DNA from: a bacterium
GTDB lineage: Bacteria > UBA8248
Assembly (NCBI GenBank): GCA_965204535.1
Contig: CBDBEV010000001.1
Coordinates: forward strand, 2,906,892-2,970,891
DNA: 64,000 bases
Reading direction: 5' to 3'
Part shown: positions 1-64,000 of the stretch, in pieces
Layout of the letters: every line of letters begins with the position of its first letter
How positions within the stretch are numbered: the first letter of the stretch is position 1
The notes under the pieces: generated by a model
Seen by the model: the letters and a program-made list of their open reading frames with translations, nothing else
Told to the model about the DNA's origin: nothing
Database searches by the model: none
Program-made: the position numbers and the translations under genes

Positions 1-1
1 G

Positions 2-1189
2 GGTTTCGGGTTCATCGCCCTGGTTCTGGCGGCTCTTTTGATACTCGACCGTGAGCGCAGGCGCATACGGGCCGAGGACAGAATCATCTGGTCCCAGCAG
101 GTGTTCGAGAGCAACAGGCGGCTTCAGGCGCTGTTCGACGGCATCACGGACGCCATCGGCATTCTGGACAAGGATTTCCGCATACGGATGCTCAATCGCT
201 CGATGGGGAGGCTCTTCGGGCGCGATACGTCCGATTTGCTGGATCAGAAATGGGAGATATCGCCGCTCACCCCGGTGCCGGAGTCATTCGTCGAGCGCGC
301 CATCGTGGTCGACACGTTCGCGACCGGCGAGCCGGGTTTTTTCGAAAAGTCGATTTCATGGGAAGATGGACGCCGGATGGCTATGGAATACTATACCTAC
401 CCGATTCTCGACGCCTCGGGAGCGACGTTGCAGGTGATTTTGTATTTGAAGGACGTGACGGAGCGCAAGGCGCTCGAAAAAGAGGTTCTCCAAAGCGAGA
501 GGCTCTCGATCGTCGGCAAGATGAGCGAGCAGGTGGCGCATTCCATACGCAACCCTCTCTCGGCCATCAACCTGAGCGCGGAATTGCTCGGCGATGAGTT
601 GTCGCAATTCAAGGGGGCGGACACCTCCGAGGCGTGGGCGCTGCTCAAATCCGTGAGGGCGGAGGTGGCTATCCTCAGCCAGGTGACGGCCGATTATCTC
701 AAATTCGTGCGCATGCCCAGTCTGGAGAGAACGCCTATCAACTGCAACGAAATGATTGAGGATTTGCTGGACCTGCACGCGGAAGTGGCGGCGAGCAGAA
801 AAATCCAGGTCGAAAAGGAACTCGAAAGGGACATCCCCGAGGTCGTCCTGGATGAAACGCAAATGCGCGTCGCGATTCAGAACCTCATCTTGAACGGTTT
901 CGACGCAATGCCCGACGGCGGTCGCCTCCTGGTGAAAACGGAACTCGAAAACCGGCATCTCGCCATCCGCATATCGGACAGCGGGGAAGGCATCAGCCGC
1001 GAGGATCAGGCCTCGTTGTTCACGCCGTTTTTCACGACGAAGGCGAACGGAACCGGCCTCGGCCTCGTGTTGAGCCGGCAAATCATCACCGAGCACGACG
1101 GCGGCATCCACTTCGAGAGCAGGGAGGGGGCGGGCGCCACCTTCATCGTCGAACTCCCGCTCCCGGTTGCGCAGGAGGCGAAGGCATGA
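2..1189 (+). CDS. PAS-domain sensor histidine kinase (5' end outside the window)
   Basis: Frame is open from position 2 (hydrophobic GFIALVLAALL). PAS region, H-box AHSIRNPL, N-box NLILNG, DSGEG and FTTK..GTGLGL. Confidence 0.93.
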   Translation, partial: GFGFIALVLAALLILDRERRRIRAEDRIIWSQQVFESNRRLQALFDGITDAIGILDKDFRIRMLNRSMGRLFGRDTSDLLDQKWEISPLTPVPESFVERAIVVDTFATGEPGFFEKSISWEDGRRMAMEYYTYPILDASGATLQVILYLKDVTERKALEKEVLQSERLSIVGKMSEQVAHSIRNPLSAINLSAELLGDELSQFKGADTSEAWALLKSVRAEVAILSQVTADYLKFVRMPSLERTPINCNEMIEDLLDLHAEVAASRKIQVEKELERDIPEVVLDETQMRVAIQNLILNGFDAMPDGGRLLVKTELENRHLAIRISDSGEGISREDQASLFTPFFTTKANGTGLGLVLSRQIITEHDGGIHFESREGAGATFIVELPLPVAQEAKA

Positions 1190-2565
1190 GCGACCACGCC
1201 GGGGCGCGCGTGCTGGTGGTGGACGACAAGCGCGGCAGCCGCGAGGCCCTCCAGAAGATGATCACCAAAGAGGGGTTCGACGTCGCCATGGCGCACGACG
1301 CGGAAACCGCCGCAGAGATGTTCGGCGCGGAACCCGCCAATCTGGTGATCACCGATCTCAGAATGCCCGGAATGGACGGCATCGGCCTGCTCAAGGAGGT
1401 GAAGCGTCTCAGCCCGGATACGGAAGTGATCCTGATCTCCGGCGCCGGGAGCATCGAGTCGGCCGTCGAGGCGATGCGTGAGGGGGCGTATGATTTTCTC
1501 ACAAAGCCCCTGGAGCGCGTGGTTGTCCTCAAGGCGATAGACAAGGCGCTCGAAAAACAGGCCCTCCTGCGCGAGAACGCGGATTTGCGGGCGCAACTCC
1601 AGAGCCTGAGAGACACCTCGGGCATGATGGGGGACCACTCCTCGATTCGCCGGGTGAAGGACATGGTTCGCCAGGTCGCGCCCACCTCCGCCACGGTGCT
1701 TATACTGGGCGAAAGCGGCACGGGCAAGGAACTGGTGGCGAACGCCCTGCACGAGGGAAGCGAGCGGGCGGGCAAGGCGATGGTGAAGGTGAACTGCGCG
1801 GCACTTCCCGAGACGCTCCTCGAGAGCGAGTTGTTCGGCTACGAGCGCGGGGCGTTCACGGGCGCGGCGGGCCGGAAGGAGGGGCGCTTCAAGATCGCGC
1901 ACGAAGGCACGCTGTTTCTCGATGAAATCGGGGATATGCCCCTCGTTTTGCAGCCGAAGATTCTTCGGGTTTTACAGGAAGGGGAATTCGAGCGCGTCGG
2001 TGGGACGGAGACTTTGAAGGTGGACGCGCGTATCGTGGCCTCCACCAACGCGGACTTGCAAACCGCCGTGGCCGACAAGAGGTTTCGCGAGGATCTCTAT
2101 TATCGCCTGAACGTGATCACCATCCACATGCCGGCCCTGAGGGACAGGCGCAGCGATATTCCGCTGCTCGCCGAGCATTTCCTCCAGCGCTTCGCCGCGA
2201 AGAACAACCGGCCCGTCCTCGCGTTTTCGCGCGAGGCGCTCGATGCGATGTCGAACTACCATTGGCCGGGAAATGTGCGTGAACTCGAAAACATGGTGGA
2301 GCGCGCCGTGGTGCTGAGCCGCGGAGAGATTCTCTCGGTGGATGATTTGCCCGCGCAAATCGCCCGGGGCGAGCCCACGAATGGGGAGCAGTCCGTGGCG
2401 TCGGACTCGCCACTCATCAATCTCGAGGTCGGCACCCCGCTCGCGGAAGTCGAGCGGCGGGTCATTCTGGAGACTCTCCGGTATACGGGCGGCGACAAGA
2501 GCGCCGCCGCACGCCTCCTGGGAATCGCCACGCGCACCATATACCGGAAGCTGGACGGGAACTGA
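1186..2565 (+). CDS. Sigma-54-dependent response regulator (NtrC/AtoC/ZraR family)
   Basis: Receiver domain (VVDD, DLRMP), GESGTGKE, GAFTGA, FLDEIG, WPGNVREL, C-terminal Fis HTH. ATGA overlap with the kinase. Confidence 0.95.
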   Translation: MSDHAGARVLVVDDKRGSREALQKMITKEGFDVAMAHDAETAAEMFGAEPANLVITDLRMPGMDGIGLLKEVKRLSPDTEVILISGAGSIESAVEAMREGAYDFLTKPLERVVVLKAIDKALEKQALLRENADLRAQLQSLRDTSGMMGDHSSIRRVKDMVRQVAPTSATVLILGESGTGKELVANALHEGSERAGKAMVKVNCAALPETLLESELFGYERGAFTGAAGRKEGRFKIAHEGTLFLDEIGDMPLVLQPKILRVLQEGEFERVGGTETLKVDARIVASTNADLQTAVADKRFREDLYYRLNVITIHMPALRDRRSDIPLLAEHFLQRFAAKNNRPVLAFSREALDAMSNYHWPGNVRELENMVERAVVLSRGEILSVDDLPAQIARGEPTNGEQSVASDSPLINLEVGTPLAEVERRVILETLRYTGGDKSAAARLLGIATRTIYRKLDGN

Positions 2566-2638
2566 TCGCTCGCATGCCGCCCGCCCCATGAGCGGGTTGT
2601 GGTAAGGTGTGGCGCGGGAATTTTCCGGGAGTTTGCCG

Positions 2639-3292
2639 ATGCGGGGTCGTTTCATCACATTCGAGGGTGTGGAGGGTTGCGGCAAGTCGACCCAGATGGC
2701 GCGCCTGCGGGATTGGATGAAAGAAGTGGGCCTGCCTGTTCGCGCCACGCGCGAACCCGGCGGCACGAAGGTCGGCGAGGGGATTCGCGAGTTATTGCTC
2801 GCTCCACGCGATGAGGGCTTGGATGCCGCCACGGAGCTCCTGCTCTACGAGGCGGCGCGGGCGCAGCACGTGAGCGAGGTGATTCGGCCGGCCCTGGAGG
2901 CGGGCGTCCACGTTCTTTGCGACCGGTTCTTCGACTCCACGACGGCGTACCAGGCGTTCGGACGGGGGCTGGACGAGGAGATGGTGCGGGAGCTCAACCG
3001 GATGGCGAGCGGGGGGATTATCCCCGACCTCACGCTGTTGTTCTCCGTATCGATTGAGGAAGGTCTCGGTCGCGCGCGCGGCGGAAGCGCGGGCGACCGG
3101 CTCGAGGGCGAAAGTCTGGCGTTTCACCGCAGGGTGCAGGCGGGCTTCGACGCGCTGGCGAAGCGCGAGCCCGGGCGGTTCCGCACCCTGGGCGAGGGCG
3201 CGATTGAGCAGGTGCACGAAGAGGTGGTGCGCATCGTAAAGGAAAGATTCGAATGGGCTGGGAATCCATCCGCGGCCAGGACGCAGCCCTAG
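2639..3292 (+). CDS. tmk: Thymidylate (dTMP) kinase
   Basis: FITFEGVEGCGKST, TREPGG, CDRF..ST.AYQ. Precedes holB. Confidence 0.95.
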   Translation: MRGRFITFEGVEGCGKSTQMARLRDWMKEVGLPVRATREPGGTKVGEGIRELLLAPRDEGLDAATELLLYEAARAQHVSEVIRPALEAGVHVLCDRFFDSTTAYQAFGRGLDEEMVRELNRMASGGIIPDLTLLFSVSIEEGLGRARGGSAGDRLEGESLAFHRRVQAGFDALAKREPGRFRTLGEGAIEQVHEEVVRIVKERFEWAGNPSAARTQP

Positions 3293-4278
3293 ACCTGCTG
3301 CGAAGGGACTTATCCTCCGGCCAGGCGGCGGGCGCTTATCTGTTTTACGGCCCCGACGGGGTCGGCAAGGCGAGCGCTGCGCGCCTGTTCGCCCAGGCCC
3401 TCCAATGCACGGGCGATGCGCCGCCGTGCGGAAGCTGTGCGGCGTGCGAGAAGGTGCGCGCGAACGTACACCCCGACGTCGTCTCCATCGGCCCCGTCGC
3501 GGGGTCTCGCTCCATCAAGGCGGAGTCGGTCCGAGAGGAAGTGATCTGGCGCGCCCACCAGCGTCCCAACGAGGGGATGCGGCAGGTCTTCATCATCGAA
3601 GACGCCCATCTGCTGACGCGAGTGAGCCAGAACGTCCTGCTCAAGACGCTGGAGGAGCCTGGCGCAGACACGGTATTGATACTGGTGACGCCGAACCTCC
3701 ACACCCTGCTGCCGACGATCGTCTCGCGTTGCCGGAGGCTCAGGTTCCAGGCTCTGGCGCGGGCGGATATGGCCGCCATTCTGGAGGAGTGCCTCGGTGA
3801 CGACGACGCCGACGTGGACAAACTCGTCTCCCTCAGCATGGGAAGACTGGGCGTCGCGGTGTCTTCCGACGTCGAGGCCCTCTCCGAGCGCAGGGAGGAG
3901 GCGATGAGGTTCCTGGAGGAGTTGAGCGCGCCGGCGGGCCGGGCGGACGAGGTGACCCTCATCACGCTCGCCTCCGAGCGGGCGGGCAGCGGGGCAACTG
4001 GCAGAAATGAAACAATTCTCTTTTTGGAAATGCTTCGGGGGCTGCTTCGCGATATACTCATCACCCAGGAAGCGCCCGAGGCGATAGATTTGTGGCACAC
4101 GGACATTCGGGCGGCGTTGGCCGCCATGGGAGAGCGCTGGGGGAGCGCAGGCTTGACCCGTGCCCTCGAGAGGGTGGGAGAGGCCATGCGCGACGTGGAC
4201 GGCGGGAACACCAACCCGTCCCTGACGCTCGAGACTTTGGTATATTCCCTGCGGGAGACGGTCCCCGCCGGGGTTTGA
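3253..4278 (+). CDS. holB: DNA polymerase III subunit delta'
   Basis: AYLFYGPDGVGK, C..CG.C..C zinc motif, HPD, NVLLKTLEEP, TIVSRC. Confidence 0.93.
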   Translation: MGWESIRGQDAALDLLRRDLSSGQAAGAYLFYGPDGVGKASAARLFAQALQCTGDAPPCGSCAACEKVRANVHPDVVSIGPVAGSRSIKAESVREEVIWRAHQRPNEGMRQVFIIEDAHLLTRVSQNVLLKTLEEPGADTVLILVTPNLHTLLPTIVSRCRRLRFQALARADMAAILEECLGDDDADVDKLVSLSMGRLGVAVSSDVEALSERREEAMRFLEELSAPAGRADEVTLITLASERAGSGATGRNETILFLEMLRGLLRDILITQEAPEAIDLWHTDIRAALAAMGERWGSAGLTRALERVGEAMRDVDGGNTNPSLTLETLVYSLRETVPAGV

Positions 4279-4287
4279 GGTGAACGA

Positions 4288-5226
4288 ATGAGTGAAACAA
4301 CCAATGGCGGCGCGGCCCTCGAGGCGCCGCCCGAGCCGCGCAAGATCGGCGTGGTCGGGGTCAAGACGCGCTTCGGCGCACGGCCGCTTCATCACACCTA
4401 CGGGGAACTCAGGCTTCGGGTCGGCATGAAGGTGATGGTCAAGACCAGGGACGGGGATACGGAGTTCGGCGAGATATCCGAAAACCCCCGGGTCATGGAT
4501 TCGCGCTATTTTCCCGATCCGCTGCCCGAGGTGTTGCGGTTGGCCACCGAAGATGACGATAAAAAGGTGGCCCGCAACGAGGCGAATGAGAAGAGCGCCT
4601 ATGATTTTTGCCGCATGAAGATATCCGAGCTCAAACTCCCCATGCGCCTCATCGAGGTTCGCTACATTCACTCGAACAAGAAGGCGACGTTTTATTTCTC
4701 CTCCGACGGCCGCGTGGATTTCCGCAAGCTGGTGCGGGTGCTCGCCGAGCGCCTCTCGGTTCGCGTGGAGATGCGCCAGATCGGAGTGCGCGACGAGGCG
4801 GGCATGAAGGGCGGCTGCGGGGATTGCGGGCGCACCTATTGCTGCAGTTCCTTTCTCAAGTCGTTCGACCCCATTTCGGTCCGCATGGCGAAGGATCAGA
4901 ACCTGAGCTTGAACCCCGTAAAACTCTCCGGCGGCTGCGGGCGGCTCAAGTGCTGCCTGCGCTTCGAACATTCCCACTACGTGTCGGTGAAGAAGCGATT
5001 ACCCGCCTGCAAGAAGAAAGTCGGCGGCTGCGACTGCGGCGCGACCGTCGTGCGCCAGGACCTGCTCAAGGAAGAGGTGACTCTCGCTCTCGAGACGGGA
5101 GACTTCATGACGGTTCGCGCGGAGGACTTGATGCGCTTGCCCACAGGCCAGTTTTCTCTTAAAACCGGCGTCCAGAACGATACATCCCTCAACGTCTTGC
5201 CCAGGGAAAACGGCCCGAAACGATGA
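4288..5226 (+). CDS. ricT: PSP1-domain protein (RicT/YaaT family)
   Basis: RVDFRKLV, EMRQIGVRDE, CG..YCC, MAKDQNLSLNP.KLSG.CGRLKCCLRFE. Conserved position between holB and metG. Confidence 0.9.
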   Translation: MSETTNGGAALEAPPEPRKIGVVGVKTRFGARPLHHTYGELRLRVGMKVMVKTRDGDTEFGEISENPRVMDSRYFPDPLPEVLRLATEDDDKKVARNEANEKSAYDFCRMKISELKLPMRLIEVRYIHSNKKATFYFSSDGRVDFRKLVRVLAERLSVRVEMRQIGVRDEAGMKGGCGDCGRTYCCSSFLKSFDPISVRMAKDQNLSLNPVKLSGGCGRLKCCLRFEHSHYVSVKKRLPACKKKVGGCDCGATVVRQDLLKEEVTLALETGDFMTVRAEDLMRLPTGQFSLKTGVQNDTSLNVLPRENGPKR

Positions 5227-7172
5227 GCAAAAAACCGTTTTACGTCACCACGCCGATATATTACGTCAACGACAAGCCGCACCTCGGCCATGCCTACACG
5301 ACGGTGGCCTGCGACGCCAAGGCGCGCTTCCACAGGCTCCGGGGCGAGCCGACGCAGTTTCTCACCGGAACCGACGAGCACGGCCAGAAACTCGAGCGCG
5401 CGGCCCGAGAGGCCGGCATGGACCCCCTCGCGTTCTGCGACATGAACAGCGCGAAATTCCGCGAGCTCTGGGAGAAGCTCGATATCTCCTACGACGATTA
5501 CATCCGCACGACCGAGGAGCGCCACGTCCGCGGGGTGCAGGAGCTTTGGCGGCGCGTGGAGGCCGCGGGCGACATCTACCTGGGCGCCTACGCGGGCTGG
5601 TACGCCGTTCGCGACGAAGCGTTCTACACCGAGAGCGAACTCACCGAAGGCCCCGACGGCGTGAAACTCGCGCCCACGGGGGCCGAGGTCGAATGGGTGG
5701 AGGAGCCGAGTTATTTCTTCCGCCTGAGCAAGTACGCCGAGCCGCTTCTTGCGCATTATGAGAAAAATCCCCAATTCGTTCAGCCCGAGAGCCGCAGGAA
5801 CGAGGTGATGAGCTTCGTGCGGGGGGGACTCAAGGACCTGTCGCTCTCGCGTACGAGCTTTCAGTGGGGCATCCCCGTGCCGGGGGACGAGAAACACGTG
5901 ATCTACGTGTGGTTCGACGCGCTGAGCAACTACCTGACCGCTCCGGGCTTCGATGAGAGCGGGATGCACGAGGGAAGCTCCTGGCCGACGGACCAGCACT
6001 TCATCGGCAAGGACATCCTGAGGTTCCACGCGGTCTACTGGCCCGCCTTTCTGCTCTCCGCCGGTGTCCCCCTGCCGGGCCAGGTCTTCAGTCACGGGTG
6101 GTGGACGGTCGAGGGCCAGAAGATGTCCAAGAGCCTGGGCAACGCGGTCGACCCGCACTGGCTCATCGAGGAATACGGCGTCGACGCCATCCGTTACTTC
6201 CTGCTCAAGGAAATCCCCTTCGGGCTGGATGGGGATTTCTCCCACAGCGCGCTGATCGACCGCATCAACAGCGATCTGGCGAACGATCTGGGCAACCTGC
6301 TCTACCGCACGCTGAACATGGTGAAGCGCTACCGGGATGGCCGCCTCGAGCGCTCCGCGGCGGGCGATACCGAGGCGGAGAACGCGTTCTGTGAATTCGT
6401 CGCCGATGCGGCCGGGAAATACGAGAGCGGCATGGCGGCGACCCACTTCCAGAACGGTCTGAGAGCCGCCTGGGAGGTGATTTCCTGCGCGAATAAATAC
6501 ATCGACGCGAACGCTCCCTGGACGCTCGCGAAAGAGGGTGAGGAGGCCCGCCTGTGCTCGGTGCTCTGGCACGCCGTGGCGTCGATGCGCGTCGTCGCGG
6601 CCATGATATCGCCCGTCATGCCCGCCTCGGCGCAGAAGATAGCGGTGCAAATCGGCCTGGCCGAAGACTGGGCGAGTGCGCCTTATTCGGAATTGATGGA
6701 CATGCGGAGGCTGCCGGAGGAGTTGGTGACCAACATCGGCGCTCCCCTTTTCCCGCGCATCGAGGATGAGGCGAAAGAAGCCATACAGGAGAAGGTGGCC
6801 CGGCGCATCGCGGGCGGCGACGAGGCAGCGCCCGGAGAGGATGCGACAGAACGGATATCTTTCGAGGAATTTCAAAAGATGGATTTGCGCGTCGCCGAGG
6901 TGCTCGAGGCCGAGCGGATACCCAAGTCGAAAAACCTGCTGAAGCTCACCGTCTCTCTCGGCGAGGAACCCCGGACCGTCGTGGCGGGCATTGCGAAACA
7001 CTACGCGCCCGAGGATTTGCCGGGCCGCAAGGTGATTCTGGTGGCCAACCTCGAACCCGCCAGGCTGATGGGCGTGGAATCCCAGGGCATGGTTCTCGCC
7101 GCCGAGGACGGGAAGAATCTCCTGCTCGCAGGCGTGGACGAGACGGCAACGCCGGGCGCGCCGATCCGGTAG
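5223..7172 (+). CDS. metG: Methionine--tRNA ligase with C-terminal tRNA-binding domain
   Basis: YYVNDKPHLGH, TGTDEHG, YVWFDAL, GKDI.RFH, KMSKS, C-terminal OB fold (SQGMVLAA). Confidence 0.97.
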   Translation: MSKKPFYVTTPIYYVNDKPHLGHAYTTVACDAKARFHRLRGEPTQFLTGTDEHGQKLERAAREAGMDPLAFCDMNSAKFRELWEKLDISYDDYIRTTEERHVRGVQELWRRVEAAGDIYLGAYAGWYAVRDEAFYTESELTEGPDGVKLAPTGAEVEWVEEPSYFFRLSKYAEPLLAHYEKNPQFVQPESRRNEVMSFVRGGLKDLSLSRTSFQWGIPVPGDEKHVIYVWFDALSNYLTAPGFDESGMHEGSSWPTDQHFIGKDILRFHAVYWPAFLLSAGVPLPGQVFSHGWWTVEGQKMSKSLGNAVDPHWLIEEYGVDAIRYFLLKEIPFGLDGDFSHSALIDRINSDLANDLGNLLYRTLNMVKRYRDGRLERSAAGDTEAENAFCEFVADAAGKYESGMAATHFQNGLRAAWEVISCANKYIDANAPWTLAKEGEEARLCSVLWHAVASMRVVAAMISPVMPASAQKIAVQIGLAEDWASAPYSELMDMRRLPEELVTNIGAPLFPRIEDEAKEAIQEKVARRIAGGDEAAPGEDATERISFEEFQKMDLRVAEVLEAERIPKSKNLLKLTVSLGEEPRTVVAGIAKHYAPEDLPGRKVILVANLEPARLMGVESQGMVLAAEDGKNLLLAGVDETATPGAPIR

Positions 7173-7210
7173 AGACGAGAAGCCCCGCCCGGGAGATTGG
7201 AGTTTGTGGA

Positions 7211-8941
7211 GTGAACGAATCTATGGAATCCGGGCCGGATTCATCCGGCGATAAGGACTCATTCGCGGGTAAGGACAGAAAGGGACGCTCCCAGCGCCGC
7301 AGAAGAAGACGCGGCCGAAGGGGCGGAAAACGTCCGGAACACAAAGAACGTCAGAATACATCCGGGGCGACCGAACCCGCCGCGCACGCGCAAAACGGAG
7401 AGAAAACCGCCCAGCGCGCTGAAAACGGTGGTGCGCGCGATAGCGATTCCCGGCGCGGGCGAGGCGGACGCAGGACTAAGAACCGCTGGCGGCACGAGCG
7501 GAGGAAAAAAGCCCGGCCCCAGGTCATCATCGCCGACTTGCCGGATACGAACGGGCTGCCCGTGCTGGTCGATACCCATGCGCATCTCATCGACAAGGCG
7601 TTCGATCCGGACCGCCAGGGGGCGGTGGAGCGCGCCATCGAGGAGGGGGTGCACTACATCATCTCGATGGGCACCTGCCTGGAATCGAGCCGCCGGACCG
7701 TCGACCTCGCGGCTTCCTACGCGGGCGTCTACGCGGCGGTCGGCGTGCATCCGAGCGACGTGAGCGGCGTGAACGAGAGAACCATCAAGGATATCGCCAA
7801 ACTCACGGCAGAGCCCAAGGTGGTGGCCGTCGGCGAGATAGGCCTGGACTACTACCGGGAGGGCGCCCCGCGCAAGGCCCAGCGCAGGTGGTTCCGGGAG
7901 CAAATCAGGGTGGCCGTCGATGTGGGCAAGCCCATCATCGTCCATTGCCGCGACTCTGCGGATGACATCTATGAGATTCTGGAGGAAGAGAGGGCGTGGC
8001 GCGCGGGCGGCGTCATCCACTGCTTCACGGGCGATGACGAGCAGGCCCGAAAATTCCTGGACATCGATTTTCACCTGGGTGCGGGCGGGGCCATCACGTT
8101 CTCGCGCTCGGAAGGGTTGAGGGAAGTCTTCGAGCGGGTTCCTGTAGAGCGCGTTCTGCTCGAGACGGACAGCCCCTATCTCGCTCCCCCGCCGCACCGG
8201 GGCAAGCGAAACGAGCCGGCCTACGTCGCGCGCGTGGCGGAGACCCTGGCCGAACTCCACGGGATGACGACGGAGGCGGTGACGCGCCTCACGACGGAGA
8301 ACGTGCGCCGCCTGTTCGGGGTAGGGCCGGAGCCTGACGGGGGAAGCGTCGCCTACTCGGTCGGGGAGACGCTCTACCTCAACGTCACGAACGATTGCCA
8401 GAATTCGTGCTTTTTCTGCGGGCTTCTGAGTGATTGCGTCTACAAGGGACACAATCTGAAACTCGCGCAGGAACCCGACGCGGCGGAGGTGCTCGCCGCC
8501 GCCGGCGACCCGTCGCGCTTCACCGAAGTCGTATTCAGCGGATTCGGCGAGCCGACGCTCAGGCTCGACGTGGTGAAAGAGGTGGCCGGCGAGCTCAAGC
8601 GCCGCGGCGCCCGGCGGATCCGCCTGGTGACGAACGGGCTCGCCAACAAGACGCACGAGAGAAACATTCTGCCCGAACTCCGCGGCCTCGTGGACGCGGT
8701 ATCCATCAGCATGCAGGCGGAAAGCCCCGAAGCCTACGCGAAAATCTGCAAGACCAAGGGCGTGGAAGAACCTTATCCCTCGGTCAAGGAGTTCGTGAGG
8801 TGGTCCAAGAACTACATCCCCGAGGTGGAGGTGACGGCCGTCAAGATGAGCGGCCTCATCGACATCGAAGCGTGCGAGAAGGTGGCGACAGAAGAGCTGG
8901 GCGTGCCCTTCCGCGCGCATGAATATGTGAGGATGGATTAG
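7211..8941 (+). CDS. tatD: TatD nuclease fused to a TatD-associated radical SAM domain, with Arg-rich N-terminal extension (start uncertain)
   Basis: DTHAH, GVHP, GEIGLDY, HCR, HCF, ETDSPYL; then CQNSCFFC (CxxxCxxC), FSGFGEP, TNG. Confidence 0.9.
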   Translation: MNESMESGPDSSGDKDSFAGKDRKGRSQRRRRRRGRRGGKRPEHKERQNTSGATEPAAHAQNGEKTAQRAENGGARDSDSRRGRGGRRTKNRWRHERRKKARPQVIIADLPDTNGLPVLVDTHAHLIDKAFDPDRQGAVERAIEEGVHYIISMGTCLESSRRTVDLAASYAGVYAAVGVHPSDVSGVNERTIKDIAKLTAEPKVVAVGEIGLDYYREGAPRKAQRRWFREQIRVAVDVGKPIIVHCRDSADDIYEILEEERAWRAGGVIHCFTGDDEQARKFLDIDFHLGAGGAITFSRSEGLREVFERVPVERVLLETDSPYLAPPPHRGKRNEPAYVARVAETLAELHGMTTEAVTRLTTENVRRLFGVGPEPDGGSVAYSVGETLYLNVTNDCQNSCFFCGLLSDCVYKGHNLKLAQEPDAAEVLAAAGDPSRFTEVVFSGFGEPTLRLDVVKEVAGELKRRGARRIRLVTNGLANKTHERNILPELRGLVDAVSISMQAESPEAYAKICKTKGVEEPYPSVKEFVRWSKNYIPEVEVTAVKMSGLIDIEACEKVATEELGVPFRAHEYVRMD

Positions 8942-8967
8942 GGCAATCGCGACCGAGGAGAGAGATT

Positions 8968-9037
8968 GTAGGGGTCGCATAAATGCGACCCGTGTCACGT
9001 CGGTGAAAAATGAGGGACGCATATATGCGTCCCCTAC
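8968..9037. repeat. Pair of GTAG-type REP-like palindromes
   Basis: gtaggggtcgcataaatgcgaccc and gggacgcatatatgcgtcccctac; a related copy lies near 34522. Confidence 0.75.
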
Positions 9038-9208
9038 ACTTGCGTCGACGTGAGCGACGTCTGGATATGTAACCACGCCCCTGGGAGCCAGCAGGTACAA
9101 CCCCGCCCCGTTGCGCTAGAATGCCCCCATGAATAACCGACGTTCCCCGGCAAAATTCACAATTCCTTTTGGGCGAAATCTGTTCGTGTTCCCCCGGGCC
9201 AACCCTCG

Positions 9209-10141
9209 ATGAGCAAGCCCTTCTACATCCTCTCGCTCGACGGCGGGGGATCGCTCGGGGTCTACACCCTGGGCGTTCTGGCGGAAACCGAGCGCATGTT
9301 GGGACGCCCATTGCATGAAGTGTTCAATCTTGTCTACGGCGTCAGCACGGGTTCGATCATCGCCACGATGATTGCGCTGGGCGATGCGGTCGAGCCGACG
9401 ATTGCGAACCGCTATTTCGAACTCGCGCCCGACGTGCTGGGGCCCCTGCTCGCGCGCTCCAAAACGAACGCGCTGCAAAGGCACTCGCAAGCGATATACG
9501 GCGAGAGGACTTTCGAGGATTTCAAGATGGACTTAGGCATCCTCGTCACCCACGCGGATCATGACCGCCCCATGGTATTCAAGCGCACCATCGGCCCATC
9601 GCACGGCGATCTCGATAGTTTCTTGTCGGGCGAGGGCATGAAGATATCGGACGCGATACTGGCGTCTTGCGCCGCGCATCCGTTCCTGAAGCAAAAACGC
9701 ATCGCCGCGCCCAAAATCGAGGAACGCACGGCGCTCGACGGCGGGTTCACGGCGAACAACCCGGCCCTTTTCGCCATCGCGGACGCCACCGGGCCGCTCG
9801 GAATCCCCCCCGAGGATATCCGGATATTAAGCGTCGGGACGGGCAGTTATCCCGAATCGAGACGCTGGACGCGGCGGATCATCGCAGGGATCAGGCCGCT
9901 CAAGACCTACATGACGCTATCGAGGACGAGTTCGAACACCGTCGATACGCTGCGCGGGATGTTCTTCCCGGACGTCCGTACCCTGCGCATCAACGACTCC
10001 TTCACCGACCGCGCCTATGAGACGGACTTCATGGAGCACGACCCGCGCAAGCTCCGGGCCATATTCGGGCTCGGGCGCAAGTCTTTCGAGAAAGCGGAGG
10101 CCGAGGTGCGGGAGTTTTTTGGGGACGTGCGCTCTGAGTAG
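9209..10141 (+). CDS. Patatin-like phospholipase
   Basis: LSLDGGG, GVSTG (GxSxG), DGG, SVGTG. Confidence 0.88.
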   Translation: MSKPFYILSLDGGGSLGVYTLGVLAETERMLGRPLHEVFNLVYGVSTGSIIATMIALGDAVEPTIANRYFELAPDVLGPLLARSKTNALQRHSQAIYGERTFEDFKMDLGILVTHADHDRPMVFKRTIGPSHGDLDSFLSGEGMKISDAILASCAAHPFLKQKRIAAPKIEERTALDGGFTANNPALFAIADATGPLGIPPEDIRILSVGTGSYPESRRWTRRIIAGIRPLKTYMTLSRTSSNTVDTLRGMFFPDVRTLRINDSFTDRAYETDFMEHDPRKLRAIFGLGRKSFEKAEAEVREFFGDVRSE

Positions 10142-10158
10142 TGTGAGGTTTTGGTTTT

Positions 10159-10496
10159 GTAGGGGTCAGACATATATGTCTGACTACGTGTCCTCCCTTT
10201 TTGTTTACCGTCCTGATCGCATTGTATCTATTGTGGCAGGCACACAGGTCCGCCCCTGCTGCCACAAAGACATTGCCGTCATTCCGGCGAATGCCGGAAT
10301 CCAGGGGTTTTGTCTTTTGTCTTTCTTTTTTTCTCGTCGCTCTATGGATGCGAGGTAATAGAACGCCGCGTATTTTCAACCTACCCGGTTCTGGATTCCG
10401 GCATTCGCCGGAATGACGGTGTATTGTATCCGTGGGTCATTTCTACCGAAAAAGGGCAGGATCGCTTTATTGGGACAGGTCGCGACCTGTCCCTAC
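10159..10496. repeat. REP-like mosaic: GTAG palindromes and a perfect 29-bp inverted pair
   Basis: ccgtcattccggcgaatgccggaatccag (10276-10304) is the exact reverse complement of 10391-10419. Also gtaggggtcagacatatatgtctgac and gggacaggtcgcgacctgtccctac. Confidence 0.8.
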
Positions 10497-10548
10497 GGTC
10501 TACGGGCCCCCTTCCATCCGGCCCCGTTTGGGGTAGAATACCCCCGCT

Positions 10549-13500
10549 ATGGACAGACACTCCTTTCATCCGCTGATCGCGCGCTGGTTCGCTGAAAAAT
10601 TCGGGGAGCCGAGCGCTCCCCAGGATGCCGGCTGGCCCGAGATAGCCACCGGGCGCGACACGCTCATCGCGGCGCCCACGGGCACCGGCAAGACGCTGGC
10701 CGCCTTTCTGTGGTCGCTCGACGGACTGATTCGAGACGCGCTCGCGGGCGCACTCGATGATGAATGCCGCCTCGTCTACATCTCTCCCTTGAAGGCACTC
10801 GGCAACGACATCCAGAAGAACCTGCAGGAGCCATTGAGCGAGATTCGCGCACTCGCGAAGAAAGAGGGCGTGGAGTTGCCGGAGATACGCGTGGCGGTGC
10901 GCTCCGGCGACACGCCCGCGCGCGAGCGCAGGCTCATGCTTAAAAAACGCCCCCACATCCTCATCACCACGCCCGAGTCGCTCTACATCCTCCTGACGGC
11001 AGAGCGCAGCCGAAAAGTATTGGAGACCGCGCGCGCCGTCATCGTGGACGAGATACACGCCGTCGCGGGGGACAAGCGCGGCGCGCACCTGGCGATCTCC
11101 TTGGAGCGGCTCGACGCGCTATGCGATACGCGGCTGCAGCGTATCGGGCTCAGCGCCACGCAAAAGCCGATCGGCGAGATAGCGCGCCTGCTCATCGGCG
11201 CGGAAAGGCGAGGGGAGGACGGCGCTCCCGATTGCGCTATCGTGGACGTGGGCCACAAGCGTGAGATGGCGCTCACGGTCGAGGTGGCCGATCAGGATAT
11301 CGGCCCCATCGCCTCGCACGAGTACTGGGGGGAAGTGTTCGACCGCATCGCCGCCCACATCGAAAGCCACCGCACGACCATCGTGTTCGTCCACACGAGG
11401 CGGCTGGCGGAGCGCGTCGCCCACCGGCTCACGGAGAGACTCGGCGAGGGGCGGGTGGCGGCGCACCACGGCTCCCTGTCGCGCAAGATCAGGCTCGACG
11501 CCGAAGAGCGGCTGAAATCGGGCGCGCTCTCCGCCATCGTCGCCACGGCGTCCCTGGAACTCGGCATCGACATCGGTCACGTCGACCTCGTCTGCCACCT
11601 GGGCGCGCCGAGAACGCTCGCCTCCCTGCTCCAGCGCGTGGGGCGCTCGGGCCACTGGAAGGGCGCTATCCCTAAGGGAATCGTCTTTCCCATGACGCGG
11701 GACGAACTGCTGCAAAGCGCCGCCGCGATCCGCTCGGTGAGAGGAGGCGCGCTCGATCTGGTGATCTTCCCCAAGGCGCCGCTCGACATCCTCGCCCAGC
11801 AGATGGTGGCCGAGGTCGCGGCGCAAGAGGAGATAGGAGAGGAGTCGCTCTGGGCGCTCGTCAGGCGCGCGCAGCCTTATGGAGAGCTTGCGCGGAGCGT
11901 TTTCGAGGACGTGCTCGAGATGTTATCCGAGGGCATCTCGACCAGCAGGGGCAGGCGCACCGCCTATCTGCACAGGGACCGCGTGAACGCTCTCTTGAGA
12001 CCACGGCGCGGGGCGCGTCTTTGCGCCATCACGTCGGGCGGCGCGATTCCCGACACGGCGGATTACGACGTGGTGGAAGGCGCTGCGGAGACCTTCGTGG
12101 GTAAGGTGAACGAGGATTTCGCCATCGAGTCGAACGCTGGCGACATCTTCCTGCTCGGAAACCACTCTTGGCGCGTCAAGCGCGTGGAGCGCGACAAGGT
12201 GCGCGTGGAAGACGCCGAGGGGCTTCCGCCGAACATCCCTTTCTGGCTGGGCGAGGCGCCCTCGCGCACGGCGGAACTCTCGGAAGCCGTCTCGGCGCTG
12301 CGGGCCGAACTGGCGGGGCGTCTCGACGCGCCCGGCGAGGCGATCCGCTGGATGCGCGCCGAATGCGGGCTTTGCGCACAGGGCGCGTCGCAGATTCTCG
12401 ACTACGCCCGCGAGACCGCCCGCGTGCTGGGGCGCGTGCCCACGCAGGAAGAGATAATCGCGGAGCGGTTCTTCGACGAGGCGGGCGGGATGCAGCTCGT
12501 CATCCACTCGCCCTTCGGGGGGCGCATCAACCGCGCGTGGGGTCATACGCTGAGAAAACGCTTTTGCCTCACCTTCGATTTCGAACTCCAGGCCGCCGCC
12601 ACGGACGACGGCATCGTGCTCTCGCTCTCCTCGCAGCACAGCTTTCCGCTCGAATCGATCTTCGGTTTCGCGCGCCTGGCGTCGCTCAAAAAGGACATGC
12701 TCCAGTCCGCGCTCCAGTCGCCCATGTTCACCAACCGGTGGCGCTGGAACGCCACGCGCGCCTTGGCACTCCCCAGGCACAGCGGGGGCAAGAAGGTGCC
12801 CGTCGCGATCCAGCGCATGCGGGCCGAGGACTTGCTCGCCGCCGTCTTCCCGGCCCAGCTTGCGTGTCAGGACAACCACCACGGCCCCATCGAGCCGCCC
12901 GACCACCCCCTCGTGAACGAGACGGTGGAGAACTGCCTGAGCGAAGCGATGGATATCGAAAGCCTTAGGAAACTCATTAGTGATATAGAAAGCAGGAAAA
13001 TTAAAACCTATGGCGTCGAGACGCCCGCGCCCTCGCCGATGTCGCACGAGATACTGAACGCGAACCCCTACGCCTTCATCGACGACGCCCCGCTGGAGGA
13101 ACGCCGCTCGCGCGCGGTGCCGCTGAGGCGCGCCCTGCCCGATGACGCCGAGGGCGCCCGGCTCGACGCGGACGTCATCGAGGAGGTGTGCGCGCAGGCC
13201 TGGCCGGCCCCGCGCGACGCGGATGAGTTGCACGACGCGCTGCTTTCTTTATGCGTTCTGCCTGACGAGGAAGCGGGCGAGTGGTCCGCGTGGGTCGATG
13301 AGTTGCTCGCCCGGAACCGAGTGGCGAAAGGGCAGTGGCAGTCTGACGGTAAGGAACGAGAGGGCTGGGTTCCGGCGGAGCGGATGGCGCTCATTCGCGC
13401 GGCGCTCCCGGGAATCAGTCTCAACCCGAGCGAAATATCCTTTCAGGGGGATGAGGCGGAACCGCCCGCGCAGGATGAGGCGGCCCTCGCCATCGTCCGG

Positions 13501-14874
13501 GGGTGGACCGAGGCGTCCGGCCCCGTAACGGCAGGTGAACTCGCCTCCAAAGTCGGTCTCGCGCGGGCGGATGTGGAGATCGCCCTGGCCGCCCTGGAGG
13601 GAGAGGGAGCGGTGCTGCGGGGCCGGTTCGTTCATCTCTCGCCGGAAGCCGAAACCGAGTGGTGCGACCGCGTGTTGCTGGCCCGCATCCACCGCATGAC
13701 GCTCGGCAAGCTGAGAAAAGAGATAGAACCCGTCACGGCGGCGGAATTCGTCCGCTATCTGCTCAGGTGGCAGCACGTGCACGAGGACGCCATGCTTCAC
13801 GGGCGCGACGGCGTGTTGGAGGTGATCCGCCAGCTTCAGGGGCTCGAACTCCCCGCACCCGCCTGGGAGGAGCAGATTCTGCCCGCGCGCATCAAGAACT
13901 ACGACCCTGCTGACTTAGAGGCGCTTTGCCTCTCGGGCCTGGTCGCCTGGGGACGCCTGCGCCCGGGCGCGCCGCCCGAGCCGGTCGAAGCTCCCGTGAA
14001 CGGGAAACGCGCCAGGACGCTCCAGAGTGCTGCGCCCACGCGGCGGGCGCTCTTGGCCTTCCTGATGAGAGAGCACCTGGATCTTTTCCTGAGACCAAAA
14101 GAGGCCGAAGACGCCTGGCGGGGGAATCTCTCCCGCGCGGCATGCGAGATACTCGATTTTCTTAAGAGCAGGGGGGCGTCTTTCCTGGCCGACATCACGG
14201 CGGCGACGGGCAGGCTGCGCACCGAGGCCGAGGAGGCGCTCTGGGAGCTCGTCGCGCGCGGTCTGGTGACGGGCGACGGCGTGGCGGGATTGAGGGCTTT
14301 GATAGCCGGCGCGAACGAGAAGAAAAAAGGCGAGCGCAGGCTGCGCGCCCTGCCGGGCGGACGGGCGATATCGCGCGAGGCGAAAAAGCGATTCATGCCC
14401 GTGGGCCGCTGGTCGCTCTGGGGGAGTGCCGCCGCACCGCTCGACGCGGAAGCCGGCCGCGAGGCCCATGCGCGGCAGTTGCTGAAACGCTACGGCGTCG
14501 TGCTCCGCGAGCTGGCCGTCCGCGAACCCGGCGCTCCGCGCTGGCGCGAACTCGTGCGGGAATTCAGGCGCCTGGAAGCCAGGGGCGAGATTCGGGGCGG
14601 GCGTTTCGTCTCGGGCTTCACCGGCGAGCAGTTCGCCCTGCCCGAAGCGGTGGAGGCGCTTCGCGCCGTGCGGCGGATTCCGGCGCGGGGGAAACCAACC
14701 ATCGTCCATGCGAGCGACCCGATGAATTTAATAGGTATCGTTATTCCAGGACCTAAAGTTTCGGTGAGGTCACGCGAGGTCATCCTCTACCGCGACGGCC
14801 TCGCGGTCGACAGCGGTCCCCTCGGCGAGGTGCGAAGCCGGATGCGGAATGAATCACTCGGTGGGGGAGGGTAG
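10549..14874 (+). CDS. lhr: Lhr-family DEAD/DEAH-box helicase (long form)
   Basis: APTGTGKT, SPLKAL, TTPESL, DEIH, SAT, HHGSL, LELGID, QRVGRSGH; C-terminal RGGRFVSG..GEQFALPEAV typical of Lhr. Confidence 0.93.
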   Translation: MDRHSFHPLIARWFAEKFGEPSAPQDAGWPEIATGRDTLIAAPTGTGKTLAAFLWSLDGLIRDALAGALDDECRLVYISPLKALGNDIQKNLQEPLSEIRALAKKEGVELPEIRVAVRSGDTPARERRLMLKKRPHILITTPESLYILLTAERSRKVLETARAVIVDEIHAVAGDKRGAHLAISLERLDALCDTRLQRIGLSATQKPIGEIARLLIGAERRGEDGAPDCAIVDVGHKREMALTVEVADQDIGPIASHEYWGEVFDRIAAHIESHRTTIVFVHTRRLAERVAHRLTERLGEGRVAAHHGSLSRKIRLDAEERLKSGALSAIVATASLELGIDIGHVDLVCHLGAPRTLASLLQRVGRSGHWKGAIPKGIVFPMTRDELLQSAAAIRSVRGGALDLVIFPKAPLDILAQQMVAEVAAQEEIGEESLWALVRRAQPYGELARSVFEDVLEMLSEGISTSRGRRTAYLHRDRVNALLRPRRGARLCAITSGGAIPDTADYDVVEGAAETFVGKVNEDFAIESNAGDIFLLGNHSWRVKRVERDKVRVEDAEGLPPNIPFWLGEAPSRTAELSEAVSALRAELAGRLDAPGEAIRWMRAECGLCAQGASQILDYARETARVLGRVPTQEEIIAERFFDEAGGMQLVIHSPFGGRINRAWGHTLRKRFCLTFDFELQAAATDDGIVLSLSSQHSFPLESIFGFARLASLKKDMLQSALQSPMFTNRWRWNATRALALPRHSGGKKVPVAIQRMRAEDLLAAVFPAQLACQDNHHGPIEPPDHPLVNETVENCLSEAMDIESLRKLISDIESRKIKTYGVETPAPSPMSHEILNANPYAFIDDAPLEERRSRAVPLRRALPDDAEGARLDADVIEEVCAQAWPAPRDADELHDALLSLCVLPDEEAGEWSAWVDELLARNRVAKGQWQSDGKEREGWVPAERMALIRAALPGISLNPSEISFQGDEAEPPAQDEAALAIVRGWTEASGPVTAGELASKVGLARADVEIALAALEGEGAVLRGRFVHLSPEAETEWCDRVLLARIHRMTLGKLRKEIEPVTAAEFVRYLLRWQHVHEDAMLHGRDGVLEVIRQLQGLELPAPAWEEQILPARIKNYDPADLEALCLSGLVAWGRLRPGAPPEPVEAPVNGKRARTLQSAAPTRRALLAFLMREHLDLFLRPKEAEDAWRGNLSRAACEILDFLKSRGASFLADITAATGRLRTEAEEALWELVARGLVTGDGVAGLRALIAGANEKKKGERRLRALPGGRAISREAKKRFMPVGRWSLWGSAAAPLDAEAGREAHARQLLKRYGVVLRELAVREPGAPRWRELVREFRRLEARGEIRGGRFVSGFTGEQFALPEAVEALRAVRRIPARGKPTIVHASDPMNLIGIVIPGPKVSVRSREVILYRDGLAVDSGPLGEVRSRMRNESLGGGG

Positions 14875-15185
14875 GGACAGGTCGCGACCTGTCCCTACAA
14901 AACCTGCAATCCCCGTTCATCGGGACTTTTTCAACAACCCTTCCTCAGGGGATAAAGGCAACCCCCCCTACCCCCCCTTGACAGGGGGGTATGAAAAAAC
15001 AACCCCCCTTCGACCCGGAGGCGGACGTCGTCTTTTTTCATATCCTCCACTTGCCGGGGCGTCGGACTTTTTTACCCCCCTGACAAGGGGGGGTAGGGGG
15101 GGTTGCTTTTCATGCAGGTGAGAGGGCAACCAAATCGAACGAGGAGGCGCCGCCCCGTAGGGACAGGCCCCCGTGCCTGTCCTGA
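14871..15185. repeat. REP/MITE-like palindrome cluster
   Basis: gtagggacaggtcgcgacctgtccctac; inverted pair caacccccctacccccccttgacaggggg ... ccccctgacaaggggggg; gtagggacaggcccccgtgcctgtcc. Confidence 0.8.
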
Positions 15186-15230
15186 CGAGGGACAACCACA
15201 CGGACGGGAAAATCATTGCCATTCCAAAAT

Positions 15231-15258
15231 AAGAAAACCCCGGCGGCGCGCGCCGGGG
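15231..15258 (-). terminator. Probable intrinsic terminator of the cytochrome c' gene
   Basis: GC stem ccccggcg/cgccgggg followed by a T-run on the minus strand, just after the stop at 15283. Confidence 0.6.
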
Positions 15259-15282
15259 CTTCTCTCTTTCTCTTGAGCGTCG

Positions 15283-15798
15283 CTATCTTTTCTTCTTCTT
15301 TCGGAACGACTTGTGGCATGCGCCGCATTGCCTGCCGATGAGGCCCACCGCTTTCTTGATGGCTGCCGGACCGCCCTTGTAGTGGATCTGCGCCAGGGCG
15401 GCGGCGTTCGCGGCCAGGCCGTCCGCGATGAGAGCGAATTTCCGCTTGTCTTTCCAGATGGCGGCGACGGATGTCGTCTTGCCCGCCAGGGTGTTCTTCT
15501 GGAACGCCTTTTTGATCTTGCTCGCCTTCTTGTACATGTCGCCTGCGGCCTGGCGCACCTGCTCCTCGACCACCCAGCCGCTGCCTTGTTTCATCGCGGT
15601 TCTGAGACGCTTCATGTCGGCGCCGATGCCGCGCATGAGCTTCTTGCGCGCCGTGACGGTGGGGTCCTCGCCGCCTTTCATCATCTTTTTCTTGCCCATC
15701 ATCTTCTTGTCCATCATCCCCTCGCCCGCGCAGCCTGCGGCGAGCGCGCCGGCCATCATCAGGACAGCCAGGCTAATGAATACGTCTCGTTTTTTCAT
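15283..15798 (-). CDS. Class II cytochrome c (c'/c556), predicted lipoprotein
   Basis: C-terminal CGACH..FR, helical body (AR..LM, IWKD..KF), lipobox LAAGC. Confidence 0.85.
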   Translation of the reverse strand: MKKRDVFISLAVLMMAGALAAGCAGEGMMDKKMMGKKKMMKGGEDPTVTARKKLMRGIGADMKRLRTAMKQGSGWVVEEQVRQAAGDMYKKASKIKKAFQKNTLAGKTTSVAAIWKDKRKFALIADGLAANAAALAQIHYKGGPAAIKKAVGLIGRQCGACHKSFRKKKKR

Positions 15799-16002
15799 GA
15801 CCGGATTTCCCCCACAAAATCAGAAACGAAAAAGACAAACAGGCGGACCTGTATGAAACCCTCTTGTGCTGGTGCGCGTATAAACCAACCATGGGCGGTG
15901 GCTTGCTCGACTCGTTGTGTATGGCTTCATACTAGCCGAAAAGAGACCCGGCGGCCAGTCCCCGGAATTGCGGTGCGAAGGCGCCCGGGGAGGAAGCAGA
16001 TT

Positions 16003-16216
16003 CACTCCCTCTCAAGGGGGCTGTTGAAAAAATTTTGTCAAAGGAGCAACCCCCCCTACCCCCCCTTGTCAGGGGGGTATGAAAAGGCGGCACCCGCCGC
16101 TGGCAGGGGGGCTTTTGTTTTTTCCCGCCCTCCTGTCAAGGGGGTTTTCTTTTTTTGCCCCCCTGACAAGGGGGGGTAGGGGGGGTTGGTTTTATCTCCC
16201 GCCAAGGGGGGAGTCG
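16003..16216. repeat. REP/MITE-like palindrome cluster
   Basis: actccctctcaaggggg, gctgttgaaaaa, and the inverted pair caaccccccctacccccccttgtcagggggg / ccccctgacaaggggggg. Confidence 0.8.
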
Positions 16217-16447
16217 ATTTGTTTCCGTCCGACATTACGCCGTCATCCACCTTCGCACGGGCGGCGTTGATCCCGAAGCCCATTTATGAAACCTTGGGAT
16301 ATCCAGAAGGTTTCATGAATGCCTCACTTTCAAGCCCGGCGAAGGCCGGTCGGCGAGGAGGCATGAGAGACGCCGCTATGATTGCGGCTCGAAATCTTTA
16401 TTCCATTAGCCGCCGGGCGGGCGGCCCCATTTGCGAAAGGAGCGGAC

Positions 16448-16741
16448 ATGGGCGCATACGTGGTCGGACACATCACCGTCAAGGACGAAGAAGGCTTCAA
16501 CAGCTACGCCGAGCAGGGGCTCGCCATCGTCGCATCCGTCGGGGGCGAGGTGGCGGCGAGCGGACAACTCGTAAAAGTCCTCACCGGCGAGCACGACAGG
16601 CAAATGTTCGTCCTCCTCAAGTTCCCCGATCAGGAGGCGGTGGAGAAATGGTATTACTCGGACGGCTACCAGGCCCTGATCCCCGGCCGCAACGAGGCGG
16701 TGGACATCACGTTCATCTCCTATGACGAGCCGGAGGAGTAG
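16448..16741 (+). CDS. DUF1330 family protein
   Basis: AYVV...Y......GG......LTGE.....VLLKFP......WYYSDGYQ..R; RBS aagga upstream. Confidence 0.85.
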   Translation: MGAYVVGHITVKDEEGFNSYAEQGLAIVASVGGEVAASGQLVKVLTGEHDRQMFVLLKFPDQEAVEKWYYSDGYQALIPGRNEAVDITFISYDEPEE

Positions 16742-16993
16742 GCGTTCGGAGGAGGGGAGGCGGAACTGGCGCGCAGCTTCAGGGTGCTCAGGGAACTGGA
16801 AGTCGACGTCGTGATATGCAGCGTTTCTGTAGGCGAGATGCGAATCGTGGAAGTCACGCCCGAGGAGTGGCGGGGCATCATAGACGGGTTGGCGGGGTAG
16901 GGGTCAATTCGGTCTCAAGAAGACGGAATTGCGAACCGATGTTTTCTTCACGCCCGGCAGACTCTCCCTTTAGAGTCACCAGCCCTTTTGCAT

Positions 16994-18988
16994 TCACCCG
17001 CTTTTCGGGAGGCTTTCCTCGATGAGTTCTTTTCGCAAAAACCAGCCTCCGTGGCGCGTGACCTGGAAAATCACGAGAATCGCCAACAAGACGAATCCTG
17101 CGCCTTGAGAAAAAAGCGTGGGCCAAAGCATCATGAATGCCCCCAGGAGAAGGCCTCCTCTCTCCATCCAGGTTGTCCTCCCGATCAGATATCCACTCAG
17201 GCCGGCCGTTCCGGCGACAAGCGCGATGCCGGTTGTCAAGGTAACCAGGATGATATCGGCCACGCTACCGTTCAGCAGAATGGCGGGGGAATAGGCGAAA
17301 AGAAACGGGATCACATAGAGGCCTTTCGCCGCCCTGAAGGAAGTCCAGCCGGTCTTCATCGGATCCGCCTCGGCGATGGCGGCGGCGGTATAGGCAGGAA
17401 TGCAAACGGGAGGCGTGTAACAACTATCCAGGCTGAACCAGAAGATGATCATGTGGGCCGTCACGGCGCTCATACCGCCCAGCTCGATGAGGGCGGGAGC
17501 GGCCATCGTCGCCAGAACGATATAGGCGGAACTGCTCGGAAGCCCCATCCCCAGAACGAAGGAGGCCACGCCGACCAGAATGATTCCGAGAAAGAGACTT
17601 CCGCCCGAGGCTGAAACGACGATGGAGGAGAATTTGAGTCCCAGCCCCGTAATCGTCGTCGCTCCGATGATGATGCCCGCAGTCGCGCAGGCGGCGGCTA
17701 TCGGGGCGCACTGCTGCGCTCCGCGAACCAGCGCCCTGATGAGTTTGCTCAGGCCGCTTTTCAGATAATCGAGAGCGCGCCTCACGGAAAAACTTCGTTC
17801 CCGCCATCCCTGGTAGAGATAGTCGACCATTCCCAGCAGCATCATGGAAATAATCGTGGCGATGATTCCGGATACGCCCGCATACTGCACCGATCTCCCG
17901 ATCACCATGAAATAAATCAGGACGGCCGGCGGTATGAGGAAGACGAGCGCGCGCGCTATCGTATTCAGGATGTTGGGAAGGTCTTCCCAGCTCAGGCCCC
18001 GGATGTCGTTTTTGGCCGCCTCCAGATGCACGAACACGAAAACGGACATGAAATAGAGCAACGCCGGGATGACCGATATCTTGATGATGGTGAAATAGGA
18101 AGTGCCGGTGAATTCGGCCAGCAGAAACGCCGCCGTCCCCATGATGGGAGGCATGATCTGGCCCCCGGTGGACGCCGCCGTCTCGACCGCTCCCGCCACG
18201 TGGGGGCGATACCCCATTTTTTTCATCAGGGGGATGGTGAAGGTGCCCGTGGTGACGATGTTGGCGGTGGCGCTTCCCGATATGGTTCCCGAGAGGGCGC
18301 TGGCCACAACGGCCGCCTTGGCGGGTCCGCCCCGCATTCTGCCGGTCAGCAGGAACGCGAAGTCGATATATATCTTCCCGGCGCCCGAAGCATCGAGCAC
18401 GGCCCCGAACAGGATGAACAGGAACATGTAATTGACGAAAACGTACATCGGAGCGGACCAAAGACCCCCGTCGGTCAGATAGAAATGATCGATGATGTCC
18501 AGAAACCCGATGCCGCCGTGCTTGAACTCCCACGGCATCCAGGGGCCGAAGTAGGTGTAGACAAGGAAGAATAGCGCAATCAAAGGCAGGGTCAGATTGA
18601 TCGCCCTGCGCGTGGCCTCGAGAACCAAAACGATGCAGATGACTCCAAAAACGATATCCAGGAGCAGGACATCGTCTATATACCGGGTGCGTTCGAGCAG
18701 CCGGTCGAACTCCCAAAGCAGCCACATTACGGAAACCACCGCCAGGACGCCGAGGAAGGCGACAAACGCCTTGCGCCACCCAGGCGACAAGACCCCGGCT
18801 TTTTTCGATGGGGGAGTGAGAAAGATGATGGCGGCGGCGGCCAGATAAAACATCGGCCGCTCGAAAATCGCGTCCATCCCGCCGGTAACGGCGAGATAGA
18901 CCTCGGTGAGGGACATGCCGATCGCAACCAGCGTGAGGAGATAACCGACGAATCCCCTGGGCGGAAAATTTACGCCTTGACTGGCCAT
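16994..18988 (-). CDS. TRAP transporter fused permease (4TM/12TM, TAXI type)
   Basis: RGGPAKAAVVASAL.GTISGS, ASTGGQIMPPIMG, LGMGLP, TPPVC; many TM helices. Confidence 0.93.
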   Translation of the reverse strand: MASQGVNFPPRGFVGYLLTLVAIGMSLTEVYLAVTGGMDAIFERPMFYLAAAAIIFLTPPSKKAGVLSPGWRKAFVAFLGVLAVVSVMWLLWEFDRLLERTRYIDDVLLLDIVFGVICIVLVLEATRRAINLTLPLIALFFLVYTYFGPWMPWEFKHGGIGFLDIIDHFYLTDGGLWSAPMYVFVNYMFLFILFGAVLDASGAGKIYIDFAFLLTGRMRGGPAKAAVVASALSGTISGSATANIVTTGTFTIPLMKKMGYRPHVAGAVETAASTGGQIMPPIMGTAAFLLAEFTGTSYFTIIKISVIPALLYFMSVFVFVHLEAAKNDIRGLSWEDLPNILNTIARALVFLIPPAVLIYFMVIGRSVQYAGVSGIIATIISMMLLGMVDYLYQGWRERSFSVRRALDYLKSGLSKLIRALVRGAQQCAPIAAACATAGIIIGATTITGLGLKFSSIVVSASGGSLFLGIILVGVASFVLGMGLPSSSAYIVLATMAAPALIELGGMSAVTAHMIIFWFSLDSCYTPPVCIPAYTAAAIAEADPMKTGWTSFRAAKGLYVIPFLFAYSPAILLNGSVADIILVTLTTGIALVAGTAGLSGYLIGRTTWMERGGLLLGAFMMLWPTLFSQGAGFVLLAILVIFQVTRHGGWFLRKELIEESLPKSG

Positions 18989-19017
18989 GAAGAGCGCCTT
19001 CCGGAATTATGCGGAAA

Positions 19018-19054
19018 CGGGCGCCGGGATAATCGCGGGAATCCCCGGCGCCCG
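19018..19054. promoter_or_regulatory. Intercistronic hairpin (likely mRNA stabiliser)
   Basis: cgggcgccggg ... cccggcgcccg between the binding-protein and permease genes. Confidence 0.5.
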
Positions 19055-19092
19055 CTCATTCCTCCAGCGTGGTGAAACTGCGCTTTCTCAGA

Positions 19093-20115
19093 TTACATCG
19101 CTCCCACTTCCTTGTAATAACGGGCTGCGCCGGGGTGCATGGGAACGCCTTTCATGTTCTTCACGGAACGTTTGGGTTCCAGGAAACCGTAAAGCCTGTG
19201 GGCACCCTTCAGATAATCCTTGTTTTCAAAAACGGTTTTCGTCACCTTGTAGATCAGGTCGGGTGATTGGTCTCCTCTCGTGAAAATGATCGTTCGGAGT
19301 CCGTAGGTATCGAGGGGTTTCTTCTGGCCGGGATAGGTATTCGCGTCCACAATCGATTCCACCAGGCCGAAATTTTCCAGCCTCTGCCGCATGCCCGGGG
19401 TGACCCCGGTGAAATTGATGGGGCGGCGCAGGGCCGCTTGTTTGATCAATCCGTTACCGGGGCCGGTGTGGAACAGGACGAAATCCACGTGCTTGTCCTG
19501 ATAGAAGCGCATCATGGCGCGGCCTCCGCCGAGGCGGACCGACACGCCCGCTTTTTTCAGCGCAGCGGTCGAGGTTCCGTACTCCTTCAAAAGGTAGGTC
19601 GCAATGTTGTAGGTTCCCGTCCCTTTCTTCCCGATGGTTATTCCGGCCCTGGGTTTCTTCTGCACGAAATCCTCGAACGATTGAATCCCTTTATCGACCA
19701 GTTCGGGCGCCGCCATGAAATGAACGGCGGACGTATAGAGCCATACCATGGCCCTCAAGTTCGGATACTTTTTCTTGTATGGTTTTTTGCCCGCAATGGC
19801 GTTTCCCACGTAATACGTGTAACTGTAGGCGATGTCGGACTTGCCCACCCCCACCAGTTGCGGGTTGGATTTTCCCCCGCCCAGGGTGACGTTCAGGGAA
19901 TAGTCCTTGTTCTTGCGGTTGAAGACGTCCGCAAGAGCGCCCGCCATGACATAGAGTGTGCTGGCGACGGTGGCGGCCCCCAGTTTGACCGCTTTTTTGG
20001 CGGCTTCGACTTTGGGGGGAGCGACCAGTACGAATACAAACAAGGCGACGCAGGCTGCAATCCGTGCTGAGTGCTGGCGACAAGTCTTTTTGAGCATCAA
20101 TTTACCCTCCCTCAT
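19093..20115 (-). CDS. TAXI-family TRAP solute-binding protein
   Basis: Signal peptide, GG..N, NLRA...LY, ANTYPGQ, PMHPGAARYYKE. Confidence 0.92.
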   Translation of the reverse strand: MREGKLMLKKTCRQHSARIAACVALFVFVLVAPPKVEAAKKAVKLGAATVASTLYVMAGALADVFNRKNKDYSLNVTLGGGKSNPQLVGVGKSDIAYSYTYYVGNAIAGKKPYKKKYPNLRAMVWLYTSAVHFMAAPELVDKGIQSFEDFVQKKPRAGITIGKKGTGTYNIATYLLKEYGTSTAALKKAGVSVRLGGGRAMMRFYQDKHVDFVLFHTGPGNGLIKQAALRRPINFTGVTPGMRQRLENFGLVESIVDANTYPGQKKPLDTYGLRTIIFTRGDQSPDLIYKVTKTVFENKDYLKGAHRLYGFLEPKRSVKNMKGVPMHPGAARYYKEVGAM

Positions 20116-20171
20116 CAGAGCAGGACGATTTGCATCCTTGAACGGGATGATTTAACCAACGCCTCGACTAT

Positions 20172-20576
20172 CTAAGCGCCCGGACTTATTGCGGCAATCG
20201 CTTTCTGCGTAAACTCCTTGATGTGGTCGTAGGCTCTCTCGGAAAGTTTGCACACCTCGGAGCCGTAGGTGGCGGGGCCGCGCACGTGTGTCGTTCTCAG
20301 GCTCTCGAACACGGTCAGTTGGGTGAGGGCCCGCCTTGTCTCCTCGTCTATGTTGGCCTCCAGGAAATCATGGTCCCCGTGTTCAAAGAGATACCAGGTA
20401 TGGGCAACGTCGTTGTTCTCGGGGATGACCCCTTTCGCGTGCAGGGCGGCATTCATCCAATTCGAGCAGATGTGCATGCGGCCCCACATCACCGCCTCGA
20501 AATCCTCCTCGGGGTCGAGTTTTTTCACCGATTGCGCAAACCGCTCAGCCTTGGCCATGTGTTCTTCGATTTTCAC
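20172..20576 (-). CDS. Hypothetical protein, paralog of the adjacent gene
   Basis: GTG start at 20576; shares H.AKA.R...S..KLDP..D.E and NAALHA.G......D.AHT with 20599-21006. Confidence 0.7.
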   Translation of the reverse strand: MKIEEHMAKAERFAQSVKKLDPEEDFEAVMWGRMHICSNWMNAALHAKGVIPENNDVAHTWYLFEHGDHDFLEANIDEETRRALTQLTVFESLRTTHVRGPATYGSEVCKLSERAYDHIKEFTQKAIAAISPGA

Positions 20577-20598
20577 GGCGCATCTCCAGAATTTCTGC

Positions 20599-21006
20599 TC
20601 ATACCACTCTCCAGACCGCAGGCCGGGCCGCATCTCCGACTATCTCCAGAAAACCGGCTTTCGCCTCCTCCAGACTCTGAAGGCATTTGTCCATGATTGC
20701 CCGGGTAATCGGCTCATTGTCCCGGCAATGCCCGGGGCGGAGCTGCTCAATGAATTTCAGGGGTTCCATCGCGGCCTGAAGCGCCGCGCCGGGCTGCCTG
20801 ATGTATCCGTCCAGAGTGGGGCGGAAGGTGTGCGCGTGGTCCATCAACTGGTTTGTGATCCCCTCCGCGTGGAGAGCCGCGTTGAAATAGTGCGTGGCGG
20901 CGAGCATGCACGTCTCGATGATCATTTCGGGGTCGTCGGCGGGATCCAGTTTTCGAAGGGAGGCTTCGATTCTTTGCGCCTTTGCGACGTGGTCACGCGG
21001 TTCCAT
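20599..21006 (-). CDS. Hypothetical protein, paralog of the adjacent gene
   Basis: ATG at 21006 with RBS ggagga; motifs shared with 20172-20576. Confidence 0.72.
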   Translation of the reverse strand: MEPRDHVAKAQRIEASLRKLDPADDPEMIIETCMLAATHYFNAALHAEGITNQLMDHAHTFRPTLDGYIRQPGAALQAAMEPLKFIEQLRPGHCRDNEPITRAIMDKCLQSLEEAKAGFLEIVGDAARPAVWRVV

Positions 21007-21351
21007 TATTGATCTCCTCCGCTTTCCGGTGGGCATTGAAAACGAGGCCATCAATCCATGAATCAAAACCAGACGGGAAATTTTGACGTAAAGTGTCGCT
21101 TGGACGTGGGGCGTATGTCAACTATTCGAAATTCATCCCCTGAGCCACATTGAATTTGAAAACCGTGCCGGGAGATTCCATGAGAAAATTTCACGCTCGG
21201 CAAATGCGACCACATCAATCGGGTTGAATGCCTCTGCAATTCTTTGCCGAGGCGTCTTCAGAACGTCTTGTTTGACTTCGCTTCCTATCAGACACCATAT
21301 TAGGGACACTTCGTGAAACGATAATCTCACATACGAGTGGGAGGCCTACCC

Positions 21352-22542
21352 GTGAATCCAGTCGCTCAAGCGGAAACCACAACAGACATCATCGACGCCT
21401 CAACCGGCAAAAAGATGAACATCATCGATTGCGATATTCATCCCCGAATGCCGAAAGGAGTGCAATCTCTCGTGCCCTATCTCCCCGAGAAGTGGCAGGC
21501 GCGGATCGGGATGAAGGGCGCCCTGGTGAAAGACGAAGCGAACCCCCGGAATACGTTCGCCGTTCCCAGGCGCGCGTTCTTCCATCCTCACCCCGGGGGG
21601 TCCGGGCGAGTGGATGCCAGGCCGCCCGAAGGCGGCCCCATCGGTTCGGACATCGGCTTCCTGGCGAAACAGCTGCTCGACGAACACGACATCAACTACG
21701 CCATCATCGTCGGTCAGGACGCCACGGGCGTCTCGGGAATCCCGGATGCGGACTTGAGCGCCGCCTACGCCTCCGCCTACAACGATTTCGTTCTCACCGA
21801 GTGGGCTTCCACCGACGAACGCTTCAAGGCGTGCATCTGGGTGAGCCCGCGCGATCCGAATCTCGCGGCGGAGGAAATCGATCGACTGGCCGGTCATCCC
21901 GATATCGTCTCGGTCCAGGTTTGCCCGATGGACATCCCCCTGGGCCAGCGGTACATGTGGCCGATATACGAAGCGGCCTCCCGCCACCACCTGCCCGTCG
22001 CGATTCACGGCGGCTCTGAAACCGCCGGCGTCAATCCACCGATGCTGGCCGTGGGAATGCCTTCTTATTTCATCGAGTTACACAGCGGCTTGCCCCAGGT
22101 GGGGTGGATGCACGTGACGAGCATGGTATGCGAGGGGGTGTTCGCACGCTTCCCGAACCTGAAATTCATCGTCCAGGAGATGGGTTACGCCTGGGTCGCA
22201 GGCCTCATGTGGCGCCTGGACAAGGAGTGGAGATCCCTGCGGCTCGAGGTTCCCTGGGTCAAGGAGCCGCCCAGCGAAGTCATTCGCAAGCACGTGCGGT
22301 TTACGAGCCAGCCCGTCGAGGAGCCGCCCAGGCCCGAATTCAACGAGCAGATGCTGAAAATGATCTATGCGGAAGACACGCTTCAGTTTTCTTCCGACTA
22401 TCCGCATTGGGACTTCGACGACCCGCGCTATGTTTTCCCCAACATCGACCCGCAGCTGCACAAGAGCATCTTTTATGGAAATGCGCTCGGCACTTACCCG
22501 AAGATCCATAAACTCGTGGCGGGAGAAAACGGGGAAACCTGA
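21352..22542 (+). CDS. Amidohydrolase_2-family metalloenzyme (possible dinuclear oxygenase)
   Basis: IIDCDIH, AYND, PIYEAA...LPVAIH, EGVF.RFP.LK, SSDYPHWD; ggagg RBS before GTG at 21352. Confidence 0.88.
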   Translation: MNPVAQAETTTDIIDASTGKKMNIIDCDIHPRMPKGVQSLVPYLPEKWQARIGMKGALVKDEANPRNTFAVPRRAFFHPHPGGSGRVDARPPEGGPIGSDIGFLAKQLLDEHDINYAIIVGQDATGVSGIPDADLSAAYASAYNDFVLTEWASTDERFKACIWVSPRDPNLAAEEIDRLAGHPDIVSVQVCPMDIPLGQRYMWPIYEAASRHHLPVAIHGGSETAGVNPPMLAVGMPSYFIELHSGLPQVGWMHVTSMVCEGVFARFPNLKFIVQEMGYAWVAGLMWRLDKEWRSLRLEVPWVKEPPSEVIRKHVRFTSQPVEEPPRPEFNEQMLKMIYAEDTLQFSSDYPHWDFDDPRYVFPNIDPQLHKSIFYGNALGTYPKIHKLVAGENGET

Positions 22543-22952
22543 TGGGAAAGCATATCGTATCCAGGGTGTCGGATTTCCCTCCCGGCGAAAGAAAAATCGT
22601 CGAATTCGAAAACCGCTCCATCGGAGTATTCAACGTCAAGGGCGAGTATTTCGCCTTGAGAAACGTATGCCCCCACCAGGGAGCGCCATTGTGCATCGGG
22701 CCCGTGCGCGGAACCATGGATGCGGAAACGCCTCACCGGATTCAGTATGTGAAAGACGGCGAGATTATCGTCTGCCCCTGGCATTGCTGGGAGTTCGACA
22801 TCCTCACGGGGCGATCCGTATTCAACCCGCACCGCACCCGCGTGAGGGCGTACAAGGTGACGGTCGAGCGGCCGGAGAGTGCAGAGGAAGACCCTTCCGT
22901 GGAAACATTCCGGGTAACGGTGGAGGACGATCTTGTCGTCCTGCACGTGTGA
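22542..22952 (+). CDS. Rieske [2Fe-2S] ferredoxin
   Basis: CPHQG ... CPWH.WEFD; translationally coupled to the amidohydrolase. Confidence 0.92.
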   Translation: MGKHIVSRVSDFPPGERKIVEFENRSIGVFNVKGEYFALRNVCPHQGAPLCIGPVRGTMDAETPHRIQYVKDGEIIVCPWHCWEFDILTGRSVFNPHRTRVRAYKVTVERPESAEEDPSVETFRVTVEDDLVVLHV

Positions 22953-23173
22953 CGCGAACCATCCCGGCAAAATCCCGCATCGACAAGTCGAGCCGTTTTC
23001 ATAGGCGGCGAGATTCTCTTCGGGAATTATATGCTTGAGTTGACAGTAGCAGGATTACGGGTTCTGGATTCGAAAGGGAACAATGAAATCACTCCCCTTT
23101 GAGAGTCATTCCCGACCAATAGAGAGGAATTTCCGATCTGGAATAGGGGCAGGTCGCGGCCTGACCCTGCAGG

Positions 23174-23992
23174 CTATTTTTTCCCGGCGGCGGCCGCTCT
23201 GGGCGCGGCCAGCGCCAGGGCGGATGGCGCCCTGCGGAGGCTCAGCATGTAGACCGTCAGCGCTTCGAGATCCTCAGGCTTCAAATGGCCGTAGGCGGGC
23301 ATGGCGGAGCCGGGCGAAACCTTCTGCGGGAACTTGAAATGTTCGATGTGCCACTTCGGGTCCTTCCGGCGCTCGCCCGCAAAGGTCAGGTCGGGCCCGA
23401 CGACCCCGCCGGCGCCCCTGATCTTGTGGCAGGCGAGACAGCCGTTCATCAGATAAAGCAGTTTTCCCCTCTGGATGAGGGGGGCGTCTTTGAGAGCCCC
23501 CGCGTGGCAGGGGCCGCAACTCGCCTGAATGAACCCTCCCCGCAGCAGCGGCTCCTCCCAGAACGCGACTTCGCCGTGGGCGTCCTGGACGCTCGTCGCC
23601 CGGCCCTGGCCCTGGTGGCACACGGTGCAGCCGAACCGCTCGAAGGGATGCGGCGGGATGGTGGGGTGTCTGGCGAAAGGCTGCTCGGCATCCTTGAACG
23701 CCGGGTGCTCGACGCCGCGGTGGCACATGACGCACCTGTCCACGCGCTCGCCGCCGGCCACGATGATTTGCTCGAACTGGTCCCCGCTCGCCAGAGCGGC
23801 CTTGCGCTCCTCTTCGGTTCCGGCTCTTTCGACGAGCATTTCACGGAACGTCCGCTGGTAGCCCCGCCATTCGCGGTCGTAATCCTTCCAGACGGACAAG
23901 AGAAAAAACAAGGCCGCGCAGACGCTCAGGGCGGCGAAGGCGACCACCCACCCGAACGGCACATGGGAATCGTTCTGATTTGAATTGGCCAT
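23174..23992 (-). CDS. Membrane-anchored tetraheme cytochrome c
   Basis: N-terminal TM helix; CVMCH, CTVCH, CGPCH, CLACH; distal Met in SAMP. Confidence 0.9.
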   Translation of the reverse strand: MANSNQNDSHVPFGWVVAFAALSVCAALFFLLSVWKDYDREWRGYQRTFREMLVERAGTEEERKAALASGDQFEQIIVAGGERVDRCVMCHRGVEHPAFKDAEQPFARHPTIPPHPFERFGCTVCHQGQGRATSVQDAHGEVAFWEEPLLRGGFIQASCGPCHAGALKDAPLIQRGKLLYLMNGCLACHKIRGAGGVVGPDLTFAGERRKDPKWHIEHFKFPQKVSPGSAMPAYGHLKPEDLEALTVYMLSLRRAPSALALAAPRAAAAGKK

Positions 23993-24004
23993 ACGTTATC
24001 CGCC

Positions 24005-25501
24005 TCAGTGCAGGCCCGTCGCCTGCCACGGCCATATCCAGGCCCAGTTGGCGCCGCGGAAATAAAGCCCGATGAGCGTATAAATCAGGTAAGACGTCAG
24101 AAAATATGAATACAGGGCCAACGCCCCCATCCGGCTCGACCCCGTGCGCCGCCAGATGTAGAGCGACCCGGCGGCGAAGAGGACGATCAGTATGGTCCCC
24201 GGATTCAGGAGGTCGACCCAGATCTGCGAGGCGCCCGGGACCAGTATCCGCACGGCGTAGTGCTCGTTCAGCCAGGTCAGGACGAGGACGACCGGGATGA
24301 CCGCCGCGACCGACCAGAGCGTGATCCGGCGGCCCTGGCCCGAGGTGAACCAGGTTCCCTGGCCCTCGGGGTTACGATCGATGTAGGGAATGCTCATGAG
24401 GCCGATAATCGCGGCGGCGGGAACGATGACGCCTCCCGCCAGGGCGGAATAGCTCACGATTTCCTGGAGCCCGAGAAAATACCAGGGCGCCTTGGCCGGG
24501 TTGGGCGGATGGTCCGGGTTGGCCAGCTCCTCCAGAGGCGCATCGAAGAAGTAGGCGACGGCGGAGAGGACGGCCACGACGCCCACGAAGACGACCAGCA
24601 TCCGGAAGACCGTATGCGGCCAGCTCATGACCTCTTCTTCGGGGGCCTGCGCCTCCACCATGGGCGTCTTGCCCTCGGCCAGCTCCACGAGCATGTACGT
24701 CTTGTGCGGCGAAAAAGCCGCCGCCTCGCCCCGGGCGGCCACAGAGGGCGGCGCGGGCGGCCGGGAGAGGCCCCCGTCCTTGCGTATCCGCCAGAAATGG
24801 ACGCCCATGAGTATCATCATGATTCCCGGCAGGACGATGACGTGCATGACGTAGAACCGGATCAGCGCGTTCTGCCCCACCGTATCGCCTCCGAGCATCA
24901 GCGTGCGGATGTGCTCTCCTACCAGCGGCGGGTAGCTGGCGATGCTCGACCCGACGGTGATGGCCCAATAGGCGAGTTGATCCCAGGGGAGGAGGTAGCC
25001 CGTGAAGCTCATCATCAGGGTCGCCCCCCAGAGGAGCACCCCGATGACCCAGTTGAACTCACGCGGCGCTTTGTAACTCGCCGTATAGAACACGCGGCAC
25101 ATGTGCAAAAAGACGACGGCGACCATCGCGTGCGCAGCCCAGCGGTGGAGGTTCCGCAGGACGACGCCGTAGGAGACGACGAATTGCAGGTCCTTCATGT
25201 CGCTGTAGGCGCGCTCGGTCGAGGGGACGTAGAAGAACATGAGCAAGGAGCCGGTGCCCAGAAGAATGATGAACAAGAACAGGGAGATGACCCCGAGTCC
25301 CCAGGTGTAGGTGGGTTTTAAGCTGTGAACGTGCGTTCGCGCGGGAAGGACGTGCAGGAAGAAATTCGAGAACATGACGGCCGCGCGATCCAGATCGTTG
25401 TCCGGATAGCCGCGGCGGAAGATCGAGCGGACGACGCGGTTGTCCCTAAGCCACGATACGGCTTTTCCGCGCCCTGATTTCTGCGGGGATTCGGTGACCA
25501 T
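24005..25501 (-). CDS. Cytochrome b of a Rieske/cytb complex (N- and C-terminal domains fused, extra C-terminal helices)
   Basis: [23 protein letters not shown]...H, Qo-like PAKAPWYF. Confidence 0.92.
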
Positions 25502-25510
25502 TGGGGCGGC

Positions 25511-26002
25511 TCAGATCTTGAAATGTTCGGAGGGGGCGACGACTTTGCGCGTATCGACCACGACGCGGCCATCCGGCGATTTCTTGACGAGGAAAAAGTC
25601 GAGCCCCCGGGGCGCAGGTCCCCCGAGCACCTGTCCCCGCCCGTCGAACGTGCTGCCGTGGCAGGGGCACCGGGCCCTCAATATATCGGGAGAGGCGCCG
25701 GGCGCGCCGACGAAGGGGCTGATCACGCAACGGAGATGCGGACAGACGGCGGTGCAGGCCCGGAACCCGTCCTTCTCGCGAAACAGAACGATTTTCTTCT
25801 CTGCGAAAAACGTGATGGACCCCACGGGGTACTTCTCCAGGGAGTCGAGCTTCAGAACCGACTCGCCCTCATAAACGACGTTGGGGAACAGGAAGCGGAC
25901 GTTGGCGAGAACCGGACCCAGCAGGGAGATCAGGAAGGAAACCCAGCCGAGACCCAAAAGCATCCGTCGCCGGGGGGTCTGTTCATCCAGGCTCGCAGTC
26001 AT
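25511..26002 (-). CDS. Rieske Fe-S subunit of a Rieske/cytb complex
   Basis: RRR plus TM anchor; CPHLRC ... CPCHGS.FD; GPAPRGL. Confidence 0.92.
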   Translation of the reverse strand: MTASLDEQTPRRRMLLGLGWVSFLISLLGPVLANVRFLFPNVVYEGESVLKLDSLEKYPVGSITFFAEKKIVLFREKDGFRACTAVCPHLRCVISPFVGAPGASPDILRARCPCHGSTFDGRGQVLGGPAPRGLDFFLVKKSPDGRVVVDTRKVVAPSEHFKI

Positions 26003-26003
26003 G

Positions 26004-28049
26004 TCATCCAGTCTCCACCCACTCTTCCTGGAAAGAAAAATTCTCGATGGTGACGGCGCCCGTGGGACAGCGCTGGGCGCAGAGCGAACAACGGATGCAC
26101 TTGTCCGGGTCCATGATCATCGCCGCGCCTCTCTCTCCTGCGCCCCCGGCGGACGTGCCAAAGCGGGCCTGGACCAGAGCCGCCAGGTCCTCTCCACCCT
26201 GAAGGGCTTCGAGGGGAACCATTCGAAGACAGCGTGAGGGGCAGACGTCCACGCAGCCGCCGCAGAGGATGCACCTGGCGCCGTCGAAGATCGGGTTAGC
26301 ACTACAGCGCAGACACCGGAGCCCCTGTTCGACCGCCTCCCCGGGCGAATAACCAAGCTCCACCTCGGCGACGCCGATTCTGCGCTCGATGGGCAGCGCG
26401 TCGGGGTTTCGGCGAGACACTTTCTGGTAGCCGGGATTGACGATGGGAAGGGAAAACCCGTCTCCCGGCTCCTGGAGCAGCGCTTGTTGCAAGGGTTCGA
26501 CAGAGGCCCACTGAAGATGCGTCTGGACGCCTGCCTGACCGCCGGACAGATAGGTGTGAATGGAGCGGGCGGCGCGGTGGCCGTTTTCCACGCCCTCGAT
26601 GAAGATACGGGGACCCATGGCGACGTCCCCGCCCGCGTACACGCCTGGAGCGGTCGTGGCCAGGGTTTCGGGATCAACGCGGATCGTCCCGCGCGGCGTC
26701 GTCTCGACGCCGTCCTCATCCTTGATCCAGGAGAGATCGGAGGCCTGGCCGACGGCGACGATCACCGAATCGCACGGAATCACGCGCCTGGTGTCCGGGT
26801 CGAATTCCGGGCTGAAGCGGCCCTCCTCGTCGAAGACGCGGGTGCACGTCTGGACTTCCAGCCCGACCACGCGGCCTTCTTTCTCCACGATGCGGACGGG
26901 CCCCACCCGGGGCTCGAGCTCGATCCCCTCATCGAGGGCTTCTTCGATCTCGAAATCCGCCGCCGGCATCTCGTCGCGCGATTCGAGGCAGATGACGTGG
27001 ACGTTCCTCGCTCCCACGCGCATCGCCTCCCGGGCCACGTCCATCATCTCGCGCATGAGGACGGCGTCTTCCGTTTGATCGGCCGCGCCCGCGGGGGCAT
27101 CCGCCCCGCCGGCGACCCGGGCGGCGACCCGGGCGGCGTCCATGGCCACGTTTCCCCCGCCGATCACGACGACGCGCTCGCCCAAATCGACGCGGAAGTT
27201 CAGATTCACGTTCAGCAGAAACTCGACGGCCCGGAAAACGCCGTCCGCGTCCTGTCCTTCCATGGGGAGAGAGCGACTCACATGAGCGCCGATGGCGACG
27301 AACACCGCCTCGAAGCCTTCCTCGCGAAGGGAGGAGAGGTTGAAGTCCCGCCCGATGGCCTGGTTCAGCCGAAGCTCCACGCCCAGGCTGAGGATGGCCT
27401 GGATTTCGGCCTGAACGAGGTCGCGCGGGAGCCTGTATTCGGGAACCCCGAGCATCAGCATGCCGCCGGGAACGCCCTGTTTTTCGAAAACGCTCACGTC
27501 ATAGCCGAGCAGGGCGAGATCGTGGGCGCAGGTCAGCCCCGCCACGCCCGATCCGACGACGGCCACCTTTTTTCCTGCCGTCTTTTCCTGTTCGGGCTTT
27601 CGGCGGGCCGCCTCCAGCACCGAAAAATCGTTGATGGTGCGCGTGGAGGGCTGAAAACGGAGGTCGCGCATACTCCTGAGGCTCCGGTGCGAGAAGGAGG
27701 ATTCTCCCTTGCCGGACGACAAATCGGCCTCGACCCCGTAGCGTTCCGTCACGAATCGCTTGAGCGCCCGGATGGCCACCGGCGCATCGATGTTGCCGCG
27801 GCGGCACGCCGCTTCGCACGGCGCCGCGCAGACACGCCCGCAAACCGACGCGAAGGGGTTGGGCCCCCGGGCGATGATGTAGGCGCGCTCGAAGTCTTGC
27901 TCCGAGATGGCGGTCACGTAACCCCGCGCGTCCGTATGGACGGGACACGCGTCCTGGCAGCAAATCGTTTTCCGCCAGTGGTCGTGGCCGGGCAACTCGA
28001 CCCGAAAGGAGCGCTCGGGAAGGGGAGCGTCCCGATTCCCTGAACCCAT
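26004..28049 (-). CDS. GltD/NfnB-like FAD/NAD(P) oxidoreductase with extra C-terminal 2x[4Fe-4S] domain
   Basis: CQDACP, CGRVCAAPCEAAC, VVGSGVAG, GVPEYRLP, VIGGGNVAMD, GGD, RCLRC, CILCGGCVDVCP, CIRCSLCAQRCP. Confidence 0.92.
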   Translation of the reverse strand: MGSGNRDAPLPERSFRVELPGHDHWRKTICCQDACPVHTDARGYVTAISEQDFERAYIIARGPNPFASVCGRVCAAPCEAACRRGNIDAPVAIRALKRFVTERYGVEADLSSGKGESSFSHRSLRSMRDLRFQPSTRTINDFSVLEAARRKPEQEKTAGKKVAVVGSGVAGLTCAHDLALLGYDVSVFEKQGVPGGMLMLGVPEYRLPRDLVQAEIQAILSLGVELRLNQAIGRDFNLSSLREEGFEAVFVAIGAHVSRSLPMEGQDADGVFRAVEFLLNVNLNFRVDLGERVVVIGGGNVAMDAARVAARVAGGADAPAGAADQTEDAVLMREMMDVAREAMRVGARNVHVICLESRDEMPAADFEIEEALDEGIELEPRVGPVRIVEKEGRVVGLEVQTCTRVFDEEGRFSPEFDPDTRRVIPCDSVIVAVGQASDLSWIKDEDGVETTPRGTIRVDPETLATTAPGVYAGGDVAMGPRIFIEGVENGHRAARSIHTYLSGGQAGVQTHLQWASVEPLQQALLQEPGDGFSLPIVNPGYQKVSRRNPDALPIERRIGVAEVELGYSPGEAVEQGLRCLRCSANPIFDGARCILCGGCVDVCPSRCLRMVPLEALQGGEDLAALVQARFGTSAGGAGERGAAMIMDPDKCIRCSLCAQRCPTGAVTIENFSFQEEWVETG

Positions 28050-28059
28050 GCCCGCGATC

Positions 28060-28446
28060 CTATTTCGCCAGGGAGCGCATGAACGCGACCAGGTTCTGGA
28101 GGTCCGCGTCCGAAAGAACCCCGCCCCAGGGGGGCATCAACGGCGATTTCCCGACCGCGACGCCGCCAAGCTTGGTGATCTTGGCGATATATTCGTCCGA
28201 TATGGTCTTCATGTATTTGGCGTCGGTGTGATTCCTCGGCTTCGGGTTGAGCGCCTTGGCCGCGGGGCCGTCGCCCTTGCCCGATGCGCCGTGGCAGGAG
28301 GCGCAAAGCTGCTGGTATTTGACGTTGCCGGCCGCAACGTCGCCTTTCTGCTGAGCGGCCCCGTCATCCGAAGACCAGAAAAAGAGCGCAACTGCAAGCG
28401 CCAGGCCGGCGCAGATGAGAAACCTTCTCGATCGAGACATTCGCAT
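28060..28446 (-). CDS. Monoheme periplasmic cytochrome c
   Basis: Signal peptide, CASCHG.SGKGDGP, MPPWG. Confidence 0.92.
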   Translation of the reverse strand: MRMSRSRRFLICAGLALAVALFFWSSDDGAAQQKGDVAAGNVKYQQLCASCHGASGKGDGPAAKALNPKPRNHTDAKYMKTISDEYIAKITKLGGVAVGKSPLMPPWGGVLSDADLQNLVAFMRSLAK

Positions 28447-28493
28447 TCAACCTCCCTCGCGGTTTTACGGGCTTGTGTAAACCTCCATCTCCA

Positions 28494-31160
28494 TCAAAGC
28501 GTCCGGGGGACAAAGCTTAAGCTCGTCAGCGAATGCTTGTGCGGAGATTCTCCTATCTTCTTCAACTTCCCCTTGCCCAGCTTGTAGCGGTAGCGGTTGG
28601 TCAGGGGGTCCGGCACCCGGTGGACCACCGAATTGGCCGGGTTCTCGGGAAAGCCGAAATAGGCGAAGGTGACGCCCTCGCGAACCGCGTCCGTGACCAT
28701 GGCCACCGCGGTGAAGCTCCCCTTGCTCTTCTTGATATTCCCGGCCTTCATGAGCTCGGTGAACGTCTGCTCCTTGCCGTCGACGCCGATGTATCCGCCC
28801 GTCTGCACGAGGAGGTCGTCGTTCTCGATGGCCACGAGGTCTCCTGATTCGATGCCCCGGGCGCCGGCGTCTTTGGGGTGAATTTCCAGGAACTGCTGCG
28901 GCCAGCGCTGCATGATGTAGGGCCGCCGCTTGTCGTCGTAGCCGGATTGCCAGAGCTCGTTGATCCGCCCGTTCGTCACCCACAGTTCGTCCCCCTGCGG
29001 GGTGACCCGGTCGTAGAAGTCCTTGAAATCCTCCCAGTAGCTTTTCAGCAAGACCGCCTTGCCGCTCTGGGTCCCGAAGGAGGTGAGCCACTTCCGGTGC
29101 ATGGTGGGCCCCTCGGGGGTTCCGAGTTCCAGGGTCTCGTCGTGGAGGCGCTTCGTCCCGACGAGTTCGCCCTTGACCATGCGGATGGGGGTTTGGATGC
29201 CGTCGGTCCCGTATTCGCGGAGCAATTCGTGGCCCCGTTTCCCCTCGCGCTTGGCCTTCACCACGAGCGGGTGGTAATTGAGCACCCCCTTGCGTCCGAA
29301 GCGGGCCGCTTCCTCGAAGATCTGGTTGCTGTCCTTCCAGTCGAAGCCCTTGAAGCCCATCTTCCTCGCGAAGGCCGCGATGATCCACCAGTCGGGCCGG
29401 GCCTCACCGGGGGGGTCGGCGAACTTGCTGTAGAGCCTGAGGCGGCGCTCGCCGTTGCACCGGGTGAAGTCCTCCTCGCCCCAGGTGGCGGCCGGGAGCA
29501 CCAGGTCCGCATACTCGGTTCCGATCGGGGAAACGGGATAGATGTCCTGGTGGGCGACGACCATGCCGCCGGAATCCACTCGCTGCTTGAGCGCGTCCAC
29601 CGCCGTATCGACGTCGAAGCTCTCGATCTGGTGCGGGTTGCGGCGCGTCAACCGCTGGAAGACGTCCATCAACTCCTGAGACGCCGCCATGGCCTGGCAC
29701 CAGGTGGTTCCGATGACCCATGCGAAGCGCACGTGGCCGTCCACGACCCAGCGGTCGAGGTCGATCTCCTTCTTGCGGCGCCCCGGCGCCTTCTCCGGCG
29801 ACAGGCTCCTCGGATAACCGGCCCCTCCCATCCAGCCCCGCTGGTGTCCACCGCCGCGGGAGATCACCCGGCCCGGCCGCGACCCGGCGCCGCAGACCAG
29901 CCCCAGCGCCGCAAAGGAAGCCGTGTTCCCGAAACTGTTGCACCAGTAATTGCCCTTCTCGAGCATGAACGAGGTCTTCTTGCGGGTTCCGTCGGGCTTG
30001 GGCTTGGCGAGGATTTCAGCCGTCTGGCGTATGGACGCCGCGGACACGCCCGTTATCTTCTCGGCGCGCTCCAGTTCGGCGTAGGGATAGCTCATGATCC
30101 ACTTCTTGTAGCCCTCGAAGTCCGTCCCGTACTTGCCCCAGGTCGTGACCCACTGCCAGGGCGTGTTGCGGGTGCCGCGCCCCATGCCGGAGCCGATCTC
30201 CCACTTGTTCGAGATTTTTCGCGCGATCCACTCCTTGTCCTCCCAGCCGTTCTCGAGGATCAGGCGGATGATGGCCAGGTGGAGCACCGTGTCCGTCCCC
30301 GGAATGACGGGGAGAAAGAGACCGCCGCGCTTCTCGCCGTAGGCCACGCCCGAAGTCTTGCGCGGCATGGCGAAGACGAGTTTCTTGCTCGGCGTTTTCC
30401 CGCCCATGATCCACGAGGTGAACAGCACCGACTTGGTCTCCCAGGGGTCGACGCCCGAGAAGAAGATGACCTCGGCCTCTCCCCAGTCGTCATAGGAGGC
30501 GCTGAAGGGGTTGATGCCGGAAAAATCGATCCCGGGCGTGTCCTTGCCGGGGCCCGGCTTGTCATGCGGGGCGTAGGCCGGCGTTCCGATGGCGCGGAAA
30601 GCGAGCTTGGAGATGGCGTAGGTGTTCTCGAAATACTGGTAGGAATACGTCTTCATCGCCCAGGCGTGCTCGCCGAACTTGTCCAGGACGTGCTTCGAGA
30701 TTCCCGCCATGACGCCCACCGCCGTATCCCACGAGACCTCCTGCAAGGTACCGCGGACCCGCATCATCGGCTGGCGCAGGCGGTCCTGCGAGGGTTCGTT
30801 GGGGTTGTAGAGCTTCTTGGCCAGGACGCCGCCCCGGATGGAGTGGTTCCCCCCGACGTTCACGACATTCGCATCCTTGTCCGGCATGACGACGACGTGG
30901 TGGGGACTGCCGTCCACCATGATGATGTTGTGCATGTTCGGGCTGACCCAGCCGCCGCTCATGATGGCGGTGGGGAAATCCACGCGCAGGGCGTTCTGGC
31001 TCGCCTTGGGTCCGCCCTCGCGACCGATCGGCCAGCGGTAGACCTTGTACCCGCAGCCCACGATGCAGTAGTCGCACGCCGTGGTGAACACCTCCGCGTT
31101 CGGCGGGGGGAGGGGGACACTGTCTTCCGCAAGATAGTAGTTCGTCACCTTTCCTGCCAT
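28494..31160 (-). CDS. idrA: AioA/IdrA-family molybdopterin oxidoreductase large subunit, most like iodate reductase IdrA
   Basis: PLPP..A....ACDYCIVGCGY [3Fe-4S] motif, VNVGGNHSIRGG, EKG.YW, SRGGGHQRG, NGERRLR, NGRINE. Adjacent to a Rieske subunit and two peroxidases. Confidence 0.8.
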   Translation of the reverse strand: MAGKVTNYYLAEDSVPLPPPNAEVFTTACDYCIVGCGYKVYRWPIGREGGPKASQNALRVDFPTAIMSGGWVSPNMHNIIMVDGSPHHVVVMPDKDANVVNVGGNHSIRGGVLAKKLYNPNEPSQDRLRQPMMRVRGTLQEVSWDTAVGVMAGISKHVLDKFGEHAWAMKTYSYQYFENTYAISKLAFRAIGTPAYAPHDKPGPGKDTPGIDFSGINPFSASYDDWGEAEVIFFSGVDPWETKSVLFTSWIMGGKTPSKKLVFAMPRKTSGVAYGEKRGGLFLPVIPGTDTVLHLAIIRLILENGWEDKEWIARKISNKWEIGSGMGRGTRNTPWQWVTTWGKYGTDFEGYKKWIMSYPYAELERAEKITGVSAASIRQTAEILAKPKPDGTRKKTSFMLEKGNYWCNSFGNTASFAALGLVCGAGSRPGRVISRGGGHQRGWMGGAGYPRSLSPEKAPGRRKKEIDLDRWVVDGHVRFAWVIGTTWCQAMAASQELMDVFQRLTRRNPHQIESFDVDTAVDALKQRVDSGGMVVAHQDIYPVSPIGTEYADLVLPAATWGEEDFTRCNGERRLRLYSKFADPPGEARPDWWIIAAFARKMGFKGFDWKDSNQIFEEAARFGRKGVLNYHPLVVKAKREGKRGHELLREYGTDGIQTPIRMVKGELVGTKRLHDETLELGTPEGPTMHRKWLTSFGTQSGKAVLLKSYWEDFKDFYDRVTPQGDELWVTNGRINELWQSGYDDKRRPYIMQRWPQQFLEIHPKDAGARGIESGDLVAIENDDLLVQTGGYIGVDGKEQTFTELMKAGNIKKSKGSFTAVAMVTDAVREGVTFAYFGFPENPANSVVHRVPDPLTNRYRYKLGKGKLKKIGESPHKHSLTSLSFVPRTL

Positions 31161-31172
31161 GATGCGTCCTCC

Positions 31173-31715
31173 TCAGCGCTGTACCGGCGCCAGATTCGAG
31201 TGATAACCATACAGCAGTCCCATCATCCCGATCGCGTAGATGTCGTCTCCTCGGGTTTCCAGAACCACCTGGGGGAGGCTTTCGGTGGCCTGCCCCGCCC
31301 CGACCATGCCGTGCTTCATCAGATCGAAGGTCGTCAGATGGAACGGGCACGGGCCGATGGCCTTGTGCTGCGCGTTATAAGTCCCCTGCAGGGGGCCGCC
31401 CATGTGGGTGCAGAGGGTGCTGAACGCCACCACGTCCCGCTTGGGGCCGACGCCGCCGCCGGCTTGAACGCCCAGTTTGACCAGCATGCACCCCGAGAAG
31501 ACGTCCTTCCACGGGTACTGGAAGAATTGCGGCGCATCGACCTTGAGGGCGCTGAGCGTCCCGATTTTCTGGCGGGGATACTCCGCCCTTTGCAGGGCCG
31601 CTCCGGCCAGGCCGGGGATGCCCTGGACCAGCACGATGCTCACGGCGGTTCCGCCGGCCAGGAGAAAGGCGCGCCGCGAGACGCAAGGCCGGGTTTCCTT
31701 GGCTTCCTGAGTCAT
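31173..31715 (-). CDS. idrB: AioB/IdrB-type Rieske small subunit with Tat signal
   Basis: SRRAFL twin-arginine leader, GGVGP..DVVAFS.LCTHMG, CPFH.T.FD, GQATESLPQV, GLLYG. Confidence 0.8.
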   Translation of the reverse strand: MTQEAKETRPCVSRRAFLLAGGTAVSIVLVQGIPGLAGAALQRAEYPRQKIGTLSALKVDAPQFFQYPWKDVFSGCMLVKLGVQAGGGVGPKRDVVAFSTLCTHMGGPLQGTYNAQHKAIGPCPFHLTTFDLMKHGMVGAGQATESLPQVVLETRGDDIYAIGMMGLLYGYHSNLAPVQR

Positions 31716-31725
31716 GGATTCCTCC

Positions 31726-32865
31726 TTACGGCATGGCCGCATACGGCGGCAGTTCGGGGGGCCGGACGAGCAGGGGCTTATCGCTCGAGAGCGATTCCAG
31801 AAACGCCAGCAGGTCTTCTTTCTCCTCGTCCGAAAGTCCCAGTTTCTTGATGAGGGGACTCTTGTTCGCATCCTCGCCGCCCCCTTCGTCATAAAAATCG
31901 ATGACCTCATCCAGTTCGAAAAATGCGCCGTTGTGCATATAGGGCGCAGTGTATTTGAGCTCCCTCAGGCTCGGGGTGCGGAACCTCCCCTTATCGGCCT
32001 CGCGCTTGGTGGTGTAGAAGAGCCCCAGGTCCCGGTCCGCCTTGCGGTAGACGGATTCGGGGACGCCGCGGATCACGTGCTGGTAGCGAAGCGTTATCTG
32101 CCTTAAAGGATCTTCCTCGAACGCGGGGCTCTTGGGAACGCCGACGTTGTGGTAGTCCTCATCCGAGAGGAGTGCGCCGTTGTGGCACTGGACGCACCCG
32201 GCCTTTCCCTGGAAGAGAGCCAGCCCGCGCTTCGCGCTGTCCGAGAGCGCCTTCTCCTCCCCTTTCATGAAGCGGTCGAAGGGCACGTCCTTCGCGTTGG
32301 AAACCACCGTGCGCTCGAAGGCCGAGATGGCCCGCCAGGCGTCGTCGATGGTCGGCCAGGGGGATCCGAACACCGCCCGGAAGCGCCTGACGTATTCGGG
32401 GACCTGGCGCAGGCGCTCCTCCATCATCATGGTGTCGCCGTTGCCGGCCACGTTGCCCGTGGCGGCGCTCTTCGCCTGCGCTTCGAGGCTCGTAGACTCG
32501 CCCGCCCAGAAGAGTTTTGCGTAGTAGGCGGAATTGAGGATCGTCTGGGAATTGCGCCAGTGCTGCGTGCCCGGATAGCCCCGGCTCAGATCGCCCCCGT
32601 CCCCCCAGCCGCTCTCGGGGCTGTGGCAGGAGGCGCACGACGTGCTGGCGTCGCCCGAGAGGCGGGCGTCGAAAAACAGCAGCTTGCCGAGCTCCACCTT
32701 GGCGGCGGACATGGGGTTGTCCGCGGGCACCGGGACAGGCGGCAAGGGTCCCAGCGGAGGGAATTTCCCCTCCTGGGCCGCGCTTGCTCCTCCCACCAGA
32801 AGTGCGGCGATGAAGCATACGGCCATCGTGGAACCCAGGAAGCAGTTTTTGATTCGCGCGTTCAT
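31726..32865 (-). CDS. Di-heme cytochrome c peroxidase/MauG family (IdrP-like)
   Basis: LGKLLFFD.RLS, CASCH, CVQCH, FRTPSLR, TAPYMHNG; start at 32865 with RBS gagga. Confidence 0.9.
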   Translation of the reverse strand: MNARIKNCFLGSTMAVCFIAALLVGGASAAQEGKFPPLGPLPPVPVPADNPMSAAKVELGKLLFFDARLSGDASTSCASCHSPESGWGDGGDLSRGYPGTQHWRNSQTILNSAYYAKLFWAGESTSLEAQAKSAATGNVAGNGDTMMMEERLRQVPEYVRRFRAVFGSPWPTIDDAWRAISAFERTVVSNAKDVPFDRFMKGEEKALSDSAKRGLALFQGKAGCVQCHNGALLSDEDYHNVGVPKSPAFEEDPLRQITLRYQHVIRGVPESVYRKADRDLGLFYTTKREADKGRFRTPSLRELKYTAPYMHNGAFFELDEVIDFYDEGGGEDANKSPLIKKLGLSDEEKEDLLAFLESLSSDKPLLVRPPELPPYAAMP

Positions 32866-32875
32866 GGCCGTCTCC

Positions 32876-33991
32876 TCAATTATCGCCGAGTTTGCGAAGT
32901 TCATAATCGGGAATTTTCGGCGCCGCAGCAAAAACCGTCTCGCCCGAGAGGCTCTTAAGGAACGCCACCAGGGCCTTCTTCTCATCCGCAGTCAGCCCCA
33001 GCGGCTTCAAGCGCGAGCTCTTGTTGGGGCCGCTCCCGCCGCCCCTGTCGTAGAAGGCGACGACGTCTTCAAGCGCGGCGAGTGCGCCGTTGTGCATGTA
33101 GGGCGCCGTCCGGGCGACTTCGCGCAGGGTCGGCGTGCGGAACTTGCCCCGGTCGCTCTCCTCTTTGGTCACGACGTAGAGGCCGGGGTCGGCCCTCAGG
33201 TTCATGAAGTTCGGGACGCCGATGACCTTGTTGAAGCGCCGGAAGGTGATGTGGCGCAGCGGGTCCTTGAATATCTGCTCGTTCTCGGGAACGCCGAGCG
33301 CGTGGAATCCGCCGTCGCTCAATAGCGCGCCGTTATGGCACTGAACGCAACCGGCCTTTCCGCTGAACAGGGCGAGGCCTTTTTGCGCCTCGGCGGAAAG
33401 GGCCTTTTTATCGCCCTTCAGGTAGTTGTCGAAAGGCGCGTTCTCCGAAGCGATGGTGTGCAGGAACGCCGCGATGGCCTTGAGCGCGCCGCCGAAGGAG
33501 GGCTCCCCGCCGTAGACCTCCTTGAATTTCTTCACGTAAAGCGGCACCTGCTTGAGCCGCTCGGGGAACAGCCGCCCGTCGACCAGCATGAAGTGGGCTT
33601 CGGTCAGGTGGTCCCGCACGAGCGTGGGCAGGTCGGCCCCGCTCAGGCGCCCGTCCCAGAAGACGCGCTTGTTGTAGGCGGCGTTTAAGAGCGTCTGGGC
33701 GTTCCGGAAATACTTGCTTCCCGGATAACCCGCCGAGAGCGCCTGCCCGTCGCCCCATCCCTTCGCGGGCTGGTGGCAGGCGGCGCAGCTGATCCCTCCG
33801 TCCCCCGACATCCGGGGGTCGAAGAACAGGTACCGGCCCAGTTCGGCCTGCGCGGGCTTCTGGGCCTTGGGCGCCGGCAGGGGCGCGAGAGAAGCCCCCA
33901 GGCCCGCGGCGGGGAGCAGAACCCAGGCGCTCAGCAGGACTCCGCAGAGTATCCGGCGCCGGACAACGCGAACTGATTTCATTCTTCGCAC
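32876..33991 (-). CDS. Di-heme cytochrome c peroxidase/MauG family (IdrP-like)
   Basis: LGRYLFFDPRMS, CAACH, FWDGR, CVQCH, FRTPTLR, TAPYMHNG. Confidence 0.9.
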   Translation of the reverse strand: MRRMKSVRVVRRRILCGVLLSAWVLLPAAGLGASLAPLPAPKAQKPAQAELGRYLFFDPRMSGDGGISCAACHQPAKGWGDGQALSAGYPGSKYFRNAQTLLNAAYNKRVFWDGRLSGADLPTLVRDHLTEAHFMLVDGRLFPERLKQVPLYVKKFKEVYGGEPSFGGALKAIAAFLHTIASENAPFDNYLKGDKKALSAEAQKGLALFSGKAGCVQCHNGALLSDGGFHALGVPENEQIFKDPLRHITFRRFNKVIGVPNFMNLRADPGLYVVTKEESDRGKFRTPTLREVARTAPYMHNGALAALEDVVAFYDRGGGSGPNKSSRLKPLGLTADEKKALVAFLKSLSGETVFAAAPKIPDYELRKLGDN

Positions 33992-34137
33992 CTCCCTGGC
34001 TGGCTGTTCTGTCTTCTGACGCTATCCCCTATCGGACATCCGGCCCGACCGCGCCGGATGAGAATATCGACCCCGGACTTCGGGGTTGTTGAAAGAGCCG
34101 TGTGGCTCGGGCATCTCCTCATCGGTCGGGTTACAAA

Positions 34138-34592
34138 TCAACTCCCCTCCTTAAACAGGGGACAAAGGCAACCCCCCCTACCCCCCCTTGTCAGGGGGGT
34201 ATAAAAAAGCACCCCCCGCAAAAAAGGATCAACTCTCCCCTTGAGGGGGTCGGGCTTTCCCCTCGGGAAGACCGACGAAGAGCTAAGGGCGAAGCCCGCA
34301 AGCGATTCGGTGGGGGGACATGCCACGGATAAAAACTCCCCCCACCACATCGGCCTTCGCACAAACCGCTCGGCCTCTGTCGGGCTTCCCGAGGGGAAAG
34401 CCCGACCCCCTCAAGGGGGGAGTTGATTGTTGAGCGCTCTACAAGGGGGGTTGCTCTTTCTTGCCCCCCTGACAAGGGGGGGTAGGGGGGGTTGTCCCTT
34501 CCGGTGAAATTCGATTGATCTGTAGGGGTCGCATATATGCGACCCTGCCTTTTTTCGCCGCCGCTCATGGGCCGCATGTATGCGGCCCCTAC
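34138..34592. repeat. Nested REP/MITE-like palindrome cluster
   Basis: Outer caacccccctacccccccttgtcaggggg pair encloses an actc.ccccttgagggg ... ccctcaaggggggagt pair; GTAG REPs follow. Confidence 0.8.
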
Positions 34593-34803
34593 AAAACCAT
34601 CGCCTTTGGAAACCATGGGCCTTTTCAGGGAAGCTTTTCGGGCGGCCCCCATCAGGCCGTATTCGACGTGTTCTCCGGTGAGGCGCCGGGACAGGACGGG
34701 CGAACCCGCGGATGCGAATCGAACGGTTCGCTTCTCGAGTGTTTTCACTGCATGCGGGTCGGTTCTCATTTTCCCGGGTCTTCCTCGTGTTGAAAATCCG
34801 GTC

Positions 34804-35547
34804 TTATTTCGCAGAAAACGTGAAGTCGGCCGTCTTCTTTCCTCCGGTGGAAATTTTGATCCTTTTCTTCTTGACCCCCAGGGCCGGGTGCCACGCCCGC
34901 AGCGCGTATTTCCCCGGCGGGACGTCTGCGATCTCGAAGCGCCCGTCCGCGCCCACGAGCGCGTAGTAGGGGTTCCGGGCCACGAAGAGGAATCCCTTCA
35001 TCCAGTTGTGCACGTCGCACTCGACCCGGACGATGGGGCTGCGCCGCACCTTCGCCCGGCGGACGACCTTCTTCCGCTGTTTGGGCTGGGAGATGTTCCA
35101 CATGGAGCGCTTCGCCCGGCCGATGATCTCGTAGGTGTGGATGTTGTGGTGGGCGGCGTCGCTGTTCAGGATGGTGACCTTGCCCCCCTCGGCGACGACC
35201 TGGAGGTAGGGCACGTAGGCGCACTTCTTCTGGTCCACCACGGCGCTCTTGATTTTCCCGGGATACGCCTTGCCCTTTTTGACCTTGTCGAGATAGACGA
35301 CCACGCCCCTCAAGGCGCCGTCTTTCGCGTCCACCTCCTGGCGGGTGACCTGGCCCTTGCCGCAGGCGTGCTGGTCCTTGGTGATGATGTATTTGACGGG
35401 GGCGGGAGGCTTTCCCTCGAAGCTCACCTTGCCGGTGATGGTTCCGCCGTCTTTGACGGATGCGGCCTTGTACTTCGCCAGGGAAGCGTTCGGGGCAAGG
35501 AGGAAAGGCAGGGACAAAACGAATGGCAGGATGAATGTACGAATCAT
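34804..35547 (-). CDS. Secreted carboxypeptidase-regulatory-like/cupredoxin-like protein
   Basis: Signal peptide; GGTITGKV, DQKKCAYVP, NSD..HHNIH, CDVHNWM, G.F.I.DVPPG.Y....WH. Confidence 0.75.
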   Translation of the reverse strand: MIRTFILPFVLSLPFLLAPNASLAKYKAASVKDGGTITGKVSFEGKPPAPVKYIITKDQHACGKGQVTRQEVDAKDGALRGVVVYLDKVKKGKAYPGKIKSAVVDQKKCAYVPYLQVVAEGGKVTILNSDAAHHNIHTYEIIGRAKRSMWNISQPKQRKKVVRRAKVRRSPIVRVECDVHNWMKGFLFVARNPYYALVGADGRFEIADVPPGKYALRAWHPALGVKKKRIKISTGGKKTADFTFSAK

Positions 35548-35835
35548 TGCGAGAATTCCCCCACGAAATCTTGCATCGGATCACGGCAACCCTGTCGTCA
35601 ACTGTTCCGGGTCGTTTTCATCCTCCTCATCGGCGGCGCGCCGGCGCGGAAAGGGAGCGTCCTTTCCGCCTCGGGCGTGCTTTTTATGAACGTATTCCTG
35701 CTTTTAATATAAGGACTGCGGCTGAATGTTGCAACAGGATGGAAATGCGGTTTTCCCCCGGTGAGCGGGCCGTTGGGAAAGCCCTGTATGCGTCCCCCGG
35801 AAACCGCCGACGCCTCTTTCCTAACCCTGAAAACC

Positions 35836-36197
35836 AACCCCCCCTACCCCCCCTTGACAGGGGGGTATGAAAAGGCGACGCCCCGCCGCCGAGATGAACG
35901 CAAATCAACTCCCCCCTTGAGGGCCTGTTGAAAAACCCCTCGTCGAGCGGAATTGATTGCCGGAATGACAATCAAAAGCACATTCACCCGTAGGGGCGGC
36001 CCCCTGTGGCCGCCCTGCCCCGTGGCTACGCTTCGCACGGACAGGCACGGGGGCCTGTCCCTACGGTGAACAATTCGATGATCGGGATTCCTTCTCCACC
36101 GGAGGGTTTTTCAACAGACCCCCAAGCGGGGAGTTGATCTTTTTTTTGCGGGGGTTGCTCTTTTTACCCCCCTGACAAGAGGGGGCAGGGGGGGTTG
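35836..36197. repeat. Nested palindrome cluster containing a ~199-bp MITE-like element (35922-36120)
   Basis: TIRs ggcctgttgaaaaaccc / gggtttttcaacagacc (16/17 match) sit inside two outer inverted pairs and enclose GTAG REPs. Confidence 0.75.
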
Positions 36198-36348
36198 CAT
36201 TCCAGCCGGGGGAAGGGCGGCCACGGTCGAACTCCCCTCTTCGGGAAGTTCGACACCCCTACGGGTTCGTTACGTTACGATCGGTTTTCGTAGGGACAGG
36301 CCCCCGTGCCTGTCCGTGGCCCCCGTGCCTGTCCGGGGCCGGGCGTCC

Positions 36349-37293
36349 TCACGGCCCGTAGCGCAGCCGCGCCGTCGCGCCCTGTTTCGCGAGCTGGCCC
36401 TGCGCGTAGCGCCCCGGCATGGCGGGCGAGCGCCAGCGGCCGGCGATTTGCATCTCGACCAGCGACGCGCCCGCCGTGACGAGGCTCTGCGCGCTGCCCA
36501 CCCTGAGGCTGTGCCCGCTGATGCGCCCCTCCAGGCCCGCCTCCCGGGCGCGGCGGACGATGATGCGCCGGATGCCCCTCTCCGAGAGGCGCCCCGCCTG
36601 CACCCGGCCCGACCTGTGGACGGCCCGGAAGAGCGCTCCTTCTCCGAGACCCGACCCCTCGAGCCAGGCCCCGACGCGCGCCAGGGTCGGGTCGCCCATA
36701 AACTGCAGGACGCCCGCGCCCTCCTGGTCCGTCTTCGAGCGCCGGACCAGCACCGTCTTCTCGCCCAAGTCCATGTCGGCGACGTCGAGCGCCGCGACCT
36801 CCGACACCCGGAGCAGGGCGTCGCTCGCCACCGCGATGATCGCCGCGTCGCGCAGCCCGCCCAGGGTCCCCGAGCGCTCGGCCAGCGCCGCCGCGCGGTC
36901 CGCCTGCTCCCAGCGAACGCCCGCCACCTTGCCGCTCCCGCGCTCTGCGGCCAGGCGCCGGAAGCCGGCCAGCACCCGCTCGGCGGCCGCCCCCACCGGG
37001 GAGGGCCACCCGCCCAGCTTCGCCCGGAAGCGCAGCGCCGCGACCGCCATGGAGGCTGCGGCCGCGGACAGCCCCCCCTCGTAGAGGTCCCCCAGGTACG
37101 CCGCCACCCCGGCGTCGGTCTCCGGGCGGCCCGAACGCTCGAACCCCCTGAGCGCCGTCTCGTACGCCCGCCGCGTGTTCCTGGACATCGACGCCTTCGC
37201 CAGGTCGGCGGCCGGGCGGGCCGGCGCCAGGGCCGGCCCCCTCGTCGAAGCGGCGTCCTGTACCGGGTCGGGTGGTGTCGCCCCCGTCGTCAT
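36349..37293 (-). CDS. Cre-like tyrosine recombinase
   Basis: S.NTRRAY N-terminal domain; catalytic LLRVSE (R), SKTD (K), SGHSLR (HxxR), GRW (W), GRY (Y). Confidence 0.92.
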   Translation of the reverse strand: MTTGATPPDPVQDAASTRGPALAPARPAADLAKASMSRNTRRAYETALRGFERSGRPETDAGVAAYLGDLYEGGLSAAAASMAVAALRFRAKLGGWPSPVGAAAERVLAGFRRLAAERGSGKVAGVRWEQADRAAALAERSGTLGGLRDAAIIAVASDALLRVSEVAALDVADMDLGEKTVLVRRSKTDQEGAGVLQFMGDPTLARVGAWLEGSGLGEGALFRAVHRSGRVQAGRLSERGIRRIIVRRAREAGLEGRISGHSLRVGSAQSLVTAGASLVEMQIAGRWRSPAMPGRYAQGQLAKQGATARLRYGP

Positions 37294-37478
37294 GGAGAGA
37301 AGCCAGCCTTCCGGGTCGGCGGCCGTTTCCGTTTCCCGAGGCCGCTCGAGCGCCACGTTGCGCCCGGGGGTCTCGTCAGGTGCCGAGTATAGACGGCGGC
37401 GGGGAATTTCCAAGAAAAAAAGCTGTTCCTGCAGGCGAATGTAGGCGGAGCCCCAAGCGAAGCGGCGGGTTTTCTGAA

Positions 37479-37681
37479 GTCCGATAATTGCTGTTATCAG
37501 ACAATATAATATCTCTCACGGCCATGTCAAGCGCAATTCCGGGGTCCCCGGAGGGGTTTCGGAGGCCGTTTTGCGCTTTTTTTCGCTTATTTTTCGCTCA
37601 TTTGCAGCCCGAATGCGCCCCGAAACGGGTTTTCCGGCGGAAAACGGGGTTTCTGGGGGCTGATAACAGCAATTAGCGGCC
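37479..37681. promoter_or_regulatory. Candidate invertible DNA segment bounded by two inverted 24-bp recombinase sites
   Basis: Left gtccgataa-ttgctg-ttatcagac (37479-37502). Right site (37658-37681) reverse-complemented reads ggccgctaa-ttgctg-ttatcagcc, 21/24 identical. Confidence 0.75.
37503..37530 (-). promoter_or_regulatory. Sigma-70-type promoter inside the candidate invertible segment
   Basis: Minus strand TTGACA (37525-37530), 16 nt, TATATT (37503-37508). Confidence 0.65.
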
Positions 37682-37911
37682 CCCAGGCCGGGAAAGGTGG
37701 GCGCATACCGCAGGGATTCGCCTCTCGCGGAACGACTCACTACCGGCCCGGACCATGAAAGGGTTCAAGTCCGCCGTATTCCAGGCGGCCCAAAATGCGA
37801 ATCACCAGTTTGTGAAGGCCCGAAATGAAAGCTGACGAAAGGAGGTTAATCGGAGAAAGCCGGAAATTCACGGAAAATCCCTTTTTCTATGTATCCAGGA
37901 GGACTCACTAA

Positions 37912-39804
37912 ATGATGTTCAAAGAGAAATCGATAAACAAGCTCTACGCTTTCGCGCTGGCGGCCGTGTTCGCGCTGACGCTGGCGGGCTGCGGCGGTGG
38001 CGGCGGCAGTGCTGCTGCGCCGGACCCGGAGCCGCCCGCGATGCCGGAACCGACCGCGGAGGAGACCTGCGAGGCCGACGGCGGCCGGTATAACGAGGAC
38101 GGCTCGTGCACCTCCGCCGCGGACCTTGCCGAAGAGATGGCCCTGAGCGGCGCGCAGGAAGCCGCCATGGCGGCGTATATGGCGGCGGCGGCGGCAGTAG
38201 CCGGCGCGGTGGACCCAGTGGCGATGGCGAACGCGCAGGCGCACGCAAACGCGGCCATGACAGCATCCGCCTCGGCGGCGGCGGCCACGGATTCGGCGAC
38301 GGCCATGGAGCACCAGATGGCGGCAGAAGCGGCCCGCGACATGGCGATGGAAGCGGCCGGCGAGCGCGGCCTGGCAATCACCAAGCTGGCGAACGCAAAC
38401 GCCAACCAGGCCGCCATCGACAGCGCCAAGCTCGTCGGCGTTGCGGTTCCCGCCCCGATATCCAATGCGGGAAGAGTGGGCAGGGCGATAGGAGCCGCTG
38501 CGGTGGCGACAGCCACGAGCGCCGATGGCAATGTCGACGGTAACAATGATACTACTGCAGATGATACTACCCAACAAGGCGCAGTGGTCACGGCATCGGC
38601 GAGCGACACCGGCAGTGGTCCCAGGTTAACGGTATCGGCGACGCCGGTCGGCGACTCCAACACCGCCAACAACGCCGTTACTTCACTGAGGAGAGGCGAA
38701 AGCCCAACGGCGATCACGACGCGCGGCGGCTGGGCGGGCGTCGAATTGGTCGCGTCCGCTGCTAATTCCGCTACTGACGCTGCGGCTACGGGTTACAGGC
38801 AGAATGCCCTCGTCTTCACGGACATCAATCCGCCCGCGCAGAGTTACAATACTACGGCTGAAACGGGCGCTATTCTTGATCTCTCTACAGCAACCGTAGT
38901 AGACACCACTGGAGATGGGACAGGAAATGCACCTGCAGTAAACCGGTCTGTAATCACCGGCGAGATTCCGGGAGACGGAAGCCACTTCACGGGAACGTTC
39001 AATGCGAACCCCACAGACAACAACCCGGCCCGGTCGGGACGGTTCTTCTGTCCTTCCGGCACGCCCTGCTCCATAAGCGTAGACGCCTCGGGTGTCCTCA
39101 GGGGAGTTGCGGGCTATCAGTTCCACCCCGCCCGAGCCGGGACTGTGATGCGGGGAGACTCGGACTACCTGACCTGGGGCGTTTGGGTGCACGTTCCAAA
39201 CGGCTTGCAAGCAACGAGCGCAACCGGTCTTACGAACCCCGCAACCGTCGCCGCATTCGCCAGCGGCAGGGACCCGTTCCAGGTCCCGGCCGATCTCACG
39301 GGCACGGCGACGTATAACGGCGTCGCGAACGGCCTGTATTCGGCGGGCGGCATGGTCGAGTACTTCGAGGCGGACGCCAGCCTGACGGCCGATTTCGGCG
39401 GCAGGGGCGCCAACGATTCCACTCCCGCTACACCTGGGAGCGACAACGGCCTCTTGGGAGCCGTCACCGGAAGCATCTCCAACATCAAGGCGGGCGGCAT
39501 GGACGTCGAAGGTTCGCTGACGCTGGGTAGGGCGCCGCTGGTCGCCGGTGATCCTGCGGCTGCGGCTGCTCCTACTGCTGGTTCCCCGGCTAACATCTTC
39601 AGAGGCAACACCCAAGGCACCCTGGGCGGCAGGGCCATGCAAGGTTCCTGGACAGGCAGGTTCTACGGTCCCAACAGGGCGCAGGGCGTGGCGGTCCGAA
39701 CCGAATTCCCCACGACGGCTGCCGGCACCTTCGGCGCCAGAACGCCTGCCGGCGCCCCAGGGGTCAGCATCCTGGGCGCATTCGGCGCGCACAGGCAGGA
39801 GTAG
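37912..39804 (+). CDS. Surface lipoprotein with C-terminal TbpB-like beta-barrel
   Basis: RBS aggagg; lipobox LAGC plus GGGGG; Ala-rich stalk; DYLTWGVW, GTATYNG.A.G, LTADFG, W.GRFYG, AGTF, terminal GAFGA. Confidence 0.8.
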   Translation: MMFKEKSINKLYAFALAAVFALTLAGCGGGGGSAAAPDPEPPAMPEPTAEETCEADGGRYNEDGSCTSAADLAEEMALSGAQEAAMAAYMAAAAAVAGAVDPVAMANAQAHANAAMTASASAAAATDSATAMEHQMAAEAARDMAMEAAGERGLAITKLANANANQAAIDSAKLVGVAVPAPISNAGRVGRAIGAAAVATATSADGNVDGNNDTTADDTTQQGAVVTASASDTGSGPRLTVSATPVGDSNTANNAVTSLRRGESPTAITTRGGWAGVELVASAANSATDAAATGYRQNALVFTDINPPAQSYNTTAETGAILDLSTATVVDTTGDGTGNAPAVNRSVITGEIPGDGSHFTGTFNANPTDNNPARSGRFFCPSGTPCSISVDASGVLRGVAGYQFHPARAGTVMRGDSDYLTWGVWVHVPNGLQATSATGLTNPATVAAFASGRDPFQVPADLTGTATYNGVANGLYSAGGMVEYFEADASLTADFGGRGANDSTPATPGSDNGLLGAVTGSISNIKAGGMDVEGSLTLGRAPLVAGDPAAAAAPTAGSPANIFRGNTQGTLGGRAMQGSWTGRFYGPNRAQGVAVRTEFPTTAAGTFGARTPAGAPGVSILGAFGAHRQE

Positions 39805-39821
39805 CAGGACAGCACGCCTTT

Positions 39822-39854
39822 CGGCCCCGGGCGTCGGCATGACGCCCGGGGCCG
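39822..39854. promoter_or_regulatory. 14-bp perfect hairpin between the two lipoprotein genes
   Basis: cggccccgggcgtc-ggcat-gacgcccggggccg; no U-tract. Confidence 0.6.
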
Positions 39855-39961
39855 GGGGATGAATGAACGCGGCACAAGGCGTCGCGCAGGAAGTAGATGG
39901 AATCTGGCTTTATCCGCTCGCCCCTTCCGTTTTCCCGGAAGGAACCAGCCTTAGGGGGCAA

Positions 39962-41665
39962 ATGATGAAAATGCTCAAGCTTTTGGGATTGATGGTATTT
40001 GTCGTGTGCATTGCGGCATTTGCCTCCGGTTGCGGCGGTGGCGGCGGCGGTTCTGCCCAGATGCCGGATACGACTCCGCCCGTGGTGGACCCGGACCCGG
40101 ACCCGGAACCGACCGAGCCGACCGATGCGGAGAGGATAGCCTCGGCGAGGCAAATGCTCGCAACCATCCTCACAGAAGCTCGCAGTCTGGCGTCAACGGC
40201 GAGCTCGGTAGCGGCGGCGGTGCAGTTCCACCCCGACGCCACGGCGGAGCAGGTAGCAAGCGCGCTCGGTTATGCAGCCGACGCGCAATCGGCCCTGGCG
40301 GCTGTCGAGGCCGCGAGGGACGCCGGGAATGCGGCCGCCATCACGCTCGCGCAGGCGCAAACGGCGGTGACGGACGCGCAGGCGGCGCTCGCCGACCTGA
40401 CGGCCGCGCAATCGGCTGTGGCGTCTCTCCAAAGCGCCGTGGAAGCGGTTGCGAGCCAACGCCAGCAAATGGTAGCGGACGAAACCGCCCTGACGAACAA
40501 CTCCTCCCTCATCAAGCACGTGAGAGCCAACAAACTCCTCTCCGACGCCGTGTTGGCCGAGGCCGCCCTGACTACTGGTAACACCTTCAATGACGGCAGC
40601 ATTTTCGTTGGCCCGGCCGGCAACTCGGGCCCGTCCAGTACCGACCCTCGTACTGCTTGCGCTGCGCCGTGCGCCGAATTCCCTGCGAATATCGGGACGG
40701 GCGCGACAGCGGTTACCGGACAGCGGACGGTCCGAATAGGAACCCTCGTATCGGACAGCACGACGCCTACGCTTACCGGAACGGCCCGCCTTCCCCATGG
40801 CTTCGATCTGGACAACGGCACCCCCGCCACAGACCCCACTATCTTCGTCAACGCCTACACGGATATCGCTCAAGAGAGAAGGGTAAGAAATATCACCTCT
40901 GCAGATGCTCCTGATACGCCTCACGACGAGCGGTATGACTACAAGCCCGACACCGACTATCTGATCGCCGGAATCTGGCTGACGGTGAACAGCTCAACTT
41001 TGAGCGCATCCAGGATCACGGCATTCGCGTATGGTGGCCAACCCCTCTCCCTCGCTCCAGCCTTCTGTACTACAGTTGAAAGTAATACTAGTTCTCAATC
41101 CAATACAACTAGCAGAGTATGCGCTAATCCTGCTGCTACTGCGTTCAGCACCATCGGCGGATTCGTTGACGACGGCAAGGATGTAACGGCCACCTACACG
41201 GGGGATGCGAACGGCGCCTACATCGCGGGAGGAGATACGGGCTATTTCACGGGGAGCGTCGAGCTCACCGCCGAGTTCATCAATCCGACAACTGGGGATA
41301 AGAGGGGCAGCATTCAGGGCGCAGTCAGCAACATCTCCGCCGGTGGACAACCCATGGCGGGCAGTATCGAGCTGCAGAAACAGACCCTTGCTGATGACAT
41401 AGGCGCCGCTTTCGCTGGCGGTATGGCCGTCGGCGTGGTGGACGGAAAATCCTTCAGTGGCGGCTGGAAGGGCCAGTTTTTTGGACAGAGAGCCACAAGG
41501 TCCGTATCATCAGCGACGAACGTGGGTGATCCAACGATAACAGACGTAACAACAACGTATACGTCCCAGGCTCCCGGTTCGGTGGCGGGAACATTTTACG
41601 CCACCCAGCGGAGCAATCCGGCGGGAGACGCCGCCTTCATCGGGGCATTCGGAGCGCACAGGTAA
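39962..41665 (+). CDS. Second surface lipoprotein with C-terminal TbpB-like beta-barrel
   Basis: Lipobox ASGC plus GGGGGG; PDPDPEP linker; DYLIAGIW, ATYTG.A.G, LTAEF, WKGQFFG, VAGTF, terminal GAFGAHR as in the upstream paralog. Confidence 0.8.
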   Translation: MMKMLKLLGLMVFVVCIAAFASGCGGGGGGSAQMPDTTPPVVDPDPDPEPTEPTDAERIASARQMLATILTEARSLASTASSVAAAVQFHPDATAEQVASALGYAADAQSALAAVEAARDAGNAAAITLAQAQTAVTDAQAALADLTAAQSAVASLQSAVEAVASQRQQMVADETALTNNSSLIKHVRANKLLSDAVLAEAALTTGNTFNDGSIFVGPAGNSGPSSTDPRTACAAPCAEFPANIGTGATAVTGQRTVRIGTLVSDSTTPTLTGTARLPHGFDLDNGTPATDPTIFVNAYTDIAQERRVRNITSADAPDTPHDERYDYKPDTDYLIAGIWLTVNSSTLSASRITAFAYGGQPLSLAPAFCTTVESNTSSQSNTTSRVCANPAATAFSTIGGFVDDGKDVTATYTGDANGAYIAGGDTGYFTGSVELTAEFINPTTGDKRGSIQGAVSNISAGGQPMAGSIELQKQTLADDIGAAFAGGMAVGVVDGKSFSGGWKGQFFGQRATRSVSSATNVGDPTITDVTTTYTSQAPGSVAGTFYATQRSNPAGDAAFIGAFGAHR

Positions 41666-41927
41666 CGGACAGACGCCTTCGGCCTCGGGGGTTTCATGCC
41701 CTGGAGCCTGAGGCTGAAAAGGAGAGCGAAAACGAAATAGGGGGTTGCCCGTTGGTTGCTTCCCTCGTGATGGAGCAAACTGTACCGCTCCCTGCTGTGA
41801 GTTTGAGTCCTCGAGCCGGGAGGGGGAACAACGGGCGGCCCCCACTTCGCGCTTCATGCAGGCCGGCGCCCCCGACGCGGCCGGGCCTCGGACCTCAGGG
41901 ATTGTGTCGCAGCAACTCCCGCCTTCC

Positions 41928-41960
41928 GCCGGCCCTTCGCGGGGCGCCGGCCTTTTTTCT
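41928..41960 (+). terminator. Probable intrinsic terminator
   Basis: gccggc ... gccggc stem followed by cttttttct. Confidence 0.55.
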
Positions 41961-41995
41961 TGAAAGGACAGCCCCTCCTCATCAGGGGATAAAAA

Positions 41996-42450
41996 CAACC
42001 CCCCCTACCCCCCCTTGACAGGGGGGTAAGAAAAGGCGATGCCCGCCAACGAGGGGGTGGAAGAAAAGCCCCTCTGCGTTGGTTCTTCCTTCATCAGTCA
42101 GGAATGACCCCCAAGGTATTTCACTCCCCCCTTGAGGGGGAGTCGAAGAGGCCGAGCCTTGGCGAAGGCCGATTCGGTGGGGGGACATGCTACCGAAAAA
42201 ACTCCCCCCACCGGTTCGGTTTCGGGCAAAACCCCCCTCACCTCACCGTCTGGCTTTCCCCTCGGGAAGCCAGACCCTCAAGGGGGGAGTTGATTGCATA
42301 TCTCGCGCGTGAAGGGATGACCCCCAAGGGGGGAGTGAATCTTTTCTCTACTCCGTCGCCAACTTCCCTCAAGGGGGGAGTTTATCTTGCTCGTTCATCG
42401 AGGCTTTTTCATACCCCCCTTGACAAGGGGGGGTAGGGGGGGTTGGTTTT
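41996..42450. repeat. Nested REP/MITE-like palindrome cluster
   Basis: Outer caaccccccctacccccccttg pair (41996 and ~42445) encloses several actccccccttgagggg / ccctcaaggggggagt units. Confidence 0.8.
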
Positions 42451-42528
42451 CGGGGCGAGACGACCGGTGCGGGTGACGCAAAAGAACCTCATCCCGAGTA
42501 GGCCCGAAGGGCCGTATCGAGGGGGCGG

Positions 42529-43059
42529 CTACTTAGGGTGAGAGGTGCCGGGCGGCGCGGCGGTGCGGCGGATGAGTTCCTTGAGCGCCTCCATGTTCTC
42601 GCGGTGCTGATCTTTGTGCTCTTCGCGCTGGGTGGCGAGTGCGTTCATGGTTGCGGCGTGCTGAGCTTTTTGATCCTCACGCTGTGCAGCGAGCGCTTCC
42701 ATGGTCGCGATGTGCTGAACTTTTTGATCCTCGCGCTCGGCTGCGAGCGCGTTCATGGTTGCGATGTGCTGGTCTTTTTGCGCCTCGCGCTCGGCGGCGA
42801 GCGCCTCCATGTTCTCCCGGTGGGTGCGCTCCATCGCCTCCATGGTTTCGCGGTGCTGGGCGTCGCGGTGGCGCGCGGCCTGGCGCATGAAGTAGAGGCC
42901 GTAGGCGATCAGGGAGCACTGCGCGGCCCCCACGAGCGCGGCGACCCACACCGAGGCCTGCTGCGCCGCGAGGGACGCTTTCTGGATGGCGAGGGATGCT
43001 TCCTGCAGCGCGAGTGTGGATTCCTGGATGGCGAGGCTTGCGGCTTCGTATTCCGTCAT
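42529..43059 (-). CDS. Single-TM coiled-coil protein with 7-aa and 18-aa tandem repeats
   Basis: (A/S)SLAIQ(E/K)-like unit x4, TM helix, then H..(T/N)M.ALA..RE..K.Q x4. Confidence 0.7.
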   Translation of the reverse strand: MTEYEAASLAIQESTLALQEASLAIQKASLAAQQASVWVAALVGAAQCSLIAYGLYFMRQAARHRDAQHRETMEAMERTHRENMEALAAEREAQKDQHIATMNALAAEREDQKVQHIATMEALAAQREDQKAQHAATMNALATQREEHKDQHRENMEALKELIRRTAAPPGTSHPK

Positions 43060-43420
43060 TCGGTTTTCCCCCACGTTAGTGGGTCCTCATACGCGTAACT
43101 CTAATGCGCCGCCGCGCGTTTTGTCAAGACGGATGCCGGCCGGAGCACGGGAGCATGCGGCGTATTGCAATATTGAAAGCAATACTTGCAGTTATGCCTG
43201 AATCGCGCTACCCTGTCCCCATGATCGAGCGCGAGATCACACCCTGCCTCAAAGCGTTGTTCGGACAATACCCGTTCGTCACGCTGACCGGCCCGAGGCA
43301 GTCCGGCAAAACCACGCTTTGCCGCGCGGCTTTTCCGCACCTCGAGTACGTGTAAGCGTTCGGGCGGGCCGTGATGGTAGTGCCTTGAAGCAGTAGTTCG
43401 GGCCGGAATGGGGGATGATT

Positions 43421-44293
43421 TTACCGGTTGAGGACTTGCTTCCAGTTTCTGCGCAACGGTCGTAGCCAGATGTCCTTTTTCGGTTGGTCTCGTTTCGTGT
43501 ATCTGTCGTAGCGTCCACGCCCCTGGGTCATACCGACGTGAATCCACCCCGATGCCCTGTAGACGGCGCCGGTGTAGCGCGGCGTCTCGACGAAGGTCTC
43601 GACGAGGACGGGTGTCGTGCCATAGCGCTCGGTCCAGTCCTCGGGCAGGCGCCTGCGGATGATGGCGAGGAGGTGTGAGCCGAGGTTGAGGATCCTGATC
43701 CATGGCAGGATGAGGAACCTCGGGTTGTCGACCACGAGGGGGAGGTTCTTCTCGCGCAGCTGCGGCGTCCAGCCGATGAAGCTGTCGCGCGGGGCGAGCT
43801 TCCACGCGGCGGTGGAGAAGCCGAGCATGGCGAGGGGCCTGCCGCCCCGGTCGTGGACGGCGTAGCGCATCTGCGCGCCGACGAGGGTCTTGTAGCCGAG
43901 GTAGTGGTAGCGGGCGACGAACTCGTTCCAGAGCCTGCCCTCGCGGGTTCCGCGCACGGCGACGCGCATATCGAGGGGGCGGACTTCGTCGAGGGTCTCA
44001 GGCGCCGGGATGAGGGGAGGTTCGGTGTCGGGTCCGAAGACGATCGGCCCGGGCCGGTTCTGGCGCCACTTCGGTGGGGGCAGCGTGATCAGGCCGTCCT
44101 TGTGCATGGCCAGCATAGTCACCCGGGCCATCATGTCCTTGAGTCCGCCGTCGGGCTTGTACCAGCCGATTCGGCGGCAGAACTCCTTCGATAGCGCATG
44201 GCGGTTGAGCGCAGGTGGACCTGCGATCAGTTCGCGCAGCAGCGCCATCTCTTCCGTCGTGAAGTCGCGTCCGTGGTAGCGGCACTCGGTCAC
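43421..44293 (-). CDS. DUF4338 (DruA-like domain) protein inside the IS
   Basis: R..LS..FC...W....G.LK, YHYLGY..LVGAQMRY, RD.FIGW, N.RFLILPW, ETFVE...G..YRASGW..VG.T.GRG. Confidence 0.85.
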   Translation of the reverse strand: MTECRYHGRDFTTEEMALLRELIAGPPALNRHALSKEFCRRIGWYKPDGGLKDMMARVTMLAMHKDGLITLPPPKWRQNRPGPIVFGPDTEPPLIPAPETLDEVRPLDMRVAVRGTREGRLWNEFVARYHYLGYKTLVGAQMRYAVHDRGGRPLAMLGFSTAAWKLAPRDSFIGWTPQLREKNLPLVVDNPRFLILPWIRILNLGSHLLAIIRRRLPEDWTERYGTTPVLVETFVETPRYTGAVYRASGWIHVGMTQGRGRYDRYTKRDQPKKDIWLRPLRRNWKQVLNR

Positions 44294-44297
44294 GGCG

Positions 44298-46652
44298 TCA
44301 TCCCGGCGCCGTGAGGGCGCGCCTGCGCTCCGTGCTCATCGACCAGGGCAGCCACGCGGAGAGGTCCCCGGGCGCCCGGCCGCCGTTCTCCGCGCAGGCC
44401 GTGAGCCATGCCTCCAGCCAGCGGAGCGGGTCGACCCCGTTCGACGCGAGGGTTCCGAGGACCGAGTACATCATCGCCGTAAACCTGGCGCCGGCCTCGC
44501 TGTCGGAGCCGAACGAGAGCCGCCTGCCGATCACAGGGCCCCGAAGCGCACGTTCGCTGGCGTTGTTATCCATCGGCACCGAGGGGCGTTCGATGAAGAC
44601 GCTCAGCCCCTCGCGGTGGTTCAGCAGCGAGCGAAGCGCCTTGCCCTCGCGCGCCTGCGCGGGCAGAGCGGCCATCTCCCGTCGGGCCTGCGCGAACAGG
44701 TCCTTGAGCGCCTTCTTCAATTCGTCGTGCGCCGCGTCGAACGCCGCATCCTGGCGTTCGACGCCCGGGTCGTAACTGGCCAGGCGCGCCTCGTTCAGGC
44801 GGTAAAGCAAGGCAATCCGCTCGATCCATCTCTCGCACCACGGCGTCAGCCGCTCATCGCCGGCGGCGCAGTGGATATAATCGCGCCGGACGTGACTCCA
44901 GCACCATGCGAGAGTCACCAGACCCCCGGGAATGCGCGCCAGCTTCTTGTAGGCGCTGTAGCGGTCGCAGACGATGACCGTATGGGAGCCGGCCGCGCCG
45001 AACAGCTTCATCGCGACCTCAGCACTCCGCGAGGGGTCGACGTGGAAGTAGACGGAGTCTGCGCTGACCGAGGTCCACAGCCAGGCGCGGCTCGAGCGTC
45101 CTTGTTCGCGAAGCGACTGAACGCGCCACGTCGTCTCGTCCCCGTGACGCACCGCCGCTTCGTTCTGGCGGTCGAGGATCGCCGCAGCCAGCGGCTCGAA
45201 GAGCGGCGTGAAGCGGTGCGTGCTGTCGCCCAGTGTGCCTGCAGAGACCGGAAGCCCCTGGTCGGAGAGCCACGCGGCGACCCGGCGCAGCGGGCGGAAG
45301 CAGGCGTAGCGCTCGAACAGGAAGCGCGCCCACACGCTCGTCCCGTAAGGCGTGCCCGCGAACAGGCGCGGCGCGGCGGGCGCCGACACTTCCACCGGAG
45401 ACGACGCGCACGCGCATCTCCTGCGCCATCTCGGACGGCGGATGACGCGCTTGTGGGCCGAGACTTCGATCTCGAAGATGGAGGAGACCTCGGCGCCATT
45501 GGCCACGTAGGGCTTCCCGCAACCGGCGCAGACGCGCGCACCGGCCGGCGGGTTGCGAACTTCGGTCCTCTCATCGAGCGCGGGCCGCGGGGTGCGGCCA
45601 TGACCGGCGGCGCCGGGTTGCCGGCCGCGCCTGCGCTCCGAGCGCGGCCTCTCCTGCCGTTCGCTCTTGCGCCCGAACAGTCTTCTCGCCAGCACCGCTC
45701 CGGTGGCGCGAAGCTTCGCGAGATCGGCCTCCAGCCGCGCCCGGATGGTCTCTGACTTGCGGAGCGCCCTGCGAAGACGCCCGTTCTCCCTCGACAGCGA
45801 CCTGAGCGCCGTCTTCTGGCGCCGCGACCTCCCCAGGGCCTTGCGCAGTTCCTCATCTGCACGAGACGGCGACTTCGAGCGCGCCGCCTCGAGAGCGCGC
45901 AGCAACCGCGCCTTCAGCCGTTCGGTCGCAATGCCTACGGCCCCCAGGGAGACTTCAAGACGGTAGACCTCCGCAGACAGCGACTCGACCACCTCCGCCT
46001 GGTCGCGCAATCGCCTCAACTTCCTGTAGAGCCCGATGGCCTCCTCGTCCAGGCTCCGAATGGTCTCCTTGTCGGTCGCCGACTTCTGCTTCTCCAGGGC
46101 CAGACGATCTTCGAGCCGGGCAACTTCCTTCTCCCGCCGGCCGACCTCCTTGCGCAGGGCATGAATCGTCTCCTTGCGCTCCTCCAGGGCCTTGCGCAGC
46201 CGCCCCGCCTCCCCCGGCGACGGCACGCCCGAGAGCTCCTTGCGAAGCCGGACGACCTCCATGCGCAGCGACATGAGCGGGCTGCGCTTGCGCGGATCGA
46301 CCCCCGCCTCCGCAAGCAGCTTCTCCAGCCGCGCCACTTCCGCCTTGAGCGACAGCGCGTCCTTCGCCGCGCGGCGGGCTTCCTTCGCCTCCCCGGCGGC
46401 CGCCTCGAGCTTCTTCCGGCTGGCGTCGAGATGCCGCTTCAGCTTGCCCGCACGGGAGCGGGAATCCACTTCCGCCCAACGCAACTCCTCGCAGCGCGCC
46501 TCCGCCGCCTCCGCGCGCGCACGCTCGCGCTCGTACAGCGAACGCCAGTACGCCTCTGCGGTTGTGGACAACCCGGGGGAATGAGGCCATGGCTCATCCG
46601 GCCTCTCGGCCAACGCCAACTCCGTCTCGACAGCTTCTGCGCGAATCTTCAT
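44298..46652 (-). CDS. IS66 transposase (TnpC) with long N-terminal coiled coil
   Basis: LFGRKSER, G.QPG..GH, CAGCG zinc finger, HGDET, CDRYSAY, CWSHVRR, DNNASERALR. Confidence 0.92.
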   Translation of the reverse strand: MKIRAEAVETELALAERPDEPWPHSPGLSTTAEAYWRSLYERERARAEAAEARCEELRWAEVDSRSRAGKLKRHLDASRKKLEAAAGEAKEARRAAKDALSLKAEVARLEKLLAEAGVDPRKRSPLMSLRMEVVRLRKELSGVPSPGEAGRLRKALEERKETIHALRKEVGRREKEVARLEDRLALEKQKSATDKETIRSLDEEAIGLYRKLRRLRDQAEVVESLSAEVYRLEVSLGAVGIATERLKARLLRALEAARSKSPSRADEELRKALGRSRRQKTALRSLSRENGRLRRALRKSETIRARLEADLAKLRATGAVLARRLFGRKSERQERPRSERRRGRQPGAAGHGRTPRPALDERTEVRNPPAGARVCAGCGKPYVANGAEVSSIFEIEVSAHKRVIRRPRWRRRCACASSPVEVSAPAAPRLFAGTPYGTSVWARFLFERYACFRPLRRVAAWLSDQGLPVSAGTLGDSTHRFTPLFEPLAAAILDRQNEAAVRHGDETTWRVQSLREQGRSSRAWLWTSVSADSVYFHVDPSRSAEVAMKLFGAAGSHTVIVCDRYSAYKKLARIPGGLVTLAWCWSHVRRDYIHCAAGDERLTPWCERWIERIALLYRLNEARLASYDPGVERQDAAFDAAHDELKKALKDLFAQARREMAALPAQAREGKALRSLLNHREGLSVFIERPSVPMDNNASERALRGPVIGRRLSFGSDSEAGARFTAMMYSVLGTLASNGVDPLRWLEAWLTACAENGGRAPGDLSAWLPWSMSTERRRALTAPG

Positions 46653-47979
46653 GCCGACATCATTAGCACATGTCGAATCGCGTTACCAGTCGCCCGGGAA
46701 AATTCTATCCGATGGAGGCGATGCGCCCGGCGCCGGGTCCATCACGGCCCGCCCGAACGCTTACGAGTACGTCAACCTGGAAGCGCCCGACCAGCGGGAA
46801 TTCGCCGAAACCGACCCCCGGGGCTTTTTGTCCCGGCTGGGCGAGGGCGCCGTCCTGGACGAGATCCAGCGCGTCCCTGAACTCCTGTCCTATCTCCAGG
46901 TGCTGGCCGACGAGGCGGGGCGAAACGGCCTCTTCGTGCTGACGGGCAGCGAGCAGTTCCGACTCCCGGGCGCCGTCAGCCAGTCGCTCGCCGGACGAAC
47001 GGCGCTGCTCCGCCTGCTGCCGTTCTCGCTCGCCGAGAGGCGGCGGGCGGGCGCGAGCGAGGAGGTCGACGACGTCCTCTACTCGGGTTTCTATCCCCGG
47101 ATTCACGATCAAAAACTCGAACCCCGCCAGGCGCTCGGCGATTATTTCGAAACCTACGTGGAGCGCGACGTGCGCCGGATCGGCGAGATCCGCAACCTCT
47201 CCGCCTTCCGCCGGTTCGTGCGCCTGTGCGCCGGGCGGGTGGGACAGCTGGCCAATCTCTCGGCCCTGGGCGCGGACGCCGGCGTCTCCCACACCACGGC
47301 GCGCCACTGGCTGACGATTCTGGAGGCGAGCCACATCGTTTTCCAGCTTCCGCCGTATTTCGCAAACGTGCGCAAGCGGCTGGTCAAGTCGCCCAAGCTC
47401 TACTTCCACGACGTCGGGCTGGCGAGTTACCTCATCGGCATCGAGCACGCCGGGCAGTTGGGCACCCACCCGCTCCGGGGGGCGCTGTTCGAGAACACCG
47501 TCGTCGCGGAGGCCCTCAAGCACCGCTTCAACCGGGGGCGCCGCTCCAACCTGTCCTTCTTCCGCGACGTCCGGGGGCTGGAGTGCGACCTTCTCTACGA
47601 GAACGGCGAGGGGGTGGGCCTGATCGAGATCAAGTCGGGCGTAACGGTCGCCTCCGACTGGTTCGACGCCTTTCCCCGGGTGGCGAAGTCGTTGCCGCGG
47701 ATCGTTCTCGGGGCCGTCGTCTACGGAGGTTCGGAGCGGGGATCCCGCCGGGACGGCGAAGTGGTTCCGCTGGGCGAGGTGGGCGCGCTGCTCGAACGAT
47801 TCGACGAAAGCCGGAAATCCTGACGGCGTCCCGGCATATCGGGGGAGAGGGGGTTCCACCCGATACCGGCGATCGCCGCCGGGAATCCGGTGATCGCCAC
47901 CGGGTGGCGGGCGAACCGGTTTTCCCCGTCGGCCGCGCATGCGGGGAATTGCGGAGCCGATGAATCCCGGCCCGAGGGG

Positions 47980-49245
47980 GTTGCCTGAAAAACTTTGTCA
48001 AAGGAGCAACCCCCCCTACCCCCCCTTGTCAGGGGTCAAAACCGACCGAAGAGGGAGGTTTTGCAAGACGATGTGTTTCTCGCCAATGGCTCATGCAAAC
48101 GCTCGTTCCTCACTCGCGCTTGACCTCTGACAAGGGGGGGTAGGGGGGGGTGGTTTTCGGGGCGAGCGGGCGGTTTGCGGTTTCCGTAGGGACAGGCCCC
48201 CGTGCCTGTCCTTGGTCCCCGTGCCCTTCCTGTATCGAGGTGAATACGACCGACGGGCGGCCACAGGGTCAGACATATATGTCTGACCCCTACGGAAATC
48301 TCTGCCCTCTGTCGATGGTAAAAATTCACTCCCCCCTTGAGGGTCTGGCTTCCCGAGGGGAAAGCCAGACGAGGAAGGCGAGCGGTTTGTGCGAAGGCTG
48401 AATCGGTGGGGGGTGAAATGCGTTTTATTGCCAGTCCGAATTATACCCCCCACCGAATCGCTTTCGGGCTGACGCCCTCAGCTCTTCGACTCCCCCTCAA
48501 GGGGGGAGTTGATTTATGTTCATCTCGGCGGCGGGCATCGCTTTTTCATACCCCCCCTTGACAGCGAACAAAGGCAACCCCCCTTATCAGGGGTCAAAAC
48601 CGACCGAAGAGGGAGGTTTTGCAAGACGATGTGTTTCTCGTCAATGGCTCATGCAAACGCTCGTTCATCACTCGCGTTTGACCCCTGACAAGGGGGGGTA
48701 GGGGGGGTTGGTTTTCGGGGCGAGCGGGCGGTTTGCGGTTTCCGTAGGGACAGGCCCCCGTGCCTGTCCTTGGCCCCCGTGCCCTTCCTGTATCGAGGTG
48801 AATACGACCGACGGGCGGCCACAGGGTCAGACATATATGTCTGACCCCTACGGAAATCTCTGCCCTCTGTCGATGGTAAAAATTCACTCCCCCCTTGAGG
48901 GTTCTTGCCACCCGACGAGAGAGCAATTCACTCCCCCCTTGAGGGTCTGGCTTCCCGAGGGGAAAGCCAGACGAGGAAGCCGAGCGGTTTGTGCGAAGGC
49001 TGACTCGGTGGGGGGAGCTTTTATCCGTGGCATGTCCCCCCACCGAATCGCTTGCGGGCTTCGCCCTTAGCTCTTCGTCGGCCTTCCCGAGGAGGAAAGG
49101 CCGACCCTCAAGGGGGGAGTTGATTGCATATCTCGCGCGTGAAGGGACGACCCTCAAGGGGGGAGTTGATTTATGTTCATCTCGGCGGCGGGTGTCGCCT
49201 TTTCTCACCTCCCGTCAAGGAGGGGTAGGGGGGTGGTTTTCGGGG
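47980..49245. repeat. Large REP/MITE mosaic with a ~316-bp direct duplication
   Basis: 48029-48344 is repeated nearly identically at 48587-48902 (offset 558); several palindrome families are present. Confidence 0.85.
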
Positions 49246-49656
49246 CGGGGGCGCATTTGCCCGCATTTGCCGTCATCAATGAAACAGCGGACTGCGCTAT
49301 CGTGCGCGCGACGCGGGGAAGGGGTTTTTCCCCGGCGGATTGAGGCGCAGGCAGAGGAGGCTTTCTCATGGGATGGGGTGATGGAGCGGGGAAGCGTAGC
49401 GAGAATGGGTTCAGGGACGGCACGGAAATAAAAATAATGATATTTCCCGTAAAATACGATTAATAATTGTCATGAACCCGGTGTCGGCGCGATAGTATGA
49501 TTGACTACGTATGTCTACGATAACTGATTGTTTATAATACCATATTTCTGTTATTTCGTACCCAGCTACCCCTTGCATTTTCGCCATACATATGCTTAGA
49601 TAGCCTCCAGTTTGATGTCGCACGTATGCGTTTTGATTACAGATTCAGGAGGGAAG

Positions 49657-50832
49657 ATGCCGAAGCGAAGCGATCTGAAACTCACGAAGCGCACCGTCGA
49701 CGCGCTCGAGGCCGACGGGAAGGACGCGATCTTCTGGGACCGGGAGCTGGCGGGCTTCGGGGTGCGCGTCCACGCCACGGGCAGGAAGACCTGGGTGGTG
49801 CAGTCCCGGGGACCCGGGGGGCCGAAGCGCGTGACGCTCGGCCGTCACGGGGAGCTGGCCGTCGACGAGGCCAGGAAACAGGCCGCCCTCATTATCGACC
49901 GCATCAAGCGCGGCGAGGATTTCAGCGCTGCGGCGCCCGAGGCGGAGACCACCGTGGCCGGACTCGCCGAACGCTTCATGCGCACCCACGTGGAGAAACA
50001 CCTGAAGCCCGCCAGCGTTGCCGCATACCGCACCACGCTCGACAAACACATCCTGCCTGCCCTGGGCGGTATGGGGCTGGACGAGATCGGCGGGGCGGAA
50101 GTCACGGCGCTCCATCACGGCCTTCGCGATACGCCGGTCCTGGCGAACCAGGCGGTCCACCTGCTCTCGCGCATGTTCGTACTTGCCGAAGCGTGGGAGC
50201 TGGTACCGCCCGGGCGGAACCCCTGCCTCGCCGTGCGCCGCTACAGGACGCGGGCGCGCGAGCGGTTCCTGGCGCCTGAGGAATACCGGAGGCTGGGCCT
50301 TGCGCTCAGGCAAACCGAGGCGGAGAGCGGGATATGGCCGCCCGCTATCGCGGCCATCCGGCTGCTCGCACTTACCGGGTGCCGCAGGGGCGAGATACTG
50401 AACTTGCGCTGGGACGACGTGGACCGCACGGCAGGGGACCTGAGACTCAGGGACGCCAAGGCGGGTCCCCGGATGGTGCCCCTGACGAAGCCCGTGCTCA
50501 GGGTGCTGGACGGGGTTCCCCATCAGCCGGAGGTTCCCTGGGTGATCGCGGGCCAAAGGCCGGGGAGGCGCCTCACGGGCCTGCAATACTACTGGCGGTC
50601 CGTCCGGGCGCGGGCGGGGCTTCATGATGTCCGCATCCATGACCTCAGACATTCGTACGCCAGCCGGGCGCTGGCGCTGGGCGAGAGCCTCTACACGATC
50701 GGGAAACTACTCGGGCACACGAGCGTGGCGACGAGCGCGCGCTACGCGCACCTGATGCGCGAGGCCGAGAGGGAGGCGGCGGTGCGGGTGGGCGGGAGCA
50801 TCGGCGCGCACGTCACGAGCCGAGGGAGGTAG
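49657..50832 (+). CDS. Tyrosine integrase with arm-binding (DUF4102-type) domain
   Basis: WD..LAGFGVRV..TG.K, TGCRRGEI, HDLRHSYAS, LLGH, RYAH. Confidence 0.93.
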   Translation: MPKRSDLKLTKRTVDALEADGKDAIFWDRELAGFGVRVHATGRKTWVVQSRGPGGPKRVTLGRHGELAVDEARKQAALIIDRIKRGEDFSAAAPEAETTVAGLAERFMRTHVEKHLKPASVAAYRTTLDKHILPALGGMGLDEIGGAEVTALHHGLRDTPVLANQAVHLLSRMFVLAEAWELVPPGRNPCLAVRRYRTRARERFLAPEEYRRLGLALRQTEAESGIWPPAIAAIRLLALTGCRRGEILNLRWDDVDRTAGDLRLRDAKAGPRMVPLTKPVLRVLDGVPHQPEVPWVIAGQRPGRRLTGLQYYWRSVRARAGLHDVRIHDLRHSYASRALALGESLYTIGKLLGHTSVATSARYAHLMREAEREAAVRVGGSIGAHVTSRGR

Positions 50833-50833
50833 A

Positions 50834-52009
50834 GTGAAGATGACGCAGCCCAAAATCAAAACGCTGTCGAACCGCGCGGTCGGGAAGCTCGCGGTGGAGA
50901 AGGACACCGTCTTCTGGGACCGGGAGCTCACGGGTTTCGGCGTGAGGGTCTATCCCACCGGGAGCAAGGTCTACGTCGCCCAGGCGCGGGGGCCGGAAGG
51001 GCCCAAACGCGTGGCCGTGGGCCGCCACGGGGTGATAAACGCCGATGAGGCCAGGAAGCGCGCCGCCCACATCATCGCGAGGGTCAAGGCGGGCGAGGAG
51101 GCGGTGCCCGAACCGATGAAGCCAGCGGGAGGCCCCACGGTGGCCGAACTTTGCGCGCGCTACCTCTCCGAATACGTCTCGGTGCGATGCAAGCCGGGCA
51201 CCGCCGCGCTCTATCGCTCGGTGATCGACCGCCACGTCCTGCCCGCCCTGGGCAAGCTGCCGATCGCTGCGCTCTCGCGCGCGCAGGTGGCGGAATTCCA
51301 CGAGAGCCTCTACGAGACGCCCGCGGTGGCGAACACGGCGCTCCGCATCCTCTCCTCGATGTACCGCCTGGCCGCGGGCTGGGGAATGGTCCCCGAGGGA
51401 TTATCAAACCCCTGCAAGGCCCTGGTGAAATACCCCGAGCGCAGGCGCGAGCGGTTCCTGACGGATTCGGAGTTCACCCGCCTGGGAGAAGCGCTCGAGG
51501 AGGCGGAGGCCCGGAGCGGCGCCTCCGCTTCCACTGTGGCGGCGATCCGCCTTCTCGCGCTTACCGGGTGCCGCAGGAGCGAGGTGCTCGGGCTGCGCCG
51601 CGAGGACGTGGCGCTCGAAGCGGCCGAGCTCAGGCTGCCCGATTCCAAGACGGGCGCGCGGGCGGTCCCGCTCCCGCCCCAGGCGGTCGAACTCCTCTCG
51701 GGTCTCCTCGGCGCCCACGACGGCCCCTGGGTCATACCGGGCAGGAAGCCGGGGACGCCCTTGAGGAACATCGACGAGGCCTGGCGAACGATAAGGGAGC
51801 GCGCGGGTCTCGAAGGCGTGCGCCTCCATGACCTGCGCCACTCCTGGGCCTCGCGGGCGCTTGCGCTCGGCGAGGCGCTGCCCGTGATCGGGAAGCTCCT
51901 GGGCCACAGCAAGATGGAGACGACGGCGCGCTACGCGCACCTCGCGCGCGACTCGGCGCAGGAGGCGGCCGAGCGGGTCGCCGAGAGCATCGCCGAAGAC
52001 ATGCTGTAG
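50834..52009 (+). CDS. Second tandem tyrosine integrase (DUF4102-type)
   Basis: WDRELTGFGVRV, TGCRRSEV, SKTG, HDLRHSWAS, LLGH, RYAH. Confidence 0.93.
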   Translation: MKMTQPKIKTLSNRAVGKLAVEKDTVFWDRELTGFGVRVYPTGSKVYVAQARGPEGPKRVAVGRHGVINADEARKRAAHIIARVKAGEEAVPEPMKPAGGPTVAELCARYLSEYVSVRCKPGTAALYRSVIDRHVLPALGKLPIAALSRAQVAEFHESLYETPAVANTALRILSSMYRLAAGWGMVPEGLSNPCKALVKYPERRRERFLTDSEFTRLGEALEEAEARSGASASTVAAIRLLALTGCRRSEVLGLRREDVALEAAELRLPDSKTGARAVPLPPQAVELLSGLLGAHDGPWVIPGRKPGTPLRNIDEAWRTIRERAGLEGVRLHDLRHSWASRALALGEALPVIGKLLGHSKMETTARYAHLARDSAQEAAERVAESIAEDML

Positions 52010-52236
52010 GGTCACAGCAGGCGCGCGCCGGCCAGGTGTTTGCCCGCGCCCGGAGCCGGTGATAAATTCGGGAGTGCCTGAAACTATTTCGTTTCCATAA
52101 TATTTGACAAATATTTCAAAATAAATATTATTCTCATCCTGCAAAACCTTTCTGGAAAAAATCAAGCAACAGACTACCCAGGCCACAACCGCCTATGTGT
52201 CCAAAAATCTTTTTGGGGTTTAAATAAGGAATTGCA

Positions 52237-52686
52237 ATGAAAAAAGTAATGAGCTTGATCCTTTCTGCATTCCTGACATTCGGTTGTGTTCCTTCCCCCG
52301 ATGGTATTTCGGCTGCTTATGTATCTCCCTTGCAATACCGGTCCTTGAAATGTTCTCAACTACTTGAAGAATATAGAAGAGTAAACTACAGGGCCATTGA
52401 GGTAACAAAATTCCAAAGGGCCGAATCGGAACAAAGTACTGGTGCAATGGCAGTCGGCTTGATTCTGTTTTGGCCGGCGCTTTTCTTTGTTAGTGGAACG
52501 GACAGGTCTCCGGAATTGGCGAGGTTACGGGGAGAGGTTGAAGCAATAGAAAAAACCGCTATCAGGAAAGAGTGTTACGAACTTACCGAAACGATTAGAG
52601 AAGAACGTTCACGCGCAAAAGTGGAAGCGGAACAAGCCGCAAAGAAACAAAAACAACAGGAAGAAAAAGAGAAGGAATTGCCATAG
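52237..52686 (+). CDS. Low-GC putative lipoprotein
   Basis: MKK leader with lipobox TFGC; I.A.YVSP.QY....C, hydrophobic GLILFWPALFF, ELARLRGE..A; AT-rich flanks. Confidence 0.75.
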   Translation: MKKVMSLILSAFLTFGCVPSPDGISAAYVSPLQYRSLKCSQLLEEYRRVNYRAIEVTKFQRAESEQSTGAMAVGLILFWPALFFVSGTDRSPELARLRGEVEAIEKTAIRKECYELTETIREERSRAKVEAEQAAKKQKQQEEKEKELP

Positions 52687-52836
52687 TAAAATCGATTGAT
52701 TTAATTATATAGAAAAACCTTGAAATAAAGTTTCGGCACTATTGTATATAATTCCCATAAATTTCATTCCATTCAACAGGTTATCCGAATCATTCATCTC
52801 AGGTTTTTCACCCGGACGGGGTGCGGGAGGAGTCCT

Positions 52837-53130
52837 TTGCGGAAGATCGACATCATCAGCCTCGTGTCCGGCGACACGGGCCTCGGCAGGGTCAAGGCCG
52901 AAGAAGCCGTCGATGCCATCATCGACGCCGTCAGGGAATCCCTCGCGAGGGGCGAGTCCGTCACGTTGAGGCGCTTCGGCTCCTTCAGTGTGAGGGAGAA
53001 GAACGCCCGGATGGGGCGCAACCCGAAGACGGGCCTGGAAGCGCCCATCAGCGCCCGCAGGGTCGTGAGGTTCAAGGCGGGACAAAACTTCAAGGATGCG
53101 GTGAACGGGGCCGGGGTGAATTTCCATTGA
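52837..53130 (+). CDS. HU/IHF-family DNA-binding protein (TTG start)
   Basis: L..GE.V.L.RFGSF, R.GRNPKTG, V.FKAG; ggagga RBS. Confidence 0.9.
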   Translation: MRKIDIISLVSGDTGLGRVKAEEAVDAIIDAVRESLARGESVTLRRFGSFSVREKNARMGRNPKTGLEAPISARRVVRFKAGQNFKDAVNGAGVNFH

Positions 53131-53363
53131 TTGGCCGGTTCCGGGGTCGGGAAGGACCGGGCCGGCAACGTCCGCATCGGCGCAGGGCCCCGCGCCGCAA
53201 GACGGCGGGAAAAGCCAGGACACGGCCTTCGTGACGACCGGTGGATTCGCGGGCGGAACCCGGAGAGGACCGCTCCGCCTCGGCCCGAGCAGCGTCGAAG
53301 CCGCGTATCGAAGGGGCCTGTCCCGGGCCCGCCGGAGGGCGAAACCCGCGCCCCCATCCTTCG

Positions 53364-53996
53364 TTACGGCGCTGACGGGTTTGTTGAAGAACGCTTTTCC
53401 GAATCCCGGGCAGGCGAAGGCAACAGGGCCTCGGCCTGCCCCAAGACGGATTCCGGAAAGCTCTCATCGGGAGAAACGCACGCCAGCACCCTGAGGCCGA
53501 GAAGCAGACCGAGCAGAGACTTCGCCGTCCGCTCCGGATCGACTTCGGGGGAAATCTCCCCGCAAGCCTGGCCCCGCTCGATGGAAGCGCAAAAGAACTC
53601 CGCCATGCCGGCGAAGGCGTCGGCAACCAGAGAAGCCACCTCCTCATCGTGCGCCCCGAGTTCCAGGGCGGCCTTGACTTCGAGACAGCCCTCTCGCGAA
53701 CCACCTCCCGGCGCGGCGGAGGCGGCAGCCCCGAAAACGGCCAGCACCGCTCCGCGCGGCGAGTCGCCCTTTTCGAGTTCCGCGATCGGCTCCGCGCGAT
53801 GAATGCGGCCATAATGGCGGAGCGCCCGGAAGAACATCCCACGCTTGTCGCCGAACGCGTGGTACAAACTGCCTCGAAAGAGACCCGTCGCCTCCTCGAG
53901 ATCCCGAATCGTCGTCGCCGAATAGCCGTGACGCCGGAACTGGCTCATGATTTTCGTCAGAACCTCGTCCATCCCGTACTTCGGCATTTTCCCCAC
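53364..53996 (-). CDS. TetR-family transcriptional regulator
   Basis: F...GY.ATTI.DL...TG....SLY.AFGDK, GCL, ERGQ..GEI. Confidence 0.9.
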   Translation of the reverse strand: MGKMPKYGMDEVLTKIMSQFRRHGYSATTIRDLEEATGLFRGSLYHAFGDKRGMFFRALRHYGRIHRAEPIAELEKGDSPRGAVLAVFGAAASAAPGGGSREGCLEVKAALELGAHDEEVASLVADAFAGMAEFFCASIERGQACGEISPEVDPERTAKSLLGLLLGLRVLACVSPDESFPESVLGQAEALLPSPARDSEKRSSTNPSAP

Positions 53997-54210
53997 GGGT
54001 CCTCTCCTCGTCCGCCCGGTGAAGCATGGAATTCATCATGGCGGTCAGGCGGTTCCAGTCATCACCACGCGTCGAAACTTATCACACGGAAAATCCGCTT
54101 TCACGAAGAATTGCACCCCATCGGAGCTGTTGCCCCCCTTGGGCCCCGTTTTCAGTGGGACTGCTTTTCCAGTCGGGAAGGGCGCCGGGCGCCACTCCCG
54201 GGGAATCGGC

Positions 54211-57054
54211 CTATAGCTCCAACCCCCGATCCGATCGTGTCTTCTCCATCGCCGGTGTCTGCCTCTCCATTGCCTGGGTCGCCTCGTTCGACTTCTCCAC
54301 ACCTATGCTCTCCGCCTTGCCCGCTCCTATCGCCTCCAGAGCCGCGATGCGCTCCCCCGTCGCGGCTTCGAGGCGCTCGCACAGGGCCTTCGCGTCGTCG
54401 GTCACGAGTTCCGCCCGGTCCCGGGCGCGGCTGATCTCGACGTATAGCGTCTTCTGGTTGGTGAGCTCGGGGTGATTGGCCTCCATGGCGGCGATGACGG
54501 TGTCGACCGTCCGGCCCTGGAAGGCGTGGACGGTCGAGGCCCATGCGCGGTCGACGTGGCGAAGCTGGGGAACGCCGGCGGTCATGCCGATCGTGCGCCC
54601 GTCCTCGACCCGGAAGGTGACGCGGCCGTTCCTGACGCTCGTCACCTCGGCGGCCTGGCTGTTGACCAGGCCGAGGTCCTTGTCGTTGCGTGTCCAGCGG
54701 ACCTTGTCGCCGATGCGCAGTTCCATCCGCTCGACCTTGTAGACCTCGACGCCGCCGCTTCGCGCCGCGATGCGGCGGGGCTCCCAGCGGATTTCCCGCC
54801 CGTGCCCCCCTTGCAGGATGACCGCGCGGGCTTCGTGGTCGACGCCTTTCACGCGCAGCTCGTCTCCCTTCTCGACGCCGAGGCGCTTGTAGCGGCGGTG
54901 GAAGGCGACGACGTCGCCGGGTGAATAGTTCGCGGCGAGCGATTTCTCGGGGTTCGTGTAGCCGCGCGAGACGAGGCGATTCGTGAGGAAGACCGGGCCG
55001 CAGACGGCGCCCTCCCGGACCAGGCGATCGCGGACGATGGCGTTGATCTTCTCGCGGATCTTGTGGCTCGGCGCCATGAGCCCCGCGTTTGCGCGTTCTT
55101 CAGGGGAAAGCGCCAGCCAGCGCGCGGCGGCGGCGCCCGCGAGGTTGTCGGGTTTCACTTCGGCTACGTTGGATCCCAGCTTGTCGAAGGCGCGCTTCAC
55201 GTCGCCCGCGAGCGTGGCCTCGACGGCGGCTTTGAGGTCCTGGTCGCGCTGGCGCATGATCTCGTCCATGGTCGCCGTCTTCATGCCCGCGGCCTGCAGC
55301 TGCGCGAAGGGCTTGCCGGCGTCGACGGCGTCGAGTTGCTTCGCGTCGCCCACGAGCACGACCCGGGGCAGGCGCAGGACCTCCGAGATGCGGAAGAGTT
55401 CGCGCATCTCGCGCGTGGAGGCGAGGGAGCCCTCGTCCACGACGAGGGCGGTCCTGCGCCAGGCGGAGCGCATCTTTTGCTCGGTCGTTCTCGTGAGGCG
55501 GCCTTCGGCGACCCCTGCGTTACGAGCGAGGAAGCGCTGGAGCGTCTCGCTCTCGATGCCGGCCTCCGCTTCGAGCGTCCGCGCGGCCGAGGCCGAGGGC
55601 GCCAGGCCCCGGACCTCGTAGCCGCGCTTCTCGAATAGCGCGCGGGCGCGCTTCAACATCTTCGTCTTGCCGGTGCCGGCATAGCCCTGCACGCCCACCA
55701 CGCGGTCCTTCTCCGCGAGGATGAGCTTGACGGCCTCGCGCTGGCCATGCGTCAGCGGTCCCTTGCGCAGGTGCGCGCTCACCATCCAGCCCCGCATGGC
55801 GGGCGCGCCCCGCCCGCGTCCTGCCTCCACCAGGGCGATGGTCTCGCGCTCCGCCGCCGCGGCCTTCTCCGTCGTGAGCATGTCCTTCGCTCCGGGCAGA
55901 TCCGCCGCGTGCAGGGCGCCGGTTTTTTCGAGTCTCGCCACCTCGCGCTCCGCTCCCGCCATCGACACCGCGCCGGGCCGCCAGGCGAGTGCGCCCGCGA
56001 GCAGGGCCGCGCGGTCGAAGACGGCCTCCCGCTCCGAGAGGTGCGCCACGGACCATTCCACGGCCTCGCGGGCGGGTTCCGTTTCTTTGGCTGGAGCGCT
56101 CCGGCCGGCGTCGCGGGACAAGCCGCTCCTCGCCATCGCCCGGTCCTTGAGGGCTACGGCGTCGAAGCCGAGATCAGCGGCCTGTTTTTGCCAGGCGGCC
56201 ATGAGCGTCCCCTTGTCGGCCTCCCGCTTGGGGTCCCGCGTCATGAGCGTGACCCGCTGGGCGGCGCGCTGGTTCTCCGCCGTCGCGCCGAGTCCGCGCT
56301 CTGCCATGGCCCTCTCGATCTCGGCCCGCCGGGTCGAGAACGCCTCGATCACCTCGCGCGATACGCCCTCGACCTCGAAGCGCCCGTCCGCGTGGGTCTT
56401 CTCCACCCGGTAGCCGAACCCTTCGAGACCCCGGGCGAGTTCGGTCCGGTAGAGGGCGCCGATCAGCATCTTGTTCGCATAGAGCTTCTCATTCGACATG
56501 GTCCTCCACTTGCCGTCCGTCCCCCGGACCATGTTGGCGATTACCGCGTGCGTGTGGAGCAGGGGGTCGAGGTTGCGCGAGGTGTCGTGCCGGAAGGTCG
56601 CGACCACGCTCTTCTGATCGCCTGCCCGCACCATTCGCCCGGTCCCGGGCTCGCTCATCCTGGTCTCGGCGACGTTCCGCTCGACCCATTCCAGGGTGCG
56701 CGCCACGGCCACCTGGTGGGCCCACATCGCGCGCCCGTCGCCGCCGAGGTAGGCCAGCAACGAGACGGACTTGGGCGCCGAGAGGGTCAAGTCGCGGCCG
56801 GGACGGTGATGGATCACGCCGTCCTTGCCTCTTTTCCCGAGCCTGCGCCCCGAACCGTCCGGCACCACGCCTTCGAGCACCGCGCGGAGGGTGTCGGGGT
56901 CGACCGGGCCCGACAATCCCAAATCCTCGGCGCCCCTGCCGCGCCAGGCGCTCGCCTCCCGGTGGTTCGGATCGTCTTTCACATAGTAGTCGTCGCGCTC
57001 GAAGTAGGACACGCACTGCGCGGGGGAGACTACGGCGCCTATCGACGCGACCAT
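54211..57054 (-). CDS. MobF (TrwC/TraI-like) conjugative relaxase-helicase
   Basis: SYF..DDYY, DLTLSAPKSVS, HDTSR..DP.LHTH, FSTR, QGYAGTGKT, DEGS, GD..QL, TVH.FQG.T, YV.ISR. Confidence 0.95.
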   Translation of the reverse strand: MVASIGAVVSPAQCVSYFERDDYYVKDDPNHREASAWRGRGAEDLGLSGPVDPDTLRAVLEGVVPDGSGRRLGKRGKDGVIHHRPGRDLTLSAPKSVSLLAYLGGDGRAMWAHQVAVARTLEWVERNVAETRMSEPGTGRMVRAGDQKSVVATFRHDTSRNLDPLLHTHAVIANMVRGTDGKWRTMSNEKLYANKMLIGALYRTELARGLEGFGYRVEKTHADGRFEVEGVSREVIEAFSTRRAEIERAMAERGLGATAENQRAAQRVTLMTRDPKREADKGTLMAAWQKQAADLGFDAVALKDRAMARSGLSRDAGRSAPAKETEPAREAVEWSVAHLSEREAVFDRAALLAGALAWRPGAVSMAGAEREVARLEKTGALHAADLPGAKDMLTTEKAAAAERETIALVEAGRGRGAPAMRGWMVSAHLRKGPLTHGQREAVKLILAEKDRVVGVQGYAGTGKTKMLKRARALFEKRGYEVRGLAPSASAARTLEAEAGIESETLQRFLARNAGVAEGRLTRTTEQKMRSAWRRTALVVDEGSLASTREMRELFRISEVLRLPRVVLVGDAKQLDAVDAGKPFAQLQAAGMKTATMDEIMRQRDQDLKAAVEATLAGDVKRAFDKLGSNVAEVKPDNLAGAAAARWLALSPEERANAGLMAPSHKIREKINAIVRDRLVREGAVCGPVFLTNRLVSRGYTNPEKSLAANYSPGDVVAFHRRYKRLGVEKGDELRVKGVDHEARAVILQGGHGREIRWEPRRIAARSGGVEVYKVERMELRIGDKVRWTRNDKDLGLVNSQAAEVTSVRNGRVTFRVEDGRTIGMTAGVPQLRHVDRAWASTVHAFQGRTVDTVIAAMEANHPELTNQKTLYVEISRARDRAELVTDDAKALCERLEAATGERIAALEAIGAGKAESIGVEKSNEATQAMERQTPAMEKTRSDRGLEL

Positions 57055-57496
57055 ATCAGCAACTCCTCGGGCGGTTGACTTGCGGACCCGCGCGTCCGGC
57101 CGCATCGCTCACGCGGCGGTGCTCCCGTACACCCAAAACGTTCCCGACATTCCCGTTCATATGCGTCTCTCCTTCGTGTTCGAACCTTTCACCCCGGTCC
57201 TCCGGCGTCATGCGGGCGGGGGCGTCCATCGCCCGCATGCAGAGCGTAAATAAAGCAAAAACAACTCGTCTGCAAGAGTTTTCGATAGCGTATTGCCAAC
57301 GCCCGCGCGCCATGCGCGGTCACGCATGCGACCGGCTGCGCGGGGATATGACAAAAAAATTTTCCGCATCGCGCCTCACCCAGGCCCCGCGCCGGCGAGA
57401 GGCGGAGCCGGGCCGGGAGGCGGGTGCGGGAGCCGGGGTCTGAGAGGCCGGGCGGCGCACGCGATTCCCTTTCTCACAATCCCGGAGGCGCGACTC

Positions 57497-57838
57497 ATGA
57501 GTAACCGAAAACCATCCCGATACACCCGTGCCCTCGTCTTCGCGGGACCCGCCCTGGCGCTCCTCGCCACAATCCTCTCTCTCGCGGCAGGCAGCGGCCT
57601 CCGCCCCCTGTGGGCCGTCTGGGCCTGTGCAGCTCTCTGGAGCCTCCTCACGGCTCTCTCCTGCGTCCTGTGGCGGGGGTCCCGCCACGGGGACTGGTCC
57701 GCCTTCGCTCGCTACGAACTGCCCGACGGGAAAGAAGAGGACTTCGAGTGGTCCGCCCGGACGGGACGCTACGCCTGGCGCCGTGAGCTGGAGGAGGAGG
57801 AACTGTTCGGCCAGGACCCGGACGCACACTTCCCCTAG
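57497..57838 (+). CDS. Small membrane protein, unknown function
   Basis: ggagg RBS, two hydrophobic helices, acidic tail. Confidence 0.55.
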   Translation: MSNRKPSRYTRALVFAGPALALLATILSLAAGSGLRPLWAVWACAALWSLLTALSCVLWRGSRHGDWSAFARYELPDGKEEDFEWSARTGRYAWRRELEEEELFGQDPDAHFP

Positions 57839-58028
57839 AAGGCCCCAGGCCGAACGAAGACCACCCTGAACAACCGGACCGCCGTCTTTCCCGCCGACGG
57901 TGGCTCTGCGTCACCGGGAGGCCGAGTCCGGCCGGGAGGGGGCGGCGGAGGGGAGCCGGGAGGGAGTCTTCTCGCGTTCGAGGCTCGCCTTCGCCGCCAT
58001 CATCCATCCCACAACAAGGAGGCGCGCG

Positions 58029-58328
58029 ATGCGGAAACCCAAACCCGAAGCGAGTACCTTCCTCACCCATCTCTTCACCCTGGGCCTGGCGGACGAGAGA
58101 TACGCCGTGGAACGCTACAGATCCGCAGAGGGGGGCGAGATCAGGCCCGTGCCCGCCCGGGACAAGGCAGGCCGCAGAAGGAAACGCGTGACCGCCTCGC
58201 GCCGTACGGTCCGCGAGATGCGGCCCGCGCGCGACGAACTCATCGTCTGCACCGGGCTCCGGGTCCCCGGCAGCGGGCTGCAGTTGTGGGGCGAGCACCT
58301 CGTGTGGGCCCGGATGCTCACCCGGTGA
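58029..58328 (+). CDS. Hypothetical protein
   Basis: Strong aaggagg RBS; same orientation as neighbouring genes. Confidence 0.55.
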   Translation: MRKPKPEASTFLTHLFTLGLADERYAVERYRSAEGGEIRPVPARDKAGRRRKRVTASRRTVREMRPARDELIVCTGLRVPGSGLQLWGEHLVWARMLTR

Positions 58329-58421
58329 GGAAATCCCCCCGGGGAGGACTTCCGCCCGCAAGACGTCTCGCCGGCCCGGCGCCGGCCGCACGATTCCATC
58401 CACCCCAGGGAGGGAGGCGGG

Positions 58422-59228
58422 ATGCCCTACAAGGACCCGGAGATGAGGCGCAAGTTCGATCGCGAACGCCACCGCAAACGCACCGCCGACCGACTCGCGC
58501 GTGGTCTGTGTCCCCGGTGCGGAAAGATTCCTCCCGCGCCGGGGCGCAGTCTGTGCGAGCCCTGCCTCGAGAGGGACCGGGAGACCCGACGCGCCCGATA
58601 CGCCGAAGCCCGAGCGGGGGGAGCCCCATATGGCGGCCGCGACCCCGAGAGCCGCCGGCGCATGGCGCGCGAGAGGGCGAGGAAGCGCAGGCGCGAGCGG
58701 GTGGAGGCCGGCTTGTGCCCGCGCTGCGGACGCGAGCCCGTCGAGGACGGCGCCGTCTGCGAACCCTGCCGGGAGGCGAGGCGGGCTGAAGAGCGAAAGC
58801 TCTACGCCGCCAGGAGAGCGAAAGGGCTTTGCGGACGGTGCGGGGAGCCGACGTTCGCAGGCGCCGCGCTATGCGGTCCGTGCGCCGCGCTCGCGGAGGG
58901 ACGCGCTCCAAAGAAGAACGCCGCGAGCAGGAAACGCTATCGCGACAGGCGGGCCCGGGGGCTTTGCGTCGACTGCGGCGCCCATGCGGACGCAGGGGTG
59001 AGATGTACTCCCTGCGCGCGGCGTTCGTATCACTCCTCGGCAGAGCACAAGGGGATGCCCATCCATCCGCCGAGCTACACCGTGGTCGAACTCGCCACGG
59101 GCATCGAGCACGGACCCCTCGACTCCTGGGAGGAGGTTGCCATGTGCCTCGCGTTCAGCAAACTCTCACGGGATGAGGTCGAGGTGGTTACGGACAGCCC
59201 GGTGATGGCAACTCTCACCGGCTACTGA
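58422..59228 (+). CDS. Protein with four tandem C4 zinc-finger-like repeats
   Basis: R...GLCxxCG-x8-10-CxxC x4 joined by basic helices. Confidence 0.75.
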   Translation: MPYKDPEMRRKFDRERHRKRTADRLARGLCPRCGKIPPAPGRSLCEPCLERDRETRRARYAEARAGGAPYGGRDPESRRRMARERARKRRRERVEAGLCPRCGREPVEDGAVCEPCREARRAEERKLYAARRAKGLCGRCGEPTFAGAALCGPCAALAEGRAPKKNAASRKRYRDRRARGLCVDCGAHADAGVRCTPCARRSYHSSAEHKGMPIHPPSYTVVELATGIEHGPLDSWEEVAMCLAFSKLSRDEVEVVTDSPVMATLTGY

Positions 59229-59380
59229 GCGCCGGCTCACGGCCGGGTCTGCACTTGCAGCCGGCCTGCCGTCCGCCGGGGCACGTGCCGCCGTCCGCCC
59301 GCCGGCGGGTTACTTGCAGCCGTCCGGCCGGGGCGGAGGGAAGGACAGCGCCGCCCTGCTGCGCAGCCGCCGGACCGCCG

Positions 59381-59818
59381 TCACCGGCCCCGGACGCACC
59401 ACCTCGCGAGCCACCACCAGGCCACCCAGGCCGGCAGGCTGAGAAGGACCGTACAGGCGGCTATCGCGAGCGGACCGGAGAGTCCCGCCACCAGCGGCGC
59501 CGTCACACCACCCAGCACCGCACCCATCGCCCAGGCGCCGCCGCGCCATCCCAGCCGCCACATCCGTCGGCACGCCAGGGCGAGCGGCAGGCCGCACGGC
59601 GCAAGCGTTGCCGCCGAGGAGGGCAGCATCGGCGTCCAGCCCTCGGGATCCGCCCAGAAGCGCACGGCGGCGGTCACGACTGCCCCGACAGGCAGCCACA
59701 AGAGCGCGAGCGGCCAGAAGCCGCGCCGTCTGTGCTGCTCCCCTTCGATGAGCATGTCCCATCTGACCCGAATCCCAAGGCGGGCGCAAGTCCGGCATGG
59801 CCGGCGGGCGGTCCCCAT
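59381..59818 (-). CDS. Putative multi-TM membrane protein (start uncertain)
   Basis: About four hydrophobic segments; no recognisable family. Confidence 0.4.
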   Translation of the reverse strand: MGTARRPCRTCARLGIRVRWDMLIEGEQHRRRGFWPLALLWLPVGAVVTAAVRFWADPEGWTPMLPSSAATLAPCGLPLALACRRMWRLGWRGGAWAMGAVLGGVTAPLVAGLSGPLAIAACTVLLSLPAWVAWWWLARWCVRGR

Positions 59819-59939
59819 CGGCTATGAACCTCCCTGGGAGAGGTGAAGCGAAGCTCGGGGCCGGGCAAAGGCCCGGCAGGCGAGAGGGAGACGGTCTCCA
59901 GCTCCCGCCGCCGGCGACAACCCGATAGGAGGCTTGGCC

Positions 59940-60071
59940 ATGTACGAGAACGACTTCGACGTCGACGTTCCCACCACGGACGAACTGCTCGCAGAACTCG
60001 GACTCGACGCGTACACGATCCGCAAGATCCGCGACGAGGCGGGGGGCGAGGAGGAGTTCAGGAGGGAATAG
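59940..60071 (+). CDS. Small acidic protein (43 aa), absent from the ORF track
   Basis: aggagg RBS; MYENDFDVDVPTTDELLAELGLDAYTIRKIRDEAGGEEEFRRE*. Confidence 0.55.
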   Translation: MYENDFDVDVPTTDELLAELGLDAYTIRKIRDEAGGEEEFRRE

Positions 60072-60152
60072 GGCAGATCGGGGGATCGGGGAGAGAGGCT
60101 CCCCGGCCCCTTCCACTTCATCATCCACACCACACCATGAAGGAGTACTACA

Positions 60153-60587
60153 ATGGCATTCGGACTTAACCGCGCGGAACTGATCGGGCGTCTCGGCGCC
60201 GACGTCACCATCAACCACCTCGCGAGCGGCGGCCGCGTCGCCAACCTCTCGATCGCCACGGATGAGGGCTACGTCGACAAGCAGTCCGGCGAGCGGGTGG
60301 ACAAGACCGAATGGCACCGGGTCGTCACCTTCCAGCCCGGGCTGGTGGACATGTTCGAGAAGCACGCGAAGAAGGGCCGCCTGGTCTACGTCGCGGGCAA
60401 GCTCCAGACCCGCCGCTGGAAGAAGGACGATGAGGACTCGGACCGGTTCTCGACCGAGATCCTCATCGCGCCGGGCGGGCGCGTCCAGTTCCTCGACAAG
60501 GTGAACGGGAACGGCAATGGTAACGGCGCGCACCCCGAGACGACGGCGGTGGCGGCTGGCGTAGCCGGGGACGACATCCCGTTCTAG
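60153..60587 (+). CDS. ssb: Single-stranded DNA-binding protein
   Basis: LN...LIGRLG.D, TEWHRVV, KG.LVYV.G.LQTR.W, C-terminal DDIPF. Confidence 0.95.
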   Translation: MAFGLNRAELIGRLGADVTINHLASGGRVANLSIATDEGYVDKQSGERVDKTEWHRVVTFQPGLVDMFEKHAKKGRLVYVAGKLQTRRWKKDDEDSDRFSTEILIAPGGRVQFLDKVNGNGNGNGAHPETTAVAAGVAGDDIPF

Positions 60588-60595
60588 GCTCACCA

Positions 60596-60628
60596 GGGGT
60601 CGGCGCTTCGGCGTCGGCCCCTTTTTTT
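60596..60628 (+). terminator. Intrinsic terminator after ssb
   Basis: ggggtcggcgc-ttcg-gcgtcggcccc followed by ttttttt. Confidence 0.8.
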
Positions 60629-60927
60629 CTGCTCCTTATCCAGAGGAAGTCCGCCCTGCCTGCTCTCTCATCTACCGGGAGCACCCGGTAAATCTCCGGT
60701 TCCGTGAACGATAAACCGTGTTCCCGGAAGATCGGCATGCTCCTGCCAATCATCCCATAATTCCAGATAGTGGCTCGGTCCACCCCCCGCTGCGGGAATT
60801 TCGGGCCGGAAAAAACGGCCCGAAATGACCCTTTCCGCAGCATGAGAGACTGTTTCCCGATGAGCTTCGCCTTCATCGTGAAACACCAAAGGCTCTTGTG
60901 TCCCGGTGGCGGTACTACCCTCTCTCT

Positions 60928-61156
60928 CTTAGCGTCCTCATTTTAGCACGAACGCCGAGCGAATAAAGGGTGGCCGCAGGCGGCCATCATTTGCCGGTGC
61001 CCCCCAAAAAACGTCGAGCGACGAAAAACAGGAGCGCCGCTCTATGAAGCGTGTTTTTCGGGAACCCCCCGGAAAATGACAAGCCCTTGATTCGCCCGCC
61101 TACGGGCATCGGTAACACCGTCCGATGCCCTTACGTGCTGAAAATGGGGCGCTAAG
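60928..61156. promoter_or_regulatory. Long imperfect hairpin, candidate Frpo-type ssDNA promoter
   Basis: 60928-60950 pairs with 61134-61156; 60959-60970 pairs with 61084-61095; further inner pairings. Confidence 0.6.
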
Positions 61157-61192
61157 AAGCGCATCCGTTAACTCTCTACGAAGGAGAAAGGC

Positions 61193-61567
61193 ATGGAAAC
61201 CACCGTGGTGAACCTGAACGACTACGTTGCGCCTCAATTCGGCGGCGGATTGCTGGTCAGGATCGACCGCATGACCAAGTGGGGAAACCCCTTCCGCATC
61301 GGCCAGGACGGCGAGCGCGCCGAGGTCATCGAGAAATACCGGCGATGGCTCTGGGAAAGAATCCGGCGCGAGGAGCAGGACCTCTACGAACTCGCCGACC
61401 TGCAAGGCTGCGAGCTCGGCTGCCACTGCCATCCCCTCCCGTGCCACGGCGACGTACTCGCACGCGCCGCCGAGTGGGCCGCCAGGTATCTCGACGGGAT
61501 GCCGAAAGAAGTGGGGCGCAACGAGCGTGGCTACGCTCTTCCCGAATTCAATCATCCCCTCGCCTGA
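61193..61567 (+). CDS. DUF4326 family protein
   Basis: IDR.TKWGNPF.IG..G.R.EVIEKY..WL, L.G..LGC.C.P.PCHGDVL. Confidence 0.88.
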   Translation: METTVVNLNDYVAPQFGGGLLVRIDRMTKWGNPFRIGQDGERAEVIEKYRRWLWERIRREEQDLYELADLQGCELGCHCHPLPCHGDVLARAAEWAARYLDGMPKEVGRNERGYALPEFNHPLA

Positions 61568-61588
61568 GGACAACGAAAGGAGTGAACG

Positions 61589-62548
61589 ATGACTGCCACC
61601 GCGACACACGACCACAAGGAGAGCATCATGCACGAGGTTGACAACATCGAAGCGCAGAACGAATCCTTCACCGCCATGGTCTGCGAGCAGGCCGCCCTCT
61701 TCGGCGCGACCCCCGGCCCTGACGAGTTCGACAACCGCCCCGTGTGGGGCGAGGCGGAGTCCACCGCCGCCGTCCTCAAGGCATTCCACCTGCTCGCCGA
61801 GGCCGCGCCCGACGGCACGCAACTGGCCGACGAGCGGGCGAGTCTCCTCTGGGGCTTCGTCAACACCCTCGACGCCCAGACACAGCGGCTCGACCGCGCC
61901 GCCGACAAGCTCATCCCCGGCATCCGTGAACTGCAGCGCGAGCAGGACGGCTCCGAGATCAGGTCGCGCGAACTCGAACTCGCCACCGACCGGGCCGAGA
62001 ATCTCACCGCCCGCCGCGACGCCTTCGAAGGATTGCGCGACACGGCCGCAGAGGCCTACCGCGTCGAGACCGGCGAGGTATGGCGGCCCAGGCGAGGGTC
62101 GCACGTCTCTCAGACCGGCAAGCTGACCTCTGCGGTGATCGAGGCGCGTGACTTCCAGCGCGCGAAAAAGGACCGCGAGAACACGGCCCACCTCCCCCAG
62201 GGAACCCTCGTCGCCGTCGCGGGAGGCAAGGAAGCCACCGACGCGGGCAAGATCATCGGCCAGCTCGACAAGCTGAAAGCCAAGTACGCCGACGTCGTCC
62301 TCGTCCACGGCGGCGGCCCCGGCGCCGAGAAGGTCGCGGCGGGATGGGCCGAACGTAACGGCGTCCACCAGATCGTCTGCAAGCCCGACTGGGACGCCCA
62401 CGGCAGGGCCGCTCCCTTCAGGCGCAACGACGAGCTGCTCTCCCTCCTTCCCAAGGGCGTGATCGCGTTCCCGGGTTCGGGCATCACGGACAACCTCGTC
62501 GACAAGGCCAGAGCGCTCGGCATCCCCGTCCAGAAAATCGCCGCCTGA
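61589..62548 (+). CDS. DUF2493 / YspA-like SLOG-domain protein
   Basis: N-terminal LLWGFVN..H/D helical domain, TGE.W.P; C-terminal VAGG, LVHGG..GAE..A..WA, A.FRRN, FPG.G.T.NL..KA...GIPV. Confidence 0.85.
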   Translation: MTATATHDHKESIMHEVDNIEAQNESFTAMVCEQAALFGATPGPDEFDNRPVWGEAESTAAVLKAFHLLAEAAPDGTQLADERASLLWGFVNTLDAQTQRLDRAADKLIPGIRELQREQDGSEIRSRELELATDRAENLTARRDAFEGLRDTAAEAYRVETGEVWRPRRGSHVSQTGKLTSAVIEARDFQRAKKDRENTAHLPQGTLVAVAGGKEATDAGKIIGQLDKLKAKYADVVLVHGGGPGAEKVAAGWAERNGVHQIVCKPDWDAHGRAAPFRRNDELLSLLPKGVIAFPGSGITDNLVDKARALGIPVQKIAA

Positions 62549-63226
62549 CGTGAACGATCAACGGGCCGCGTCGCCATCCCCGCACCACCGGCGGCGCGGC
62601 TCGTTGCTTCCCGTGTCGTTCGCCTGCTTGTGATGTAAAGCGCAAGCTGCAGCGCCCCGTGCGTCCGCCGCTTGTGAATCCAGGCGCAAGCTCCGGCGCC
62701 CTCACTCCCTCTTGCCACTCGCTCTGTCCGCTCAATCGCCGCTACGGCTCCCGCTCGCCATTCTCTCCGGCGAAAGTTCCCCCGACTCGTGTTCCATAAA
62801 ATCCCTCCACCTGACGCCCTGCGGCGTTTCGGGTTGTACACCGGACGCATCGCTGATGCGGGTGTCGCGTTGGTGCGACTGCCCGCGATATGCTGTGAAA
62901 ATTCGCATCCCCGGGTAGCCCTGTCGTGTCGGAAAAAGCAATACCATTCTGGTATCATGCTATCTCCTTGAAATCCGTGCACTTAAAAATGGCGCAGGCT
63001 CATTGTAATACGATGTAATACGGAGATTCTATGCAAGATACCAGATTGGTAGCACCCGGAGGTGCGCTGCGCTATGATGGCTACCATTTTGGTAGTTCAT
63101 GAAACGGCGTCACGGGTATCATTTTGGGACCCGATGCGGGTGTGTTTGGTGCAGAAAATGAGAATTTTTGCGGTCGTTTTGCGACCGGAAGGGATGAAAA
63201 TTTTCTCGAAATGAGAGACGAAACGG

Positions 63227-63577
63227 ATGGTTCAGACGATACAGAAGAACATCAGGGTCACGCCGGAACAGTGGAAACGAATTGAAAGTGAGGCCGAAAA
63301 ACGCGAAATGTCGCCCAACCGACTGGTGGTAGAGCTCGTGATGGAAGCCCTGGAGCGCCGCGAATGGCCCCGTACGGAAGCGGAAATCCATCTCCTGCGA
63401 TCGGCAATGTACGTTGCGCAGGCCATCATCCGCGAAATGGAAAGGACCGGGCGAGAAGAGGAAATCCAGCAAATCAGTCGAACCATCTCCGAAGTCGCAC
63501 CGGAATTGCCGGGCAAATCGACGAACAAAGGATCAGCTCAGTCTAAGCCCTCAAGCTCCACGGACGACAATATGTAA
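63227..63577 (+). CDS. Ribbon-helix-helix-like protein, possible relaxosome accessory
   Basis: QKNIRVT strand, then PEQW.RI...A....MS.N.LV.ELV..AL helices. Confidence 0.6.
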   Translation: MVQTIQKNIRVTPEQWKRIESEAEKREMSPNRLVVELVMEALERREWPRTEAEIHLLRSAMYVAQAIIREMERTGREEEIQQISRTISEVAPELPGKSTNKGSAQSKPSSSTDDNM

Positions 63578-63720
63578 GATATTGGCTCGAATTACCGCTA
63601 GTAAGAAGCAAAAAATGGTTAAGTCCTAAACTTGCTGGAAACTTTGGAGGGGTGCATCCTCGGCAGAGGCATCACAAAACCGTGCCGGTAAGCGCCGGCA
63701 CCAAACCGAGGAGGCACCCC

Positions 63721-64000
63721 ATGAAGAAGAGATTACAGGCATCGACGCACACTCGCCAAGCCCTGTCCGCCCTGATCGAAGGCCGCCTGTCGAGTCCCGA
63801 TGCGCGGGCCGACCTGGTGAAGCTCGCCACGCGGCTCATCGTGGAAGAAGCGCTGGAGGCGGAGAGCCGCGACGCTCTGGGCCGGGAATACTACGAGCAC
63901 GGAGCGAAGCCCGGCCAGGGCTACCGCAACGGCCATCGTGCAGGTCGTCTCAAGACGGCGGAAGGGTTCGTCGAGTTCGCGGCGCCTCAGATTGCCGGGC
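63721..64000 (+). mobile_element. IS256-family transposase, truncated by the window end
   Basis: gaggagg RBS; MKKRLQAS...IVEEALEAE.RDALGR.YYE......YRNG.R..RLKT.EG......PQ, the typical IS256 N-terminus. Confidence 0.85.

Follow-up and report, generated by a model that had tools for sequence, protein, structure and literature searches.

Idr clusters (idrABP1P2) have been described in Denitromonas IR-12, Pseudomonas SCT and Azonexus hydrophilus NCP973, in the published order P2-P1-B-A, and the paired peroxidase genes serve as a marker of Idr (PMC8692401). Expression in E. coli has shown iodate reduction by divergent idr clusters as well (PMC13455634). In IR-12 a quinone oxidoreductase is reported to be missing from the cluster (PMC8692401). 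In NCP973 idrA is followed by a gene for a small cytochrome c, and the idr genes lead on to moaA, the 9 kb there being free of bc genes. Rieske/cytochrome b complexes with an NAD(P)-linked flavoprotein are known from anammox bacteria, where Kuenenia stuttgartiensis encodes two (Kuste4569-74 and Kustd1480-85). Reduction of NAD+ by quinol in these complexes is itself only a proposal, and no downhill partner reaction has so far been proposed for Kustd1480-85 (PMC12954380). In cytochrome b subfamily G, genes for NAD(P)-binding Fe-S oxidoreductases lie beside cytochrome b in many taxa (Dibrova et al., PMC5600118), in agreement with the metagenome loci described below; the parts of that account drawn on here mention no link to Idr, unlike the locus reported in this study.

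The window analysed here is a stretch of 64,000 nt (GCA_965204535.1, contig CBDBEV010000001.1, positions 2,906,892-2,970,891 of the forward strand), and all coordinates refer to it. It shares the P-P-B-A order with the known idr clusters and the small cytochrome c after idrA with NCP973 (the two cytochromes being only 29% alike), and attaches to them a full Rieske/cytochrome b module plus a gene for a cupredoxin-like protein. Both halves are already known; of their pairing no published description was found.

Gene order and boundaries of the block

As the sequence-only reading described, nine ORFs from the first peroxidase to the tetrahaem gene follow one another on the - strand (Table 1), separated by 10, 10, 12, 47, 10, 1, 9 and 12 nt. 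The first peroxidase gene has an alternative start, GTG at 33991. The conserved unit comprises ten genes, as the cupredoxin-like gene upstream joins the nine and precedes the idr genes in relatives too; its distance from the first peroxidase gene is 76 nt in relative L003 and wider in the window, where palindromic repeats are inserted between them.

Table 1. Features of the block, listed in the direction of transcription
Feature	Coordinates	Strand	Evidence and remarks
Cupredoxin-like secreted protein	34804..35547	-	PF13620/PF14686 weak; tenth gene, beyond the span first described
Palindromic repeat cluster	34164..34494		between cupredoxin-like gene and first peroxidase
First dihaem cytochrome c peroxidase-like, idrP2 position	32876..33982	-	PF03150; 52% to first NCP973 peroxidase
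Second dihaem cytochrome c peroxidase-like, idrP1 position	31726..32865	-	PF03150; 61% to second NCP973 peroxidase
IdrB, Rieske subunit	31173..31715	-	TIGR02694 above cut-off; 59% to NCP973 IdrB; twin-arginine motif SRRAFL
IdrA, molybdopterin subunit	28494..31160	-	58% to NCP973 IdrA, 30% to Thermus AioA; tree
Monohaem periplasmic cytochrome c, likely shuttle	28060..28446	-	PF13442/PF00034
GltD/StnC-like FAD protein, cytoplasmic	26004..28049	-	four predicted Fe-S clusters; without signal or membrane segment
Rieske protein	25511..26002	-	boxes CPHLRC and CPCHGSTF; best PDB match 9rk4
Cytochrome b, a b6-subunit IV fusion	24005..25501	-	four haem His, APWY, His50, R240-K241
Membrane-anchored tetrahaem cytochrome c	23174..23992	-	four CxxCH; last haem in class I His/Met domain
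Terminator-like hairpin past last gene	23091..23106	-	consensus match alone

In a consensus scan the 47 nt that follow idrA contained neither promoter-like nor terminator-like sites, the promoter scan performing at chance level (2 found versus 2.6 expected). A site parting idrA from the downstream genes, together with unlinked modules in relatives, had been named at the outset as evidence against a single operon; the scan gave no such site, and the modules are linked in relatives (see below). Terminator-like sites on the - strand do lie inside genes, for example at 28402-28385. RNA contigs of close relatives from two studies bridge idrA, the cytochrome c gene and the flavoprotein gene (X1 record 3, 27869-28985; X2 record 12, 26810-29646), a contig alone not being proof of a single transcript, and a further contig of a relative (X3 record 23) joins the cupredoxin-like gene to the first peroxidase, skipping 784 nt. 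Silence of the stretch used as RNA control (1000-15200) is not proven, and part of it may be missing from the relatives.

The Idr enzyme and the upstream copper protein

The assignment of the enzyme as Idr-like is upheld by identity, by phylogeny and by the presence of both peroxidases. IdrA is 58% identical to IdrA of NCP973, a tested iodate reducer, versus 30% to AioA, and the tree joins it to the former (SH-aLRT 94, unstarred) within a clade of support 100 that excludes two AioA sequences. All four Idr proteins are 52-61% identical to their NCP973 counterparts, IdrA carries a CxxCxxxC [3Fe-4S] motif at 29-36, and two dihaem peroxidase genes stand directly before idrB-idrA here and at 47 of the 47 other loci with enough upstream DNA. 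Motif and hydropathy scans predict periplasmic targeting, from SRRAFL on IdrB and the hydrophobic N-termini of the peroxidases. Iodate is the probable substrate.

It could instead be supposed that the molybdenum enzyme oxidizes arsenite, iodide or another oxyanion, with the bc module running in reverse to make NADH. IdrA does pass the NCBIfam cut-off for arsenite oxidase, and the host also has a haem-copper oxidase; however, the identities given above, the presence of both marker peroxidases (PMC8692401) and the iodate reduction by divergent idr clusters in E. coli (PMC13455634) make this quite improbable.

The cupredoxin-like protein has carboxypeptidase-regulatory-like flanks around its copper domain and likely holds a type 1 copper site at H134, C177, H180 and M183, as judged from these four residues, which are invariant in 24 of 24 aligned homologues. 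One atlas cluster was labelled blue copper at 0.96; the single-sequence fold (pLDDT 30) was set aside.

The Rieske/cytochrome b module and its flavoprotein

Homology to the Kuenenia complexes supports the view that the downstream module belongs with the NAD(P)-linked complexes of anammox bacteria. The flavoprotein is 34-35% identical to their GltD-like FAD/Fe-S subunits and shares with them the Lys at the FAD-proximal cluster; the Rieske protein finds its best PDB match in anammox Kuste4569 (9rk4, E 1.8e-15) and, like Kustd1480 (potential +335 mV; PMC12954380), keeps Ser and has Phe at the Tyr position. Common to both are also the proposed bridging-haem His, RKDGG, APWY and a multihaem cytochrome c. 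The differences are that cytochrome b is fused to subunit IV, whereas the anammox complexes have a four-helix cytochrome b and a separate subunit IV; that the Cys and the Glu of haem cN are both missing; that the flavoprotein has CLES instead of YRR; that the multihaem cytochrome has four haems rather than six or eight; and that the partner is Idr instead of an HAO-like protein. The window's complex would work like an anammox complex, yet is not classed as one.

Cytochrome b is a single ORF of 498 aa in which b6 and subunit IV are fused, with the expected APWY in the PEWY position at residues 338-341. Both anchors of haem cN are absent, with G68 in place of the Cys (CxGG) and M301 in place of the Glu ligand; the standard inner quinone-reduction site therefore looks lost, and haem bN would need another exit. 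The residues of the bridging-haem model for Kustd1481/1483 (His62, R266-K267 and R550; PMC12954380) are matched by His50 and R240-K241 of cytochrome b and R660 of the flavoprotein; an extra haem may sit at His50, and the flavoprotein may dock on cytochrome b. The position of Kuste4570 Arg511 is Gly in the window's protein. As a marker of docking His50 was rejected, because every cytochrome b homologue compared has it, whether flavoprotein-linked (96 of 96), unlinked (3 of 3) or short (120 of 120). The tree, unresolved at its base, places cytochrome b with flavoprotein-linked homologues and short ones of the Geobacter type; the search for short homologues recovered no named anammox protein. A second bc complex, of the split type, is encoded elsewhere in the genome, so the complex of the block is an extra one.

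The last gene encodes the tetrahaem cytochrome that had been anticipated, with CxxCH at 87, 122, 159 and 185 and an invariant M231. Its model is poor over haems 1-3, and the matches are no more specific than class I cytochromes c in general (best E 9e-4).

In the flavoprotein the relevant residues are K97, R206, R660 and CLES at 354-357, and the best PDB matches are StnC of Sporomusa ovata and NfnA of NfnABC (8oh5, 9bov, 9n5u). Like these two, it appears as a non-bifurcating FAD module with a Lys-ligated cluster; it differs from them in having no BfuB/C partner in the cluster, in its two-cluster ferredoxin tail and in being encoded with a membrane complex. The sequence-only reading had raised flavin-based bifurcation, in which the FAD would couple NAD(P)H, ferredoxin and quinone, and had called for a check of the bifurcating-FAD residues of NfnB. 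The NfnB-like fold, the C-terminal ferredoxin domain and R206, which occupies the position of NfnB R201, the Arg at flavin N5, could be taken in its favour. The check itself speaks against it: where bifurcating NfnB has a Glu cluster ligand (Glu126; LERF in 5jca_L and 4ylf_B), the window's protein has Lys97 (LKRF), and a Lys-ligated proximal cluster is a trait of the non-bifurcating modules StnC and NfnA (PMC10482914, PMC11829005). R206 was rejected as a marker of bifurcation, since StnC, which does not bifurcate, has this Arg too (PMC10482914). The cluster contains no NfnA partner, the genome's only PF10418 match being a PyrK-like gene beside pyrD, no BfuB/BfuC gene occurs in the ten-gene block, and a single exit path from the flavin is evident. 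Bifurcation at the flavin is therefore not borne out, and we regard it as highly improbable.

Replacement of YRR, a loss shared with DsrL-1, bears on the nucleotide: by the rule derived from DsrL (PMC7596348), CLES points to NAD(H) rather than NADP(H), and the flavin site looks NAD(H)-specific.

Linkage in relatives and origin

The synteny search proposed at the outset shows idr and the bc module linked both in the host's relatives and in Calditrichota. Eleven of 14 close-relative loci have the same nine-gene order on one contig, the other three being cut by contig ends; a genome of another family (G007) has the identical ten-gene order, and in G036 the bc module lies directly upstream of idr. 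Conservation of the linkage extends through the class to which the host belongs. In Calditrichota the two parts are linked on one contig in 5 of the 8 idrA-bearing genomes, with two more broken at the junction, and each of the 7 genomes (of 167) that encode the flavoprotein subtype (at least 70% identity) also has idrA. AU tests on three proteins reject a single clade for the linked copies (IdrA, p 2e-50; flavoprotein, p 5e-56; cytochrome b, p 3e-5) and with it a single transfer of the whole block to both phyla, so the linkage was likely assembled at least twice, separately in the second phylum. Cytochromes b of Calditrichota keep the subunit IV Glu, and on this ground their complexes may still reduce quinone.

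Elsewhere the parts occur separately. Most Idr clusters do without the bc module, which we count against our best reading: it was seen at none of 59 other idrA loci (39 with at least 6 kb downstream) and in none of 17 additional stretches, drawn from Methylomirabilota and one other genome. G048 carries both parts unlinked, G040 and G050 have the bc module without an idrA match, and G117 has idr without a flavoprotein match with this query. The idrA survey covers the best 80 of 117 genome matches. The flavoprotein search at E 1e-60 misses distant homologues, matching one of five anammox genomes where inspection of the loci showed homologues to be present, so that 'not found' in G053, G054, G057, G058, G060, G117 and G227 refers to this query only. 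The proposal that the chain is dedicated to Idr holds for linkage and is overstated as to exclusivity: idrA is present at none of 80 metagenome loci of the module's flavoprotein, 53 of which carry cytochrome b. The bc module is widespread on its own and not special to Idr; other copies adjoin genes for type II DMSO reductase, a Nap/Fdh-like enzyme and a cbb3-like oxidase, and a strict motif search found no NosZ in loci L142-L239.

Occurrence of each module alone, and the unlinked state in G048, would fit a shared operon that reflects co-regulation under low oxygen with no direct electron path between the modules. Gaps of 1-47 nt, a shuttle gene between the modules, repeated separate assembly and the exclusive co-occurrence of the flavoprotein subtype with idrA in Calditrichota argue against this, and we accord it little probability.

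Proposed electron route

The complete dedicated chain first proposed is kept as the best reading, in the form of a quinol-oxidizing complex that feeds Idr and passes its low-potential electron to NAD+; in our judgement the case for it is evenly balanced. The Rieske/cytochrome b complex would oxidize quinol at the outer site. The first electron would pass through the Rieske protein, the tetrahaem cytochrome and the small cytochrome or the copper protein to periplasmic Idr and the peroxidases, while the second would cross the membrane to the flavoprotein and reduce NAD+. Electrons would thus be split at the quinone, as in any bc complex, with the flavin as a plain end point. NADH would be re-oxidized by the cell's NADH dehydrogenase, a loop that would replace the inner half of the Q-cycle. 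Counted against the best reading is that extra NADH is of little use to a heterotroph.

The direction of flow could also be the opposite at the flavin within the same dedicated chain: NADH would be the donor, and the flavoprotein would feed cytochrome b and refill the quinol pool, giving a self-contained chain from NADH to iodate. Such a direction would be natural for a heterotroph and accords with the NAD(H)-type CLES motif (PMC7596348), with the closest solved homologues, which oxidize NADPH and pass electrons along an Fe-S wire, and with the subunit IV Glu of the Calditrichota copies. The window's cytochrome b, however, is without both haem cN anchors; lacking an inner quinone site, outward crossing of electrons would discharge the membrane, and for the anammox complexes Hauser et al. 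give energetic arguments against such a flow (PMC12954380). We judge the reversed direction unlikely, and quinol oxidation with reduction of NAD+ remains our best reading.

Biological meaning

The block bears on two questions, the electron route to Idr and the role of NAD(P)-linked Rieske/cytochrome b complexes. By supplying a partner, dispensing with haem cN and altering the nucleotide motif it yields sharp predictions. The likely separate assembly in two phyla speaks for functional wiring. A bc-type complex without an inner quinone site, its low-potential branch ending on NAD+, might be a portable energy-conserving plug-in for very high-potential acceptors that iodate respiration has taken up independently on two or three occasions, a generalization that we put forward tentatively and with some doubt. 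The hosts are uncultured, and the bc module pairs with other terminal enzymes too. The block points to iodate respiration in sponge-associated bacteria and, if the proposed route is true, iodate-driven reduction of NAD+ by quinol would be a way of respiring, so far undescribed, that sponge-associated and other marine bacteria use.

Gene content and RNA cover of the block

The nine ORFs lie on the minus strand with intergenic gaps of 10, 10, 12, 47, 10, 1, 9 and 12 nt, bearing out the gene order of the sequence-only reading. By Pfam and NCBIfam models, the first two genes encode dihaem peroxidases and the next two IdrB, an AioB-like Rieske protein, and IdrA, an AioA-like molybdoprotein. The fifth product is a monohaem cytochrome c and the sixth a GltD-like FAD/Fe-S protein that carries a ferredoxin tail; after these come another Rieske protein, a cytochrome b to which a subunit IV part is fused, and finally a tetrahaem cytochrome. 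The sequence-only reading had named a promoter or terminator after idrA as evidence against one operon; a consensus scan, a weak kind of evidence, found no site in the 47-nt gap 3' of idrA, and a terminator-like hairpin 3' of the last gene. A tenth, cupredoxin-like gene is part of the block; its invariant residues, conserved in 24/24 aligned homologues, presumably form a type 1 copper site. In the related locus L003, 76 nt separate this gene from the first peroxidase gene.

The RNA sources are labelled sponge, marine and coral metagenome. In 4 of 8 listed runs (two studies), contigs of ~95%-alike relatives extend over the block, and between them every junction is bridged, idrA-cytochrome c-flavoprotein by X1 record 3 and X2 record 12. 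Cover per 30 bins in the four runs was 30, 30, 30 and 24 for the block and 22, 20, 24 and 17 for a control stretch (window 1000-15200; longest on-target piece among the matches listed, ~500 nt), in runs that were selected by matching the block itself and may include DNA carry-over. This cover fits transcription in the relatives, and the separate contigs are compatible with more than one transcript. That the idr genes and the module are merely co-regulated is an improbable alternative.

Features of the window and of compared loci
Location	Strand	Feature
25511-26002		Window Rieske protein; box 1 CPHLRC (CTHLRC in relatives)
35547-34804	-	Tenth gene, cupredoxin-like; invariant H, C, H, M
34164-34494; 35827-36205		Palindromic repeat clusters (MITE- or REP-like) either side of cupredoxin-like gene
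near 10270-10480; 14850-15200		Similar repeat copies; contig depth high in RNA runs
21337-22952; 16994-20115		Amidohydrolase and Rieske ferredoxin pair converging on block; TAXI-type TRAP transporter beyond
36349-64000		Mobile region: tyrosine recombinases, transposases, relaxase-like gene, SSB (names by sequence inspection); two long low-complexity lipoprotein-like ORFs
G000:C1:1195777-1198178; 1203332-1206310 (L123)		Host's second bc complex; groups with anammox cytochromes b
L028:14498-19113; L295:120-3623; L301:8943-13648		idrA, then large NarG/NxrA-like molybdoprotein close by
L030:5094-6182		Porin-like gene starting Calditrichota idr clusters, under sigma-54 two-component system
L197:9953-19061; L200		Flavoprotein-Rieske-cytochrome b leading directly into type II DMSO reductase alpha/beta pair
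L156:7740-17908; ~30 similar loci		Commonest metagenome form: one-haem 520-aa protein (no NCBIfam match), cupredoxin-like, flavoprotein, Rieske, split cytochrome b, octahaem, cytochrome c, porin-like

Assignment of the molybdoenzyme

Among plasmids, the enzyme genes are matched best by the cluster of Azonexus hydrophilus NCP973, a strain that was tested and respires iodate (PMC13455634, in part), with identities of 52, 61, 59 and 58% for the first peroxidase, the second peroxidase, IdrB and IdrA; window IdrA is 30% identical to Thermus AioA. In a quick 49-row tree window IdrA falls on the Idr side, not far from NCP973, with sequences from Methylomirabilota and Rokubacteria as its sister group, and the block carries the peroxidase pair published as an Idr marker (excerpts of PMC8692401). 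Judged by sequence, the molybdoenzyme is Idr-type, as had been called earlier; an oxidative role for it is doubtful.

The NarG/NxrA-like neighbour of idrA occurs in several Methylomirabilota-group genomes and one other, its beta subunit being visible in two. The NCP973 cluster also has a sigma-54 two-component regulator pair upstream.

Comparison with anammox complexes

Homologous clusters were taken from hydrazine-synthase-positive genomes, and G360 proteins match the residue numbering of Kustd1481, Kuste4571 and Kustd1483 (excerpts of PMC12954380). The likeness to anammox Rieske/cytochrome b complexes proposed earlier is upheld: the best PDB match of the window Rieske protein is Kuste4569, and shared features are His50 (= His62/His43), RKDGG and APWY, along with the Lys97 and R660 positions of the flavoproteins. 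In contrast to the anammox complexes, the window cytochrome b is fused, Gly68 replaces the haem cN Cys and Met301 its Glu, the multihaem cytochrome has four haems, and the flavoprotein has CLES where anammox has YRR. The module, on these residues, is anammox-like yet distinct. His50 was rejected as a flavoprotein marker, being general among homologues.

Among 112 flavoproteins in the loci, a set containing near-identical relatives, 93 have CLE, 4 (all anammox) YRR, and 15 were unresolved. Since loss of YRR leads to NAD(H) by the DsrL rule (PMC7596348, in part), CLES would point to NAD(H); NADH as electron donor is a possible, if clearly minority, reading.

The host's second bc complex is split and retains the cN Cys; no flavoprotein gene adjoins it, and an octahaem gene lies 5 kb away on the opposite strand. 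Rieske box 1 has Arg for the usual Gly throughout the window clade and in L154 and L166.

Proposed electron flow

The best solved matches of the flavoprotein are NfnA of NfnABC and StnC, whose FAD is described as non-bifurcating, with a proximal-cluster Lys where NfnB has Glu (PMC10482914, PMC11829005, both in part). The window flavoprotein carries this Lys, invariant in 60/60 aligned homologues; at this position the NfnB residue check suggested earlier came out on the non-bifurcating side. The single PF10418 match in the host genome is PyrK-like. Both observations argue against the flavin-based bifurcation of the sequence-only reading, which is unlikely at this FAD and to which we give very little weight.

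A dedicated quinol-to-Idr chain with the second electron passing to NAD+ has, in our estimate, about an even chance. The first electron would pass from quinol through Rieske and the tetrahaem cytochrome (last haem His/Met) to the small cytochrome c or cupredoxin, and on to IdrB-IdrA and the peroxidases; the second would pass through bP, bN, the bridging haem, four Fe-S clusters and FAD to NAD+. Iodate, a strong oxidant (~+0.7 V), would pay for NAD+ reduction. A bP-to-NAD+ path has been proposed for the anammox complexes, and a competing quinone sink is the main problem of that scheme (Hauser et al., excerpts of PMC12954380); because the cN anchors are lost in the window cytochrome b, this sink would be gone.

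Distribution and origin of the linkage

The host genome (4.56 Mb, two contigs) belongs to a phylum, which we take to be GTDB UBA8248, with 51 genomes in the searched collection, where idrA matches occur in 17/51 and the flavoprotein in 20/51. Both idrA and the module are present in 13 of 22 other genomes of the host genus and neither in 8; G022 has the module without idrA, on a contig cut inside the flavoprotein gene. The possibility that the parts are unlinked in relatives holds for G048, where both occur apart. All nine genes share a contig in 11/14 close-relative loci (the other 3 stop at contig edges). The ten-gene order recurs at 62-82% in G007, a member of another family, and in G036 the idr genes are immediately preceded by a flavoprotein of a different subtype. 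The module is also present in G040 and G050, which gave no idrA match.

In Calditrichota, idrA is found in 8/167 genomes; five have the module right after idrA together with a second cupredoxin-like gene, two have contigs that break at the junction, and one has no module match. The linked flavoprotein subtype (>=70%) occurs in 7 Calditrichota genomes, all idrA-positive, and any match in 26. No module was seen in 59 further idrA loci, 39 of them with at least 6 kb downstream, or in 17 more stretches, 6 of them with at least 6 kb, and idrA was beside the flavoprotein in none of the best 80 of at least 567 metagenome loci, where Rieske genes occur in 55 and cytochrome b genes in 53. Some metagenome copies adjoin type II DMSO reductase (above cut-off); below cut-off, neighbours are a Nap/Fdh-like enzyme, cbb3-like oxidase genes and a decahaem cytochrome.

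The cytochrome b of L197 and L200 groups with the Calditrichota idr-linked type. L219-L221 and L226 run Rieske, cytochrome b, heptahaem, cbb3-like oxidase subunits, flavoprotein. One Calditrichaceae genome (G051; L030, L142, L143) holds three different module copies, adjoining Idr, a Nap/Fdh-like enzyme and a one-haem porin-like gene.

No description of the idr-Rieske/cytochrome b pairing was found in the searched iodate-reductase, bc-complex, UBA8248 and sponge literature (subscription papers aside, sources in part), as the sequence-only reading had supposed; the portions consulted of PMC8692401 (neighbourhood figures aside), PMC10989891 and PMC11445184 do not mention it. Such flavoproteins beside cytochrome b had been noted (excerpts of PMC5600118).

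AU tests, on quick LG+G4 trees of chosen subsets with some long branches, rejected single clades for IdrA of the two phyla (p 2e-50, 15 rows; group chosen after the tree was seen), linked flavoproteins (p 5e-56, 12 rows) and linked cytochromes b (p 3e-5, 10 rows). An old linkage with many losses is compatible with these tests, but sister lineages are without the linkage, and separate assembly of the pairing in two phyla is therefore simpler. The block is a real joining of two already known modules, probably assembled repeatedly.

Follow-up and report, generated by a model that had tools for sequence, protein, structure and literature searches.

Gene organization of the idr cluster

The window, a stretch of bacterial DNA of 64,000 nucleotides, contains four genes that raise two questions: whether they encode an iodate reductase (Idr) of the known kind, and how this enzyme would receive its electrons, a step for which the published Idr models assume a shared bc1 complex and cytochrome c551. 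We consider the best explanation of the locus, with a probability of roughly two in three, to be an IdrABP1P2 iodate reductase of known kind with a predicted dedicated electron supply, a flavoprotein-bearing Rieske/cytochrome b complex.

All four genes lie on the minus strand within positions 28494–33991. They encode an outer di-heme peroxidase at the IdrP2 position (32876..33991), an inner one at the IdrP1 position (31726..32865, 379 aa), the Rieske subunit IdrB (31173..31715, 180 aa), and the Mo-bisPGD/[3Fe-4S] catalytic subunit IdrA (28494..31160, 888 aa). With starts set by ribosome-binding sites, the gaps are 10, 10, and 12 nt, in agreement with the 10–12 nt given in a preliminary description of the locus. 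The inner peroxidase and IdrB likely start at ATG 32865 and ATG 31715, respectively; the starts of their longest open reading frames (419 and 245 aa) were rejected as over-extensions. For the outer peroxidase, ATG 33982 is a likelier start than GTG 33991.

The two peroxidases are paralogs, as described, with 49% mutual identity, two CxxCH motifs each, and PF03150 scores above the cut-off (142 bits for the outer and 147.5 bits for the inner protein). Tyr314 of the outer peroxidase occupies the site of a Met in classical peroxidases, and in the inner one Tyr325 replaces the Met found in a solved bacterial peroxidase. Their Sec signals were assessed by hydropathy only. The Tat-type Rieske subunit was likewise recovered: IdrB contains SRRAFL and CxHx18Cx2H (motif at residue 102), the same as in IdrB of Azoarcus DN11. 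IdrA contains the Cx2Cx3Cx70S motif of the AioA-like Idr large subunit (C29...S107) (PMC10149662). The identities to the counterparts of the validated iodate reducer Azonexus hydrophilus NCP973 were 52% (outer peroxidase), 61% (inner peroxidase), 59% (IdrB), and 59% (IdrA), and those to the arsenite oxidase of NT-26 were 31% (IdrA versus AioA) and 42% (IdrB versus AioB). A PDB search found no solved Idr structure.

The order peroxidase-peroxidase-B-A (P-P-B-A) had been called rearranged, but idr genes are normally transcribed in just this order, from which the name idrABP1P2 differs. Pseudomonas SCT and Denitromonas IR-12 have idrP2,P1,B,A in common (PMC10989891), the two peroxidases always precede idrAB (PMC8801600), and P-P-B-A was also observed on plasmid NZ_CP151407.1 of NCP973 and in 85 of 86 assessable related loci. 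By themselves, the four genes are an unremarkable case of a known family.

Phylogeny and active site of IdrA

We inferred a tree (LG+G4) from 39 chosen rows, with five fragments below 690 aa and near-duplicate rows excluded. The IdrA references were NCP973, the sole validated one, and Arabian11_MAG_19 (PMC13455634 Table S2); the rows included none from SCT, IR-12, or the Halorubrum/Dehalococcoidia outgroup clade. The 888-aa protein fell on the Idr side of a branch supported at 100/100, and its grouping with AioA was rejected by the AU test (p-AU 6e-11). The base of the Idr side is poorly supported (68/51 for the window clade with NCP973). The proposed "different lineage" holds at the genus level only: the closest named records are labelled Nitrospinota, and IdrA of Nitrospina and Rokubacteria is already in the published IdrA tree.

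The motifs CDYCIVGC, HDKPGPGKD, and GGHQRG are all present in the 888-aa protein, and the AioA motifs set against them (CHFCIVGC, HNRPAYNSE, and GGHQEG) match NT-26 AioA exactly. The former are common to the whole IdrA branch and are thus no sign of a new clade. The second-sphere residues of NT-26 AioA are D169, H199, R201, E207, K413, R447, H451, and E453 (PMC10448176), and all eight were invariant in 5/5 AioA rows. The window IdrA keeps four of them (the equivalents of His199, Lys413, Arg447, and His451) and changes the other four, with S173, K201, D207, and R441 in place of Asp169, Arg201, Glu207, and Glu453, respectively. At AioA positions 169, 201, and 207 the window residue is that of NCP973, and at position 453 it is Arg, as in 76 of 78 Idr-side rows.

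The four kept residues would suit a diverged arsenite oxidase delivering its electrons to a bc complex for reverse electron transport, as would the scores above the TIGR02693 (455.5 against a cut-off of 359.05) and TIGR02694 cut-offs. However, the validated IdrA of NCP973 bears the same name, and therefore the TIGR models do not discriminate. A peroxidase pair, the absence of which nearby is a criterion for arsenite oxidase (PMC8692401), lies upstream here, and flanking peroxidases were absent from the five AioA loci fetched. The tree, the AU test, and the four changed residues led us to reject this reading, to which we assign a negligible probability.

A sister enzyme for another substrate, e.g. 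bromate, chlorate, or antimonate, would fit the distinct window clade (100/100), its weakly supported placement at the Idr base, and a substrate loop that varies over the branch (HDKP, HDNP, HDTP, and HDQP). This is very unlikely when set against the HDK and Asp207 shared by the window and the validated NCP973 enzyme, the identity of NCP973 IdrA to the window protein (59%, versus 50% to the published OMZ IdrA L056), and the lack of any chlorite dismutase hit in the genome. We see no sign of a new substrate. These results indicate that the product of 28494–33991 is very probably an iodate reductase. Of the preliminary reading, the IdrABP1P2-type cluster and the exclusion of arsenite oxidase stand, and the rearranged order and the new-substrate sister clade are not supported.

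Genes adjoining the cluster

The interval first described ended one gene before the unusual part of the locus, a downstream bc-type module of five genes on the same strand. The first encodes a monoheme cytochrome c (28060..28446, 128 aa; PF13442/PF00034), which gave no BLAST match to the cytochrome c of NCP973 at E 1e-8. It travels with the bc module and heads it in three loci (L166–L168) where no idr gene adjoins. The second encodes an Nfn/GltD-like Fe-S flavoprotein (26004..28049, 681 aa) with Fer4_20, Pyr_redox_2, and a C-terminal dicluster; no hydrophobic or membrane segment was found in it, and its best solved relative is 9bov/9bp5.

The third gene encodes the Rieske subunit of a bc-type complex (25511..26002, 163 aa); among its best solved relatives, Kuenenia Kuste4569 (9rk4, E 1.8e-15) ranks first and Kustd1480 (9rk3) third. 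Its tuning positions are Ser/Phe, a pair also found in Kustd1480 that is no more than suggestive of a Rieske protein of high potential and of NAD(P)H formation. The fourth encodes a cytochrome b fused to subunit IV (24005..25501, 498 aa; PF00033 and PF00032), which retains the four b-heme ligands His119, His133, His220, and His235 and has Gly at the position of the heme cN Cys. This Cys was absent in 7/7 flavoprotein-linked cytochromes b and present in the 2/2 housekeeping ones examined; the genome encodes a separate housekeeping Rieske/cytochrome b with the cN Cys. The last gene encodes a tetraheme cytochrome c (23174..23992, 272 aa) with four CxxCH motifs and one N-terminal hydrophobic segment as its membrane anchor.

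Upstream, the first gene of the block encodes an exported copper-type protein (34804..35547, minus strand, 247 aa) with a type-1 copper-like CxxHxxM loop (C177-D-V-H180-N-W-M) and a C-terminal beta-sandwich. Pfam matched it as CarboxypepD_reg-like, and the amicyanin match had an E of only 0.41; the protein may bind copper. This gene is separated from the outer peroxidase gene by about 780 nt (34010..34793) carrying a genome-wide palindromic repeat, which gave 712 blastn pieces in its own genome, concentrated at about 34600–34150. Most of this stretch is missing in six related loci (L002–L004, L008, L010, and L013), where the copper-type gene lies about 100 nt from the outer peroxidase gene. 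In four further loci (L084, L029, L169, and L170) it is immediately upstream, and one contig of RNA run X3 skips the stretch. The stretch is no part of the idr/bc system. A 192-aa open reading frame within it (34191–34769) was rejected as repeat-derived.

Cohesion and distribution of the ten-gene block

The copper-type gene, the four idr genes, and the five bc-module genes form a block of ten. From the outer peroxidase gene to that for the tetraheme cytochrome c, nine genes follow one another on one strand at spacings of 1–47 nt. Of 22 same-genus genomes, 14 have both IdrA and an ortholog of the flavoprotein, and the remaining eight yielded neither. The two modules also adjoin in two other genera, in the same order in G029 and with the bc module upstream in G045, and in a Calditrichaceae MAG (L029).

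These distributions bear on the alternative that an ordinary Idr shares an operon, and is co-inherited, with a bc module of general use under low oxygen or redox stress that does not specifically feed it. The bc module lies beside idr in 15 of the 73 loci with enough downstream DNA and is missing downstream in the other 58, including those of the closest IdrA relatives not labelled Nitrospinota (77%; L014 and L092). In 13 of the 15 the IdrA identity is at least 93%, and hence these are not independent. The module is present in two genomes in which no idrA was found (G049 and G057) and on a contig separate from idr in another (G055), which leads us to reject an idr-exclusive or iodate-specific role. 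Strain IR-12, moreover, respires iodate without a dedicated quinone oxidoreductase. Against this alternative, the two modules remain neighbours in three arrangements or lineages (window/G029, the reordered G045, and Calditrichaceae L029), and the gaps are tight (47 nt from idrA to the cytochrome c gene, 10 nt from there to the flavoprotein gene). We judge it improbable and consider that the bc complex probably feeds Idr.

Transcription of the block is only hinted at, because the RNA-library contigs give no strand or level, the runs were picked for holding this stretch, and in run X8 the control was covered by longer pieces than the block. A promoter scan gave 1 site against 1.7 expected. A literature search found no paper on the pairing of idr with a flavoprotein-bc module, nor on idr in sponges.

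Predicted electron transfer

As judged from its genes, the block likely serves iodate respiration in the periplasm, with a dedicated complex oxidising menaquinol to feed it. The Tat signal of IdrB would direct IdrAB to the periplasm, as in known Idr. IdrA would convert iodate to hypoiodous acid (HIO) by oxygen-atom transfer at Mo, and in the alignment its funnel lacks two acidic residues of AioA (Asp169 to Ser, Glu453 to Arg), which may suit an anion. HIO would disproportionate abiotically, because the only Cld-family gene of the genome encodes a heme synthase: the sole PF06778 match scores above the NF008913 cut-off as a hydrogen peroxide-dependent heme synthase, and Cld-dependent dismutation of HIO was rejected on this ground. 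Peroxide removal or electron relay may fall to the two His/Tyr-type di-heme proteins. In regard to the quinone, the genome contains futalosine menaquinone genes, and COQ7 was not found in it, an absence that alone is compatible with ubiquinone.

The co-encoded complex would take electrons from menaquinol at its outer site. The first electron would pass from the Rieske protein through the tetraheme cytochrome c and the cytochrome c or copper protein to Idr, and the second through the b hemes, with no heme cN, and the Fe-S chain of the flavoprotein to NAD+. This would be a bifurcation as proposed for anammox, where NAD(P)H formation likewise awaits proof and heme cN is retained in the complexes. 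We hold NAD+ reduction as the direction at the flavoprotein only tentatively, at somewhat less than even odds.

The same Idr could instead be supplied with the flavoprotein as entry, in a self-contained chain from NADH through the b hemes to quinone or Idr. Fe-S flavoproteins of the Nfn/GltD-like family are reversible, a missing heme cN is compatible with rewiring of the inner site whichever way electrons flow, and the flavoprotein has LESR at the site of YRR in NADP-binding relatives, which we take to suggest a preference for NAD. Such a chain is nevertheless unlikely. The two NuoH matches in the genome would make NADH oxidation with proton pumping possible, and the NADH-entry direction has been argued to waste energy (PMC12954380). 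We retain the dedicated menaquinol-oxidising supply as the preferred reading. It weighs against this reading that marine aerobes with idr reduce iodate and do not grow on it (PMC11445184).

The block bears on how Idr receives electrons and also on the role of flavoprotein-bearing Rieske/cytochrome b complexes. In its most extended form, which we regard as speculative, an uncultured and probably sponge-dwelling genus would possess a self-contained iodate-respiring chain in which menaquinol electrons are divided between iodate and NAD+ by a dedicated Rieske/cytochrome b complex lacking heme cN. This would represent NADH-making, quinol-based bifurcation with a defined high-potential sink, which has no counterpart in anammox complexes, and bacterial turnover of iodate to iodide would then take place in sponges. 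If the hosts of the block are sponge symbionts, an unreported site of iodate reduction would be added.

Comparison with known systems

The locus shares with the IdrABP1P2 islands of NCP973, IR-12, SCT, Azoarcus DN11, and Ca. Methylomirabilis iodofontis the P-P-B-A order, the Fe-S, Rieske, Tat, and heme motifs, and a c-type cytochrome gene after idrA. It differs in the added flavoprotein-Rieske-cytochrome b-tetraheme module downstream, where the IR-12 idr cluster was reported without a quinone oxidoreductase, in the copper-type gene upstream, and in having no sigma-54 two-component pair or moaA adjoining idr. The departure from the published islands lies in the genes outside 28494–33991.

In comparison with AioAB of Pseudorhizobium banfieldiae NT-26, the fold family, the [3Fe-4S] motif, the Rieske subunit, the B-A order, and four Mo-proximal residues are alike, whereas the 31% identity, the four second-sphere changes, the two upstream peroxidases, and the separate branch set the window enzyme apart.

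The anammox complexes of Kuenenia (Kuste4569-4574 and Kustd1480-1485) likewise have a cytoplasmic Fe-S flavoprotein encoded among bc genes, and share with the window a b6-like cytochrome b and a multiheme c partner, the Kuenenia cytochrome b and flavoprotein being compared by description. The best solved match of the window Rieske protein is Kuste4569, and that of the window flavoprotein, 9bp5, is the structure used to model Kustd1483. Cytochrome b and subunit IV are fused here (498 aa) without the cN Cys and are separate in anammox, where the cytochrome b has four helices and heme cN is present; the multiheme cytochrome c is tetraheme rather than hexa- or octaheme, and the partner is Idr rather than a HAO-like protein. 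Without heme cN, the rival route of quinone reduction considered for anammox falls away, and with a named high-potential partner the bc complex described here is a cleaner test case than those of anammox.

Gene organization of the idr cluster

The four genes lie on the minus strand at 28494..33991, where the preliminary description had placed them, and are separated by gaps of 10, 10, and 12 nt, in agreement with the spacing of 10–12 nt noted there (starts were chosen by ribosome-binding sites). The order is outer peroxidase, inner peroxidase, IdrB, IdrA (P-P-B-A). This order had been regarded as rearranged, but it is that of Pseudomonas sp. SCT as well as of Denitromonas sp. IR-12, which have idrP2, P1, B, A in common (PMC10989891), and the two peroxidases are stated always to precede idrAB (PMC8801600). 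The plasmid of Azonexus hydrophilus NCP973, for which iodate reduction has been demonstrated (PMC13455634), has, in this order, two peroxidase genes, the small-subunit gene, the large-subunit gene, and a cytochrome c gene. Pooled loci were filtered for a large subunit at least 45% identical, which left 122 idr loci and set aside 24 distant metagenome loci, 5 loci of AioA, and 6 regions retrieved for a different purpose. P-P-B-A was found in 85 of the 86 loci with enough upstream DNA; these loci are not independent, since their selection was based on similarity to the query and some of them are duplicates. The exception, L055 (7083-12081), is P-P-A: only 45 nt separate its second peroxidase from idrA, and idrB is missing from that position. 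A second idr cluster in the same MAG (L060) is complete. Downstream of a Deltaproteobacteria-labelled idr cluster (L030, 12863-17022) lie two cytochromes c as well as a third di-heme peroxidase.

Both peroxidases are PF03150 di-heme proteins with two CxxCH motifs apiece and are 49% identical to each other. Both have Tyr at the position of Met in a solved bacterial peroxidase, and this Tyr is kept in 60/60 inner and 69/70 outer peroxidases with a pattern match (71 copies each). Tyr is the ligand in MauG, and the best NCBIfam matches of both proteins were MbnH/MauG models, with scores under the cut-off. IdrB (180 aa) contains SRRAFL and CxHx18Cx2H, and IdrA (888 aa) contains Cx2Cx3Cx70S; the same motifs are listed for the two subunits of Azoarcus DN11 Idr (PMC10149662).

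Identity and active-site residues of the large subunit

The window IdrA was 59% identical to NCP973 IdrA versus 31% to NT-26 AioA, and identities to the NCP973 counterparts were 59% for IdrB, 61% for the inner peroxidase, and 52% for the outer one. In the phylogeny that had been proposed as a check (maximum likelihood, 39 rows, NCP973 being the one validated enzyme), the window IdrA shared one side of a 100/100 branch with NCP973 and Arabian11_MAG_19, which Table S2 of PMC13455634 lists as idr. Grouping it with four AioA sequences was rejected (p-AU 6e-11). The base of the Idr side was poorly ordered, and one long AioA branch was flagged by the tool. Judged by sequence, the large subunit is IdrA and not AioA. 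The identities, gene order, and tree side support an IdrABP1P2-type module, probably an iodate reductase, and the sister clade offered as an alternative is not evident. IdrA of Nitrospina and Rokubacteria is already in a published tree.

The motifs singled out in the preliminary description are general on the IdrA branch. In the Idr-side alignment, Asp30 was present in 75/78 rows, Asp200 in 75/78, and Arg441 in 76/78, the remaining rows being mostly gaps. The proposed active-site alignment did set the enzyme apart from AioA: of the eight second-sphere residues given for NT-26 AioA (PMC10448176), His199, Lys413, Arg447, and His451 are kept and four are changed (Asp169 to Ser, Arg201 to Lys, Glu207 to Asp, and Glu453 to Arg; NT-26 numbering). 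Mutation of Asp169 or of Glu453 costs 30 and 65% of the arsenite oxidase activity (PMC10448176). Arg at the mouth of the funnel would, we infer, suit an anion. NCP973 IdrA (L076, 7983-10661) has Cys at the funnel positions of window Pro202 and Arg441, unique among the 78 Idr-side rows, and the two could form a disulfide. In an IdrA-branch protein within another P-P-B-A cluster (L027, 10001-12652), the substrate loop is strongly changed, with Trp replacing Asp200, which is invariant elsewhere, and the C-terminal cofactor motif is altered as well; it is a better candidate than the window enzyme for a different substrate.

The adjoining bc module and copper-type gene

Downstream of idrA on the same strand (23174..28446), genes follow for a monoheme cytochrome c (47 nt from idrA), an Nfn/GltD-like Fe-S flavoprotein of 681 aa (10 nt), a Rieske protein (1 nt), a fusion of cytochrome b with subunit IV (9 nt), and a tetraheme cytochrome c (12 nt), each distance being the gap to the preceding gene. 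Upstream of the outer peroxidase is an exported 247-aa protein with a CxxHxxM loop (copper-type gene). The distance between these two is about 100 nt in several relatives, and a repeat-containing stretch lies between them in the window. Palindromic intergenic repeats occur at 34010-34793 and 35800-36340, one of them separating the copper-type gene from idr, and hundreds of related pieces occur in the genome. A TAXI-type TRAP transporter, an amidohydrolase, and a Rieske ferredoxin (16994-22952) adjoin the block and are not conserved there in close relatives. A mobile region (36352-64000) contains tyrosine integrases, an IS66 transposase next to a DruA-domain gene (43424-44293), and a relaxase of the MobF type (54214-57105). 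A 630-aa lipoprotein-like ORF (37912-39801, plus strand) matched neither Pfam nor NCBIfam models at the thresholds applied.

IdrA was searched for in 41 relatives and 5 handles (the class has 51 genomes). It was found in 13/22 same-genus genomes at the full threshold, and G005 has a fragment of it at a contig end; these same 14/22 also have the flavoprotein ortholog. Neither was found in the other 8/22, four of which are 98-100% complete. In other genera, G029 has the whole block in the window order, and in G045 the module comes first, upstream of both idr and the copper-type gene; in a Calditrichaceae MAG, a more distant version of the module comes after idr. The module is not exclusive to idr: it lies on a different contig in G055, is present in G049 and G057, where idrA was not found, and follows idr in only 15/73 loci whose downstream DNA spans 5.2 kb or more. 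Loci L166, L167, and L168 carry the five-gene module with idr not adjacent, and in all three a small regulator, Rrf2-like in appearance, comes before it; L166 also has formate dehydrogenase-like and NuoF-like genes upstream.

Host and transcription

The closest named IdrA records (L009, L011, and L012; 95-97%) are labelled Nitrospinota, followed by Methylomirabilota/Rokubacteria (77%). In four RNA-library runs, which come from three studies, pieces about 89-96% similar were found across the block; three of the runs are labelled sponge metagenome. Run X2 had seven pieces of 485-2837 nt on the block among those listed, whereas the listed pieces aligned to a control stretch reached at most 664 nt overall and 220 nt for X2; run X8 covered the control better than the block. 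Because these contigs were picked for holding the gene, they give a weak hint of transcription of the block and of relatives of the host living in sponges.

Proposed mechanism and comparison with known systems

By analogy with known Idr (PMC8692401), the enzyme would reduce iodate to HIO in the periplasm with four electrons, HIO would disproportionate abiotically, and the two di-heme proteins would clear peroxide. The only chlorite-dismutase-family gene of the genome (L158, 398-1216) scores above the NF008913 cut-off as a hydrogen peroxide-dependent heme synthase, which fits abiotic disproportionation. Marine aerobes are described as reducing iodate without anaerobic growth (PMC11445184). The genome also has a housekeeping complex distinct from that of the block, two matches to NuoH, a single heme-copper oxidase, and genes of the futalosine menaquinone pathway. 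From the anatomy of the block, menaquinol may be oxidized by the co-encoded bc complex, with one electron passing to Idr via the two c-type cytochromes (tetraheme and monoheme) or via the copper protein. We favour transfer of the other electron to NAD+ through the flavoprotein; a role of the flavoprotein as NADH input is nearly as open.

The four-gene idr module is already known, and the locus is a variant of it whose novelty has another reason than that first proposed. No description of the idr and bc module pairing, or of idr in sponges, was found in the mostly non-subscription literature searched, where neighbourhood figures or supplements may show the module. As described in PMC8692401, the cluster of IR-12 lacks a quinone oxidoreductase. 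The best solved match of the window module Rieske protein was Kuenenia Kuste4569, and that of the flavoprotein was the NfnABC entry used for modelling Kustd1483 (PMC12954380). For the anammox Rieske/cytochrome b complexes, NAD(P)H formation by bifurcation is an unproven proposal (PMC12954380). The heme cN cysteine was absent from 7/7 flavoprotein-linked cytochromes b and present in the 2/2 housekeeping copies aligned. Compared with the anammox complexes as presented in PMC12954380, the window complex differs in its fused cytochrome b, its four hemes c, and the absence of this cysteine.

Follow-up and report, generated by a model that had tools for sequence, protein, structure and literature searches.

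A Cre-like recombinase and a predicted invertible promoter between paired lox-like sites upstream of two predicted surface lipoproteins in a UBA8248 bacterium

The window, i.e. the whole stretch of 64,000 nucleotides that was analysed, carries a tyrosine recombinase gene and, divergent from it, two lipoprotein genes, with a short segment bounded by two inverted sites between them. The features of the locus are as follows.

36349..37293, minus strand: Cre-like tyrosine recombinase, 314 aa from the likely ATG at 37293, intact
37386..37413, minus strand: predicted fixed recombinase promoter TTGGAA-16-TATACT, outside the invertible segment, putative function
37415..37466, minus strand: T7 tract after a weak hairpin, a degenerate form of the terminator-like element of the paralogs
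37474..37507, plus strand: left lox-like site (14-6-14), core TTGCTG at 37488-37493
37494..37666, no strand: putative invertible segment, 173 bp between the cores, in the orientation that would leave the lipoproteins OFF
37503..37530, minus strand: predicted sigma70-type promoter TTGACA-16-TATATT, with an alternative -10 element TATTGT at 18 nt
37653..37686, minus strand: right lox-like site (14-6-14), core CAGCAA at 37667-37672
37687..37911, plus strand: conserved leader with the ribosome-binding site AGGAGG and no promoter-like motif
37912..39804, plus strand: lipoprotein 1, 630 aa, with lipobox LAG-C27, poly-Gly and an Ala-rich stalk
39962..41665, plus strand: lipoprotein 2, 567 aa, with ASG-C24 and poly-Gly

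An earlier note on this DNA, made from the sequence alone, had described the recombinase as intact, Cre-like and distinct from FimB/E, and both statements hold. The top PDB matches of the protein are Cre (E ~1e-13), it matches PF00589, and the equivalents of the Cre residues R173, K201, H289, R292, W315 and Y324 all align in it, while its score against the Fim-type invertase model stays far below the cut-off (23 against 222 bits). The XerC and XerD models also lie far out of reach (48 of 335 and 36 of 330 bits, score and cut-off), which places the enzyme outside those families. The genome holds 42 PF00589 matches in total and eight intact copies of this recombinase, all eight of which keep the catalytic motifs; the copy in the window is 71-82% identical to the other seven. 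A phage origin of the recombinase was considered and dropped, as no relative was found in viral contigs.

The two inverted 24-bp dyads of the earlier note (37479-37502 and 37658-37681, 21 of 24 positions identical) and their cores TTGCTG and CAGCAA, which are reverse complements and enclose 173 bp, were found as described, and an 18-nt site pattern matched twice in the window against 0.01 matches expected. Across 55 site pairs of related loci the conservation reaches into 14-bp arms, giving sites of 34 bp (14-6-14), the size of loxP. Read from the sequence, the right site is a 13-8-13 palindrome with two asymmetric positions, the number tolerated in a published search for Cre-type sites (PMC10250229); the left site has five, because its inner arm overlaps the -10 element of the predicted invertible promoter. 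Each feature of a Cre-type site that we looked for is present: a length of 34 bp, 13-bp inverted half-sites, an 8-bp spacer, a distance of less than 1 kb from the recombinase gene, a T at half-site position 7 and a GATA-like motif beside the spacer. Over the 55 pairs, the outer-left arm has T at position 7 in 93% and a spacer-side GATA at G 87, A 93, T 100 and A 100%, and the inner promoter arm has T at position 7 in 100%; the T is less frequent in the other two arm types.

The TTGACA-N16-TATATT motif reported between the sites and pointing toward the recombinase was located on the minus strand at 37530-37503. The promoter pattern matches three times per 1 kb here against 0.2 times in shuffles, one of the three matches being the same -35 element with an 18-nt spacer. 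All 55 segments contain TTGACA and, at 16-18 nt from it, a [TA]AnnnT hexamer; in 53 of them a TG precedes the 16-nt-spaced hexamer, the segment of the window being without it. A predicted promoter is thus found between inverted repeats and upstream of a gene for a predicted surface structure. The leader that follows the right site is 86-94% identical among paralogous loci. No promoter-like motif was found in the first 260 nt past the right site in any of the 55 loci, a result that weighs little because the pattern is insensitive: of 16 lipoprotein genes that lack a switch, it matched upstream of just one. Rfam offered no credible riboswitch for the leader, its two weak matches both lying elsewhere.

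What would such a promoter switch? For lipoprotein 1, a handle and an eight-stranded barrel of the TbpB/HpuA type are predicted (model of residues 201-630, pLDDT 89.6), with eight long strands at model residues 265-428. The model aligns with hemophilin (Z 15.3), the TbpB C-lobe (14.5) and HpuA (14.3) at an rmsd of 3.6-4.3 over 194-213 residues, and Z values against TbpB, HpuA, fHbp and hemophilin lie at 13-15; the fold was also matched by Foldseek, and the ESM Atlas gave a lead. Identity in these structural alignments is just 15-26%. The C-terminal part of lipoprotein 2 is homologous to lipoprotein 1 (29% identity over 272 columns, E 2e-16). Neither protein has a family in Pfam or NCBIfam. The earlier view of two TbpB-like lipoproteins therefore stands for the signal peptide, the cysteine and the poly-Gly tract of both proteins and for the modelled barrel of lipoprotein 1, the barrel of lipoprotein 2 following from homology alone. 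No promoter-like and no plus-strand terminator-like match lies between the two genes, which are likely co-transcribed. A Slam homolog is encoded elsewhere in this genome (G000, C2:795287-796156; PF04575, E 1.6e-29, above the cut-off), and its gene adjoins a related lipoprotein gene. The genome thus combines a lipoprotein signal and a predicted C-terminal eight-stranded barrel with handle with a gene for the translocon, and we predict a surface location for both lipoproteins.

Is the arrangement of the window particular to this locus? The earlier note had proposed a survey of homologous recombinase loci for the same paired sites. This survey, covering 12 genomes that are close kin and not independent, gave 55 site pairs, of which 54 have exactly complementary cores and one (L039) has mismatched cores. 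In all, 23 distinct cores occur. Permutation of the cores gave a mean of 3.3 matched pairs and a maximum of 13 in 100,000, against the 54 observed; in the own genome 17 of 17 pairs match against a permutation mean of 1.5. Summed over pairs, the two sites of a pair differ at 1 of 330 core positions and at 650 of 1540 arm positions. The window locus is one of these 17 paralogous switches, 15 of which share its orientation while two are flipped. Uniqueness of the cores is incomplete: 13 cores serve the 17 loci here, and 8 serve 15 loci in the sister genome G002. The promoter-plus-site pattern was seen in 11 of the 23 genomes of the genus, each of which belongs to the 12 that have the recombinase. 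Ten of the 11 genus genomes that have no intact Cre-like gene were without a switch, the exception being G005, in which a broken copy lies beside the switch. Single matches that resemble a site at the start of lipoprotein genes, as in G013 and G020 among others, were set aside as signal-peptide coding sequence.

Both orientations of the family occur in nature. Six of the 55 pairs are flipped and 49 are in the OFF orientation, and a seventh flipped pair was found later. In the flipped copies the inner arms are exchanged, with junctions at both cores. One syntenic pair, C2:2207k of G000 (OFF) and L044 of G002 (ON), has flanks that are 92-97% identical and an inner part that aligns in reverse. 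For the family as a whole, inversion thus has good support, since cores match in 54 of 55 pairs, six pairs are flipped and a syntenic OFF/ON pair exists; the segment of the window is likely an on/off switch because the genome holds 17 such segments, two of them reversed. The earlier reading of an invertible promoter with the lipoproteins OFF is strongly supported by this covariation of cores and by flipped paralogs and orthologs, not by a flip at the window locus itself. Its three syntenic orthologs are all OFF and carry other matched cores (TTGATG in G002 and G016, TTATTA in G018). Contigs of two sequencing runs (X1 and X2), which may stem from the source sample, span the window sites, exclusively in the window orientation. 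With a 501-bp query, Logan contigs of four of four runs contained no inverted joint, contigs being prone to drop rare variants; in another comparison, none of the 15 joints listed, of 64 in all, lay at the sites.

From these sequence comparisons we conclude that a Cre-like recombinase family probably flips a 173-bp segment with a predicted promoter and thereby switches two predicted surface lipoproteins from OFF to ON. Four recombinase monomers would pair both sites and exchange strands across the 6-bp core in the fashion of Cre. That the enzyme by itself would recombine sites with matching spacers has indirect backing in the covariation of the cores. In the ON state, transcription would run from the inner arm through the core and the leader into the lipoprotein genes, and the products would be exported by the Slam homolog of the genome. 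The promoters and the terminator at the locus are predicted. Whichever way the segment lies, the recombinase is likely transcribed from a fixed promoter of its own, and the 17 switches likely all draw in trans on the eight intact copies. Differing cores would lower recombination between distant switches, and each locus would therefore flip largely alone. Since OFF pairs prevail (49 of 55), flips may be infrequent or favour one direction.

A self-regulating switch had also been suggested, in which the invertible promoter is the main promoter of the recombinase, so that the ON flip would silence the enzyme and latch the state. This idea is not supported at the window locus, and we regard self-regulation as unlikely. 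In its favour, the invertible promoter aims at the recombinase, and a T7 tract at 37421-37415, between switch and recombinase, follows a hairpin of only ~-10 kcal/mol, which is not significant (z +1.3 and +1.87 in two computations); because this hairpin is weak, read-through from the invertible promoter into the recombinase may occur. In paralogs, however, hairpin energies go down to between -16 and -22 kcal/mol (z -4 to -6.6). Between switch and recombinase, a significant hairpin with a T-run stands at 10 of the 23 loci whose recombinase is intact and at 7 of the 9 that have a fragment. The fixed promoter-like motif TTGGAA-16-TATACT, whose -10 element retains TA..T in the G002 ortholog, speaks against self-regulation as well: the window has it, as do 14 of the 23 intact-recombinase loci, 6 of 9 with a fragment and 2 of 23 without. 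Moreover, the genome has seven further intact copies that could supply the enzyme in trans, and 9 of the 17 switches have no intact recombinase alongside, with flipped copies among such loci (C2:2391k, L044, L045). Seven of the 23 intact-recombinase loci, including C2:567k and C2:1583k, have neither T-run nor fixed motif, and self-regulation may hold there. Neither the TTGGAA-16-TATACT motif nor the T7 tract had been mentioned before.

Other explanations of the paired sites were weighed against ongoing phase variation. The sites might mainly serve cassette movement or exchange of cargo, inversion being a rare historical event. Just 4 of 15 switch loci of G002 are syntenic with a switch of G000, the cargo of syntenic loci is 32-39% identical between flanks at 92-97%, and the window locus has no flipped contig; inverted sites, however, yield inversion and not excision, and the strict matching over 23 core types, with a conserved promoter in the segment and none in the leader, points to selection on local inversion, which makes cargo exchange as the main role improbable. 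It is very improbable that the inversion is the work of XerC/XerD or some other host tyrosine recombinase, with the Cre-like gene as a passenger. The 42 PF00589 matches, the nine switches that lack an intact neighbouring recombinase and the TAA-N6-TTA centres, which are also found in Xer sites, would fit such an enzyme, but the sites are near-symmetric with half-site features of the Cre type, and switches are missing from the genus genomes without an intact Cre-like gene, G005 with its broken copy excepted. Among the 42 PF00589 proteins, the Cre-like enzyme is the probable candidate for the inversion. Least credible, and scarcely to be entertained, is that the two dyads form one composite resolution site with an independent promoter for the lipoproteins, which the earlier note had named as an outcome that would overturn the inversion reading. 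The rst site of TnpS/TnpT likewise lies upstream of a tyrosine recombinase and contains pairs of inverted repeats, according to the consulted excerpt of PMC7157771. At our locus, by contrast, the divergent gene encodes a lipoprotein with a predicted TbpB-type fold and not a TnpT helper, the leaders of the 55 loci are without a promoter-like motif, and the flipped copies, with exchange at both cores, contradict a composite site.

Promoter-inversion phase variation itself is known from pathogens and gut commensals. In E. coli, fimS is a short invertible promoter for a surface structure with genes of the tyrosine recombinases FimB and FimE nearby; it is a single locus and requires host factors. 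The present switches differ from it in being a multi-locus family and in an enzyme that falls far short of the Fim-type invertase model. The native role of Cre is dimer resolution in phage P1. With Cre/loxP our system shares the six catalytic residues, the 34-bp site, the position-7 T and GATA half-site features and sites adjacent to the gene, but here a promoter is framed by two inverted sites at a distance of 179 bp, and many natural core variants coexist in one genome. In the excerpted text of PMC10250229, Cre-type systems have six catalytic residues, 34-bp sites with 13-bp half-sites beside the gene and, where active, a T as the seventh half-site position with GATA adjoining the spacer; its ~500 predicted recombinase/site pairs could include relatives of ours.

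Closer in its mode of working is the mpl (P35) family of Mycoplasma penetrans, with 38 dispersed lipoprotein genes, most of which are believed to be turned ON and OFF one by one, each through an invertible promoter beside it and a tyrosine recombinase (excerpts of PMC2268961, PMC8593674 and PMC3599477). Both systems place dispersed lipoprotein genes under promoter inversion; unlike mpl, ours has a Cre-like enzyme in eight copies beside switches, loxP-sized sites and Slam-type beta-barrel cargo. The locus-specific cores are a new feature, less so if the mpl repeats share them; a literature search for an mpl repeat consensus found no papers. Among the invertible promoters of Bacteroides fragilis (Mpi, Tsr19/BF2766, Tsr0667), a single recombinase acts on a nearby promoter, which is biased to OFF, as well as on distant ones, all for surface structures (excerpt of PMC4747536). 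Mpi is a serine recombinase, and neither Cre/lox geometry nor core diversification is described for B. fragilis in that excerpt. In our system the recombinase gene itself is multiplied. The predicted cargo resembles the Slam-dependent lipoproteins TbpB, HpuA, fHbp and hemophilin, which have a lipobox, a linker and a handle with an eight-stranded barrel (excerpt of PMC9090332), in architecture and in the presence of a Slam homolog gene; it differs in the long Ala-rich stalk, the low identity and the lack of a Pfam match in lipoprotein 1. Literature searches on phase variation in sponge symbionts, Cre-like invertible promoters, invertons and autoregulated invertases listed no paper that describes the system. 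What is new here is the use of Cre/lox-type parts, the specificity of the cores to their locus and a cargo of the Slam type.

We speculate, with somewhat more doubt than confidence, that the family forms a natural multiplexed Cre/lox circuit, in which one recombinase family would flip ~17 promoters independently of one another, the 6-bp core serving as the address of each locus, with cores selected to differ so that scrambling of the chromosome is avoided. The result would be a combinatorial surface code for a sponge symbiont, which the host bacterium likely is, and shared cores would allow occasional swaps of lipoprotein cargo between loci. If true, the core-addressed switches would parallel engineered incompatible lox variants. 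Inversion by the Cre-like family would give chromosomal enzymes of this type a natural regulatory job and would mean that promoter inversion occurs on a large scale in what is likely a sponge symbiont. With 23 matched core variants, nature supplies an experiment on how the identity of the core keeps recombination sites apart, and orthogonal recombinase/site sets might be drawn from them. About 12 diverse Slam-type surface proteins are named whose ON/OFF state can be read straight from DNA reads, so that surface variation of symbionts in their sponge hosts becomes testable without culture.

Some minor observations concern the wider genomic setting. The four syntenic G002 loci were assigned by eye, and their cargo identity is the 32-39% given above. 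One dif-like pattern that was tried had no match. That C1 is a separate replicon or an excised circle was dismissed, as the sole tRNA-Gln, -Tyr, -Trp and -Asn of the genome lie on it and both ends of C2 lie within ~15-kb stretches common to C1. Among distant recombinases, successive site-pair rules gave 3 of 41, 7 of 41 and then 1 of 32 loci, the last being a direct repeat within coding sequence, and with rules derived from the arms of the genus no site pair was found at recombinase loci of Poribacteria (0 of 6) and Binatia. The final rule, built on the same arms, found a site pair at 5 of 32 distant recombinase loci and none at 27, against 0 of 320 shuffles.

At the window locus the two dyads of the earlier note are present as described, 21/24 identical, with matched cores (TTGCTG/CAGCAA) and a spacing of 173 bp, and the segment between them carries the leftward-pointing promoter motif TTGACA-16-TATATT. 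The genome holds 17 copies of this segment. As the earlier note had proposed, we looked for paired sites beside homologous recombinases and found the segment at 38 of 43 loci fetched from 11 other genomes of the genus; dropping the five segment-less loci and adding our own 17 gave 55 site pairs from 12 genomes. TTGACA was present in all 55 segments, and so was a -10-like hexamer at 16-18 nt. The cores were exactly complementary in 54 of the 55 pairs, which comprise 23 distinct cores, as against a mean of 3.3 and a maximum of 13 matches in 100,000 core permutations; kinship inflates this test, but even so every distinct core needed a change at both sites. The two sites of a pair differed at 1 of 330 core positions, compared with 650 of 1540 arm positions, the AA and TT flanking the core being a search requirement, so that their invariance is partly built in. 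It is established that strand exchange by Cre-type enzymes needs core identity (PMC10250229), and low within-pair core variation is thus the expected pattern. Each arm is conserved over 14 bp, so that the whole site measures 34 bp, as loxP does; two features that this paper gives for active Cre-type sites, the T at position 7 and the GATA, are present. The sole mismatched pair, L039:5025-5227 in the related genome G002, is expected either to be fixed in the OFF state or to be part-way into a core change.

Among solved structures, Cre is the nearest relative of the window recombinase (start ATG 37293, 314 aa; E about 1e-13), and six of six catalytic residues align. The protein falls far under the cut-offs for XerC, XerD and Fim-type invertases, in agreement with the proposed Cre-like rather than FimB/E-like enzyme. 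Eight intact copies, 71-96% identical to one another, are encoded in the genome. Across the genus, whose genomes are all kin and several of them fragmented, the recombinase is present in 12 of 23 genomes and the promoter-plus-site pattern in 11 of 23, all within those 12; the twelfth has a diverged site pair (L079). Among the 11 genomes without an intact recombinase, switches occur in G005 only, one of them adjoining a broken copy. Outside the genus, a matched inverted pair with a promoter-like motif was found at L071 (L071:4337-4540), whose related switch has matched cores of 7 rather than 6 bp, and at two Latescibacterota loci, L093 and L094. In total, 5 of the 32 loci searched carried a pair, versus 0 of 320 shuffles. 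At many switches a conserved gene of ~235 aa with a C-terminal, excisionase-like HTH_17 domain (L147:5346-6062 and similar at several other loci) converges on the recombinase, though not in the window; it could be a directionality factor or else a remnant of a mobile element.

Does the segment invert? It is flipped in six of the 55 pairs, among them C2:567k and C2:2391k of our own genome, and a seventh flipped pair lies in G002, outside the 55-pair count. In flipped copies the inner arms are exchanged and the outer arms unchanged. Moreover, our OFF locus C2:2207k is syntenic with the ON locus L044 of G002: the flanks are 92-97% identical and the inner segment aligns in reverse. The three loci syntenic to the window (L032 in G002, L052 in G016, L145 in G018) are all OFF, each with a different matched core, and the contigs of four runs, which a rare form could escape, held no inversion joint at the window locus. 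The invertible-promoter reading is thus well supported for the family by matched cores and both orientations, and we infer that the window locus, which we take to be a real switch, inverts as well. The alternative that the two dyads form one composite resolution site of the TnpS/TnpT type does not fit, as the locus departs from the rst definition of PMC7157771; a promoter-like motif downstream of the right site was found at 0 of 55 loci by an insensitive search pattern. The promoter -10 overlaps with the inner arm, which would place the transcription start within the site, where bound recombinase could dampen it. In its mode of working the family resembles the promoter inversions of Mycoplasma penetrans mpl (PMC2268961, PMC8593674, PMC3599477) and Bacteroides Tsr/Mpi (PMC4747536). 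Our literature search, whose scope left aside the primary mpl papers, one inverton survey and supplements, found no description of the present system.

The earlier note further proposed self-regulation, in which flipping the segment ON would silence the recombinase. We consider this unlikely. The stretch from the window switch to the recombinase contains a T7 tract and, outside the segment, a second promoter-like motif, TTGGAA-16-TATACT; motifs of this type occur at 14 of the 23 loci that have an intact recombinase next to them versus 2 of 23 without, and 10 of the former 23 have a significant hairpin plus T-run between switch and recombinase. The window hairpin is not significant, so that read-through in the OFF state may contribute to expression of the recombinase, and at the 7 of 23 loci with neither feature silencing by the flip may hold. 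At the window, a flip would probably not silence the recombinase. Because seven other intact copies exist and nine switches lack an intact neighbour, action of the recombinase in trans on the switches is the simpler reading.

Identity among our own paralogs, with 13 cores in 17 loci, is 63% for the cores and 90% for the segments; in G002, with 8 cores in 15 loci, it is 74% and 92%. In five of five syntenic comparisons the cores differ. These figures suggest that core differences insulate loci, though incompletely. Cassettes and cargo turn over rapidly: 4 of the 15 G002 loci, judged by eye, are syntenic with a switch of our genome, with cargo at 32-39% identity. At L151 (C2:561245-561268), a lone hybrid site, accompanied by a truncated leader, lies downstream of two tandem lipoprotein genes (901 aa each, 2725 bp 99.9% identical) behind a flipped ON switch, and is possibly the scar of a cassette-into-cassette insertion.

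Neither lipoprotein 1 nor lipoprotein 2 matched a Pfam or NCBIfam family. The proposed TbpB-like barrel is supported for lipoprotein 1 by a confident structural model (residues 201-630, pLDDT 89.6, 119-sequence alignment) that matches hemophilin, the TbpB C-lobe, HpuA and fHbp (Z 13-15), and for lipoprotein 2 by homology of its C-terminal part to lipoprotein 1. A Slam homolog is encoded in the genome. Most switches are followed by the same leader and by a lipoprotein gene, and a few by other predicted surface proteins; cargo includes the following.

Cargo at individual switches
L147:869-4627, Calx-beta/cadherin-like protein, 1253 aa, behind a flipped switch
L149:2788-4404, protein with RTX calcium-binding repeats, 539 aa
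L150:472-1650, MpaB/Lcp-like oxygenase, after a switch without leader

Related lipoprotein gene clusters in G020 and G013 (L127-L139) have the leader 3' end without a site pair and may represent an ancestral form not yet under switch control.

The two sequencing runs in which the sequence is best represented bear coded names; of the runs with smaller shares and readable labels, most are sponge metagenomes, so the host bacterium is likely a sponge symbiont. Both ends of contig C2 (window 49228-64000; C2:1-14714) match adjoining ~15-kb stretches of C1 (183-198 kb and 201-215 kb) at >99%, and the two contigs are therefore probably a single chromosome split at a repeat. Both C1 ends (C1:1-20 and C1:1593640-1593653, 4-base overlap) lie within the core of one switch site, identical to the window's core, which could reflect mixed orientations or between-locus recombination in the sample. 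High-copy palindromic repeats of very high contig depth, presumably REP- or MITE-like, flank the window cassette on both sides (36032-36348 and 41990-42450) and include a perfect 30-bp inverted pair (36036-36065/36289-36318). Elsewhere in the window, putative genes for a molybdopterin oxidoreductase, a Rieske protein and two proteins like cytochrome c peroxidase (28494-33991) resemble an arsenite oxidase cluster. The window also holds an insertion-sequence-like ORF pair with at least six near-identical copies (43421-46652), presumably IS66-like, and, separate from it, an integrase of phage type that carries an arm-binding domain (49612-50832).
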